Part shown: in pieces, positions 1 through 34,300 of the stretch | Numbering within the stretch: position 1 is the stretch's first letter | Layout of the letters: each line of letters starts with the position of its first letter | Assembly: GCA_947311745.1 (NCBI GenBank) | Contig: CAMZLT010000163.1 | Span: 1-34,300 of the forward strand | From: an uncultured Flavobacteriaceae bacterium | GTDB lineage: Bacteria > Bacteroidota > Bacteroidia > Flavobacteriales > Flavobacteriaceae | Reading direction: 5' to 3' | DNA: 34,300 bases | Made by a program: the position numbers and the translations under genes | The notes under the pieces: model-generated | What the model saw: only the letters and a program-made list of their open reading frames with translations | The model's database searches: none | What the model was told of the DNA's origin: nothing

Positions 1-1
1 C

Positions 2-679
2 GGATTTACCAATGTGCAAGTTTGTGGCGATACTAGATTTGATAGAGTTGGTGAAATTACCAAAATGGATAATCGTTTAGAAAAAATAGAAAATTTTATA
101 AATCCTACTTCCGATTTTACGCTAATTGCAGGAAGTACTTGGCAAAAAGATACCGAAATTTTAATAGATTATATAAATAATCATGCTACTGATTCGGAGC
201 AATTTATTATTGCTCCTCATACTATGGATGCTGTTAAATTAGCACAATTTAAAGAGTTAATAACTAAAAATGTATCGTATTATACCGATGACAAAATATC
301 CAATAAATCACAAGTGCTAATTATAGATACTATTGGTATTTTAAATAAAATTTACTCCTATGGTACAGTTGCCTATGTTGGTGGAGGTTTTGGAGCAGGA
401 ATTCATAATATTTTAGAACCAGCTACCTTTGGTTTGCCAATAATTATTGGTAAAAATTACCAAAAATTTCAAGAGGCAAAAGATTTAATTGCATTGAAAG
501 CTTGTTTTTCTATTTCGGATAAAAAAGAATTTGTTACATGTATGCAACAACTTAAAATCCCTTCTTTTTTATCCAAATCAAGCAAGACAGCAAGGGAGTA
601 TATTTTTAAAAATATTGGAGGAACATATTGTATATTAGGTTATATTAAAAAAATAATAGTAACTTTACCATTAAACTAA
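2..679 (+). CDS. waaA: 3-deoxy-D-manno-octulosonic-acid (Kdo) transferase, C-terminal part; 5' end lies outside the window
   Basis: The frame is open from nt 2, with no stop before the track's GTG at 14, so the gene is cut by the window edge. Motifs match the C-terminal half of WaaA/KdtA: GDTRFDRV, STWQKDTEIL, FIIAPHT, LIIDTIGIL..IYSYG..AYVGGGFG.GIHNILEPA..G.P. Confidence 0.8.
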   Translation, partial: GFTNVQVCGDTRFDRVGEITKMDNRLEKIENFINPTSDFTLIAGSTWQKDTEILIDYINNHATDSEQFIIAPHTMDAVKLAQFKELITKNVSYYTDDKISNKSQVLIIDTIGILNKIYSYGTVAYVGGGFGAGIHNILEPATFGLPIIIGKNYQKFQEAKDLIALKACFSISDKKEFVTCMQQLKIPSFLSKSSKTAREYIFKNIGGTYCILGYIKKIIVTLPLN

Positions 680-685
680 ATTACC

Positions 686-1318
686 ATGCACGAAAAATTA
701 CAAGATTACTTTAGCGTTATTTTTGAAGAAGAACTGCTTCGAGAAATTGAAAAATATGGCAAATTAGTAAAACTAAAAAAAGACGATTTACTAATTGATG
801 TTGGTAACTTAATTAAAGAAGTACCTTTATTACTAAACGGAGCAGTTAAAATTGTTCGTGAGGATAAAAAAGGCGATGAAATTGTATTGTATTTTTTAGA
901 GCGAGGCGATACTTGTGCAATTTCGTTTGTTAACTGCTTAAACAATGCAAAAAGTAAGGTTCGAGGTGTTGCCGAAAAAGATTCCGAGGCTATTTATCTA
1001 CCAGTAAAAAAATTGGAAGAATGGATGGGTAAATACAAAACTTGGCGTGAATTTGTAATTGAAAGCTATAGTTCAAGATTGGATGAAATGATTGAAGCGA
1101 TTGATACACTTGCTTTTATGAAAATGGATAAGCGTTTATTTAAATACCTATCTGATAAAGTGAAGATTATGCGTGATACAACTTTACATACAACACATCA
1201 CCAGATAGCATTAGATTTAAATACTTCACGAGTGGTGGTTTCTAGATTATTAAAACAACTAGAAAACGAGAAAAAAATAAAATTATACCGTAATAAAATA
1301 GAAGTTTTGGAGTTTTAG
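686..1318 (+). CDS. Crp/Fnr family transcriptional regulator
   Basis: 210 aa. The N-terminal part looks like a cNMP-binding beta-roll (GD.IVLYFLERGDTCA). The C-terminal part is a winged HTH (HQIALDLNTSRVVVSRLLKQLENEKKI). It starts 7 nt after the waaA stop. Confidence 0.8.
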   Translation: MHEKLQDYFSVIFEEELLREIEKYGKLVKLKKDDLLIDVGNLIKEVPLLLNGAVKIVREDKKGDEIVLYFLERGDTCAISFVNCLNNAKSKVRGVAEKDSEAIYLPVKKLEEWMGKYKTWREFVIESYSSRLDEMIEAIDTLAFMKMDKRLFKYLSDKVKIMRDTTLHTTHHQIALDLNTSRVVVSRLLKQLENEKKIKLYRNKIEVLEF

Positions 1319-1337
1319 CAGCCAAAACATCTAGTTA

Positions 1338-1353
1338 TGTAACAAATATTACA
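1338..1353 (+). promoter_or_regulatory. Candidate CRP/FNR-type operator, TGTAA-N6-TTACA, upstream of yeeE
   Basis: Perfect 5-6-5 palindrome TGTAACAAATATTACA, 20 nt after the Crp/Fnr stop and 53 nt before the yeeE ATG. It has the geometry of the CRP box TGTGA-N6-TCACA. A near -7 box, AAATTTTG, lies at 1360-1367. Confidence 0.4.
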
Positions 1354-1405
1354 AACCTAAAATTTTGTTTCTATAAATTTGAGTACTAACTAAAAATCAA
1401 ATTTT

Positions 1406-1966
1406 ATGGAATTTTTAACCCAACCTTGGGCATGGTACGTCTCTGGACCACTTATTGCCTTATCTATGTTTTTAATGTTTTATTTTGGTAAACGATTAGG
1501 AATTTCTTCTAATCTTGAAAATATGTGTTCTGTTGTCGGAGCAGGTAGATTAGTCGATTATTTTAAATTTGATTGGAAAAAAAATAATTGGAATTTAGCG
1601 TTTATGTTTGGTTTGATTTTAGGCGGATTTTTAGCTACAAATTATTTAACTCCAGACACAAACATTCAACTAAACCCAAATACTGTAGAACATCTACAAG
1701 AACTAAATTTTAAAGAAGTAGGAAATACCTACCTACCTTCCGAAATTTTCAGTATGGAATCTGTTTTAAGTATAAAAGGGTTTTCTATTTTATTACTTGC
1801 AGGATTGTTAGTAGGATTCGGAGCAAGATATGCTGGAGGTTGTACTTCTGGTCATGCAATTGTTGGCCTTAGTATGTTAGAATTGCCGTCGTTAATTGCA
1901 GTTATTGGTTTTTTTATTGGTGGTTTAACCATGACTTGGTTTATTTTACCAGTAATCTTTAAATAA
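1406..1966 (+). CDS. YeeE/YedE family sulfur-compound (thiosulfate-type) transporter subunit
   Basis: 186 aa polytopic membrane protein carrying the family signature GGCTSGH. Confidence 0.75.
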   Translation: MEFLTQPWAWYVSGPLIALSMFLMFYFGKRLGISSNLENMCSVVGAGRLVDYFKFDWKKNNWNLAFMFGLILGGFLATNYLTPDTNIQLNPNTVEHLQELNFKEVGNTYLPSEIFSMESVLSIKGFSILLLAGLLVGFGARYAGGCTSGHAIVGLSMLELPSLIAVIGFFIGGLTMTWFILPVIFK

Positions 1967-1974
1967 AATTTAGT

Positions 1975-2388
1975 ATGAAATTATTAAAATTCTTTTTTGT
2001 AGGTACGTTTTTCGGAATAATTTTATCAAAATCACAAGCAATTTCGTGGTATCGCATTTACGAAATGTTTCGTTTCGAATCGTTTCATATGTACGGAATA
2101 ATTGGTTCTGCTATTGTAGTAGGGATTATTTTAGTGCAAATAATTAAACAAACAAAACTAAAAAACATCAATGGTGAAGAAGTAGTTTTTACACCAAAAA
2201 AACGAGGTAGGTATCGCAATATTCTTGGAGGTATTATTTTTGGTTTAGGATGGGCTTTAGCAGGAGCTTGTCCAGGACCAATGTATGTATTAGTTGGTCA
2301 AGGTTCAATAGCTATTCTTATTGTGCTTTTTGGTGCAATGTTAGGTGCATTTTTATACCATTTGGTTAAAAAATATTTACCTCATTAA
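1975..2388 (+). CDS. YeeE/YedE-related membrane protein (second half-transporter, DUF6691-like)
   Basis: 137 aa with four hydrophobic segments and a GACPGP motif. It starts 9 nt after the first YeeE-like gene, which is the usual split-pair arrangement. Confidence 0.7.
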   Translation: MKLLKFFFVGTFFGIILSKSQAISWYRIYEMFRFESFHMYGIIGSAIVVGIILVQIIKQTKLKNINGEEVVFTPKKRGRYRNILGGIIFGLGWALAGACPGPMYVLVGQGSIAILIVLFGAMLGAFLYHLVKKYLPH

Positions 2389-2400
2389 TTTTTATAAAAA

Positions 2401-2424
2401 AAGTGTCCGTAAAAACGGACACTT
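2401..2424 (-). terminator. Intrinsic-terminator-like hairpin, oriented for minus-strand transcripts
   Basis: AAGTGTCCGT-AAAA-ACGGACACTT forms a 10-bp stem. The U-run (plus-strand AAAAAA at 2395-2400) follows the hairpin only on the minus strand. Confidence 0.45.
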
Positions 2425-2632
2425 AAAACCGAAATGAATCGGCAAAACTAACAACTATCTTTATATTATGATGCTTACGCAATAATATTAATTTTTATTA
2501 CCATAAATCCGAAAGAATATTTCTACTACAAATCTTATCTACACGTTATTGTTAGCAATGTTTATTTTTCGTAACAAAAACCTTTACTGGTTTATGATAT
2601 TGCAAAAATATGGTAATTTATTTAAATTTTTT

Positions 2633-2660
2633 AGGGTGAAAACACCCTTTTTGCTTTATT
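2633..2660 (+). terminator. Intrinsic terminator oriented for plus-strand transcripts
   Basis: AGGGTG-AAAA-CACCCT followed by TTTTTGCTTTATTTTT. On the minus strand the hairpin is followed by an A-run instead. Confidence 0.5.
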
Positions 2661-2718
2661 TTTAATACTGTTTACCTTTTTATGTTTTAAAAAGATAAAA
2701 GTAAACATAATTTTTTTG

Positions 2719-3957
2719 TTAATTCTGTAAATTAACCGAACTACCAGCACCATAACCTATAACTTTATCGTATCTAGATCCAAATTTATGTAAATAAACC
2801 AATACTTGATATGTGTTTTCTGTTTGAAAAAAAGAACCGTTTATTTCGTTTAAGTCAATAATTCCATCAGTACTTACCGTTGCATAAGTGTAGTTATAAA
2901 ACCCTTGTTTAAATAAAATAGCTGTTTCGTATAATTTTGTTTCCGAATTGTAAACCATTTTGTTTTCTTCAGATAATTGGTAATTATTAAAAGCACCGTA
3001 GACATAAATATCTTTTTTATTAAGGTTATCGTAATCTAAAAATAAATGTGTTTTGGTATATTCGGATTCAATGGATATGGTTTCGGTATTTAAACTTCTT
3101 ACAACAAAATTTCCGTTAATATCAGGATAATAAGTATATGGTTTTTTAGCTCGTGTTTCATCTACATACAACCTACTATGATAAATATCGTCTAAAACTA
3201 CACGGCGGATATTATTAGTTGCAGTACGCACATCTTTAGTGTCAAAAAATAAATACTCATTTCCACCAAAAAAAGTAGTTTTATCACCATATTTATAAAT
3301 TAGTTGGTTATTTCTATAAAATTGAGGTTGCAAATCAGTTATTACAGTATTCCAATCCATGTTTTGATACAAGGCAACTTTAATTTCTGCACTAGGGTTA
3401 TTAATTAATAAATTTTCGTGATGTATTGTAAATTCAACATTTTGCTTTGTGTTAATTCCTGTGATTTTTCTTGCTTTATGGACGCTAACTCCTACATTTG
3501 TAATTGGCTGGTAAACAATAAAACGTCTTGTAAAAACAACTTCCTCATATTCGTTTAAAACCGAAAGAATATAATTACCAGATATTTTTAAACGTACATA
3601 TTGATTAGGAATTCTAAGTTCGTAATGGGTATAGTTTTGATATGTATTAAACGAATTTTCAAATTCTCTAATACTGCCATCCGCAAAACCAGAGGTGTAT
3701 TCTGTTGGTGATAATTCAGAATCTTTCCAATTGTACGTGCAATGTGTAATTTTATAAGAATAGTCCTTTTGATCGCCTTCTAAATCATCAAATTTTAAAA
3801 TAATTGGTTCGCCTAGTTTTATAATTGGTAAATATGTATTTGCTTTAAAAGGTCTGATTTGTACAGATTTTATATAATCAGGTTCTTGTTTTTCTAAATC
3901 GCTTTGCGAAAAAGAAAAAATTGAAAGAAAAAAAAGAGAATATAAAAAATGTTTCAT
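2719..3957 (-). CDS. DUF5103-like secreted protein (family now annotated as T9SS plug protein)
   Basis: 412 aa. Sec signal peptide with SFS|Q cleavage context. The beta-rich, Tyr/Asn-rich sequence resembles flavobacterial DUF5103 proteins. The family assignment is from memory, not a search. Confidence 0.5.
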   Translation of the reverse strand: MKHFLYSLFFLSIFSFSQSDLEKQEPDYIKSVQIRPFKANTYLPIIKLGEPIILKFDDLEGDQKDYSYKITHCTYNWKDSELSPTEYTSGFADGSIREFENSFNTYQNYTHYELRIPNQYVRLKISGNYILSVLNEYEEVVFTRRFIVYQPITNVGVSVHKARKITGINTKQNVEFTIHHENLLINNPSAEIKVALYQNMDWNTVITDLQPQFYRNNQLIYKYGDKTTFFGGNEYLFFDTKDVRTATNNIRRVVLDDIYHSRLYVDETRAKKPYTYYPDINGNFVVRSLNTETISIESEYTKTHLFLDYDNLNKKDIYVYGAFNNYQLSEENKMVYNSETKLYETAILFKQGFYNYTYATVSTDGIIDLNEINGSFFQTENTYQVLVYLHKFGSRYDKVIGYGAGSSVNLQN

Positions 3958-4229
3958 GGGTTTGTTTTATTATTTTAATGGTATATGAAACTAGTAAACA
4001 ATTATTTTTTTGGTGTCAAAATTTGTTATACTTGTTTCATAACTTAAGTATAAACAAAATTAATGCCGTAAAAATACAAAATTCATAACGAAAAAAGATT
4101 TGCGAGATTTTATTATCTAAAAAAATTTAAAATTTAGTACAGATCTTTTGAAATAAAGTAGTGATGTCAAATCACCATTCTGTAACTGTTGGTGTTTTGA
4201 ATTTGATGTTAAGTTATCATTAAATAAAA

Positions 4230-4940
4230 TTACTGTAATATAGTTTTTCCTTGAATTTGATTTTCGGAAATAAAACCATAATATCTTGAATCTCTAGAAT
4301 GATGTCTATTATCTCCTAGAACAAAATAATAATTTTGTTTAAAAAAATACTGCTTGTTTAATATATCTATAGAATCTAAATTTTTACTTTCTATATTTAA
4401 AATTATAGATTTGTATATGTTATAATTATTTTTGTTTATAACTATAGATTTTCCTTTTTTCGGAATCCATATTGGACCAAAATTATCTAAAGTCCAATTA
4501 GTATTTTTTATTTTTTGCTTAGAAATTATTTTTTTAAAATTAAAATTTTTAGAATTTTTTAATTCTAAATTTGAAATGTTTTTGATCATATTAAGATTGC
4601 TTATGGTATCAAAAAAAGTATAATCAAAAGTTAAATTAGGTAAATCATTAATGACTTTATCATTAATATAAATTTTTGTGTTTTTTATTTGTAAAACATC
4701 ATTAGGTAAGCCTATAATTCTTTTTATAATATCTGTTTTTTTATTACTTGAATTTAAGAAAATAATAATATCATTTCTTTTAAAATTTGCTGTTACTTTA
4801 TTAATAAAAACCAAATCGTTTACATATAGTGTGTTTTGCATTGATTTTGAAGATACCATATAAAAACCAATAAATATATTTTTTATTATAATCAATAAAA
4901 AAAGAAAAAACACCACATATTTAAGCAGTTTTGACACCAA
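4230..4940 (-). CDS. Signal peptidase I (S26 family), short paralog, last gene of the peptide operon
   Basis: 236 aa. It has an N-terminal TM anchor, a Ser box (SKSMQNTL), a Lys box (KRIIGLPND) and box E (GDNRHHSRDSRYYGFI). The only starts that keep the TM anchor are TTG (4938-4940) or GTG (4935-4937), directly abutting the TAA of the upstream gene (4941-4943). Confidence 0.85.
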   Translation of the reverse strand: MVSKLLKYVVFFLFLLIIIKNIFIGFYMVSSKSMQNTLYVNDLVFINKVTANFKRNDIIIFLNSSNKKTDIIKRIIGLPNDVLQIKNTKIYINDKVINDLPNLTFDYTFFDTISNLNMIKNISNLELKNSKNFNFKKIISKQKIKNTNWTLDNFGPIWIPKKGKSIVINKNNYNIYKSIILNIESKNLDSIDILNKQYFFKQNYYFVLGDNRHHSRDSRYYGFISENQIQGKTILQ

Positions 4941-5822
4941 TTAATTACTAACTATTAATATTCGTACTCTTTGGTCTAAAGGATTAACTTTTTTTGTGTT
5001 AGATATTGGTTTATATCCTTGACCTTCATAAGAAAGTTGCTTTGCATCGATACCACGATCAATTAAATAATCATAAACGTACTTTGCTCTTAATGTTGAT
5101 AATTTTATAAAATAATTTTTATAAAATTTAGCAAGTTTATGTTTTGTAACAGAAATTTTTCTTGCACCAACGAAACCAATTAATTTAATTTTTATGTTTT
5201 TATCGTATTTTAAGCTATAAAAAAGATGATTTAGATATTGTTTAGATTTTTGAATAATAACGATTTGCCCTTGATTAAATAAAATATCTTCTAAATAATC
5301 CCCTTTTTTTTTCGTTTCAAAAAGATTTTTCCATTTGTTTACAATTTTTACAACTTTATTATTTTCACTTTTTTTATTTATTGTTAAATCCAATTGCTTC
5401 TTTTTTTTTGTAAAAGACTTTAATTTGATTGTTACATTTCGGTTTTGTTTTCTTTTGAAATTGATATTTTTCTTATCTAATATTGGGACTTTGCCAATAT
5501 CAAACCTACTAATTTCTATTTTTTTATTTGTATATTTTTTTATTAATTTAATGATATATTCATTCCGATTTTTTGCTAAATTTTTGTTGTATTTTTCACT
5601 TCCTATATCATCGCAAAAAGCATAAACACTAATAGAATCTTTATTGTTTATATTTGATATAAATTTAATCAAATTTGCTTTTTCGTTACTATTAATATTA
5701 CTTTTATTATATTCAAAATATACTTTTAAAGTAGTTTCAGTTTGACTAAATGTTAAATTAATTGTCAATATTAACAATCCTAATATCTTATATGCTGTTT
5801 TGTAAATATTTTTTTGCATCAT
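4941..5822 (-). CDS. Secreted protein with two OmpA_C-like (peptidoglycan-binding) domains
   Basis: 293 aa with signal peptide ..LTFS|QTE. Domain 1: VYFEYNKS...VYAFCDDIGSEKYNKNLAKNRNEYI. Domain 2: GFVGA...LSTLRAKYVYDYLIDRGIDAKQLSYEGQGY...NPLDQRVRILI. It overlaps the upstream gene by 35 nt. Confidence 0.7.
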   Translation of the reverse strand: MMQKNIYKTAYKILGLLILTINLTFSQTETTLKVYFEYNKSNINSNEKANLIKFISNINNKDSISVYAFCDDIGSEKYNKNLAKNRNEYIIKLIKKYTNKKIEISRFDIGKVPILDKKNINFKRKQNRNVTIKLKSFTKKKKQLDLTINKKSENNKVVKIVNKWKNLFETKKKGDYLEDILFNQGQIVIIQKSKQYLNHLFYSLKYDKNIKIKLIGFVGARKISVTKHKLAKFYKNYFIKLSTLRAKYVYDYLIDRGIDAKQLSYEGQGYKPISNTKKVNPLDQRVRILIVSN

Positions 5823-6267
5823 TTATTTTTAAATCATTTACTTTTAAATAAAAATTAACTTTTCCGTTTTTAATATGTAATAATAACGGCTTACTCACAC
5901 CTGATTTATACTTATAAATTGTAGAGTTTAGATCATATATTTTAGGAATATTCAAATTATCAATTTGATTTTTAAATCTAGAGTTATGACTCATTCCGAC
6001 TATAATAAGTAGTATGTTTTTTTTGGGGTTAAGCGACTGCAACATTTTTAACTCAAGATTTGTTCCATTGCAACTAACACATTCATTTACTGGTAAAAAA
6101 TAAAAAACTCTGTTTTTTTCATTACTTAATTCAATATTAAATTCCTTTTTTAAATATTTCTCAATTCCTTTTATGTGTTTATACTCCTTTTTTTCATTAC
6201 ATGAAGTTACGAAAAGAATATTAATTATCAACAATAATAGTACCTTCTCTAATATTATTTTTTTCAT
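5788..6267 (-). CDS. Thioredoxin-fold lipoprotein with CxxC motif (putative thiol-disulfide oxidoreductase)
   Basis: 159 aa. Lipobox is FVTS|C (Cys23). The fold order fits a TlpA/DsbE-like layout: beta-strand VFYFLP, then C63-V-S-C66 (nt 6070-6081) at a helix N-terminus, later SKP-LLLHIKNGKV (cis-Pro plus beta-strand). It overlaps the upstream gene by 47 nt. Confidence 0.6.
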   Translation of the reverse strand: MKKIILEKVLLLLIINILFVTSCNEKKEYKHIKGIEKYLKKEFNIELSNEKNRVFYFLPVNECVSCNGTNLELKMLQSLNPKKNILLIIVGMSHNSRFKNQIDNLNIPKIYDLNSTIYKYKSGVSKPLLLHIKNGKVNFYLKVNDLKINDAKKYLQNSI

Positions 6268-6688
6268 TTTTTTCTTTTAATCCTTTTTTTATTTTAATTA
6301 TAAGTTTATAATTATAAACACCTTTTTCTTTAAAAATATAACTACCATATTTTTTATTATAAAGAGGAATACTATGAATTACCATTCCTGATTCTAAGTT
6401 TATAGGATAAATTCTATTAAAATTTACCAAAGTGTTATTAATGTATAAAAACCAAGACCATTTTTTTCTATTTGCAGCAATATTACCTTTGTTTCCTATT
6501 GCTATTTTTGGAATAATTCGTTGTCCAACTTTTGCAATAGAATCTATTTCTATTTTATGTACATATAAATCTACATACTTAATTTTTGTATTAATTATTA
6601 CTTCGTCTAAATCTATACGTTCCGTTTTAAATTGTGAATATACTTTACTATTTAACAAAAAAAATACTATAAATATTAATCTAAACAT
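6221..6688 (-). CDS. Secreted CARDB-like beta-sandwich protein
   Basis: 155 aa with signal peptide ..KVYS|QFK. The pattern DLYVHKIEI....VGQRI.PKIAIGNKGNIAA....WSWFLYINNTLV......L.SG........F.EKGVYNYKLII fits the CARDB/Ig-like repeat logic. Its start lies 1 nt after the upstream stop. Confidence 0.5.
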   Translation of the reverse strand: MFRLIFIVFFLLNSKVYSQFKTERIDLDEVIINTKIKYVDLYVHKIEIDSIAKVGQRIIPKIAIGNKGNIAANRKKWSWFLYINNTLVNFNRIYPINLESGMVIHSIPLYNKKYGSYIFKEKGVYNYKLIIKIKKGLKEKNEKNNIREGTIIVDN

Positions 6689-6689
6689 A

Positions 6690-7913
6690 TTAATTAATTT
6701 TTTTTATTTTATAAACGTACTTTAAACTAAAATATTTTTTATTATCATCGAAATTAGTATGTTGATTAGAAAACATAAAAAAACCATCCGAAGTAGGAAC
6801 CAATTTATTGTACATATGATAAGGAAATAAATATTCGCCAACATAATTGAAATTTTTATCAAAAAAAATTAATATAGCATCTTTTTCGAATATATCATTG
6901 TATAATTCATTTTCGTTTAATGCTAATTGTCTGTCTAAATATAATCTTGAATAAAGTTTTACTTTAGTGTGATAAAAAAAATCACTATAATATGGTGTAG
7001 ATAAATACATTTCCTTATTTTTTTCTACATCTGTAGAATAAATAGGTTTCATAGGTAGATTAATTTTTTTTGAATATTTACACATTGCTTTAAACTCTCC
7101 TCCAAACTTGTTATGAATATAATAATATATTTTATGGTTTACTTTATAATTAACAAAAATTGTATCACCAACAAAAATTAAATTTTTATAGGATAAATAA
7201 TTATTTCCAAAAGTATAATCTCCTTTATATCTGTACATTCCTTCTTGCTTTCCGAAAAATTCTTTCCAATTATTATTATAGATGTCAAACACTCCAATTG
7301 TTGAAGTGTTCTTAAAGCCTTTTAATAAATGAGAATCAAAAGGTTCAATGCCCAAATAAATAGAACTATCAATTTTGTTATAATATAAATTATTAAAATC
7401 AACATTAAAATTAACATCATTAAACCCTTCCGTATTAGTTCTATTATTAAAAAAACTATTTTCTGTTTTAAATAGTATTTTATTTAGTTTACTTTCTTTT
7501 ACAATTTTATTTTCATTAATATTTATAAGAAATATTTTTGTAGGAAAATCTTGTGCAACGACTAAAGTGCTGTCGTTTATAAAATCAAAAGATTTGATAT
7601 TACCATTTACTTTATTTGGTAATTCAATTTTAGAAATTAATGCTTTATTTGTATTTAACAAAGCCATTTTATTAGATTTATAAATATAATAAAACAAAGA
7701 ATCGTTAATTAGTTTATGAACATATGACGAAATTGGTAAGCCTTTTGAATTAGCAAAAATACTATCTGTTAATTTTAAAGTATATATATTTTTCTTTGCT
7801 TTTAATAACAAAACATCAGACTTTATATTATTGTTTACAATATATTCTGAATCTAGTTTGTTCTTTTTACAAGAAAAACTAATCATAATAATTAAATAAA
7901 TTATTTTTTTCAT
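6690..7913 (-). CDS. Large lipoprotein, DUF4221 / 6-bladed beta-propeller-like (function unknown)
   Basis: The ORF is open to a GTG at 7940. The ATG at 7911-7913 gives a canonical lipoprotein leader, MKKIIYLIIMISFS|C. The ~400-aa Asn/Tyr/Phe-rich beta-type sequence has recurring hydrophobic-strand/turn periodicity (..ILIFFDKNFNYVGEY.., ..TSDGFFMF..). This resembles Bacteroidetes propeller lipoproteins. The gene itself is solid; the family is a guess. Confidence 0.55.
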   Translation of the reverse strand: MKKIIYLIIMISFSCKKNKLDSEYIVNNNIKSDVLLLKAKKNIYTLKLTDSIFANSKGLPISSYVHKLINDSLFYYIYKSNKMALLNTNKALISKIELPNKVNGNIKSFDFINDSTLVVAQDFPTKIFLININENKIVKESKLNKILFKTENSFFNNRTNTEGFNDVNFNVDFNNLYYNKIDSSIYLGIEPFDSHLLKGFKNTSTIGVFDIYNNNWKEFFGKQEGMYRYKGDYTFGNNYLSYKNLIFVGDTIFVNYKVNHKIYYYIHNKFGGEFKAMCKYSKKINLPMKPIYSTDVEKNKEMYLSTPYYSDFFYHTKVKLYSRLYLDRQLALNENELYNDIFEKDAILIFFDKNFNYVGEYLFPYHMYNKLVPTSDGFFMFSNQHTNFDDNKKYFSLKYVYKIKKIN

Positions 7914-7918
7914 AAATT

Positions 7919-7950
7919 TTATATCCATGCGTGTTATCACATGGATATAA
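7919..7950 (-). promoter_or_regulatory. Intercistronic stem-loop between the peptide gene and the downstream genes
   Basis: Perfect inverted repeat ATATCCATG (7921-7929) / CATGGATAT (7940-7948) with a 10-nt loop, extendable by two A-T pairs to 7919-7950. It sits 7 nt after the peptide stop and 6 nt before the lipoprotein ATG. On the RNA it is followed by AAAAUUU, not a clean U-tract. Confidence 0.5.
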
Positions 7951-7956
7951 GTTTAA

Positions 7957-8172
7957 TTAATATGCAGACACACCTGTACATGCATTGTAAGATCCATTAG
8001 TTCCAATGCATTGATCGTTCCACCAAGTTCCATGACATGAATACCAACAACCTCCGTCATTAGTCCAAGTTCCTGTGTGGCGATTAAAATCCCATCCTGC
8101 TTCAACTTTTTTCGGTTTTAAAGCATAAAGTGTTACAACAATTACTGCTAATAAAAATAATTTTTTTTTCAT
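7957..8172 (-). CDS. 71-aa precursor of a Cys/Trp/Gly-rich secreted peptide (first gene of the operon)
   Basis: ATG start. Leader is MKKK-LFLLAVIVVTLYAL-KPKKVEA. The predicted 46-aa C-terminal part is GWDFNRHTGTWTNDGGCWYSCHGTWWNDQCIGTNGSYNACTGVSAY, with 4 Cys, 5 Trp, 8 Gly and no Lys, Leu, Glu, Met or Pro. Line 7981-8040 hand-counts at 24/60 G+C, against 8-17/60 in neighbouring operon lines. Confidence 0.7.
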   Translation of the reverse strand: MKKKLFLLAVIVVTLYALKPKKVEAGWDFNRHTGTWTNDGGCWYSCHGTWWNDQCIGTNGSYNACTGVSAY

Positions 8173-8235
8173 TTTTTAAAAGTTTTAATTAGTTAATAAA
8201 TATTTATGGTGCTAATATATAAATAATTTTTAAAT

Positions 8236-8251
8236 AACACAAATATGTGTT
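8236..8251. promoter_or_regulatory. Candidate operator palindrome in the divergent XRE/peptide-operon intergenic region
   Basis: AACACA-AATA-TGTGTT is a perfect 6-4-6 inverted repeat. On the minus strand it contains CATATTTG (8240-8247), a 7/8 match to the Bacteroidetes -7 box TAnnTTTG, about 68 nt upstream of the peptide ATG. Confidence 0.4.
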
Positions 8252-8278
8252 TATATTATATTCAAATAATACTCATTT

Positions 8279-8515
8279 TTGAAAGTGCTTGAAAATGAAG
8301 AAATACAATTTATTCAAAATTTTGGTAAACGATTAAGAAAGATTAGAATTGAGAAAAATTTGTCTCAAGAAAATTTAGCAAATGATGCTGATATACCTAT
8401 AAATCAAGTTGGCAGAATTGAACGAGCAGAAATTTTTACTTCGTTAAAAACCATATATAGATTATCTAAAGCATTAAACATAGAAATAATAGAATTATTC
8501 AGAGAACAAGTTTAA
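8279..8515 (+). CDS. XRE-family helix-turn-helix transcriptional regulator
   Basis: 78 aa with an HTH_3 pattern (FGKRLRKIRIEKNLSQENLANDADIPINQVGRIERAE....LKTIYRLSKALN). There is no in-frame ATG, so the start must be TTG 8279 or GTG 8285. Its 3' end overlaps the convergent dxs 3' end by 21 nt. Confidence 0.7.
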   Translation: MKVLENEEIQFIQNFGKRLRKIRIEKNLSQENLANDADIPINQVGRIERAEIFTSLKTIYRLSKALNIEIIELFREQV

Positions 8516-10288
8516 AATAATCCTCTCAATAGATTTCATATCCAAACCAACTATTTTTTGTAGTTCGGAAATGCTTCCGTGTTCTATAAAAATATCAGGA
8601 ACTCCGATGCGTTTTACACGAATATTATGATACGTGTTTTCCTGTAAAAATTCTAAAATTGCGGTTCCAAATCCGTTAGTAATACTTCCGTCTTCAATGG
8701 TAATAATAGTATTAAAATTTTTAGCAATTTTATGCAACAAAACTTCATCTAAAGGTTTTACAAACTGCATATCTGAATGAAAAACAGCCTTTTTAAACGG
8801 TTTTTCTTTACATATTTCAATAATGGTATTGGTTGTAATTCCGATAGTTAAAACAGCTATTTTATTTCCTTTATTTAATACTTTTGCTTTACCAATTTCT
8901 ATTTTAGAAAATGTATTTGTTTTATTTTCTTCACTAACACGACCACGAGGATATCGTATAGCAATTGGTAAGTTTAAACCAAGTTGAGCTGTGTATAAAA
9001 TATTTCGTAAATCGGAAGCATTTGTCGGAGCATAAATAATTAAATTAGGTATTAAACGCAGATAGGATATATCAAAAACACCATGATGTGTTGCACCATC
9101 TTCACCAACCAAACCAGCTCTATCCACACAAAAAATAACTGGTAATTTTTGCAAAGCAACATCGTGAATAATTTGATCGTAAGCACGTTGTAAAAAAGTA
9201 GAATATATTGTACAAAACGGAATAAATCCTTGTGTTGCCATTCCTGCTGAAAGCGTTACAGCATGTTGTTCGGCAATACCAACATCAAAAGCTCTGTTGG
9301 GAAATTCGGCAATCATATATTTTAACGAACTACCTGTTGGCATTGCTGGTGTTATACCAATAATTTTTTTATTTTTTCGTGCTAAAGCAACAAGAGTCAA
9401 ACCAAAAATATCTTGAAATTTTAAAGGTAAATTCAAGTTATTTACTATTCTATCACCAGAAATTTTATTAAATTTACCAGGAGCGTGATAAGTAATTTGA
9501 TTTTCTTCCGCTTGACGTAAACCTTTTCCTTTTGTAGTAATTACATGTAAAAATTTTGGTCCTTTTATGGTTTTTAACCGTTCTAATTCGCGAATAATTT
9601 TTGGTAAATCATGTCCGTCAATCGGACCAGAATAATCAAAATTTAATGCCTCAAAAATATTGAAATCACATTTTTTAGTGTCTTTTTTTATATGGGTTAA
9701 ATATTCTTTTAAAGCACCAACGTTTGGGTCGATTCCCATTTCGTTATCATTAAGAATAATTAAAATATTGGTATTGGTAACACCTGCGTGATTTAGACCT
9801 TCAAAAGCCATTCCACTTGCAATACTAGCATCGCCAATTACAGCAATATGTTGTTTCTCTGTTTCACCTTTTAACTGCGAAGCAATTGCCATTCCTAAAA
9901 CTGCCGAAATAGAGGTAGAAGAGTGTCCAACACCAAAAGCATCGTAAATACTTTCATTTCTTTTAGGAAAACCAGCAATACCATGTAATTGTCTATTTGT
10001 ATGAAAAATAGCCTTTCTACCAGTTAAAATTTTATGACCATACGCTTGGTGTCCAACATCCCAAACCAATAAATCCTTTGGTGTATCAAACACATAATGC
10101 AAAGCAATAGTCAGTTCTACAACACCTAAACTAGCACCAAGATGACCTTCTTTAGTTGCCACAATATCAATAATAAATTCGCGCAATTCTTTTGCAAGTA
10201 TTGGTAAATTTCTTATCGGAATTTTTTTTAGATCCTTAGGATATTGTATTTGTTCTAATATACTTTTTTTCACACAGCGAAAGTACAA
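8495..10288 (-). CDS. dxs: 1-deoxy-D-xylulose-5-phosphate synthase
   Basis: 597 aa with the TPP-enzyme signatures GHLGASLGVVEL, DVGHQAYGHKILTGR and IGDASIASGMAFEGLNHAG, plus a transketolase-like C-terminus. The track start is TTG at 10288; GTG at 10273 is an alternative. Confidence 0.95.
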   Translation of the reverse strand: MYFRCVKKSILEQIQYPKDLKKIPIRNLPILAKELREFIIDIVATKEGHLGASLGVVELTIALHYVFDTPKDLLVWDVGHQAYGHKILTGRKAIFHTNRQLHGIAGFPKRNESIYDAFGVGHSSTSISAVLGMAIASQLKGETEKQHIAVIGDASIASGMAFEGLNHAGVTNTNILIILNDNEMGIDPNVGALKEYLTHIKKDTKKCDFNIFEALNFDYSGPIDGHDLPKIIRELERLKTIKGPKFLHVITTKGKGLRQAEENQITYHAPGKFNKISGDRIVNNLNLPLKFQDIFGLTLVALARKNKKIIGITPAMPTGSSLKYMIAEFPNRAFDVGIAEQHAVTLSAGMATQGFIPFCTIYSTFLQRAYDQIIHDVALQKLPVIFCVDRAGLVGEDGATHHGVFDISYLRLIPNLIIYAPTNASDLRNILYTAQLGLNLPIAIRYPRGRVSEENKTNTFSKIEIGKAKVLNKGNKIAVLTIGITTNTIIEICKEKPFKKAVFHSDMQFVKPLDEVLLHKIAKNFNTIITIEDGSITNGFGTAILEFLQENTYHNIRVKRIGVPDIFIEHGSISELQKIVGLDMKSIERIILNLFSE

Positions 10289-10336
10289 ATTTTATTAAGA
10301 ATCGTATTTTGAATTTTTATTGCGTAATTTTGCAAT

Positions 10337-11119
10337 ATGAATACAAATCCGATAGGTTTTTTTGATTCTGGAATTGGCGGAATTTCCATTTGGAAAAAAG
10401 TAACCACTCTTTTACCAAATGAAAACACTATATATCTTGCAGATAGCAAAAATGCTCCTTACGGACAAAAATCCAAGCAACAAATTATAGATTTAAGTTG
10501 TAAAAACACCGAATTATTACTACAAAAAGGAGCAAAAATAATTGTAGTAGCCTGTAATACAGCAACTACAAATGCAATTGGTTATTTACGAAAAAAATAC
10601 AATGTTCCGTTTATAGGTATAGAACCTGCAATAAAACCAGCAGCTCTACAATCTAAAACTAAAAAAATAGGTATTCTTGCTACAAAAGGTACGTTAAATA
10701 GTAGTTTATTTTCCGAAAAAGTATTGCAATATTCGGATATTGAAATTTTAGAGCAAATTGGTGAAGGACTTGTTCCGTTAATAGAAAATGGTAATATTAA
10801 TTCCGCAGAATTAACTAATTTATTACATAATTATTTAGATAATTTACTGCAAAAAAATATTGATTATTTAGTTTTGGGTTGTAGTCATTATCCGTTTTTA
10901 TGGCAAAAAATTGAAAACTACATTGGCAAAAAAATTAAAATAATTGATTCAGGTGAGGCTGTTGCACGACAAACTAAAGCCATTTTATCAAAGTACAATT
11001 TATTAAATTTAACGAACAAAAAAAGTACCCATAAATTATATAGCAATACAAATACTTCCGTTTTAAAAATGTTTGTAAAAAATTGTAAAAATGTAGTAGT
11101 GGATAAGTTGGAATTTTAA
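10337..11119 (+). CDS. murI: Glutamate racemase
   Basis: 260 aa with FFDSGIGGISI, ADSKNAPYG, VVACNTAT and LGCSHYP, covering both catalytic Cys motifs. Confidence 0.95.
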   Translation: MNTNPIGFFDSGIGGISIWKKVTTLLPNENTIYLADSKNAPYGQKSKQQIIDLSCKNTELLLQKGAKIIVVACNTATTNAIGYLRKKYNVPFIGIEPAIKPAALQSKTKKIGILATKGTLNSSLFSEKVLQYSDIEILEQIGEGLVPLIENGNINSAELTNLLHNYLDNLLQKNIDYLVLGCSHYPFLWQKIENYIGKKIKIIDSGEAVARQTKAILSKYNLLNLTNKKSTHKLYSNTNTSVLKMFVKNCKNVVVDKLEF

Positions 11120-11160
11120 GGTTGTGAGAAATGGTTTTTTATTTTGAAATAAAAACAAAA

Positions 11161-11190
11161 ATCGCAACATATAACAGTTGCGATTTTTTT
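11161..11190. terminator. Bidirectional intrinsic terminator between murI and tRNA-Leu
   Basis: ATCGCAAC (11161-11168) / GTTGCGAT (11177-11184) forms an 8-bp stem. It is followed by TTTTTT on the plus strand and TTTTGTTTTT on the minus strand. Confidence 0.65.
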
Positions 11191-11191
11191 G

Positions 11192-11273
11192 TACTCGAGG
11201 TGGGAATCGAACCCACACTCCCGAAAGAACTGGATTTTGAATCCAGCGCGTCTACCAATTCCGCCACTCGAGC
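11192..11273 (-). tRNA. tRNA-Leu (anticodon CAA)
   Basis: The reverse complement reads GCTCGAG-TG-GCGGAATTGGTAGACGC-G-CTGGA-TTCAAAA-TCCAG-(long variable arm TTCTTTCGGGAGTG)-GTGGGTTCGATTCCCAC-CTCGAGT-A. It has a class II long variable arm and no encoded CCA. The 1:72 pair reads G.U in my folding. Confidence 0.9.
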
Positions 11274-11390
11274 ATTTTTATGCGACTGCAAATATAAAAA
11301 TATAATTGCAAAAAATGCGTTATTATGAAAAATTCACTACTATATTTTTTTCGTAAACGTACAAGAATAAAAAAAACAAAAAAATAATTG

Positions 11391-11417
11391 TTTGCTAAAA
11401 ATAAAAGTTTAGTTTTG
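11391..11417 (+). promoter_or_regulatory. Bacteroidetes-type promoter for the aromatic amino-acid operon leader
   Basis: A perfect -7 box TAGTTTTG (TAnnTTTG) lies at 11410-11417, 20 nt before the leader ATG. A TTTG at 11391-11394 (or TTG at 11388-11390) could serve as the -33 element. Confidence 0.5.
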
Positions 11418-11436
11418 TATTAGTTTTTAACCAATT

Positions 11437-11523
11437 ATGAAAAATATATTTACATATCCTAACCAGTATTATTTTTATTTCTTTTTTAGAAATAGAACGA
11501 GGTTATTATATGTTATAAATTAA
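11437..11523 (+). CDS. Tyr/Phe-rich leader peptide (28 aa) of a transcription attenuator
   Basis: ATG..TAA translates to MKNIFTYPNQYYFYFFFRNRTRLLYVIN. There are seven consecutive aromatic codons at 11467-11487 (TAT TAT TTT TAT TTC TTT TTT). It lies between a -7 box and a terminator directly upstream of pheA. Confidence 0.6.
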   Translation: MKNIFTYPNQYYFYFFFRNRTRLLYVIN

Positions 11524-11546
11524 ATAAAACAATTATTATTATATAA

Positions 11547-11578
11547 AATCTCGATAGAAATATCGAGATTTTTTTTTT
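11547..11578 (+). terminator. Attenuator terminator immediately upstream of pheA
   Basis: AATCTCGATA-GAAA-TATCGAGATT forms a 10-bp stem and is followed by a run of Ts ending at 11578. The pheA ATG is at 11588. Confidence 0.65.
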
Positions 11579-11587
11579 ACAAAAAAA

Positions 11588-12403
11588 ATGAATATAGCAA
11601 TACAAGGAATTAAAGGAGCATACCACCATATCGTTGCCGAAAACTATTTTGGAAACAATATTATTATAAACGAATGTTTAACTTTTGATGAAATGCCAAA
11701 AAAACTATTATCTAAAAAATCCGATTATTTAGTAATGGCTATTGAAAACTCCATTGCAGGTTCTATTCTTGCAAATTACAAACTAATTGACGAATTTAAT
11801 TTAAAAATAATTGGCGAACAATATTTAACCATTGCACATCAATTAATGGCTTTGCCAAATCAAAAAATTAGTGAAATTACCGAAATTCGCTCGCATCCTA
11901 TGGCAATAAACCAATGTAGAGATTTTTTACGAAAACATCCACATATTAAAGTAATCGAAGATCAAGACACTGCCGTAACAGCAAAAAATATCCGGAATAA
12001 AAAACTAAAAGGTATTGCCGCAATTGCTAGTGTCAAAGCAGCAGAATTATATGATTTAGAAATTATTGCCAAAAACATACAAAGTGTATCAAATAATTTT
12101 ACACGATTCTTTATTCTAAATCAAAATATTAAAAATGAAAAATACAACAAAGCATCTTTAAAATTTATTACCAAACATCAAAAAGGTAGCCTTGCCGAAG
12201 TTTTACAAATTTTTGTTAAAAATGATATTAATTTATCTAAAATACAATCTTTACCAATTGCGGAACAACCTTGGAAATACGCTTTTTTTACAGACATACT
12301 TTTTACCGAAAAAAAACAATTAAAAAATAGTATTCTACAACTTGAAAAAATAGTAGAAACCATAAAAATATTAGGAAAATATAAAAATAATAACACTTTA
12401 TAA
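11588..12403 (+). CDS. pheA: Prephenate dehydratase (with C-terminal ACT domain)
   Basis: 271 aa with IAIQGIKGAYHH, ENSIAGSI and TRFFIL motifs, followed by an ACT-like tail (GSLAEVLQIF..N.INLSKIQSLP). Confidence 0.9.
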   Translation: MNIAIQGIKGAYHHIVAENYFGNNIIINECLTFDEMPKKLLSKKSDYLVMAIENSIAGSILANYKLIDEFNLKIIGEQYLTIAHQLMALPNQKISEITEIRSHPMAINQCRDFLRKHPHIKVIEDQDTAVTAKNIRNKKLKGIAAIASVKAAELYDLEIIAKNIQSVSNNFTRFFILNQNIKNEKYNKASLKFITKHQKGSLAEVLQIFVKNDINLSKIQSLPIAEQPWKYAFFTDILFTEKKQLKNSILQLEKIVETIKILGKYKNNNTL

Positions 12404-12405
12404 CT

Positions 12406-13554
12406 ATGATAATTTCTAAATCTAATAGATTACAAACTGTAACGGAATACTATTTTTCTAATAAACTTAAAGAAATAGATAGGCTAAAAACACAAGGACA
12501 TGCCGTTTTAAATATTGGTATTGGTTCTCCTGATTTGCCACCTCCAAAAGCTGTTTTAGAAACTATTTCAAAAGCAGCCTTACAAGATAATGTACATGCG
12601 TACCAAAGTTATCAAGGTACACCAGAATTGCGAAATGCTATTCAGAAATTTTATCAAAAAAACTACGATACAGCATTACATGCAGATACTGAAATTTTAC
12701 CATTAATGGGGTCTAAAGAAGGAATTATGCTAATTTCTTTGGCTTTTTTAAACCAAGGAGACGCCGTTTTGATTCCAAATCCTGGATATCCTACCTACAC
12801 TTCGGCAACGAAATTAGTACAAGCAAAACCTATTTTTTACAAACTTAGCCAAGAAAATAATTGGTTTCCTGATTTAAAAGAATTAGAAAAAGAAAATTTA
12901 GAAAACGTAAAAATAATGTGGTTAAATTATCCTAATATGCCAACAGGGAAATTAGCTACAAAAAAGTTATTTACAGAGTTAATTTCCTTTGCCAAAAAAC
13001 ATAAAATTCTTTTAGTAAACGATAATCCATATAGTTTTATTCTAAACAAAAAACCAATGAGTATTTTAACTGTTCCAGATGCAAAATCTGTTGCGATAGA
13101 ATTAAATTCACTCAGTAAATCTTTTAATATTTCTGGTTGGCGAGTAGGGATGGCTTTAGGTAAAAAAGAATATTTAAAAGCAATATTACAAGTTAAAAGC
13201 AATATGGATTCTGGTATGTTTTACGGCATTCAAAAAGGTGCAATTACCGCTTTAAATTTAGATACTGATTGGTTTGAAAAACTAAATGAAACATATCGTT
13301 TTAGAAGAAAAATTGTGTGGAAAATTCTAGATAAATTAAACTGTACCTATTCAAAAAATAGCGTTGGTTTATTTGTTTGGGCAAAATTACCAAAAAATAA
13401 AAAAGCCATTGAATTTACCGATGATTTGCTCCAAAATAAAAAAGTGTTTATAACACCAGGGACTGTTTTTGGCACAAATGGAGAAGGATACATTAGAGTG
13501 TCTTTGTGTGCTTCTGAAAATATGCTAACCGAAATTTTAAATCGTTTAAATTAA
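12406..13554 (+). CDS. Class I/II PLP-dependent aminotransferase (likely aromatic/prephenate aminotransferase of the operon)
   Basis: 382 aa with GYPTY, NYPNMPTG and the PLP-lysine motif SLSKSFNISGWRVG. It starts 3 nt after pheA. Confidence 0.85.
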   Translation: MIISKSNRLQTVTEYYFSNKLKEIDRLKTQGHAVLNIGIGSPDLPPPKAVLETISKAALQDNVHAYQSYQGTPELRNAIQKFYQKNYDTALHADTEILPLMGSKEGIMLISLAFLNQGDAVLIPNPGYPTYTSATKLVQAKPIFYKLSQENNWFPDLKELEKENLENVKIMWLNYPNMPTGKLATKKLFTELISFAKKHKILLVNDNPYSFILNKKPMSILTVPDAKSVAIELNSLSKSFNISGWRVGMALGKKEYLKAILQVKSNMDSGMFYGIQKGAITALNLDTDWFEKLNETYRFRRKIVWKILDKLNCTYSKNSVGLFVWAKLPKNKKAIEFTDDLLQNKKVFITPGTVFGTNGEGYIRVSLCASENMLTEILNRLN

Positions 13555-13559
13555 TACAC

Positions 13560-14411
13560 ATGAAAATAGCAATAATTGGCTTGGGATTAATTGGTGGTTC
13601 GTTTGCTTTGGAACTGAAAAAAAATCATGAAATTTTCGGAATAGATTCAAATAAAAAACACCAAGAACAGGCTTTGCAGTTAAATTTAGTCGATAAAATA
13701 ATCGATATAGAAAAAATACATAAAATGGATGCCATACTTATTGCAATACCTGTAGATAAAACTGCAACTATTCTAAAAAAAGTTTTAGATTTGATTTTAG
13801 AAAACACAGTAGTTTTTGATGTCGGTTCAACCAAAGAAATAATATGTAATGCTGTTAAAAATCATCCGAAAAGAAAAAATTTTATAGCTATGCACCCTAT
13901 CGCAGGAACCGAACATTCAGGGCCAAAAGCAGCAATAAAAAATCTGTTTAAAAATAAAGTAAATATCATTTGCGAAAAACAATATAGTTGCGAAGTACTA
14001 CATAAAAAAGTATTAAAAATAATAGAACCTTTACAAATGCGAACCGTTTATATTCCTTCTGCAAAAATGCATGACAAACACATTGCATATGTTTCGCATT
14101 TATCCCACATTAGTGCTTTTATGTTAGGAAAAACGGTTTTAGAAATAGAAAAAGAGGAAAAAAATATTTTTGATATGGCAGGAAGTGGATTTGAATCTAC
14201 TGTTAGACTTGCTAAAAGTTCACCAAAAACATGGACACCAATTTTTATGCAAAACAAAAAATATATTTTACAATCTTTAGACGAATATATTCAAAATTTA
14301 AAAACCTTTAGGCAATATATTCAAAATCAAGAGGAAAACAACATTTATAAAATAATGGAAAAATCAAATAACATCAAAAAAATATTAAACGGAAAATTTA
14401 AAAATAATTAA
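13560..14411 (+). CDS. tyrA: Prephenate dehydrogenase
   Basis: 283 aa with a Rossmann N-terminus (KIAIIGLGLIGGSFA), DVGSTK, HPIAGTEHSG and SHLSH motifs. Confidence 0.9.
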   Translation: MKIAIIGLGLIGGSFALELKKNHEIFGIDSNKKHQEQALQLNLVDKIIDIEKIHKMDAILIAIPVDKTATILKKVLDLILENTVVFDVGSTKEIICNAVKNHPKRKNFIAMHPIAGTEHSGPKAAIKNLFKNKVNIICEKQYSCEVLHKKVLKIIEPLQMRTVYIPSAKMHDKHIAYVSHLSHISAFMLGKTVLEIEKEEKNIFDMAGSGFESTVRLAKSSPKTWTPIFMQNKKYILQSLDEYIQNLKTFRQYIQNQEENNIYKIMEKSNNIKKILNGKFKNN

Positions 14412-14413
14412 TT

Positions 14414-15484
14414 ATGATTGAAAATAAAAATTGGTTACAAAAAATGGAATTAAACCATCCGTTAGTAATCGCAGGACCTTGTAGTGCCGAAACTGAAGAG
14501 CAAGTTTTAGATATTGCAAACCAATTAAAAAAAACCGATGCTACTGTTTTTAGAGCGGGTATTTGGAAGCCAAGAACAAGACCTGGTAATTTTGAAGGAT
14601 TAGGAGCTATTGCTTTACCTTGGTTAAAACGTGTTAAAGACGAAACAGGTTTACTAACCTCTATTGAAGTTGCAAATGCAAATCATGCAAAACTTGCTTT
14701 AGAATTTGACGTGGATATTTTATGGATTGGTGCAAGAACTACTGTAAACCCTTTTGCAGTTCAAGAAATTGCTGACGCTTTAAAAGATACTGATAAAATA
14801 GTATTGGTTAAAAACCCTATTAATCCTGATTTAGAATTGTGGATTGGTGCTATTGAACGCCTTCAAAAAGCAAATATTAAAAATATAGGAGCAATTCATC
14901 GTGGTTTTTCTACGTATCGAAAATCTACATATCGAAATAATCCAAAATGGCAAATTCCTATTGATTTCAAAAACCGATTACCTGAAATACCGCTAATCTG
15001 TGATCCATCGCATATTTGTGGCGAAAGAGAAGGGATTATAGATGTATCGCAAACAGCATTAGACTTACAATTTGATGGTTTAATGATCGAAACACATAAT
15101 GATCCTGATAAAGCTTGGAGTGATGCAAAACAACAAATTACACCAAATAGGTTGCAAGAAATAATTACCGATTTACGTATACGAAAAAAAGATTTTGGCA
15201 ATAACGATTTGGATAAATTACGAAAACAAATTGATTTAATTGACGATAAAATTTTAGATATTTTAAATGCTAGAATGGAAGTTGTTAAAAAAATAGGCTC
15301 TAAAAAGAAAAAAGACAATGTAGCTGTTTATCAGCAAGATAGGTGGAGAGAAATTATTCAAAAATCTATAGATAAAGGAACAAATTTAGGCTTAAGCATT
15401 AATTTTGTCGAAAAAATATATAAATCTATTCATCAAGAATCTATAAACCAACAAGAAAAAATAATTAACCTCAAAAATTCATAA
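14414..15484 (+). CDS. Bifunctional 3-deoxy-7-phosphoheptulonate (DAHP) synthase type I-beta / chorismate mutase (AroQ)
   Basis: 356 aa. The N-terminal part is a KDO8PS-like DAHPS (PLVIAGPCSAE, FRAGIWKPRT, DPSH, GLMIETH). The C-terminal ~90 aa is an AroQ chorismate mutase (LRKQIDLIDDKILDILNARMEVVKKIG). Confidence 0.9.
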   Translation: MIENKNWLQKMELNHPLVIAGPCSAETEEQVLDIANQLKKTDATVFRAGIWKPRTRPGNFEGLGAIALPWLKRVKDETGLLTSIEVANANHAKLALEFDVDILWIGARTTVNPFAVQEIADALKDTDKIVLVKNPINPDLELWIGAIERLQKANIKNIGAIHRGFSTYRKSTYRNNPKWQIPIDFKNRLPEIPLICDPSHICGEREGIIDVSQTALDLQFDGLMIETHNDPDKAWSDAKQQITPNRLQEIITDLRIRKKDFGNNDLDKLRKQIDLIDDKILDILNARMEVVKKIGSKKKKDNVAVYQQDRWREIIQKSIDKGTNLGLSINFVEKIYKSIHQESINQQEKIINLKNS

Positions 15485-15551
15485 AATTAGCTTTGTTTAG
15501 ATGTATAGGATATGAATAATAATATAATGGTGAAGTTTGTGGGCCAATTTA

Positions 15552-17366
15552 TTACACGTTTTTTGATGTTGTACTGGTATTACGCTTAAAATAATTGTGA
15601 ATTTTAGATGCTTTATCTTTACCTATTACTTCGGTTAAATGTTCTAAACTAGTATTTGTTATTCTTTTTGTGGATTTGAATTTTTTTAGTAGTGTAATAA
15701 TTGTTTTTTCGCCAATTCCTGGGATTTGTGATAATTCGGAATTTATAGCATTTTTGCTTCGTTTGTTACGATGATGTGTGATACCAAAGCGATGTGCTTC
15801 GTTTCGTAATTGTTGAATAATTTTAAGAGTTTCGGATTTTTTATCTAAATACAGCGGTATTGGATCATCTGGATAAAAAAGTTCTTCCAAACGTTTCGCA
15901 ATTCCGATAATGGCAATTTTTCCTCGCAAACCTAAAGCGTCTAAACTTTTTAAAGCTGCGGATAATTGTCCTTTACCACCATCGATAATAATTAGTTGTG
16001 GTAAGTCTTGGTTTTCGTCTAGTAAGCGTTTGTATCTACGATAAACTACTTCGGTCATTGAAGCAAAATCGTCTGGTCCAATAACAGTTTTTATATTAAA
16101 ATTACGGTAATCTTTTTTACTTGGTTTTCCGTTTTTAAAAACGACACAAGCTGCAACAGGGTTTGTACCTTGTATGTTTGAATTATCAAAACATTCGATA
16201 TGTCTTGGTTCTACCAATAATCGCAAATCTTTTTTCATTTGCGACATGATTCGGTTTACATGTCTATCAGGATCGGTAATTTTTATTTGTTTAAATTGTT
16301 CTTGTCTAAAGTATTTTGCATTTCGTATGGATAAATCTACAATACGTTTTTTATCACCAACTTTAGGGATAGTTACTTTTAAATTTTCGCCTAATTCTAC
16401 TAAAAAAGGAACATATATTTCTTTGGTAATGGAGTTAAATCGTTGTTGGATTTCAACGATAAAGAGTTCTAAAATTTCTTTATCGCTTTCGGCAAGTTTC
16501 TTTTTAATTTCGGTTGTGTGTGATTGGATTATGTTTCCATTTACGATTTTTAAAAAATTGGTATAGGCAAAATTTTCATCTGAAATTAAACTAAAAACAT
16601 CTACGTTAGAGATACTTGGATTTACAATAGTAGATTTTGCTTGATAGTTTTTAAGTAAATCTAATTTTTCTTTTATTTTTTGTGCTTCTTCAAATTCGGT
16701 TTTATTTGAAAAATCTAACATCATTTCTTTGAATTTTTGCAAGGATTGTGCAAAATTCCCTTTTACAATATTTTTAATTGCTTTAATATCTGTATTATAG
16801 TCTTTTTCGGTTTGTAAGGCTTCGCAAGGACCTTTACAATTTTTAATATGATATTCTAAGCATACTTTGTGTTTGCCAGAGTTTACATTTTCAAAAGATA
16901 GGTTATAGGTACACGTTCGTAAAGGATATAATTCTTTAATTAAAGATAGTAAAGCTCTTGCTGTACGAACAGAAGTGTATGGTCCAAAGTACTCTGAGCC
17001 GTCTTTAATAACACGTCTAGTTAAAAAAACACGAGGAAATCGCTCGTTTTTAATACAAATAAACGGATATGATTTATCGTCTTTTAATAAAATATTATAT
17101 CGTGGTTGATACTTTTTTATCAGATTATTTTCTAATAATAAGGCGTCAGTTTCAGTTTCAACCACAATGTGTTTAATATGAACAATTTTTTTTACTAAAA
17201 CTCTAGTTTTACCGTAATCATGATTTTTTGTAAAGTAGGAGGAAACTCTTTTTTTTAAATTTTTTGCTTTTCCTATATAGATTATTACTTCATTTTTATC
17301 AAAAAATTGGTATACTCCAGGAGAATCTGGTAGTATTTTGATCTGAAGTTGTAGATTATTAGTCAA
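15552..17366 (-). CDS. uvrC: Excinuclease ABC subunit C
   Basis: 604 aa with a GIY-YIG N-terminus (GVYQFFD...IYIGKAKNLKKRVSSYF), a UvrBC-interaction region, an endonuclease domain and a C-terminal (HhH)2 (IPGIGEKT). Confidence 0.95.
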   Translation of the reverse strand: MTNNLQLQIKILPDSPGVYQFFDKNEVIIYIGKAKNLKKRVSSYFTKNHDYGKTRVLVKKIVHIKHIVVETETDALLLENNLIKKYQPRYNILLKDDKSYPFICIKNERFPRVFLTRRVIKDGSEYFGPYTSVRTARALLSLIKELYPLRTCTYNLSFENVNSGKHKVCLEYHIKNCKGPCEALQTEKDYNTDIKAIKNIVKGNFAQSLQKFKEMMLDFSNKTEFEEAQKIKEKLDLLKNYQAKSTIVNPSISNVDVFSLISDENFAYTNFLKIVNGNIIQSHTTEIKKKLAESDKEILELFIVEIQQRFNSITKEIYVPFLVELGENLKVTIPKVGDKKRIVDLSIRNAKYFRQEQFKQIKITDPDRHVNRIMSQMKKDLRLLVEPRHIECFDNSNIQGTNPVAACVVFKNGKPSKKDYRNFNIKTVIGPDDFASMTEVVYRRYKRLLDENQDLPQLIIIDGGKGQLSAALKSLDALGLRGKIAIIGIAKRLEELFYPDDPIPLYLDKKSETLKIIQQLRNEAHRFGITHHRNKRSKNAINSELSQIPGIGEKTIITLLKKFKSTKRITNTSLEHLTEVIGKDKASKIHNYFKRNTSTTSKNV

Positions 17367-17373
17367 TTTTTTA

Positions 17374-17799
17374 TTATTCGTTGGCCTGTAATGCTAAAGC
17401 GTATAATTTTATTTTTTTTATCATACTAACTAATCCGTTTGCTCTAGTTGGTGATAGGTGCTCTTTTAAACCAATTTTATCGATAAAATCGGTTTTTATA
17501 TTTAAAATGTCAGTTGGTTTTTGATTGGAAAATACACGAAGTAATAAAGCAATGATTCCTTTAGTGATAATGGCATCGCTATCTGCTGTATAAACAATTT
17601 TATCTGCTGCTTTTTCGGCATGTAGCCAAACTTTAGATTGACATCCTTTAATTAAATTAGCATCTATTTTATATTTTTGGTCGATAATTGGCAAGGATCT
17701 TCCTAGTTCAATAAGGTATTCGTATTTTTCCATCCAATCATCAAACATAGCAAAATCGTCAACGATTTCTTCTTGTATTTCTTGTATGCTTTGTGTCAT
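17374..17799 (-). CDS. sufE: SufE-family sulfur acceptor protein
   Basis: 141 aa with the conserved Cys motif KGCQSKVWL and R.NGL near the C-terminus. Confidence 0.85.
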   Translation of the reverse strand: MTQSIQEIQEEIVDDFAMFDDWMEKYEYLIELGRSLPIIDQKYKIDANLIKGCQSKVWLHAEKAADKIVYTADSDAIITKGIIALLLRVFSNQKPTDILNIKTDFIDKIGLKEHLSPTRANGLVSMIKKIKLYALALQANE

Positions 17800-17808
17800 T
17801 TTATTTTT

Positions 17809-19332
17809 TTACAAAGATATATTATTTAATTGTAATAATTCTTCTATAAATTTTCTATCGTTTGATAGTCTAGGTACTTTGTGTTGTCCGCCTAATTTTC
17901 TTTTGTTTTTAAGCCAATTGTAAAATAAATTAGGTTTTGCTATGTTTAAAATAGGTTTTTCTAGCGTAATGTTTAAATATCGCTTAGCTTCGTAATCGGA
18001 ATTTATATTTTTTAATGCAGTGTCTAAAACTTCCATAAAGAAATCGGTATTTTTTGGTTTTTGAATAAATTCAATTAGCCATTGATGTTTTCCTTTTTTG
18101 CCATCCTTCATAAAAACTGGAGCAACAGAATATTCTTTTATGCTAGTATTTGTTTTTTTACAGGCAATTTCTAAAGCTTTTTCGGCGTTTTCAATTATTA
18201 ATTCTTCACCAAAAGCATTAATAAAATGTTTGGTTCTGCCAGAAATTTTTATTCGATATGGTTTTAAGGAAGTAAATTTTATAGTATCACCAATTAAATA
18301 TCGCCATAAACCAGCGTTTGTAGTAATTACTAAGGCATAATTTGTTTCTAGTTGTACTTTTTCTAGCGGAATTGCAACAGAATTTTCGTCGTCAAATGTA
18401 TCCATAGAAATAAATTCGTAAAAAATACCATAATCTAACATTAAGAGCAATTCTTGGCTATTATTTTGATCTTGAATAGCAAAAAATCCTTCACTAGCAT
18501 TGTAAATTTCGTAGTATTGGAAGTTTTTTTTCGGAATAATTTTTTCGTATTGTTTTCGATATGCGTTAAAATTTACACCACCGTGAAAATATACTTCAAG
18601 GTTTGGCCAAACTTCTAAAATATTATTTTTACCTGTTCGTTCTAAAACTTTATTTAATAAGACTAGCATCCAAGACGGAACTCCTGCAAGACTAGTAATA
18701 TCTTCGTTAATAGTTTCGTCTATAATTTTATCCATTTTTATTTCCCAATCGCTTAGTAAAGCAACTTTTTGACTCGGAGCAGAGCTAAAATCTGCCCAAA
18801 GCGGTAAATTTTGGATAATAATTGCTGATAAATCACCATAAATTGTGCCGTTTTTTTCGTACATTTCACTACTTCCGCCAAGACGTAAATTTTTTCCTCC
18901 AAACATTTTAGTATGCTGATTATTACACGCATATATAGATAACATATCTTTTACCGCTTTGTAATGACAATCTTCTAATGCTACTTTACTTACAGGAATA
19001 AATTTGCTTTTTGCGTTGGTAGTTCCGCTAGATTTTGCAAACCATTTTATTTTAGAGTGCCAAAAAATATTTGGTGTTCCTTTTCTTGCTTGGTCAATTT
19101 CATGTTCAATAGATTCGTATTTTCGTATAGGTACGTTTTCTATAAAATCGGAATACGTTTTAATTTGATTAAAATTATATCGTTTACCAATTTCTGTGTT
19201 TTTTGCTTGTTTTATTAAGTTTTCTAAAACTTCCTGCTGTACTTCGATAGGATATTTTATAAAAAAATCTATTTGATGTTTTCGTTTTTTTAACGACCAT
19301 GCAATTACACTATTTAAAAACGGTATTTTCAT
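17809..19332 (-). CDS. GH3 (auxin-responsive promoter) family acyl-adenylate-forming protein
   Basis: 507 aa with the SSGTT..KSKFIPV motif and overall GH3 layout. This family is common in Flavobacteriia. Confidence 0.8.
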   Translation of the reverse strand: MKIPFLNSVIAWSLKKRKHQIDFFIKYPIEVQQEVLENLIKQAKNTEIGKRYNFNQIKTYSDFIENVPIRKYESIEHEIDQARKGTPNIFWHSKIKWFAKSSGTTNAKSKFIPVSKVALEDCHYKAVKDMLSIYACNNQHTKMFGGKNLRLGGSSEMYEKNGTIYGDLSAIIIQNLPLWADFSSAPSQKVALLSDWEIKMDKIIDETINEDITSLAGVPSWMLVLLNKVLERTGKNNILEVWPNLEVYFHGGVNFNAYRKQYEKIIPKKNFQYYEIYNASEGFFAIQDQNNSQELLLMLDYGIFYEFISMDTFDDENSVAIPLEKVQLETNYALVITTNAGLWRYLIGDTIKFTSLKPYRIKISGRTKHFINAFGEELIIENAEKALEIACKKTNTSIKEYSVAPVFMKDGKKGKHQWLIEFIQKPKNTDFFMEVLDTALKNINSDYEAKRYLNITLEKPILNIAKPNLFYNWLKNKRKLGGQHKVPRLSNDRKFIEELLQLNNISL

Positions 19333-19439
19333 AAATTTATAGTTGTTTTTTTATTAAAAACGTAGTAGCACTTCCTGTTTTGGATTCAAATCTAAAAATA
19401 CATATTTCTTTTGGTTTTATATAGTAAAGTAGGTGTTTT

Positions 19440-20402
19440 TTATTTACTTTCTGAAAATTTAAAATTAAGCACAAAGTAACTTCCTATAATGGCAGGAAGT
19501 GCAAAATTAAACAGCCACATTATTGTAGTAATTGTAACCACAATTAATTCATTAACCGAAATAAAATGAAATACAAAAACAGCAACCGATCCTTTAATTA
19601 AAAAATCAAACATTGGTAAACTAGGTATAATTGAAGCAATTAAATACATGGCAAAAATTAATAGCATTACAGTTTGATAATTTACCTCAACTTGAAACAA
19701 ACGTAATAAAAAATAGAATTGATGCGAAAAAATAAGATATCTAACAATTGAATAAACTAAAGTTAAAACACTAATTTTTATAGGAATTGATTTAATAAAT
19801 TTAATTATTTTATTCCAATAAAAACCACGAATTTTTTTAGAAAGCAATTCCTTCCCTCCAAAAACAAACACTAAAAATAATACTAGAAAATAAATAAATT
19901 CCCGAAATCTAAAAACAGGAAAACTCCAATTAAAATGTAACCATAGATATAACAATCCTAAACTTCCGAATAAAACCGTAACACTCATTTGCGAAATATT
20001 AGAAAGTAAATTTAATAATACTATTTTTTTACGATTATTCTTTTTAAAATATAGGGATTTGGCACCATACTCGCCAATTCTATTTGGTGTAAATAGAGAT
20101 GCTGTATGCGAACCAAAACTTTGTTTTAAAGCTTGCATAAAAGAAATTTTTTGAAGTACAGAAACTAAATTTTGCCATTTTAAAATTTCAAAAAACCAAT
20201 TAAAAAAAGTAAATAGAAAGATATATAAAAGAACATTATAATCTGTGGCAACTATTTTTTCTATCTGAAAAATAAAGTCTTTAATAGGTATAGCGTCATT
20301 ATGAATAGTATGTACATAAATAAAATAAAACGAAGTAATTACAATAGTAAATTTTACTAAAAAGAATAAAAACTTGCGATATGTAGCTGAAATATTTCGC
20401 AT
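19440..20402 (-). CDS. Flippase-like / lysylphosphatidylglycerol-synthase transmembrane-domain (UPF0104) protein
   Basis: 320 aa with about 8 hydrophobic segments and no soluble domain. The assignment rests on size and composition. Confidence 0.55.
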   Translation of the reverse strand: MRNISATYRKFLFFLVKFTIVITSFYFIYVHTIHNDAIPIKDFIFQIEKIVATDYNVLLYIFLFTFFNWFFEILKWQNLVSVLQKISFMQALKQSFGSHTASLFTPNRIGEYGAKSLYFKKNNRKKIVLLNLLSNISQMSVTVLFGSLGLLYLWLHFNWSFPVFRFREFIYFLVLFLVFVFGGKELLSKKIRGFYWNKIIKFIKSIPIKISVLTLVYSIVRYLIFSHQFYFLLRLFQVEVNYQTVMLLIFAMYLIASIIPSLPMFDFLIKGSVAVFVFHFISVNELIVVTITTIMWLFNFALPAIIGSYFVLNFKFSESK

Positions 20403-20500
20403 AAATTAAAAAGCAATATTATAATTTTTTTTTTTAGCAGAAACGTTTTGTAAAACCTTTCTACTATTTAATTATCTTTGCTTTAAAATAAATTTAAAAT

Positions 20501-21055
20501 TTGCAGTCAGAAAAAATTATATTAGGTATTGATCCAGGAACTACAATTATGGGGTTTGGTATTATTAAAATTGTAAAAAAACAAATGCAATTTGTGCTAC
20601 TAGACGAGTTGATTTTAAATAAATATGATGATCATTATTTACGTTTAAAAAAAATATTTGAAAGAACTATCCAATTAATTGATGCGTATCATCCTGATGA
20701 AATTGCTATTGAAGCACCTTTTTTTGGTAAGAATGTACAATCAATGTTAAAATTAGGGAGAGCACAAGGTGTAGCAATGGCTGCTGGTTTATCTAGAGAA
20801 GTTACTATTACAGAATACGCACCAAAAAAAATAAAAATGGCGATTACAGGTAGTGGATCTGCATCTAAAGAGCAAGTAGCAAAAATGTTACAAAGTATTT
20901 TAAACCTAAAAACATTACCAAAAAATTTAGATGCAACAGATGGTCTTGCAGCTGCTGTTTGTCATTTTTATAATCAAGGTAGAGTAACTGGTAAAAAGAG
21001 TTATTCAGGTTGGTCTTCCTTTGTTAAAAATAATGAAAAGCGAATTAAAAAATAA
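20501..21055 (+). CDS. ruvC: Crossover junction endodeoxyribonuclease RuvC
   Basis: 184 aa with ILGIDPGTT, IEAPFFGKN and ATDGLAAAVCH motifs. It needs a TTG start, since no earlier in-frame ATG exists. Confidence 0.9.
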   Translation: MQSEKIILGIDPGTTIMGFGIIKIVKKQMQFVLLDELILNKYDDHYLRLKKIFERTIQLIDAYHPDEIAIEAPFFGKNVQSMLKLGRAQGVAMAAGLSREVTITEYAPKKIKMAITGSGSASKEQVAKMLQSILNLKTLPKNLDATDGLAAAVCHFYNQGRVTGKKSYSGWSSFVKNNEKRIKK

Positions 21056-21135
21056 GTTCTTATTTTAAAGTGTAATAAAAAGTCTTTTTTGTTTTTACAA
21101 CCATTTTAAAATAGATACTTTTGCAAAAAAATAAA

Positions 21136-21657
21136 ATGATTACTACTAAAACACCTAAAGAATCTTTAACCATTCTTACCGATATGGTCTTACCTGCCGA
21201 AACAAACGCTTTGGATAATTTGTTTGGTGGTGAAATTTTAGCACGAATGGATCGAGCATCTAGTATTGCTGCTCAAAGACATTCACGTAGAATAGTTGTT
21301 ACAGCAAGTGTTAATCATGTTGCATTTACTAAAGCTGTTCCTGTTGGTTCGGTAGTTACTGTTGAGGCAAAAGTATCTAGAGCCTTTAAATCATCTATGG
21401 AAATTTTTGTAGATGTTTGGATCGAGGATAGAGAATCACAAGAACGGACTATGGTAAATGAAGGTATTTATACTTTTGTTGCTGTTGATAGAACGGGAAC
21501 TCCTGTAAAAGTGCCACAAATAAAACCAGAAACCGATTTAGAAAAAGAACGTTATGAAGGTGCTTTACGTAGAAAACAATTGAGTTTAGTGCTTTCAGGA
21601 AAAATGAATCCAGATGATGCTGTGGAGCTTAAAAAATTATTTTTTAAAAAACAATAA
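21136..21657 (+). CDS. Acyl-CoA thioesterase (hotdog fold, YciA-like)
   Basis: LFGGEILARMDRA..IAA..H...VVTASV is typical of this family. The ATG at 21136 is preferred over the track's TTG at 21121. Confidence 0.8.
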   Translation: MITTKTPKESLTILTDMVLPAETNALDNLFGGEILARMDRASSIAAQRHSRRIVVTASVNHVAFTKAVPVGSVVTVEAKVSRAFKSSMEIFVDVWIEDRESQERTMVNEGIYTFVAVDRTGTPVKVPQIKPETDLEKERYEGALRRKQLSLVLSGKMNPDDAVELKKLFFKKQ

Positions 21658-21659
21658 AT

Positions 21660-21848
21660 ATGTTTACTACAGGACGAATTCTTTTTAGTGTTTTTTTTAT
21701 TGTAGCTTTTGCAATAGCTATGTTTTTTGCTTATGCTAAAGATAAGAAACACCAAAAATATTATTATAAAAATGTTTGGATTGTTGCTGTTGGGATACTT
21801 TTAACGATTGTCATTTTTGCAACACTTACTTTTTGGTTGCACGAATAA
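21660..21848 (+). CDS. Small two-TM membrane protein, unknown function
   Basis: 62 aa with two clear hydrophobic helices. The ATG lies 3 nt after the thioesterase stop. No recognisable motif. Confidence 0.4.
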   Translation: MFTTGRILFSVFFIVAFAIAMFFAYAKDKKHQKYYYKNVWIVAVGILLTIVIFATLTFWLHE

Positions 21849-21871
21849 TCTTTAGGTAAATCATAATGGTA

Positions 21872-22915
21872 TTATTCCATTTTATTAGCTAATTGACCAC
21901 AAGCTGCATCAATATCATCGCCACGACTTTTACGAACTTTTGCAATAATGTTATTTGCTTCTAAAATTTGTACATATTGTTCTATTATTTCTCCGTCAGC
22001 AGATTGGTATTCTGCATCACCAATGTTATTATAGGTGATTAAATTTACTTTTGAAGGTACTTTTTTACAGTACGAAACCAAAGCGTCTATGTCTTTTTTC
22101 TTATCGTTAAATCCTTTAAATACAACGTATTCAAAAGTTATTTTTTGTTTGGTTTTTTGATACCAATATTGCAATGCTTCTAATAAATCCTCTAAATTAC
22201 TTTTATCGTTTATTGGCATTAATTTAGAGCGAACTTCGTTAATTGCAGAGTGTAAAGAAACCGCTAAATTAAATTTCACATCATCATCTGCCATTTTTTT
22301 TATCATTTTTGGTATTCCTACAGTAGATAGGGTGATTCTTTTTGAGGACATACCTAAACCTTCATCGTTTGTAATTTTATCGATTGCAGTCATTACATTT
22401 TTATAGTTTAACAAAGGTTCTCCCATTCCCATAAAAACAATATTTGTTAATTTATGGTTGTGATACAAACGACTTTGTTTGTCTATTTCGACAACTTGAT
22501 CGTAAATTTCATCGGCATTAAGATTTCGCATTCTTTTTAATTTTGCCGTTGCACAAAAATTACAATCTAAACTACAACCAACTTGACTAGAAATACATGC
22601 TGTGGTGCGTTTTTTTGTAGGAATTAAAACAGATTCTACTAATAAATCATCGTGTAATTTAATAGCATTTTTTATGGTTCCATCTATAGATTTTTGCATT
22701 TTATCTACAGCAACATGATTGATAACAAAATTATTTTCAAGCATTTCTCTAGTTTGCTTAGATAAATTAGTCATTTGCTCAAAACTACGTGCAGATTTAA
22801 CCCAAAGCCATTCGTAAACTTGATTTCCACGAAATGCCTTATCGTTATTACTAACAAAAAAATCGCGTAATTGCTCTTTTGTTAACGCTCGTATGTCTTT
22901 TTTATCTGAAATCAT
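21872..22915 (-). CDS. rlmN: 23S rRNA/tRNA (adenine-C2)-methyltransferase RlmN (radical SAM)
   Basis: 347 aa with the CxxxCxxC cluster CSLDCNFCAT, GMGEPL and the C-terminal DIDAACGQL. Confidence 0.95.
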   Translation of the reverse strand: MISDKKDIRALTKEQLRDFFVSNNDKAFRGNQVYEWLWVKSARSFEQMTNLSKQTREMLENNFVINHVAVDKMQKSIDGTIKNAIKLHDDLLVESVLIPTKKRTTACISSQVGCSLDCNFCATAKLKRMRNLNADEIYDQVVEIDKQSRLYHNHKLTNIVFMGMGEPLLNYKNVMTAIDKITNDEGLGMSSKRITLSTVGIPKMIKKMADDDVKFNLAVSLHSAINEVRSKLMPINDKSNLEDLLEALQYWYQKTKQKITFEYVVFKGFNDKKKDIDALVSYCKKVPSKVNLITYNNIGDAEYQSADGEIIEQYVQILEANNIIAKVRKSRGDDIDAACGQLANKME

Positions 22916-23015
22916 ACTGCAAAAATAGAGATATATTCTCGTTTTTACTTTGAATTCCTTTGTAATGTTTTATTTACTCCGAAAAATTCATTTTTTTTTG
23001 TACTTTTATCCTGCT

Positions 23016-25040
23016 ATGAAATTATTAAAATACATTCCTGTTTTTTTAACTTTCTCGTTGGTTATTGGTATCTTACTAGAGACATATTTTTCTGTAAAAA
23101 TTACTATTCTAAGCATATTTTTAGCAATAAATTTTTTGTTGTTTTTTACCATTCATTACATTACAAATAAGCAATTAAAAAATCCTTGGTATTATTCTGT
23201 TATGGTGTTTTTTATGTTTGTTATTATCGGAATGTTTTCCGTAAATATTCAAAATACTTTAAATTATAAACAACACTATAACAATTATTTAGAAAAAGAA
23301 AATACGGTTTTATTAAAAATAACCAAAACCTTAAAATCAACTAAATATTACGATAGATATCAAGCAGAAGTAATTCAGATAAACGATAAAAAAACTATTG
23401 GTAAAGTGTTGGTTAACAAAAAGAAAGATAGTCTTAATAAGTTGAAAATTGGTACTATATATTACACTAAAAATTTGTTTAAAAAAATTAACAAGCCTAA
23501 AAATCCATATCAATTTAATTATCGTAAATATTTAAAAAAGAAGCAAATAATTCATCAAATCACCCTTACAGATAAAAATTATATTATTTCAAAATCAAAT
23601 GCTTTTTCGATATCTATTATTGCTTCAAATATTAGAAGTCGCATTCAAAAAAATCTAAAGCAAAAGAATTTTACAAAAAATGCATTTGGCATAATCAACG
23701 CATTACTTTTAGGACAAAGACAAGATGTGTCTAAAGAATTAATACAAGATTATCAAAATGCAGGAGCTATGCATATATTAGCCGTTTCAGGATTGCATAT
23801 CGGAATTATTTACGGCATACTTTTAGTGCTGTTTTCACCAATTAAACGTTTAAATTTTAACTCTATAAAAGGAAAAACCATACAAATACTATTGGTTGTT
23901 TTATTTTTATGGAGCTATGCAATTCTTGCAGGTTTAAGTGCTTCGGTTGTTAGAGCAACTACTATGTTTACAGCTATTGCTTTAGGTTTGTTATCTAAAC
24001 GAAAAACAAACACCTTGCATAATTTATTTATTTCGATGTTTGTTTTGTTATTGTTTCATTCTAATTTTTTATTTGATGTAGGTTTTCAACTTAGTTATTT
24101 GGCCGTTTTTTCGATTGTATACTGGCAACCAAAATTTAATGCTTGGTACCTGCCTAAAAATAAAATTTTTCGTTTTTTTTGGCAGATATGTACTGTTTCG
24201 TTTGCTGCACAAATCGGAATTTTACCTTTAAGTTTGTTTTATTTTCATCAATTTCCGTTGTTATTTTTTGTTTCTAGTTTAGTTATAATTCCTGTTTTGG
24301 GTATTGTTTTAGGATTTGGATTTTTGGTATTGTTTTTAGCGTATTTTAACATTTTACCAAACTTTATAGCTTCTATTTATAGTGAAATTATAGAAAAAAT
24401 GAATGTTTTTATCCAATTTATTGCAAAACAGGAGCAATTTTTAATAAAAAACATCTTTTTTAGTGTTTTTTTAGTTTTTGGATTTTATTTTTTAATAATT
24501 GCTATTTATCGTTTTTCTGAAAAACAAAATTTTAAAAAACTACAAACAATTTTAATAGTAATTTTAGGTATTCAGTTAATCTATTTTTACGAAAAATATC
24601 AAAGAAAAAACATTAAAGAAATTTTGATTTTTAACCAATTAAAACATTCCGTTATCGGAATTAGAGAAGGTGATTTTTTAGCTGTATATCATAATATAAG
24701 CGATTTTTCTAAGCATTCAATTATAGATACGTATCAAAAAGGAACAGGAGTTTCTACCATTAAAATTTATGATTCCATTCCTAATATATTTAAAAACAAT
24801 TTATTGGTTGTAGATAGTCTTGGTGTTTTTAATGTAAAAAATTTAGATTCTAAAATAGTATTATTACGAAATTCACCTAAGATAAATGTAGATAGGTTAC
24901 TTGAATCTCAAAAACCTAAAATACTCGTAGCAGATGCCTCAAATTTTAAAAGTTATGTACTGTATTGGAAAAAAAAGTGTGCAAAAAAAAATGTACATTT
25001 TTACAGTACGTATAAAAACGGAGCATATCGAAAAAAATAA
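23016..25040 (+). CDS. comEC: ComEC/Rec2 family competence membrane protein
   Basis: It has an OB-like N-terminal region after the first TMs and a Competence-domain core (AGAMHILAVSGLHIGI..., SASVVRA). No metallo-beta-lactamase tail is evident. The ATG at 23016 (MKLLKYIP) is preferred over the track's start at 22950. Confidence 0.85.
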   Translation: MKLLKYIPVFLTFSLVIGILLETYFSVKITILSIFLAINFLLFFTIHYITNKQLKNPWYYSVMVFFMFVIIGMFSVNIQNTLNYKQHYNNYLEKENTVLLKITKTLKSTKYYDRYQAEVIQINDKKTIGKVLVNKKKDSLNKLKIGTIYYTKNLFKKINKPKNPYQFNYRKYLKKKQIIHQITLTDKNYIISKSNAFSISIIASNIRSRIQKNLKQKNFTKNAFGIINALLLGQRQDVSKELIQDYQNAGAMHILAVSGLHIGIIYGILLVLFSPIKRLNFNSIKGKTIQILLVVLFLWSYAILAGLSASVVRATTMFTAIALGLLSKRKTNTLHNLFISMFVLLLFHSNFLFDVGFQLSYLAVFSIVYWQPKFNAWYLPKNKIFRFFWQICTVSFAAQIGILPLSLFYFHQFPLLFFVSSLVIIPVLGIVLGFGFLVLFLAYFNILPNFIASIYSEIIEKMNVFIQFIAKQEQFLIKNIFFSVFLVFGFYFLIIAIYRFSEKQNFKKLQTILIVILGIQLIYFYEKYQRKNIKEILIFNQLKHSVIGIREGDFLAVYHNISDFSKHSIIDTYQKGTGVSTIKIYDSIPNIFKNNLLVVDSLGVFNVKNLDSKIVLLRNSPKINVDRLLESQKPKILVADASNFKSYVLYWKKKCAKKNVHFYSTYKNGAYRKK

Positions 25041-25099
25041 TTTATTCTTATTGGCAAATTAATTTTGTAAATTTGTGTCTAAATTTAAACACAATTATT

Positions 25100-26527
25100 A
25101 TGAAGTATTTTTACATTTTTTTATTATTAATCGGATTTTACGGTTTTTCTCAAGCCTCTTTTAACGAAATTAATACAGGATTACCTGCGTTAAATTTTTC
25201 TACTTCGTCTTTAGCCGATGTAGATAATGATGGTGATTTAGATGTATATCTTTCTGGACTTGATGCATATGGTAATGCAGTTGGAGGACTATACATATAT
25301 AATCATGGTGCATATACCTTATCTACTACTTCTACTTTACCAATTGTATATATTGGTGGTTCGGATTGGGCAGATATAGATAATGATGGTGATATGGATA
25401 TAATGATTTTCGGAACAGATAGTTCGTTTGCTTTTGATATTGCAGAAATATACCAAAATAATGGTGATGGTACTTTTACTAGTTTAAACGTAGGTATTCC
25501 TGCTGTTGAACAAGGTAGTACCGAATTTGTAGATGTAAATAACGATGGTTTTATGGATATTTCCATTTCAGGAATTGGAAGTTCTTCTAATATCACTAAA
25601 ATTTATTTAAACGATGGTGATAGTACTTTTACAGAACTTACAGGTCATGGGATTCCAGGTTTAAATTGGGGAAAATTAACTTGGGGAGATTACAACAACG
25701 ATACTTATCCAGACGCTTTTATTTCCGGTTTTGACGATAATACAGGAGGAACACAAACGTTTTACACAAAATTATTTATCAATAACAATGGTACTAGTTT
25801 TACAGATTCAGGTTTATCTTTTCATTCAGGTTGGTTAGGTGATATCGAATGGGCAGATTATAACAATGATGGTAATATAGATATTATTGTTTCAGGTGTT
25901 GGAGGTACTGGAGATGAACGATTTACTTTATTGTATAAAAACAATGGCGATGGTACTTTTACCGAATTAGACCCTGGATTTTCGCCAGTATCACACAGTT
26001 CTTTAGAATGGGCAGATTTTGATGGTGATAATGATTTAGATTTATATTTAACGGGTGTTACCACAACTCCAGGAGATGGAAACAATGTTGCAGCAGTATA
26101 TAGAAATGATGGTAACGATGTTTTTACAATGAATACTACTCAGATTTTTAATGCTTCGTATTACGGAGATGCAGATACAGGTGATATTAATAATGACGGA
26201 AAAATGGATATAATCTCAACTGGTTACGACGAAATTTATGTTGTTAAAACAACTGTTTACCTTAATAACACTGTTATAGCAGGGCTGTCTAACAATGTAT
26301 TGGAAGGCGTTTCAGTTTATCCAAATCCAGTACAAAACATATTACATATTGACAATCAAAATGATAAAAATATTTTTGTGGAGTTGTTTTCTATAGATGG
26401 CAAATTAATTTTACAAACAAAATTAGAAAACAACCGTTTAAATATTTCGGATGTTGCATCTGGAATATATACACTTAAAATAACAAATAGTTATAAAAGT
26501 GTTTCTAAAAAAATAGTAATACAATAA
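25100..26527 (+). CDS. FG-GAP/VCBS-repeat (7-bladed propeller) protein with T9SS C-terminal sorting domain
   Basis: Signal peptide ..GFS|QAS. There are seven D-x-[DN]-x-D-G-x-x-D Ca-binding repeats (DVDNDGDLD, DIDNDGDMD, DVNNDGFMD, DYNNDTYPD, DYNNDGNID, DFDGDNDLD, DINNDGKMD). The C-terminal ~80 aa has the type-A CTD pattern (VYPNPV.N.L.I....I.....G...........L.IS....GIY.LKI). Confidence 0.85.
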   Translation: MKYFYIFLLLIGFYGFSQASFNEINTGLPALNFSTSSLADVDNDGDLDVYLSGLDAYGNAVGGLYIYNHGAYTLSTTSTLPIVYIGGSDWADIDNDGDMDIMIFGTDSSFAFDIAEIYQNNGDGTFTSLNVGIPAVEQGSTEFVDVNNDGFMDISISGIGSSSNITKIYLNDGDSTFTELTGHGIPGLNWGKLTWGDYNNDTYPDAFISGFDDNTGGTQTFYTKLFINNNGTSFTDSGLSFHSGWLGDIEWADYNNDGNIDIIVSGVGGTGDERFTLLYKNNGDGTFTELDPGFSPVSHSSLEWADFDGDNDLDLYLTGVTTTPGDGNNVAAVYRNDGNDVFTMNTTQIFNASYYGDADTGDINNDGKMDIISTGYDEIYVVKTTVYLNNTVIAGLSNNVLEGVSVYPNPVQNILHIDNQNDKNIFVELFSIDGKLILQTKLENNRLNISDVASGIYTLKITNSYKSVSKKIVIQ

Positions 26528-26546
26528 TTTTGTTTTAAAGAAAATA

Positions 26547-27659
26547 TTAAAGGCTGTCTTTTAGGCAGTCTTTTTTATATCCTGTTATACCATTTTTTAA
26601 ACTTAAAAAATTAATTTTTGGAAATTTTTCTTTTAGCATAAGTACTGCTTGATAACTTGAAATCCCTTTATTACAAACAACAACGATATCTTTTTTACTT
26701 TCAAAAACAGTACTAGTTTTTGAATTTATCTGTGAAAACGGAATTGTATAATCAACCTTAAAAGGTAATGGTGTATTTATATTTTCAATAACCGAAATAA
26801 TAGTATAATTTTCTATGTTTTCTTTTAAATTATAAGCGGAAATTAATAATTTTTCATCTTGTGTGGTGCAAGTATCTAAAGTATAAGATTCTTTTTTAAA
26901 AAGTAAGGCAATTTTTTCTTTTGAAAATTGCGATTTTACTTTCATTTTATATTGTGTATTTTCTAAGCTATTGTAAATTAAAATTTGATTGGTTAAAAGC
27001 TTTCCAGTTTTTGTGATTAATTTTAAAGCTTCATTTGCTTGTAATAAACCTATAATTCCTACAATAGTATTTAATGTTCCTGTTTCCGAACAATTCGGAA
27101 TTGTTTTTTTGGGTATTTCAGGAAATGCATCTCTTAAATTAGTAGTTCGTTTCGTGTTTTCTAAAACGTTAAAACAAGATACATATCCATCAAACTTATA
27201 TAACGAACCATAAATTAAAGGTTTGTCTTTTAATACGCAAGCATCATTTAAAAGATATTTTATCGGTAAACTGTCTGTGCAATCTAACACAATATCAAAA
27301 TCAGAAATTGTTTCCAAAACGGTATTTTTTGCTATTGCATTTGTATCATAGCTAAGTTTTACAAAAGGTGTTATTTTTGTAATATATTTTGCTAAAATTT
27401 CGGATTTTGGTTTGCCAATATCCTCAATTTTATAAAAAACTTGTCTAGGTAAATTACTTTCTGAAACGGTATCAAAATCAATTAGATGAATTTTACCAAC
27501 ACCACTTCCTGCAAGATAAACAGCGGCAACACAACCTAAACCACCACAGCCAACAAGTAAAACTTTAGCATTTAATAATCGTTCTTGACCAATTTTACCA
27601 ATTTCGGATAGAGTAGTTTGGCGTTTGTATAAATTTTCTTTAGTTATTTTAGAATTCAT
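26547..27659 (-). CDS. ThiF/MoeB/HesA-family E1-like adenylyltransferase with C-terminal rhodanese-like domain
   Basis: 370 aa with the nucleotide loop VGCGGLGC, then DFD.V..SNL.RQ, and a C-terminal VVVCNKGISSYQA rhodanese-type Cys loop. Its ATG directly abuts the pth stop. Confidence 0.8.
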   Translation of the reverse strand: MNSKITKENLYKRQTTLSEIGKIGQERLLNAKVLLVGCGGLGCVAAVYLAGSGVGKIHLIDFDTVSESNLPRQVFYKIEDIGKPKSEILAKYITKITPFVKLSYDTNAIAKNTVLETISDFDIVLDCTDSLPIKYLLNDACVLKDKPLIYGSLYKFDGYVSCFNVLENTKRTTNLRDAFPEIPKKTIPNCSETGTLNTIVGIIGLLQANEALKLITKTGKLLTNQILIYNSLENTQYKMKVKSQFSKEKIALLFKKESYTLDTCTTQDEKLLISAYNLKENIENYTIISVIENINTPLPFKVDYTIPFSQINSKTSTVFESKKDIVVVCNKGISSYQAVLMLKEKFPKINFLSLKNGITGYKKDCLKDSL

Positions 27660-28286
27660 TTATTTGGTATTAAATAAATTCATAGTTCTGCCAGTACCTG
27701 CTGTACCAAAAGATTTTACAGCAGTATGAACACGTTCTAATTTTTCAGTAATGCTTTGTAGTTCCTCATCACTCCATTTGCCAAGTACGTAATCTACTTG
27801 TCTGCCTTTTGCAAATTTATTACCAACACCAAAGCGAATTCTTGTATATTGTTGTGTGTTTAGTATGGCATTAATATCTTTTAATCCATTATGTCCACCA
27901 TCACTTCCTTTAGGCTTCATGCGTAATGCACCGAACGGAAGGTTTAAATCGTCACTTATAATTAAAATGTTTTCTAACGGAATTTTTTCTTTAGTCATCC
28001 AATATTTTACTGCTTTTCCGCTTAAATTCATAAATGTATTGGGTTTTAATAGAAAGAATGTCCTTCCTTTAAATTTAAAACTAGTTAAATCACCTAGTTT
28101 TTGTGTACTAAAAGAAACCTCTTCTTTATCAGCTATATAATTTAATGCTTTAAAACCAATATTATGTCTAGTATTTTTATATTTTTCGCCAATATTACCT
28201 AAACCAACAATTAAATATTTTTTCATAGGATCTATGTTTTCTTTTTTACTATTAAAAAGAGATTTTATAAAATTTATGAGATTCAT
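27660..28286 (-). CDS. pth: Peptidyl-tRNA hydrolase
   Basis: Motifs LIVGLGNIG..Y..TRHNIGF, DD..LPFG..R....GS.GGHNG. The ATG at 28286 adds a 20-aa N-terminal extension; the ATG at 28226 (MKKYLIVGLGN) is the alternative start. Confidence 0.9.
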   Translation of the reverse strand: MNLINFIKSLFNSKKENIDPMKKYLIVGLGNIGEKYKNTRHNIGFKALNYIADKEEVSFSTQKLGDLTSFKFKGRTFFLLKPNTFMNLSGKAVKYWMTKEKIPLENILIISDDLNLPFGALRMKPKGSDGGHNGLKDINAILNTQQYTRIRFGVGNKFAKGRQVDYVLGKWSDEELQSITEKLERVHTAVKSFGTAGTGRTMNLFNTK

Positions 28287-28328
28287 TTTACAAATATATG
28301 ATTTGTTTTAAATAGAAACTTTTTACAA

Positions 28329-28360
28329 CAAAAAAACCCTTCTTAAAAAAAGAAGGGTTT
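28329..28360 (-). terminator. Intrinsic terminator after rplY
   Basis: On the minus strand AACCCTTCT-TTTTTTA-AGAAGGGTT forms a 9-bp stem followed by TTTTTTTG, about 20 nt after the rplY stop. Confidence 0.7.
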
Positions 28361-28379
28361 GTAAAATATTTTACAAATA

Positions 28380-28982
28380 TTATTCTGCTGCAGCTTCTTC
28401 TGTTGCTTCTTCTTCCGTATCTTCTACTTTAGCAACATTTCTAGACATTCTTACTTGTGCTACAACCATGTTTTCTGGGTGTAAAAAAGTAAAGTTTTTA
28501 CTGTCTATTTCCTTTAAAAATAGTTTATTACCAATATCTAAACCAGAAACATCTGCTAAAATTTCGTCTGGTAAATTAGCCGGTAATGCTTTTACACGTA
28601 ATTTACGGTTTGTAAAACGTAACGCTCCACCTTTAATAATTCCTGGAGCGGTTCCTTCTAAACGAACAGGAATAGTCATGGTAACTTCTTTATCGTCAAA
28701 TAATTGATAAAAATCTACGTGTAGAATTCTATCGGTTACAGGATGAAATTGAATGTCTTGCAAAATAGCATTGATTTTGTCACCATTATCTAATTCAATA
28801 ACCGCTGTATATACATTTGGTGTATATACTAATTTTTTAAAACTTTTCTCATCTGCAGCAAAGTGAAGTGTATTACCTTTTCCGTAAATTACACAAGGTA
28901 CTTTGTCAGCATTACGTAAGGCTTTTGTGTCTTTTTTACCTACGATTTCTCTTTTTGTTCCTTTAATTGTAATAGATTGCAT
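28380..28982 (-). CDS. rplY: 50S ribosomal protein L25 / general stress protein Ctc
   Basis: 200 aa with the long Ctc-type form and an acidic C-terminal tail ([14 protein letters not shown]). It carries the N-terminal L25 signature R...GK...R.LR....VP.V.YG. Confidence 0.9.
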
Positions 28983-28994
28983 TTTAATTTATTT

Positions 28995-29939
28995 TTACAT
29001 TAAAAATTGATTGCTGATAGATGTGTTTTTTTGAACTTTCTTCATCACATCAGCAAATAAAGTGGCGCAAGTTACAATTTTTATTTTAGAACTTGGGTGT
29101 TTTTTAGGAATTGTATCGGTTACAATTAAACTTTCTAGTTTTGATTCTTCAATTTTTTTGATAGCTTCTCCTGAAAGTATTGCATGTGTTGCAATGGCAC
29201 AAACGCTTTTTGCACCTTCTTCCATCATTAAGTTTGCTGCTTTGGTAAGTGTTCCTGCTGTATCTACCATGTCGTCAACAATAATAACGTGTCTATCTTT
29301 TACATCACCTATTACTTGCATGTGTGAAATTACATTTGCTTTTTTTCGTTGTTTGTAGCAAATTACTACTTCACTTTTTAGAAATTTAGAGTATGCGTAT
29401 GCTCGTTTTGATCCTCCCATATCTGGAGATGCTACGGTTACATTTTCTAAATTTAAGGATTTGATATATGGTAAAAAAATAGTAGATGCAAATAAATGAT
29501 CTACTGGAATTTCAAAAAAACCTTGAATTTGATCGGCATGTAAATCCATGGTTATGAGTCTAGTTGCTCCTGCAGTTTGAATCATTTTTGCAACCATTTT
29601 TGCTGCAATAGGTACTCGTGGTTTGTCTTTTCGGTCTTGTCTTGCCCATCCAAAATATGGAACTACAGCGGTAATATGCCTTGCAGATGCTCGTTTTGCT
29701 GCGTCTAACATTAAAAGCAATTCCATAAGATTATCGCTGTTTGGCATAGTAGAGCCAATAATAAAAACACGTCTTCCACGAATAGTTTCTTCGTAAGACA
29801 CTTGAAACTCGCCATCGCTAAATTGTGTTTTGGTAGACTTGCCTAGTTTTTCGCCGTAGGCTTCGGCAATTTTTTTACCTAGTTCTCTACTTTCAGAACA
29901 AGCAAAGAATTTAGGACTTAATTGTTGTGTGTTTTCCAT
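28995..29939 (-). CDS. prs: Ribose-phosphate pyrophosphokinase
   Basis: 314 aa with the PRPP-binding loop VIIVDDMVDTAGT and the DLHADQIQGFF motif. Confidence 0.95.
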   Translation of the reverse strand: MENTQQLSPKFFACSESRELGKKIAEAYGEKLGKSTKTQFSDGEFQVSYEETIRGRRVFIIGSTMPNSDNLMELLLMLDAAKRASARHITAVVPYFGWARQDRKDKPRVPIAAKMVAKMIQTAGATRLITMDLHADQIQGFFEIPVDHLFASTIFLPYIKSLNLENVTVASPDMGGSKRAYAYSKFLKSEVVICYKQRKKANVISHMQVIGDVKDRHVIIVDDMVDTAGTLTKAANLMMEEGAKSVCAIATHAILSGEAIKKIEESKLESLIVTDTIPKKHPSSKIKIVTCATLFADVMKKVQKNTSISNQFLM

Positions 29940-30073
29940 TTTTAGTTATGTTGTTTATGCAAAAATAATAAGAAGTCTTAGTTTTTACTTAAAAAATCTA
30001 TCAAATCTTATTAACTAAATAAAAAACTTGTTAACCGTATAAATTCAAAAAAAGTAAAGTAAAGGCAATGTGG

Positions 30074-31288
30074 TTAGCTTAACATTCTCTTCGCTCGTTT
30101 TACGGCTTCTATGAATAATGTTATTTCCTCTTTGGTATTATAAAAGGAAAACGAAGCACGAACAGTACCAGGAATTTTAAAAAACTGCATAATTGGTTGT
30201 GTGCAATGATGACCTGTTCTAACTGCAATTCCTAATTTATCTACAATGCTACCAATATCAAAAGGATGTATATTTTTAATATTAAACGATAATACACTTG
30301 CTTTGTTTTCTGATGTTCCGTAAATAGTTACATCCTCAACTTTTAGTATTTCTTGGGTTGCATAGTGTAACAATTCGTTTTCGTATGTTGCAATATTGCT
30401 AACACCAATTTTTTCAAGATACTCTATTGCGGTTCCAAAGGCAATACCTGCTGCTATATTTGGTGTTCCTGCTTCAAATTTATGCGGTAAATCTGCATAG
30501 GTCGTTTTTTCAAAAGTTACTTCTTTTATCATTTCTCCTCCACCGTGATACGGAGGTAATTTGTGTAACCATTTTTCTTTTCCGTAAAGGAAACCAATTC
30601 CTGTTGGACCATACATTTTATGAGCTGAAGCACAGTAAAAATCACAATCTAAAGCTTGAAAATCTACTTGCATGTGTGGTACAGCTTGTGCTCCGTCAAT
30701 TAAAACTGCTGCATCGTATTGATGTGCTAAATCAATAATTTCTTTTATAGGATTTATTGTTCCTAAGGCATTAGAAACATGGCTTACGGCAACAATTTTA
30801 GTATTTTTATTTAATAATTTTTTATACGAATCTAATACTAACTCGCCTTTTTCATTCATTGGTATTACTCGTAAAATAGCACCAGTTCGTTCGCATAATA
30901 ATTGCCAAGGAACTATATTTGAATGGTGTTCTAATGCCGAAATAATAACTTCGTCATTTTTATTTAATAACGAGGTAAAACTACTTGCAACTAGATTAAT
31001 ACTTTCGGTTGTACCTCTGGTAAAAATTATTTCGTGTGTATGTTTTGCGTTAAAATAATTTTGGAGTTTATTTCGGGTTTGTTCATACGCATCGGTTGCT
31101 AATTGGCTTAATGTGTGTACACCACGATGCACATTAGAATTTATCGTTTTGTAATACGTTTCAATAGCATCGATAACCACTTTTGGTTTTTGGCTAGTTG
31201 CGGCATTATCTAAATAAATTAGTGGTTTGTTATTTACTTTTTGATTTAATATCGGAAAATCCAAACGTATTTTTTGTATTGCTAACAT
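30074..31288 (-). CDS. sufS: Cysteine desulfurase, SufS subfamily (class V aminotransferase fold)
   Basis: 404 aa with the PLP-Lys region SAHKMYGPTGIGFLYG and the active-site Cys loop RTGHHCTQP. Confidence 0.9.
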   Translation of the reverse strand: MLAIQKIRLDFPILNQKVNNKPLIYLDNAATSQKPKVVIDAIETYYKTINSNVHRGVHTLSQLATDAYEQTRNKLQNYFNAKHTHEIIFTRGTTESINLVASSFTSLLNKNDEVIISALEHHSNIVPWQLLCERTGAILRVIPMNEKGELVLDSYKKLLNKNTKIVAVSHVSNALGTINPIKEIIDLAHQYDAAVLIDGAQAVPHMQVDFQALDCDFYCASAHKMYGPTGIGFLYGKEKWLHKLPPYHGGGEMIKEVTFEKTTYADLPHKFEAGTPNIAAGIAFGTAIEYLEKIGVSNIATYENELLHYATQEILKVEDVTIYGTSENKASVLSFNIKNIHPFDIGSIVDKLGIAVRTGHHCTQPIMQFFKIPGTVRASFSFYNTKEEITLFIEAVKRAKRMLS

Positions 31289-31382
31289 AGTATTACTTAG
31301 AATGATTCTAAATACAAAACTACTGAAAAATTTACGAATACCTTAATTTAATCTACAAGCATTTTTTGTGTATTTTTGAAAT

Positions 31383-32030
31383 ATGATATTTTTAAATAAT
31401 TCTGATGCTTTTCCTGCTGTAAACCTTGCAAATGCAGACGGAATTTTAGCAATAGGAGCAGATTTATCGCCAAAAAGATTACTTTTAGCATATAAAAACG
31501 GAATTTTTCCGTGGTTTAATCAAGGCGAACCTATTATTTGGTATGCTCCAAAAGATAGAATGGTTTTATTTCCTGATGAATTAAAGGTATCTAAAAGTAT
31601 GCGTAAAATTTTACGAAAGCAACTTTTTACTATAACATTCAACCAAAATTTTGAGCAAGTTATCTATCATTGTAAAAATATAGAACGCAATGATCAAAAC
31701 GGTACTTGGATTACTGATGAAATGCAAGATGCATATGTAAAATTACACAAATTAGGTGTTGCAAAATCTGTAGAAGTTTGGCAAAGCAACCAATTAGTTG
31801 GTGGTCTTTACGGAGTTGATTTAGGTCATGTTTTTTGTGGAGAAAGTATGTTTAGCTTGGTTAGTAATGCTTCTAAAGTTGCTTTTATTTATCTAGCTAA
31901 AATGTTAGCAAATCAAAATTATAAATTAATTGATTGTCAAGTTTATAATAATCATTTAGCAAGTTTAGGTGCTAGGGAAATTCCTAGAGGTTTATTTATG
32001 AAATACGTAAAAAAACAAAATGAAAACTAA
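31383..32030 (+). CDS. aat: Leucyl/phenylalanyl-tRNA--protein transferase
   Basis: 215 aa with LL.AY..GIFPW, W..P..R.VL, TWIT.EM and GES.F motifs. Confidence 0.85.
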   Translation: MIFLNNSDAFPAVNLANADGILAIGADLSPKRLLLAYKNGIFPWFNQGEPIIWYAPKDRMVLFPDELKVSKSMRKILRKQLFTITFNQNFEQVIYHCKNIERNDQNGTWITDEMQDAYVKLHKLGVAKSVEVWQSNQLVGGLYGVDLGHVFCGESMFSLVSNASKVAFIYLAKMLANQNYKLIDCQVYNNHLASLGAREIPRGLFMKYVKKQNEN

Positions 32031-32859
32031 ATTTATTCTCCTATTAAGTATTGTATTTAAAATAGGTTTTTCACAAACCGAAACCGAAGTAGCAGGAATT
32101 ACATACCATTATTTTTCTAAAGCAGATTATAACGATAAAACAGCAAATTCATTTACCAATAAATTGGAAACATTTGTAAATTACGGACATAATTTAGGCA
32201 CAAAAACCACTTTGTTTTATCATGTTGATTTTAAAAAATTTATAATTAATACCTCTTTAGATACAAATGCAATGTATCCTAAAATTGCATCCCATGAATT
32301 GTTAACGACAGCGATAGGTATGAAAAATACACTTAAAAAGAATTGGTCTTTAGTTACGATTTTTACAAATACCTTTTCGGATGATTTTTCAAAAAACAAC
32401 TTAGATAAGATGAGCTATATCCGAAGTTTTTTATATGTTAATAAGAAAAAATCTGATTTGTTTTCTTATGGATTTGGTTTGTATGTAAGCACTGTTTCTG
32501 ATAATATTCGCATACTTCCTGTGCTTAGTTTAGAGGTAAAATCTGCAAAAAAAGGAATGAAATTATTTTTCCCTCGTTATGTTAAATTTTGGTATAAAAC
32601 CAATGATAAATCGTATATTCAGTTGCAAACAAAATTAAATTCCAAACGAATTAAATACAATTTTGACACCATACAATCTGTCGAAATATTTACTGTAATA
32701 TCCGATGTAACCTATAATTATTTACTTAAAAATAAATTTAAGCTTACCGTTGGTCTTTCCTTTCCGATTCAACAGTATAGTTACGATTTAGACACTTATA
32801 AATCTAATCAAATTGGTGGTTTTGGTGTTACAACAGGAATTAGTTATGTGGTTTTTTAG
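32020..32859 (+). CDS. Putative outer-membrane beta-barrel protein (DUF6268-like)
   Basis: 279 aa with signal peptide ..GFS|QTE, alternating hydrophobic beta-strand periodicity and a C-terminal aromatic residue (..ISYVVF). The family name is from memory. Confidence 0.45.
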   Translation: MKTKFILLLSIVFKIGFSQTETEVAGITYHYFSKADYNDKTANSFTNKLETFVNYGHNLGTKTTLFYHVDFKKFIINTSLDTNAMYPKIASHELLTTAIGMKNTLKKNWSLVTIFTNTFSDDFSKNNLDKMSYIRSFLYVNKKKSDLFSYGFGLYVSTVSDNIRILPVLSLEVKSAKKGMKLFFPRYVKFWYKTNDKSYIQLQTKLNSKRIKYNFDTIQSVEIFTVISDVTYNYLLKNKFKLTVGLSFPIQQYSYDLDTYKSNQIGGFGVTTGISYVVF

Positions 32860-33071
32860 AATTAGGTATAAAAGTTTAAAATTTAATAAAGAAATTTTAA
32901 TTCTTTGGCGTAAAATAACTGTATTGATAATAGACTTTATTGATGAATTTGAAATAAAGATGAGTATTGAAAAGCCGTTCATTTTCGGTTTATCACTGAA
33001 CCAAATTTATGATTTTTAGAGCTTTATAATATCTAATAAGTTTTGGATTAAGCACAGAAACTTTTATTATC

Positions 33072-33932
33072 TTAGACTTTGTTAACTATTGGTTTTTTGT
33101 TCTTATAACATTCGGTTTTGTATTCAGTTAAATTCTCTACAAACTTCGCAATAATTTCTATAAGTTTTTTTTTCTCGGAAACAGAAATGAAATTCAAGTT
33201 ACTATTTGAAAGTTTAAAGTCGGATGAAATATAAATACTATTTTGGTTAGCATAAACATGAAACCCATTATAATTGTATTTTTCCTTAAAATTATTAAAT
33301 TTTTCAAATTCTAAGCTAGAAATTATTCCTGCAATGTAAATTAAATTACTCCCTTTATTAATGTCAAGGTAATATTGATTATCTACATTGAATTCAATTG
33401 TTCCATTTCTATACCTTGTGTTTACACTTCGATTGAATTTGTTCGATAAAAAATTAGAAAGAATTACAGAAAAATTTTCTTTTGCTAAATATAAGTCCTC
33501 TTCATTTGGTTTTGATAATTCAATATTTGGTTCTAAATATTTTTTTATAAAACCTTTTAATTCTGATAGTTCTTGTTCCGTATGATAAATTGAGCCAAAT
33601 TCGATTGCTTTTAAATTGGAACTAGTTAGTAAATTCATAGATGATACTACACCAAACTTCTCATTAAAATATAATTTCGCGTGTAAATTTCTTATTAATT
33701 TTGGTTTTAGTCCTAATTGTTCAATTTGTTCCCAACTTTTGAAATTTTCATTATCTAACCTTGCATAAAATTCAATTTGAATTCCTCTTTTTATTGCGTT
33801 CAAAATATCAATTTTTATTCTATCCCAATTCTTGAAATTAACATAAGGAGAAACCAAGACAATATATTCTTCTGCTTCATTGATTAGGTTAAGAATAGTA
33901 CTTGTAATTTGATATGGAGGAATTATTTTCAT
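33072..33932 (-). CDS. Single-HKD phospholipase-D-superfamily (Nuc-like) protein with an uncharacterised C-terminal domain
   Basis: HKD signature LHAKLYFNEKFGVVSSMNL, i.e. H-x-K-x4-[DN/E]...S-x-N, at nt 33633-33683. The ATG at 33932 (MKIIPPY) is preferred over the track's TTG at 33956. The C-terminal ~150 aa has no motif I recognise. Confidence 0.6.
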   Translation of the reverse strand: MKIIPPYQITSTILNLINEAEEYIVLVSPYVNFKNWDRIKIDILNAIKRGIQIEFYARLDNENFKSWEQIEQLGLKPKLIRNLHAKLYFNEKFGVVSSMNLLTSSNLKAIEFGSIYHTEQELSELKGFIKKYLEPNIELSKPNEEDLYLAKENFSVILSNFLSNKFNRSVNTRYRNGTIEFNVDNQYYLDINKGSNLIYIAGIISSLEFEKFNNFKEKYNYNGFHVYANQNSIYISSDFKLSNSNLNFISVSEKKKLIEIIAKFVENLTEYKTECYKNKKPIVNKV

Positions 33933-34104
33933 TTGGAGTTTTGTTTTAGTTAACAATTGACGTAAAATTAGACTGATTTTTTGTTTTATACAGATAAATA
34001 TAAAAAAAATGTTTCTTTTTTAATAGTAAAACATACCAAAAACCATTCACACACTAAATTAAACCATTCATCCTAATTTTAAATTTTTTATCAATATTTA
34101 CTTT

Positions 34105-34112
34105 TATCTTTG
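34105..34112 (+). promoter_or_regulatory. Bacteroidetes -7 promoter box
   Basis: TATCTTTG is a perfect TAnnTTTG match, 30 nt upstream of the ATG at 34142. Confidence 0.45.
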
Positions 34113-34141
34113 TAGAGTAATCAAAGTTAAAATAATTTAGT

Positions 34142-34300
34142 ATGATACGTTTTATAATCTCTTTAACCATTGCAATTTTTTCGGTTGTTACTTCCGTTTT
34201 TGCACAAGATATTACAGGAAATTGGTATGGAAAACTAGAAATTCCGCAACAAAAAATACGAATTAATTTTAGTATTTTAAAAAACAACAATACGTATAAA
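34142..34300 (+). CDS. N-terminal fragment of a secreted protein (possibly alpha/beta-hydrolase type); continues beyond the window
   Basis: The ATG at 34142 gives MIRFIISLTIAIFSVVTSVFA|QDITGNWYGKLEIPQQKIRINF.., a clean Sec signal with a Q-rule cleavage site. The frame is open to the window end. It replaces the antisense 34054-34290 track ORF. Confidence 0.55.
   Translation, partial: MIRFIISLTIAIFSVVTSVFAQDITGNWYGKLEIPQQKIRINFSILKNNNTYK

Follow-up and report, generated by a model that had tools for sequence, protein, structure and literature searches.

A rare envelope cassette centred on a small Sec-type peptide in marine flavobacteria

Introduction

The question raised by this locus is whether a row of close-packed genes for envelope proteins, headed by that of a very small peptide, forms a system and, if so, what is done with the peptide. 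The window (the whole stretch of 34,300 nucleotides analysed here, from an uncultured Flavobacteriaceae bacterium) carries six such genes on its minus strand, between 4230 and 8172, facing a gene for an XRE-type regulator and thus making up a seven-gene cassette (Table 1). The initial annotation, made from the sequence alone, had proposed a maturation pathway for a disulfide-locked secreted peptide with its own signal peptidase. Its ORF coordinates, overlaps and gaps all match our ORF check of the window: two pairs of genes overlap (by 47 nt at 6221-6267 and by 35 nt at 5788-5822), the TAA of the OmpA-like gene and the TTG of the S26 gene abut directly at 4938-4943, and the gaps elsewhere in the operon are 1 and 43 nt. 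No terminator-like sites were found on the minus strand within the cassette, and the flanking genes are, by Pfam and NCBIfam, housekeeping genes, none of them of a defence type.

Table 1. Features of the cassette in the window
Feature	Position	Strand	Remarks
XRE-type HTH regulator, 78 aa	8279-8515	+	divergent from operon; Pfam HTH_3 39.4 bits
16-bp perfect palindrome AACACATATTTGTGTT	8236-8251		candidate XRE operator
Precursor peptide, 71 aa	7957-8172	-	homologues in same first position elsewhere
DUF4221-family beta-propeller lipoprotein, 407 aa	6690-7913	-	ATG start; lipobox ISFS↓C
Secreted 155-aa protein, CARDB-like below threshold (Ig-like beta-sandwich)	6221-6688	-	
CxxC lipoprotein, 159 aa, possibly thioredoxin-like	5788-6267	-	conserved-core member
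Secreted protein, 293 aa, two OmpA_C-like peptidoglycan-binding domains	4941-5822	-	
Short P-type signal peptidase I (S26), 236 aa	4230-4940	-	TTG start; cassette-specific

Conservation and distribution of the cassette

At least four or five further lineages of marine flavobacteria, among them the fish pathogen Tenacibaculum finnmarkense, carry the cassette genes too, with amino-acid identities of 33-75% and with chromosomal surroundings that differ each time. Because the same genes recur across lineages in differing genomic contexts, the arrangement is not due to chance. At least four of the six operon genes are conserved together in locus L002, in T. finnmarkense (L003-L007) and in MAG GCA_054018295.1 (L013 and L009), and this holds in part for L001 and L008. 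The cassette is nevertheless rare: of 185,579 species representatives, it was found in a single species. In three loci it is more AT-rich than its flanks. Taken together, these data support the earlier view of a single co-conserved, envelope-targeted operon with a real peptide gene at its head and a cassette-specific XRE gene opposite.

What is conserved over longer distances is a triad of adjacent genes, encoding the peptide, the DUF4221 lipoprotein and the CxxC lipoprotein. This triad still occurs in L014, L015 and L016-L018, where propeller identity has fallen to 30-36%, its genes are strictly adjacent even in distant lineages, and every propeller-carrying locus also has the CxxC lipoprotein. 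The S26 peptidase, the CARDB-like protein, the tandem OmpA protein and the XRE regulator are add-ons limited to a narrow clade: all four are missing from the more distant loci L015 and L016, and the OmpA-like gene occupies a different place in the operon of L013/L009 and in that of L014. The proposal of a six-gene system therefore stands as regards co-conservation, but the conserved unit is only the three-gene core.

The peptide and its partners

The precursor has a Sec-type leader ending in KPKKVEA and a predicted mature part of 46 aa, Trp/Gly-rich and with a conserved C-x8-C loop. Homologues occupy the same first operon position in L001, L002, L013 and T. finnmarkense (L005), and more distant versions occur in L014, L015 and L016. 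Across the family, the precursors span 64-91 aa and the mature peptides 35-60 aa, the latter being anionic, Trp/Gly-rich and also high in Asn, Thr and aromatic residues. Neither Pfam nor NCBIfam gave a matching family, and only one homologue has been called as a gene; the ORF is in frame with conserved motifs across 8 lineages, and in six lineages the peptides have in common a TGxW motif, the end of the leader and two Cys, near positions 21 and 30. The four cysteines from which two disulfides had been predicted are confined to the window peptide, the family keeping a single C-x8-C pair. The suggested link to NVEALA peptides was not borne out either, given the lack of a Pfam match and the membership of the partner propeller in DUF4221. 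Disruption of the peptide beside retained neighbours, which the initial annotation had regarded as telling against its idea, was found in one T. finnmarkense sublineage, where the peptide gene is frameshifted and the remaining cassette genes are intact; in T. finnmarkense genomovar ulcerans the peptide gene is intact. Such an inactivation is a toxin-like pattern; it could also mean that the rest of the operon works without the peptide.

The earlier propeller call proved right: the 407-aa lipoprotein is, according to its AF2 model (pLDDT 94.5), a divergent DUF4221 six-bladed beta-propeller, and the top Foldseek match of this model was the DUF4221 structure PDB 3s9j (E 9e-16). A profile search gathered 201 cluster representatives, and PF13970 was matched by 71 of 120 relatives, while the window protein is too divergent to match this Pfam model directly. 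No function is assigned to DUF4221 and no literature on the family was found. As for the CxxC lipoprotein, the motifs NEC-x-x-C and KPLL-H are invariant across 7 orthologues. Its alignments with Trx and redoxin proteins in profile comparisons are colinear and not significant, so that the thioredoxin fold formerly assigned to it is suggested by motifs, without statistical support. The LES motif, a lipoprotein surface-export signal (PMC5080379), was present in 0 of 16 lipoproteins examined from both families, and the machinery is therefore predicted to be periplasmic. Since neither an outer-membrane export route in the cassette nor a T9SS C-terminal domain in the peptide is encoded, release of the peptide from the cell is unsupported.

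The CARDB assignment of the 155-aa protein remains unproven, because the window protein scored 15.7 bits against PF07705 (cut-off 22.7) and all four orthologues, which match the model over its full length, reached 15-20 bits. This protein, 49-64% identical across loci, occurs only in S26-bearing loci and has no conserved set of Cys or His ligands. The tandem OmpA_C domains were confirmed (Pfam OmpA, 57.7 bits in 2 stretches), with Pal/YiaD-type matches in NCBIfam and weak matches to PorE and Pal.

A dedicated signal peptidase and a candidate operator

The S26 assignment was confirmed by Pfam (PF10502, 114 bits) and NCBIfam (TIGR02227, 115 bits). The boxes SKSM, KRIIGLPND and GDNRHHSRDSR were found, the Ser and Lys boxes defining a P-type enzyme, and the best PDB sequence matches are bacterial signal peptidase I structures. 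The upstream TTG start is supported by the N-terminal membrane segment that the orthologues share. The clade comprises about 6 clusters above 276 bits, all adjoining cassette genes, and the next match falls to 176 bits, as expected of a private enzyme rather than a generic lepB. Moreover, a cassette present in only one of 185,579 species representatives cannot supply the general flavobacterial LepB.

The leader end KPxKVxA↓xW, with Trp at P2', was found only where S26 is present, whereas L015 and L016, in which no S26 was seen, have Glu at P2' (four or five loci versus two; L001 and L014, whose contigs end, are not counted). Counting against cleavage by S26, the L013 peptide has Pro at P1', a residue that normally blocks signal peptidase I. 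An aromatic P2' residue hinders cleavage by housekeeping LepB (PMC10269814), and it is proposed that the private S26 is needed because a P2' Trp combined with a basic c-region makes a poor LepB substrate.

Pfam HTH_3 likewise confirmed the XRE-type call. XRE orthologues in L001, L002 and L013 are 69-75% identical and are likewise encoded divergently from the operon, and the gene is absent from T. finnmarkense. The palindrome AACACATATTTGTGTT occurs once in the window, between the XRE and peptide genes, and is found at the same intergenic place in L001, L002 and L013, that is, in 4/4 XRE-bearing loci including the window; the other 15 loci lack it.

Proposed function and alternative readings

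These observations could be integrated in a reading to which we give a probability of about 0.5: the cassette would be a horizontally mobile envelope operon under XRE control, and its products would make a small ribosomal peptide and handle it in the periplasm. In this model, an XRE dimer would bind the palindrome and gate the operon; Sec would carry the precursor out of the cytoplasm; and the private S26 would cleave after KPxKV[E/D/Q]A, by a logic like that of the SipW-TasA pair. The C-x8-C loop would then be closed by the CxxC lipoprotein; Bacteroidota have been reported to lack general Dsb machinery, by which the thiol oxidoreductase of bacteroidetocin loci was explained (PMC6671954). The propeller lipoprotein would hold the mature peptide at the periplasmic side of the outer membrane and, in the window's clade, the OmpA-like protein would tie the assembly to peptidoglycan. 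The end use, the least certain step, would most likely be that of a bacteriocin-like or otherwise envelope-acting peptide, with the propeller as chaperone or self-protection. The anionic character of the mature peptides, unlike most membrane-active bacteriocins, counts against bacteriocin use.

It is possible, if doubtful, that the peptide is never released and instead belongs, as a small stable subunit or as a ligand, to a propeller complex of the periplasm that serves the envelope as scaffold, sensor or enzyme. The predicted periplasmic location of all components, the missing exporter, the strict adjacency of the triad and the weak PorE and Pal matches would fit, as would the rate of change, the peptide (44-60% identity between loci) evolving no faster than the propeller (39-47%). 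The anionic Trp/Gly-rich peptides also recall the Trp-containing TolB-box peptides, which bind the TolB propeller, and TolB-Pal, PorE and methylamine dehydrogenase offer precedents. Such a complex, however, has here no MauG, cytochrome or cupredoxin partner, nor ligands in the CARDB-like protein; L015 and L016 do without the OmpA and CARDB-like proteins; and a rare, mobile, AT-rich island with strain-level inactivation is better explained as an accessory competitive trait.

The conserved candidate operator shared by the divergent XRE gene and the peptide promoter region might suggest a secreted signal feeding back on XRE in a quorum-sensing-like manner, since pairs of small peptides and XRE proteins exist in the Gram-positive RRNPP systems. 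This is improbable, because the XRE proteins (74-78 aa) have no TPR or other sensor domain, no importer is encoded, the peptide module occurs without XRE in T. finnmarkense, L015 and L016, and the propeller, OmpA and CARDB-like proteins would be left unexplained. No more can be said for a tapA-sipW-tasA-like matrix or fibre system, with the private peptidase freeing a polymerising subunit and the OmpA-like protein serving as its anchor. A signal peptidase I and a presumptive cargo that share an XRE-family regulator, the aromatic P2' residue as in TasA and the Gly/Asn/Thr/aromatic-rich composition are offset by the P-type Ser-Lys (KR box) enzyme, the short cargo with its predicted disulfide loop, the absence of an usher or a secretion component to take the cargo across the outer membrane and the lipoproteins predicted to face the periplasm. 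Equally improbable is a role in anti-phage defence or superinfection exclusion at the level of the envelope: the island is mobile, AT-rich and patchy in distribution, and the XRE protein resembles PADLOC control proteins (46 bits), but PADLOC models match no other cassette protein, the propeller showed no homologues in phages or plasmids and the flanks are not of the defence type. Finally, a housekeeping lepB lying by chance near unrelated envelope genes and a spurious small ORF, such ORFs being frequent in AT-rich DNA and this one lacking a database family and having a single called homologue, is scarcely credible, being already contradicted by the gene set kept in differing neighbourhoods, the in-frame conserved peptide, the cassette-restricted S26 clade and the rarity of the cassette.

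Comparison with known systems

The cassette, a real and conserved one, corresponds to no system described so far. As the initial annotation had stated, ABC/C39 exporters, radical SAM and Lan enzymes are absent, and no bacteriocin or RiPP architecture fits; the same is true of defence architectures. Bacteroidetocin (class IIf) loci of Bacteroidales also place a small Cys-containing ribosomal peptide beside a thiol-oxidoreductase-type gene, in a four-gene region with variable flanks, as here (PMC6671954). They encode a peptide whose GG leader has 15 aa, together with a 5-TM protein and an ABC exporter that carries a C39 peptidase domain (PMC6671954). All of these are missing from the cassette, which has instead a Sec-type leader, the private S26, the DUF4221 propeller, OmpA and the CARDB-like protein; the peptides share no sequence similarity.

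In Bacillus subtilis, SipW and TasA are under the XRE-family repressor SinR, so that the tapA-sipW-tasA operon resembles the cassette in its dedicated signal peptidase I paralogue encoded with its cargo and in its type of regulator. The cargo likewise has an aromatic P2' residue poorly handled by LepB (PMC10269814). SipW, however, is of the ER/archaeal type, and TasA is a fibre protein of ~260 aa from a Gram-positive host, whereas the cassette cargo is a 35-60-aa, predicted disulfide-looped peptide of a diderm with lipoprotein partners.

Sec-dependent class II bacteriocins, such as enterocin P and enterocin Gr17, are also unmodified small peptides that carry a Sec signal in place of a GG leader and often contain a disulfide. 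These Gram-positive peptides use the housekeeping signal peptidase, are usually cationic, come with small membrane immunity proteins and have one membrane to cross, whereas the cassette has a private S26, an anionic peptide and a diderm host. The mau cluster for methylamine dehydrogenase combines a propeller heavy subunit, a small Cys/Trp light subunit and the thioredoxin-like MauD, and TolB-Pal and PorE combine a propeller with an OmpA_C peptidoglycan anchor, so that their parts lists overlap with that of the cassette. Yet the cassette lacks MauG, amicyanin and cytochromes, its peptide is about one third the size of MauA, and apart from generic OmpA_C its sequences are unrelated to TolB and Pal. 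The propeller itself belongs with the DUF4221 proteins (PF13970; 3s9j is BVU_1028 of Bacteroides vulgatus), Bacteroidota lipoproteins of ~400 aa with the same fold, from which the window member has diverged so far that it is reached by profile search; that members of this family are linked with a peptide and a CxxC lipoprotein seems not to have been reported before.

Organization of the cassette

The gene layout, gaps and overlaps proposed in the initial annotation were borne out by the ORF table and by the sequence itself (Table). Within the operon, neighboring genes are either separated by short gaps (43 nt and 1 nt) or overlap out of frame (two pairs, by 47 nt and 35 nt), and in one case a start codon directly follows the preceding stop. 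Neither a terminator-like site on the minus strand nor an Rfam family was found within the cassette. Its GC content is 21%, versus 28.5% in the rest of the window, and it is flanked by ordinary housekeeping genes, with a T9SS plug gene and dxs next to it. The dxs gene (minus strand) and the XRE gene (plus strand) converge and share 21 nt at their 3' ends (window 8495-8515), which places the right border of the island directly against a core gene. Other genes near the island (window 10337-15484 and 11191-11273) are also housekeeping, and comprise murI, a tRNA-Leu(CAA) that is not located at the island border, and an aromatic amino-acid operon (pheA, an aminotransferase, tyrA and DAHP synthase/chorismate mutase). 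Elsewhere (window 1406-2388), two adjacent ORFs of 186 and 137 aa each partly match YedE/TsuA-type sulfur or selenium transporters, and represent either a split gene or a two-gene pair.

Features of the cassette and of the related loci, with positions in the window or in the respective locus
Locus	Feature	Position	Strand	Remarks
Window	Peptide ORF, 71 codons	7957-8172	minus	no family match (Pfam, NCBIfam)
Window	Propeller lipoprotein, 407 aa	6690-7913	minus	ATG at 7913; lipobox ISFS↓C
Window	CARDB-like secreted protein, 155 aa	6221-6688	minus	CARDB match below cut-off
Window	CxxC lipoprotein, 159 aa	5788-6267	minus	invariant NEC-x-x-C and K-P-L-L-x-H
Window	Secreted tandem-OmpA_C protein, 293 aa	4941-5822	minus	PF00691, 2 stretches
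Window	S26 signal peptidase I, membrane-anchored, 236 aa	4230-4940	minus	TTG start; PF10502, TIGR02227
Window	XRE protein, 78 aa	8279-8515	plus	HTH_3; facing the operon
L002 (JGI metagenome)	XRE, peptide, propeller, CARDB-like, CxxC, OmpA, S26			window's gene order; flanks M1 peptidase and AMP-binding enzyme
L003-L007 (Tenacibaculum finnmarkense)	All six operon genes			no XRE; flank dnaK
L003	Frameshifted peptide gene	9814-9996		next to short A-run
L004	Frameshifted peptide gene	258-398		next to short A-run
L006	Frameshifted peptide gene	about 2100-2300		next to short A-run
L005 (genomovar ulcerans TNO010)	Intact peptide gene	9545-9763
L013 (MAG GCA_054018295.1)	XRE, peptide, propeller, start of OmpA
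L009 (MAG GCA_054018295.1)	End of OmpA, CARDB-like, CxxC, S26
L001	XRE, peptide, lipoprotein start			at contig end; flank alpha-2-macroglobulin gene
L008	CxxC and S26			flank der
L014	Small Cys-pair peptide, propeller, CxxC lipoprotein			OmpA upstream
L015	Trp-rich Cys-pair peptide, propeller, CxxC lipoprotein			GC 37.5%
L016, L017, L018 (three samples)	77-aa peptide, DUF4221 propeller, CxxC lipoprotein			then TolB_like lipoprotein and RND pump

A rare cassette built around a conserved triad

Homologs of the cassette are very rare: the search with the peptide yielded one and that with the lipoprotein three, and a scan of 185,579 species-representative genomes found the cassette only in T. finnmarkense. 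Co-conservation elsewhere, the main test attached to the original proposal, was observed, as the gene set recurs in the metagenomic locus L002, in T. finnmarkense and in a MAG in which it is divided between two contigs (L013 and L009) and where the position of the OmpA gene differs from that in the window. Identities to the window proteins range from 33% to 75%. The flanks are different at every locus (window, L002, T. finnmarkense, L008 and L001), and in three loci the GC content of the cassette lies 5-8 points below that of its flanks. No direct repeats or tRNA marking the island borders were found, the propeller had no homolog among plasmids and phages by tblastn, and scans of metagenome contigs (with the CARDB-like and CxxC proteins as seeds) and of viral contigs provided no loci. 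Judged from its sequence and distribution, the cassette is a mobile chromosomal island.

More distant relatives of the propeller (30-36% identity) retain only part of the gene set. In L015, no S26, OmpA, CARDB-like or XRE gene was found over 17 kb, and the propeller of L016-L018 is recognized by Pfam as DUF4221. The partial sets present in L014, L015 and L016-L018 define the conserved unit as a triad made of the peptide, the DUF4221 lipoprotein and the CxxC lipoprotein, to which the S26, OmpA, CARDB-like and XRE genes were added in the window's clade. In L016 (2201-10661), and also in L017 and L018, the TolB_like lipoprotein and the RND pump (adaptor and ACR_tran genes) follow the triad directly, and this lineage could use them to export the peptide. 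The region upstream of the L014 triad (3-652) encodes the C-terminal part of another DUF4221-like protein, together with a truncated lipoprotein of 83 aa in which CxC replaces CxxC, which suggests tandem duplicated modules. Finally, L012 (1-4535) is an analogous locus whose propeller, a TolB_like (PF15869) lipoprotein, belongs to a different family; it is accompanied by a tandem-HTH XRE protein, a redoxin lipoprotein, a 346-aa S26 and a CxxC membrane protein, and no small peptide ORF was found on its 4.5 kb. This locus hints that the association of a propeller lipoprotein, a thiol-redox protein and a signal peptidase is a recurring theme. Homology of DUF4221 to the L012 TolB_like lipoprotein was considered and not shown, since hhalign covers only the N-terminal 84 columns with a probability of 69%.

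The components of the triad

No family was assigned to the precursor peptide by Pfam (E up to 1) or NCBIfam. In all its versions the N-terminus is basic and the core hydrophobic (best 12-residue Kyte-Doolittle mean of 2.2-3.1). The leader is a Sec-type signal of 25-34 aa that ends in V-x-A and has no GG motif. Leaders of the narrow clade terminate in KP[K/E]KV[E/D/Q]A; next comes [G/R/P]WDF[N/D]RxTGTW, with C-[H/R/K]-G-[S/T]-W-W-x3-C-I-G-T further along the peptide. In six lineages, one Cys lies at mature position 20-22 and its partner at 29-31. The initial annotation envisaged two disulfides; the window peptide itself has two Cys beyond this pair, which are not conserved in the family. The predicted mature peptides have 35-60 residues, of which 17-24% are aromatic and about 40% are Gly, Asn, Ser or Thr, and they are mostly anionic. 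For the 46-aa window peptide the calculated monoisotopic mass is 5148.06 Da in reduced form, and one or two disulfides would lower it by 2.02 or 4.03 Da; for the peptide of T. finnmarkense genomovar ulcerans, 4180.87 Da is predicted if cleavage occurs after GVA.

The 407-aa lipoprotein matched no Pfam (E up to 1) or NCBIfam model on its own. However, an exhaustive profile search recovered 201 cluster representatives, nearly all of 370-415 aa, and 71 of 120 such relatives matched PF13970 (DUF4221), while no NCBIfam model matched them. An AlphaFold model based on a 120-sequence alignment (pLDDT 94.5, pTM 0.91) displays six four-stranded sheets; with only 4 aligned sequences the model was unusable (pLDDT 42). 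The top Foldseek match of the model was 3s9j (E 9e-16), the crystal structure of the DUF4221 member BVU_1028, followed by generic propellers, and a PDB sequence search with the lipoprotein profile gave nothing meaningful. The early propeller call thus stands and, by modeled fold and by profile, the protein is assigned to DUF4221, a family without an assigned function and for which no literature was found. Across 120 divergent aligned relatives, one Arg is invariant (within Y-S-R-x-Y) and one Gly is conserved in at least 90%; they correspond to R323 and G377 in the window protein, and are candidate functional residues.

In the CxxC lipoprotein, the two motifs listed in the Table are invariant among orthologs. 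When its profile was aligned by hhalign with TrxA, two thioredoxins, a redoxin and a 5-sequence Trx profile, the CxxC and KPLL-H motifs were colinear with the CGPC and cis-Pro strand of TrxA and of the redoxin, at non-significant values (E 0.01-0.14, probability below 4%). One ortholog matches Redoxin at E 0.012, and no significant thioredoxin-family match was obtained from Pfam, PDB sequence or hhalign searches, so that the putative thioredoxin assignment stays at the level of motifs.

Accessory proteins, localization and regulation

The presence of a tandem-OmpA protein, anticipated by the initial annotation, was corroborated by two PF00691 stretches above the cut-off (57.7 bits), with the motif D-x-x-G-x-x-x-Y-N-x-x-L-A-x-x-R readable in domain 1. 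The CARDB call fared worse: all four orthologs of the 155-aa protein match the PF07705 model over its full length, at 15.2-20.1 bits and thus below the gathering cut-off of 22.7. PDB sequence searches with the CARDB-like and CxxC profiles yielded nothing meaningful, and a beta-sandwich fold is probable for the former.

Bacteroidota lipoproteins are exported to the surface by an acidic signal, C-X-K-(D/E)2 or SDDFE (PMC5080379). It is absent from all 16 lipoproteins of the propeller and CxxC types, and both proteins are therefore predicted to be on the periplasmic side. Together with the OmpA_C protein, this makes the whole machinery look periplasmic, and no outer-membrane exporter is encoded in the cassette.

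The divergent regulator gene was also confirmed by an HTH_3 match, and its product consists only of the HTH. Between this gene and the peptide gene lies a perfect 16-bp palindrome, AACACATATTTGTGTT (window 8236-8251), which occurs only once in the window. It is found at the same place, the XRE-peptide intergenic region, in L001, L002 and L013, with the pattern AACACATAT[A/T]TGTGTT, and is absent from the other fetched loci. The peptides of the palindrome-bearing loci are only 52-60% identical. The palindrome is likely the XRE operator. A sigma-70 scan (55 sites versus 47 expected) was uninformative, as Bacteroidota promoters differ from that consensus.

A signal peptidase that co-occurs with a distinctive leader junction

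The identification of an S26 signal peptidase I holds firmly. The protein scores 114.2 bits with PF10502 (cut-off 22.9) and 115.3 bits with TIGR02227 (cut-off 47), it shares with its orthologs the boxes SKSM, KRIIGLPND and GDNRHHSRDSR as well as a hydrophobic N-terminus, and bacterial SPase I structures are its best matches in the PDB sequence search, so that the assignment is unambiguous. Having a KR box, and thereby a Lys as general base, the enzyme is of the P-type and not of the ER/archaeal (Ser-His) type represented by SipW. In a profile search, about six clusters scored above 276 bits, every one of them adjoining cassette genes, and then the scores fell to 176 bits, corresponding to longer, generic Bacteroidota enzymes. 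This restriction to cassette loci, and the presence of the cassette in a single species among the representative genomes, are indirect evidence that the S26 may be a paralog dedicated to its cargo, additional to a housekeeping LepB.

The loci bearing this S26 are exactly those in which the leader ends in KPxKVxA and a Trp occupies P2' of the predicted V-x-A↓ site. The leader ends of L015 and L016 are DANA↓AE and ANSA↓GE, and S26 was not seen there on the sequence covered. It has been reported that E. coli LepB poorly cleaves substrates with an aromatic P2', which is the published rationale for TasA having the dedicated SipW (PMC10269814). We infer that an analogous logic applies here, and that the cassette would contain a private S26 because Trp at P2' would be poorly handled by LepB. 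The pairing is a co-variation observed in a handful of loci, not proof. The CARDB-like protein, which strictly co-occurs with S26, may be a second substrate, since P2' is Phe or Tyr in three of its four orthologs.

Two further observations concern these peptidases. Pro at P1' normally blocks signal peptidase I, and the L013 peptide (562-789) presents Pro at its predicted P1' (KVQA↓PWDF); either its cleavage site differs or the cassette S26 tolerates this residue. In two Bacteroidales MAGs (L010 6230-8051, and L011), two thioredoxin genes are located directly upstream of a 298-aa S26, a further case of thioredoxin and signal peptidase genes side by side.

The peptide gene in Tenacibaculum finnmarkense

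Four T. finnmarkense assemblies (L003, L004, L006 and L007) share the same frameshift within the signal peptide of the peptide gene. In genomovar ulcerans TNO010 (L005), all six genes, including that of the peptide, are intact, which rules out that the latter is a pseudogene in the species generally. Disruption of the peptide beside kept genes, named at the outset as an observation that would count against the proposal, therefore applies to one sublineage of T. finnmarkense and not to genomovar ulcerans. Loss of the peptide with retention of the remaining genes resembles, by analogy, the loss of a toxin with kept immunity, and the frameshift could also be a recent neutral lesion. No literature linking T. 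finnmarkense with signal peptidase was found.

Proposed mechanism and alternatives

The operon is real, conserved and rare, its architecture is undescribed, and the outline drawn in the initial annotation was partly right; as to function, we infer the following. Transcription would be gated by XRE, the precursor would be exported by Sec, its leader would be removed by the private S26, a disulfide would be formed by the CxxC lipoprotein, and the peptide would be captured by the propeller lipoprotein, which in the window's clade would be tied to peptidoglycan. The disulfide step follows the precedent of the bacteroidetocin loci (PMC6671954), discussed below. In a broader formulation, DUF4221 propellers of Bacteroidota would be dedicated partners of an unrecognized class of peptides that would be routed through Sec, rich in Trp and closed by a single disulfide loop, their maturation being the task of the CxxC lipoprotein encoded with them. 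One mobile sub-clade would have a P2'-Trp junction that co-evolved with its own P-type signal peptidase I, yielding a new kind of antagonistic or envelope-acting peptide assembled in the periplasm. We give this reading roughly one chance in three.

As for the end use, a bacteriocin-like or envelope-acting peptide is favored because the island is mobile, patchy and accessory, the peptide has a predicted disulfide, and its gene is lost at the strain level. The missing export route and the anionic charge of the mature peptide argue against this and keep alive an alternative, in which the peptide stays in the periplasm as a subunit of a propeller complex. Signaling, fiber and defense roles, or no system at all, are less likely. 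RRNPP regulators join a TPR peptide-sensing domain to the HTH, whereas the 78-aa XRE protein has the HTH only, and, among cassette components, only this generic HTH matched PADLOC defense systems.

Significance and comparison with known systems

If correct, this would be the first instance of a SipW-like private-peptidase logic in a diderm and with a bacterial-type enzyme, and would provide the first functional context for DUF4221, a family of known structure with about 200 representatives when clustered at 50% identity. It would also define a new peptide family, mostly missed by gene callers. The putatively private S26 and its Trp-P2' junction constitute a natural experiment on signal-peptidase substrate specificity, a question of interest since antibiotics target LepB. 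Among the carriers, T. finnmarkense is a salmon pathogen whose genomovars differ in the intactness of the peptide gene, making the hypothesis directly testable with existing strains. Should the peptide be antagonistic, it would reveal a Sec-dependent peptide-toxin route in Gram-negatives, unrelated to the microcin and bacteroidetocin export machineries.

Neither the triad nor the seven-gene cassette was found described in the literature, and the early statement that it matches no known bacteriocin architecture stands. Bacteroidetocins (class IIf) are defined by a GG leader of about 15 aa, a C39-domain ABC transporter and a 5-TM protein (PMC6671954); in contrast, the cassette leader is Sec-type, and the transporter and 5-TM protein are absent from the cassette and from all related loci. 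Their adjacent thiol oxidoreductase, explained by the reported lack of general disulfide-forming machinery in Bacteroides (PMC6671954), may have as its counterpart the adjoining conserved CxxC lipoprotein, whose thioredoxin match is non-significant. SipW differs in being an ER-type peptidase. The suggested link to the NVEALA/6-bladed propeller clusters of Bacteroides was not upheld, as the peptide did not match PF14055 (Pfam, E up to 1), and no literature on NVEALA was found. What the cassette shares with bacteroidetocins, SipW, NVEALA clusters, RRNPP regulators and PADLOC systems is a likeness of logic only.

What the first reader, a model, noticed from the sequence alone, without database searches (positions are those of the whole stretch)
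7957..8172. 71-aa precursor with an extreme-composition 46-aa C-terminal peptide (C-x3-C-x8-C-x9-C, 5 Trp, 8 Gly, no Lys)
Seen in the sequence: the C-terminal part after ..KVEA is GWDFNRHTGTWTNDGGCWYSCHGTWWNDQCIGTNGSYNACTGVSAY. It has four Cys (residues 42, 46, 55, 65), five Trp and eight Gly. It has no Lys, Leu, Glu, Met or Pro, and its net charge is about -2 plus two His. Every neighbouring protein is Lys/Asn/Ile-rich. The DNA encoding it is the most GC-rich stretch of the island: line 7981-8040 hand-counts at 24/60 G+C, against 8-17/60 for sampled lines elsewhere in the operon. This argues for purifying selection on the peptide sequence rather than a chance ORF. An even Cys count fits two disulfides. 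The anionic, Trp-rich character is unlike typical cationic antimicrobial peptides. The TM-like leader followed by ..VEA.. loosely recalls the Bacteroidetes NVEALA small-protein family; that is my recollection and is unverified.
Basis: partly seen in the sequence, partly recalled or inferred. Interest (0 to 1): 0.8.

Follow-up and report, generated by a model that had tools for sequence, protein, structure and literature searches.

The report
Exported Trp-rich peptide with own signal peptidase
The 71-codon ORF is a real gene for a small exported, disulfide-looped, tryptophan-rich peptide; it leads a rare six-gene envelope cassette of marine-type Flavobacteriia that carries its own signal peptidase, and its function has never been described.

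Summary
The ORF (7957-8172, minus strand) is a real gene. Homologous peptides occur in four other lineages, including Tenacibaculum finnmarkense, and conserved residues often use different codons.

- a Sec-type signal peptide ending P-x-x-V-x-A;
- a ~34-residue core, xWDFxxxTGxW...C-x-G-S/T-W-W-x3-C-x-x-T.

Only the C46/C55 pair (C-x8-C) is invariant. C42 and C65 occur together and only in this copy. The C-terminal tail is variable. No peptide matches Pfam NVEALA.

The main finding is the context. The peptide gene always comes first. A strong hairpin follows it, then five conserved envelope genes:
- a ~400-aa beta-rich lipoprotein;
- a CARDB-like protein;
- a lipoprotein with an invariant CxxC;
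- an OmpA-like protein;
- a short, catalytically intact type I signal peptidase.

This cassette sits in four different genomic contexts at lower GC than its flanks.

Best reading (about 45%): the peptide is exported by Sec, cleaved by the cassette peptidase and oxidised by the CxxC lipoprotein, giving a bacteriocin-like product. Main rival (about 30%): a periplasmic ligand or small subunit of the lipoprotein/OmpA complex. Activity is untested.

The parts
7957..8172 (-). Precursor gene, 71 aa plus stop. Residues 1-25 (8098-8172) form a Sec-type signal peptide: MKKK, a 14-residue hydrophobic core, then KPKKVEA. Residues 26-71 (7960-8097) form the mature 46-aa peptide.
   Evidence: Homologues. 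Invariant residues are Y16 P20 V23 A25 W27 D28 F29 T33 G34 W36 C46 G48 W50 W51 C55 T58. Synonymous codon differences at conserved residues.
7919..7950 (-). Perfect 13-bp hairpin between the peptide stop codon and the lipoprotein start, read as a terminator/attenuator. It would keep peptide mRNA in excess over the downstream genes.
   Evidence: Free energy -16.8 kcal/mol, z = -5.8. All five lineages have a comparable hairpin at the same position with unrelated sequences (z -4.1 to -7.0). The simple terminator scan did not call it, because it is AT-rich.
6690..7913 (-). 407-aa lipoprotein (signal ..MISFS|C), beta-rich and probably a beta-propeller. The ATG at 7913 is preferred over the GTG at 7940, which lies inside the hairpin.
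   Evidence: No Pfam, NCBIfam or PDB sequence hit. Homologues are 39-49% identical and always follow the peptide gene. The AlphaFold model is poor (pLDDT 42) but shows 4-strand repeats. Every top Foldseek hit is a beta-propeller, none significant. NCBI names some T. finnmarkense homologues 'DUF4221 domain-containing protein'.
6221..6688 (-). 155-aa secreted protein, weakly CARDB/Ig-like. Its signal peptide ends ..VYS|Q, so it follows the Q-rule.
   Evidence: CARDB E=0.018, below the cutoff. 48-63% identical among lineages. UniRef names a Tenacibaculum homologue a CARDB domain-containing protein.
5788..6267 (-). 159-aa lipoprotein (..VTS|C) with an invariant N-E-C-x-x-C motif and an invariant V-S-K-P-L-L motif. 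Inferred to be a thioredoxin-fold thiol-disulfide oxidoreductase.
   Evidence: Invariant columns C63, C66 and S125-L129. Weak hints only: SelL-related redox protein E=0.096. hhalign places KPLLLHIKNGKV on the cis-Pro/beta3-beta4 region of E. coli thioredoxin (41% over 29 columns, probability 2.8%). The single-sequence model and fold search were uninformative.
4941..5822 (-). 293-aa secreted protein with two OmpA_C-like peptidoglycan-binding regions. Its signal peptide ends ..TFS|Q.
   Evidence: Pfam OmpA 1.6e-15, two stretches. NCBIfam OmpA/Pal-type hits. Conserved position in all complete cassettes.
4230..4940 (-). 236-aa type I signal peptidase (S26) with an N-terminal membrane anchor. The catalytic Ser (SSKSM) and Lys (IIKRIIGLP) and the GDNRHHSRDSRYYG box are all intact. 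It is the last gene of the cassette and abuts the OmpA-like gene.
   Evidence: Peptidase_S26 7.8e-33; TIGR02227 at 115 bits against a cutoff of 47. Catalytic boxes align to solved signal peptidases 4nv4 and SpsB 4wvh. GC is 18.7%, like the cassette. It co-occurs in four different genomic contexts, and its pairwise identities track those of the lipoprotein.
8236..8251 (.). Perfect palindrome AACACAAATATGTGTT in the divergent promoter region. Inferred operator of the adjacent HTH protein.
   Evidence: The block is invariant in the window, L001 and L002, although the flanking proteins are only ~55% identical. It is the only perfect copy in the window; 0.17 matches with up to one mismatch are expected by chance.
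8279..8515 (+). 78-aa Xre/HTH_3 regulator, transcribed divergently. Optional module: present in three of five lineages.
   Evidence: HTH_3 6.4e-10. Resembles small 'control proteins' in PADLOC. Homologous HTH genes sit in the same position in L001 and L002 and are absent in L003 and L008.

Best explanation
The ORF encodes the precursor of a small exported peptide. That peptide is the product, or cargo, of a self-contained six-gene envelope cassette.

Proposed pathway:
1. A divergent Xre-type repressor controls the promoter through the AACACA-N4-TGTGTT operator.
2. The hairpin after the peptide gene lets only part of the transcripts continue into the five accessory genes, so the peptide is made in excess.
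3. The precursor crosses the inner membrane through Sec.
4. The cassette's own short type I signal peptidase cuts after the conserved P(-6)..V(-3)-x-A(-1), releasing GWDF...
5. The CxxC lipoprotein closes the invariant C46-C55 loop. In this copy a second, nested C42-C65 bridge probably forms as well. The result would be a compact, Trp-rich mini-protein made of beta-hairpins.
6. The beta-propeller-like lipoprotein, the Ig-like protein and the peptidoglycan-binding OmpA-like protein handle, hold or protect against the peptide.

I commit to a bacteriocin-like, Sec-dependent antagonistic peptide as the most likely role.

Shown here: the gene is real and selected; the cassette is conserved; signal-peptide features are present; the S26 catalytic residues are intact; the Cys pair is invariant; the hairpins and the operator are conserved.

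Inferred: which peptidase cuts, who forms the disulfide, where the peptide ends up, and what it does.
For: - Real gene under protein-level selection.
- The signal peptide has a 14-15-residue hydrophobic core and invariant P-6, V-3 and A-1.
- The two other cleavable Sec proteins of the cassette have Gln at +1, as about 71% of Bacteroidetes signal peptidase I substrates do (PMC10653852). The peptide has G/G/R/K/G at +1.
- The S26 gene travels with the cassette in four unrelated genomic contexts, shares its low GC and shows matching pairwise identities. Its catalytic residues are intact.
- T. finnmarkense strains carry shortened variants of this S26 (205 and 223 aa). That argues it is not the essential housekeeping enzyme.
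- The CxxC is invariant in a lipoprotein of the cassette. Bacteroidetocin loci likewise carry a thiol oxidoreductase thought to make the peptide's disulfides (PMC6671954).
- Several features are typical of bacteriocin operons: a structural gene followed by a hairpin in all five lineages; a small repressor with a conserved operator; patchy distribution; GC below the flanks; and strain-level frameshifts and truncations.
- Dedicated signal peptidases in the same operon as their substrates have a precedent in tapA-sipW-tasA (PMC4551309).
- Sec-dependent bacteriocins processed by signal peptidase are known (PMC3546714).
Against: - No route across the outer membrane is encoded. There is no ABC/C39 exporter, no T9SS C-terminal domain and no barrel protein. 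The default destination in a diderm is therefore the periplasm.
- The peptides are anionic to neutral, unlike most bacteriocins.
- No recognisable immunity gene is present.
- Four envelope accessory proteins are more than a simple bacteriocin needs.
- The peptide core diverges at about the same rate as its partner proteins (42-61% against 39-63% identity). It is not hypervariable.
- The thioredoxin-fold assignment of the CxxC lipoprotein rests on motifs only.
- I could not show that a second, housekeeping signal peptidase exists in the same genomes.
Confidence: 0.45

Rival explanations
1. Periplasmic ligand or small subunit. After export and cleavage the peptide stays in the periplasm. There it docks into the beta-propeller-like lipoprotein as part of a peptidoglycan-anchored complex of lipoprotein, Ig-like protein and OmpA-like protein. 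It has no antagonistic role.
For: - Every cassette protein is an envelope protein, and no outer-membrane exporter is encoded.
- The lipoproteins lack an acidic stretch after the lipidated Cys (C|KKNKL, C|KKPKI). From memory of the Bacteroidetes lipoprotein export signal, this suggests they face the periplasm.
- The peptide diverges at the same rate as its partners.
- W/G/N/D-rich peptides that bind propellers are known, for example the colicin TolB box (from memory).
- The peptide N-terminus resembles a blade segment of an FG-GAP-like repeat protein (hhalign probability 55%).
Against: - The attenuator hairpin implies the peptide is made in large excess over its supposed partners.
- The C-terminal tail is free to vary from 1 to 27 residues.
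- The locus is patchy and decaying, which is unusual for a structural envelope complex.
- The propeller assignment itself is of low confidence.
Confidence: 0.3
2. An ordinary small secreted protein, processed by the housekeeping signal peptidase. On this view the adjacent S26 gene is simply the organism's LepB and the co-location is incidental.
For: - The leader has only canonical Sec features.
- The S26 protein matches only the generic signal peptidase I models.
Against: - The same S26 follows the same four genes in four unrelated genomic contexts.
- Its GC is like the cassette's, and its pairwise identities track the lipoprotein's.
- Only one of 185,579 species-representative genomes has the cassette lipoprotein, whereas every bacterium needs a signal peptidase.
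- Shortened S26 variants are tolerated in T. finnmarkense strains.
Confidence: 0.1
3. Precursor of a modified peptide or peptide-derived cofactor. Examples would be a Cys-Trp or Trp-Trp cross-link as in the CTQ/TTQ small subunits that pair with beta-propeller subunits, or cyclisation or attachment by the S26 enzyme in the manner of the S26-family TraF acting on TrbC pilin.
For: - The C-x-G-S/T-W-W-x3-C motif and W27/W36 are invariant.
- A propeller-like partner is present.
- An S26 enzyme and a CxxC protein are the only candidate enzymes.
- The variable C-terminal tail could be removed.
Against: - The cassette has no radical SAM enzyme, haem protein, flavoprotein, YcaO or lanthionine-type enzyme.
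- The only radical SAM gene in the window is a distant RlmN.
- No redox partner is encoded.
Confidence: 0.05
4. A member of the Bacteroidetes NVEALA small-protein family.
For: - The leader is followed by ..VEA..
- The neighbour is a ~400-aa lipoprotein. From memory only, this resembles the propeller lipoproteins found next to NVEALA genes in Bacteroides.
Against: - No Pfam family, NVEALA included, matches any of the five peptides at E<=10.
- The conserved motif is P-x-x-V-[ED]-A at a signal-peptide cleavage site, not NVEALA.
Confidence: 0.02
5. A chance ORF, or a conserved non-coding element.
For: The ORF is short and has no database annotation.
Against: - Five lineages keep the reading frame, with synonymous changes at conserved residues.
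- The open frame is improbable at this base composition.
- NCBI already calls the Tenacibaculum homologue a protein.
Confidence: 0.01

Closest known systems
Sec-dependent class II bacteriocins of Gram-positive bacteria (enterocin P, hiracin JM79, bacteriocin 31; PMC3546714)
   Same: - A ribosomal precursor with an ordinary Sec signal peptide, removed by a signal peptidase.
- A mature peptide of about 40-50 residues.
- A disulfide loop and several Trp residues.
- No modification enzymes.
   Different: - No sequence similarity, and no YGNGV box.
- The peptide is anionic to neutral rather than cationic.
- The producer is a diderm.
- The cassette brings its own signal peptidase plus four envelope proteins.
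- No immunity gene is recognisable.
- Activity is untested.
Bacteroidetocins (class IIf peptide toxins of Bacteroidetes; PMC6671954, PMC8546649)
   Same: - Same phylum.
- Mature peptides of about 35-50 aa with at least 2 Cys.
- The locus carries a thiol oxidoreductase-type gene thought to form the disulfides.
- Compact cassettes whose flanks differ between genomes.
   Different: - Bacteroidetocins have a 15-16-aa double-glycine leader and an ABC transporter with a C39 peptidase domain, plus a 5-TM protein.
- Here there is a Sec signal peptide and an S26 peptidase, with no ABC transporter.
- There is no sequence similarity.
tapA-sipW-tasA of Bacillus subtilis (dedicated signal peptidase operon; PMC4551309)
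   Same: - A type I signal peptidase is encoded in the same operon as its Sec substrate.
- There is also a wall-anchoring accessory protein: TapA there, the OmpA-like protein here.
   Different: - SipW is an ER/archaeal-type S26 enzyme. This one has the bacterial Ser-Lys boxes.
- TasA is a 26-kDa fibre subunit, not a 4-5-kDa disulfide peptide.
- The host is a monoderm.
Pfam NVEALA small proteins of Bacteroidales
   Same: - Small Bacteroidota proteins with a hydrophobic N-terminus.
- From memory only: they often lie next to ~400-aa propeller lipoproteins.
   Different: No HMM match. The motif is different and sits at a signal-peptidase site.
Small Trp/Cys subunits of quinoprotein amine dehydrogenases (MADH beta, QHNDH gamma) paired with beta-propeller subunits (from memory)
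   Same: A small exported Trp- and Cys-containing chain, a leader removed by a dedicated protease (QhpE), a ~400-aa propeller partner and a thioredoxin-like helper (MauD).
   Different: No MauG, QhpD or QhpG-type modifying enzymes, no redox partner and far fewer Cys. There is no sequence similarity.

Membership tests
Pfam NVEALA | Match to the Pfam NVEALA profile | tested here: not met
   There were zero Pfam families for the window peptide at E<=1 and E<=10. None of the five family members matched NVEALA.
Pfam NVEALA | Conserved N-V-E-A-L-A motif | tested here: not met
   The conserved motif is Y-x-x-x-P-x-x-V-[ED]-A followed by [GRK]-W-D-F. Only V-E-A overlaps.
Sec-dependent class II bacteriocins | N-terminal Sec signal peptide with a signal peptidase I site | tested here: met
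   There is a basic n-region, a 14-15-residue hydrophobic core, and invariant P-6, V-3 and A-1 in five lineages. This was judged by the -3/-1 rule; no predictor was available.
Sec-dependent class II bacteriocins | Small unmodified mature peptide with a disulfide | tested here: inconclusive
   The mature peptides are 38-60 aa with an invariant C-x8-C, and the cassette has no modification enzymes. The disulfide itself and the absence of modification were not observed.
Sec-dependent class II bacteriocins | Antibacterial activity and a cognate immunity gene | not testable with these tools
   This needs overlay assays. No immunity-like gene was recognised.
Class IIa (pediocin-like) bacteriocins | YGNGV(X)C box | tested here: not met
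   The motif is absent from all five sequences.
Bacteroidetocins (class IIf) | 15-16-aa double-glycine leader | tested here: not met
   The leader is a 25-29-aa hydrophobic signal peptide ending V-x-A. The feature is taken from PMC6671954.
Bacteroidetocins (class IIf) | ABC transporter with C39 peptidase domain in the locus | tested here: not met
   No such gene is present in any of the complete cassettes.
Bacteroidetocins (class IIf) | Thiol oxidoreductase gene in the locus | tested here: inconclusive
   There is a lipoprotein with an invariant CxxC. However, it has no family hit above threshold, the model is poor and the fold search is uninformative.
Signal peptidase I (MEROPS S26A), for the gene at 4230-4940 | Profile match above the curated cutoff, with catalytic Ser and Lys present | tested here: met
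   PF10502 scores 114 bits against a cutoff of 22.9, and TIGR02227 scores 115 against 47. The SSKSM, KRIIG and GDNRxxSxDSR boxes are conserved and align to solved enzymes.
Dedicated signal peptidase systems (SipW type) | The peptidase gene is linked to the substrate gene across genomes | tested here: met
   The gene order is the same in the window, L002, L003-L007 and L008-L010, each with different flanks. Pairwise identities co-vary with the other cassette genes.
Dedicated signal peptidase systems (SipW type) | A separate housekeeping signal peptidase exists in the same genome | not tested
The only indirect evidence is the shortened S26 variants in T. finnmarkense strains.
Dedicated signal peptidase systems (SipW type) | Substrate processing depends on this peptidase | not testable with these tools
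   This needs genetics or an in vitro cleavage assay.
Pfam DUF4221, for the lipoprotein at 6690-7913 | Match to the family profile | tested here: not met
   NCBI names several T. finnmarkense homologues 'DUF4221 domain-containing protein'. The Pfam copy used here gave no such hit for any member at E<=10.
RiPP precursors | A modifying enzyme encoded with the precursor | tested here: not met
   The cassette contains only lipoproteins, an Ig-like protein, an OmpA-like protein and the S26 peptidase.

The most novel reading that the evidence does not exclude
The peptide is not a toxin. It is the small Trp/Cys-bearing ligand or subunit of a previously undescribed envelope machine anchored to peptidoglycan. 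A dedicated type I signal peptidase releases it. A CxxC lipoprotein staples it. It then inserts into the beta-propeller-like lipoprotein. It may do so as a blade-like strand pair, given its resemblance to FG-GAP-type blade segments, or carry a Trp/Cys-derived cross-link.
Probability: 0.25. Interest if true: 0.75.

Novelty: new variant of a known kind. Interest (0 to 1): 0.55.

Why it matters
If the reading is right, this would be, to my knowledge, the first Bacteroidota peptide system built on Sec export plus a cassette-encoded type I signal peptidase. The known systems use a double-glycine leader and an ABC/C39 exporter instead.

It defines a new peptide family that is anionic, Trp-rich and has a single conserved disulfide loop. 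It also defines four uncharacterised envelope protein families that always accompany the peptide.

It gives a testable model for how Flavobacteriia make disulfide-bonded peptides.

One host is the salmon pathogen Tenacibaculum finnmarkense. Natural strains there carry intact or frameshifted versions of the peptide gene, so they offer ready-made comparisons.

Tried and rejected
- **Family libraries.** Pfam, NCBIfam, PHROGs and PADLOC gave nothing for the peptide, the lipoprotein or the two ~155-aa proteins, apart from weak sub-threshold hints.
- **PDB sequence searches.** Profiles of the lipoprotein, p155 and p159 found nothing.
- **Structure prediction.** The lipoprotein (4-sequence alignment) gave pLDDT 42 and p159 (single sequence) gave pLDDT 40. 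Neither model is good enough, and the fold searches on them were not significant.
- **Searches for more family members.**
  - The exact-sequence look-up of the window's own peptide found no contig on record.
  - The word-indexed search found one peptide homologue.
  - The exhaustive HMMER search of 1.84 billion representatives found three real ones. It also returned five repeat-driven false positives, P0007 and P0010-P0013.
  - The scan of species-representative genomes found only T. finnmarkense.
  - Two metagenome scans, one viral scan, and plasmid and phage tblastn searches found nothing.
  - A profile search with the lipoprotein alignment added no distant relatives.
- **Literature.** No paper mentions NVEALA or DUF4221. 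Nothing was found on this cassette.
- **Rejected readings.** These are the NVEALA family, a defence system, a phage or plasmid element, a RiPP with a tailoring enzyme, and the GC peak as independent evidence (it follows from the amino-acid composition).
- **Terminators.** The consensus terminator scan missed the hairpin because it requires G+C-rich stems. Direct folding was needed. No clear terminator was found after the S26 gene.
Full report
**1.

The minus-strand ORF at 7957-8172 starts with ATG and encodes 71 residues:

MKKKLFLLAVIVVTLYALKPKKVEAGWDFNRHTGTWTNDGGCWYSCHGTWWNDQCIGTNGSYNACTGVSAY

- Cys lie at residues 42, 46, 55 and 65.
- The last 46 residues contain five Trp and eight Gly, and no K, L, E, M or P.
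- Their net charge is -2.
- The 60-nt line 7981-8040 has 24/60 G+C.

The mature-peptide DNA is 42.8% GC. The five downstream genes are 19-22% GC. This peak is exactly what the amino-acid sequence predicts under the window's own codon usage, which gives an expected 43.2%. So the peak shows that an unusual composition is being maintained in an AT-rich genome. It is not independent evidence. An open frame of this length has a probability of about 0.002 at cassette base composition.

**2. It is a real, selected gene, but the family is tiny**

Four searches were run.
- The word-indexed search of 5.8 billion proteins found one homologue, P0002, at 56% identity.
- The exhaustive HMMER pass over 1.84 billion cluster representatives added P0008 and the Tenacibaculum peptide P0009. 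The other hits were repeat proteins and are spurious.
- Following the neighbouring lipoprotein gave a fifth peptide in a JGI metagenome contig, L002.
- Scans of 185,579 species-representative genomes, JGI metagenomes, viral contigs, plasmids and phages added only Tenacibaculum finnmarkense.

The five sequences align over the leader and a ~34-residue core. The invariant residues are Y16, P20, V23, A25, W27, D28, F29, T33, G34, W36, C46, G48, W50, W51, C55 and T58. Among identical residues with degenerate codons, 33-52% use different codons in every pairwise comparison. The conservation therefore acts on the protein.

**3.

- Only C46 and C55 (C-x8-C, in the motif C-x-G-S/T-W-W-x3-C-x-x-T) are invariant.
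- C42 and C65 are present together, and only in this window's copy. This fits one core disulfide plus an optional nested C42-C65 bridge, rather than a family-wide two-disulfide fold.
- After C-I-G-T the tail varies from 1 to 27 residues.
- Net charge ranges from -5 to +1.

**4. The leader is a Sec signal peptide, not NVEALA**

All five leaders have a basic n-region, a 14-15-residue hydrophobic core, a Pro at -6, Val at -3 and Ala at -1. These are the textbook requirements for signal peptidase I. No Pfam family, NVEALA included, matches any of the five peptides at E<=10.

Position +1 is G, G, R, K or G. In contrast, the two other cleavable Sec proteins of the cassette have Gln at +1 in every lineage. 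[quoted passage not shown]

**5. The context is the main finding**

In every lineage with enough contig, the peptide gene is the first gene of the same six-gene, same-strand cassette.

| Position | Product | Window coordinates (all minus strand) |
|---|---|---|
| 1 | peptide | 7957-8172 |
| 2 | ~400-aa lipoprotein | 6690-7913 |
| 3 | ~155-aa secreted protein | 6221-6688 |
| 4 | ~140-160-aa lipoprotein | 5788-6267 |
| 5 | OmpA-like protein | 4941-5822 |
| 6 | ~240-aa Peptidase_S26 | 4230-4940 |

The flanking genes are unrelated in the four complete cases.

| Locus | Flanking genes |
|---|---|
| Window | dxs and T9SS plug |
| L002 | peptidase M1 and an AMP-binding enzyme |
| Tenacibaculum | DUF7738 gene and DnaK |
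| L008 | BipA and CDO_I |

Cassette GC is 5-8 points below the flanks in all four loci. The pairwise identities of all cassette proteins move together. For example, L003 against L008 is the closest pair for the lipoprotein (49%), for S26 (56%) and for p155 (63%). The signal peptidase therefore belongs to the cassette.

- **S26 peptidase.** It keeps the catalytic Ser box (SSKSM), the Lys box (KRIIGLP) and the GDNRHHSRDSRYYG box. It aligns best to short Gram-positive-type enzymes.
- **Fourth gene.** It encodes a lipoprotein with an invariant N-E-C-x-x-C and an invariant S-K-P-L-L. hhalign places the latter on the cis-Pro/beta3-beta4 region of E. coli thioredoxin, though with low probability. I read it as a thioredoxin-fold oxidoreductase. 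The family searches and the structural test were inconclusive.
- **Large lipoprotein.** It has no family or PDB sequence match. The poor model shows four-strand repeats. All top fold matches are beta-propellers, but none is significant. NCBI labels some Tenacibaculum homologues DUF4221, a label I could not reproduce.
- **Overall.** Everything encoded is an envelope protein. There is no ATPase, ABC transporter, outer-membrane barrel or modifying enzyme.

**6. Regulatory anatomy**

Between the peptide stop codon and the lipoprotein start, all five lineages have a strong perfect hairpin. The stems are 11-16 bp and z-scores run from -4.1 to -7.0. The sequences are unrelated, and several are followed by U-runs. 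In the window the hairpin lies at 7919-7950. This is the classic arrangement for producing a structural-gene transcript in excess of the accessory genes.

Upstream, three of the five lineages have a divergent 76-78-aa Xre-type HTH gene. Its intergenic region contains an invariant palindrome, AACACA-N4-TGTGTT. This is the only perfect copy in the window, at 8236-8251.

**7. Mechanism**

The steps I consider well supported are:
1. Sec export;
2. cleavage after V-x-A;
3. formation of the C46-C55 loop.

Assigning the cleavage to the cassette S26 and the oxidation to the CxxC lipoprotein is an inference from linkage. There are precedents. SipW is a dedicated signal peptidase encoded with its substrates TasA and TapA (PMC4551309). 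Bacteroidetocin loci carry thiol oxidoreductase genes, proposed to be needed because Bacteroides lack general disulfide-forming machinery (PMC6671954).

For the final role I favour a bacteriocin-like, Sec-dependent peptide (see PMC3546714 for Sec-dependent bacteriocins). The reasons are:
- the operon architecture;
- the small repressor;
- the patchy, low-GC, variably inserted cassette;
- its strain-level decay in T. finnmarkense.

On that last point, a 5-nt deletion frameshifts the signal peptide in L003-L006, while strain TNO010 (L007) keeps an intact 66-aa precursor. Shortened lipoprotein, OmpA and S26 variants also occur among strains.

The main rival is that the peptide never leaves the periplasm and is a ligand or small subunit of the lipoprotein/Ig-like/OmpA-like complex. 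The points in its favour are:
- no outer-membrane exit is encoded;
- the peptides are not cationic;
- the core evolves at the same rate as its partners.

I rate these two readings at about 0.45 and 0.30.

**8. Comparison with known systems**

The system works like a Sec-dependent class II bacteriocin combined with a SipW-style dedicated peptidase and a bacteroidetocin-style locus oxidoreductase. It is not a member of any of those families.
- It has no YGNGV box.
- It has no double-glycine leader.
- It has no ABC/C39 exporter.
- It has no NVEALA match.
- It shares no sequence similarity with any of them.

The peptide family and three of its partner families are unannotated in Pfam and NCBIfam.

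**9. Verdict**

This is a solid, real finding. The novelty lies in the cassette, and above all in the linked type I signal peptidase. The function remains unproven. Interest is moderate to high (0.55), and I class it as a new variant of a known kind.

Noticed in passing
L003 7801-7996; L004-L006 (same region); L007 5563-5763: In Tenacibaculum finnmarkense the peptide gene is intact (66 aa) in genomovar ulcerans TNO010. Four other assemblies carry a 5-nt deletion in the n-region that frameshifts the signal peptide. Strain collections also show shortened lipoprotein (171-213 aa), OmpA (287 aa) and S26 (205 and 223 aa) variants, so the locus is accessory and partly decaying.
   Followed up: partly
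window 8025-8127 (peptide residues 16-39) vs P0012 residues 195-219: The end of the leader and the start of the mature peptide (YALKPKKVEAGWDFNRHTGTWTND) resemble a segment of the ~48-aa FG-GAP-like repeats of an unrelated 409-aa protein (SFSKPTKVGKGWDFTNYFPGHWTNN). hhalign gives 50% identity over 24 columns, probability 55%, E 1.2e-4. The window's own FG-GAP protein shows no such match. This could be convergence or an evolutionary origin from a propeller blade.
   Followed up: partly
window 6221-6688 and 4941-5822; homologues in L002, L003, L008: The two cleavable Sec proteins of the cassette have Gln at +1 after the predicted signal peptide in every lineage, so they follow the Bacteroidetes Q-rule. 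The peptide never does; it has G, G, R, K or G at +1 (PMC10653852).
   Followed up: partly
window 4230-8172 vs flanks; L002, L003, L008: The cassette is 5-8 GC points below its flanks in all four loci (21.3% against 28.5% in the window). It sits between different housekeeping genes each time. No integrase, flanking repeats or adjacent tRNA were seen; the nearest tRNA, Leu-CAA at 11191-11273, is 3 kb away.
   Followed up: partly
window 7913-7940: The longest ORF of the lipoprotein starts at a GTG (7940) inside the hairpin. The ATG at 7913 gives a proper lipoprotein signal peptide (MKKIIYLIIMISFS|C) and is the likelier start. The T. finnmarkense annotation likewise runs the lipoprotein ORF through the hairpin.
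   Followed up: partly
L002 10123-10284 and 10361-11431: In the JGI contig the OmpA-like gene is split into a 53-aa piece carrying the signal peptide and a 356-aa remainder. This suggests a frameshift or an assembly error.
   Followed up: no
window 8495-8515: The 3' end of the HTH gene (8279-8515, plus strand) overlaps the 3' end of the convergent dxs ORF (8495-10288, minus strand) by 21 nt.
   Followed up: no
window 2719-3957 and 25073-26527: The host has a type IX secretion system. A T9SS plug protein (NF052315, 2.1e-139) lies directly downstream of the cassette. An FG-GAP_3 protein with a Por_Secre_tail sorting domain lies at 25073-26527. The peptide itself has no such sorting domain.
   Followed up: no
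L001 3983-9583: In L001 the HTH/peptide module sits next to an 1866-aa bacterial alpha-2-macroglobulin gene. The contig ends just after the start of the lipoprotein gene, so the rest of that cassette is unseen.
   Followed up: no
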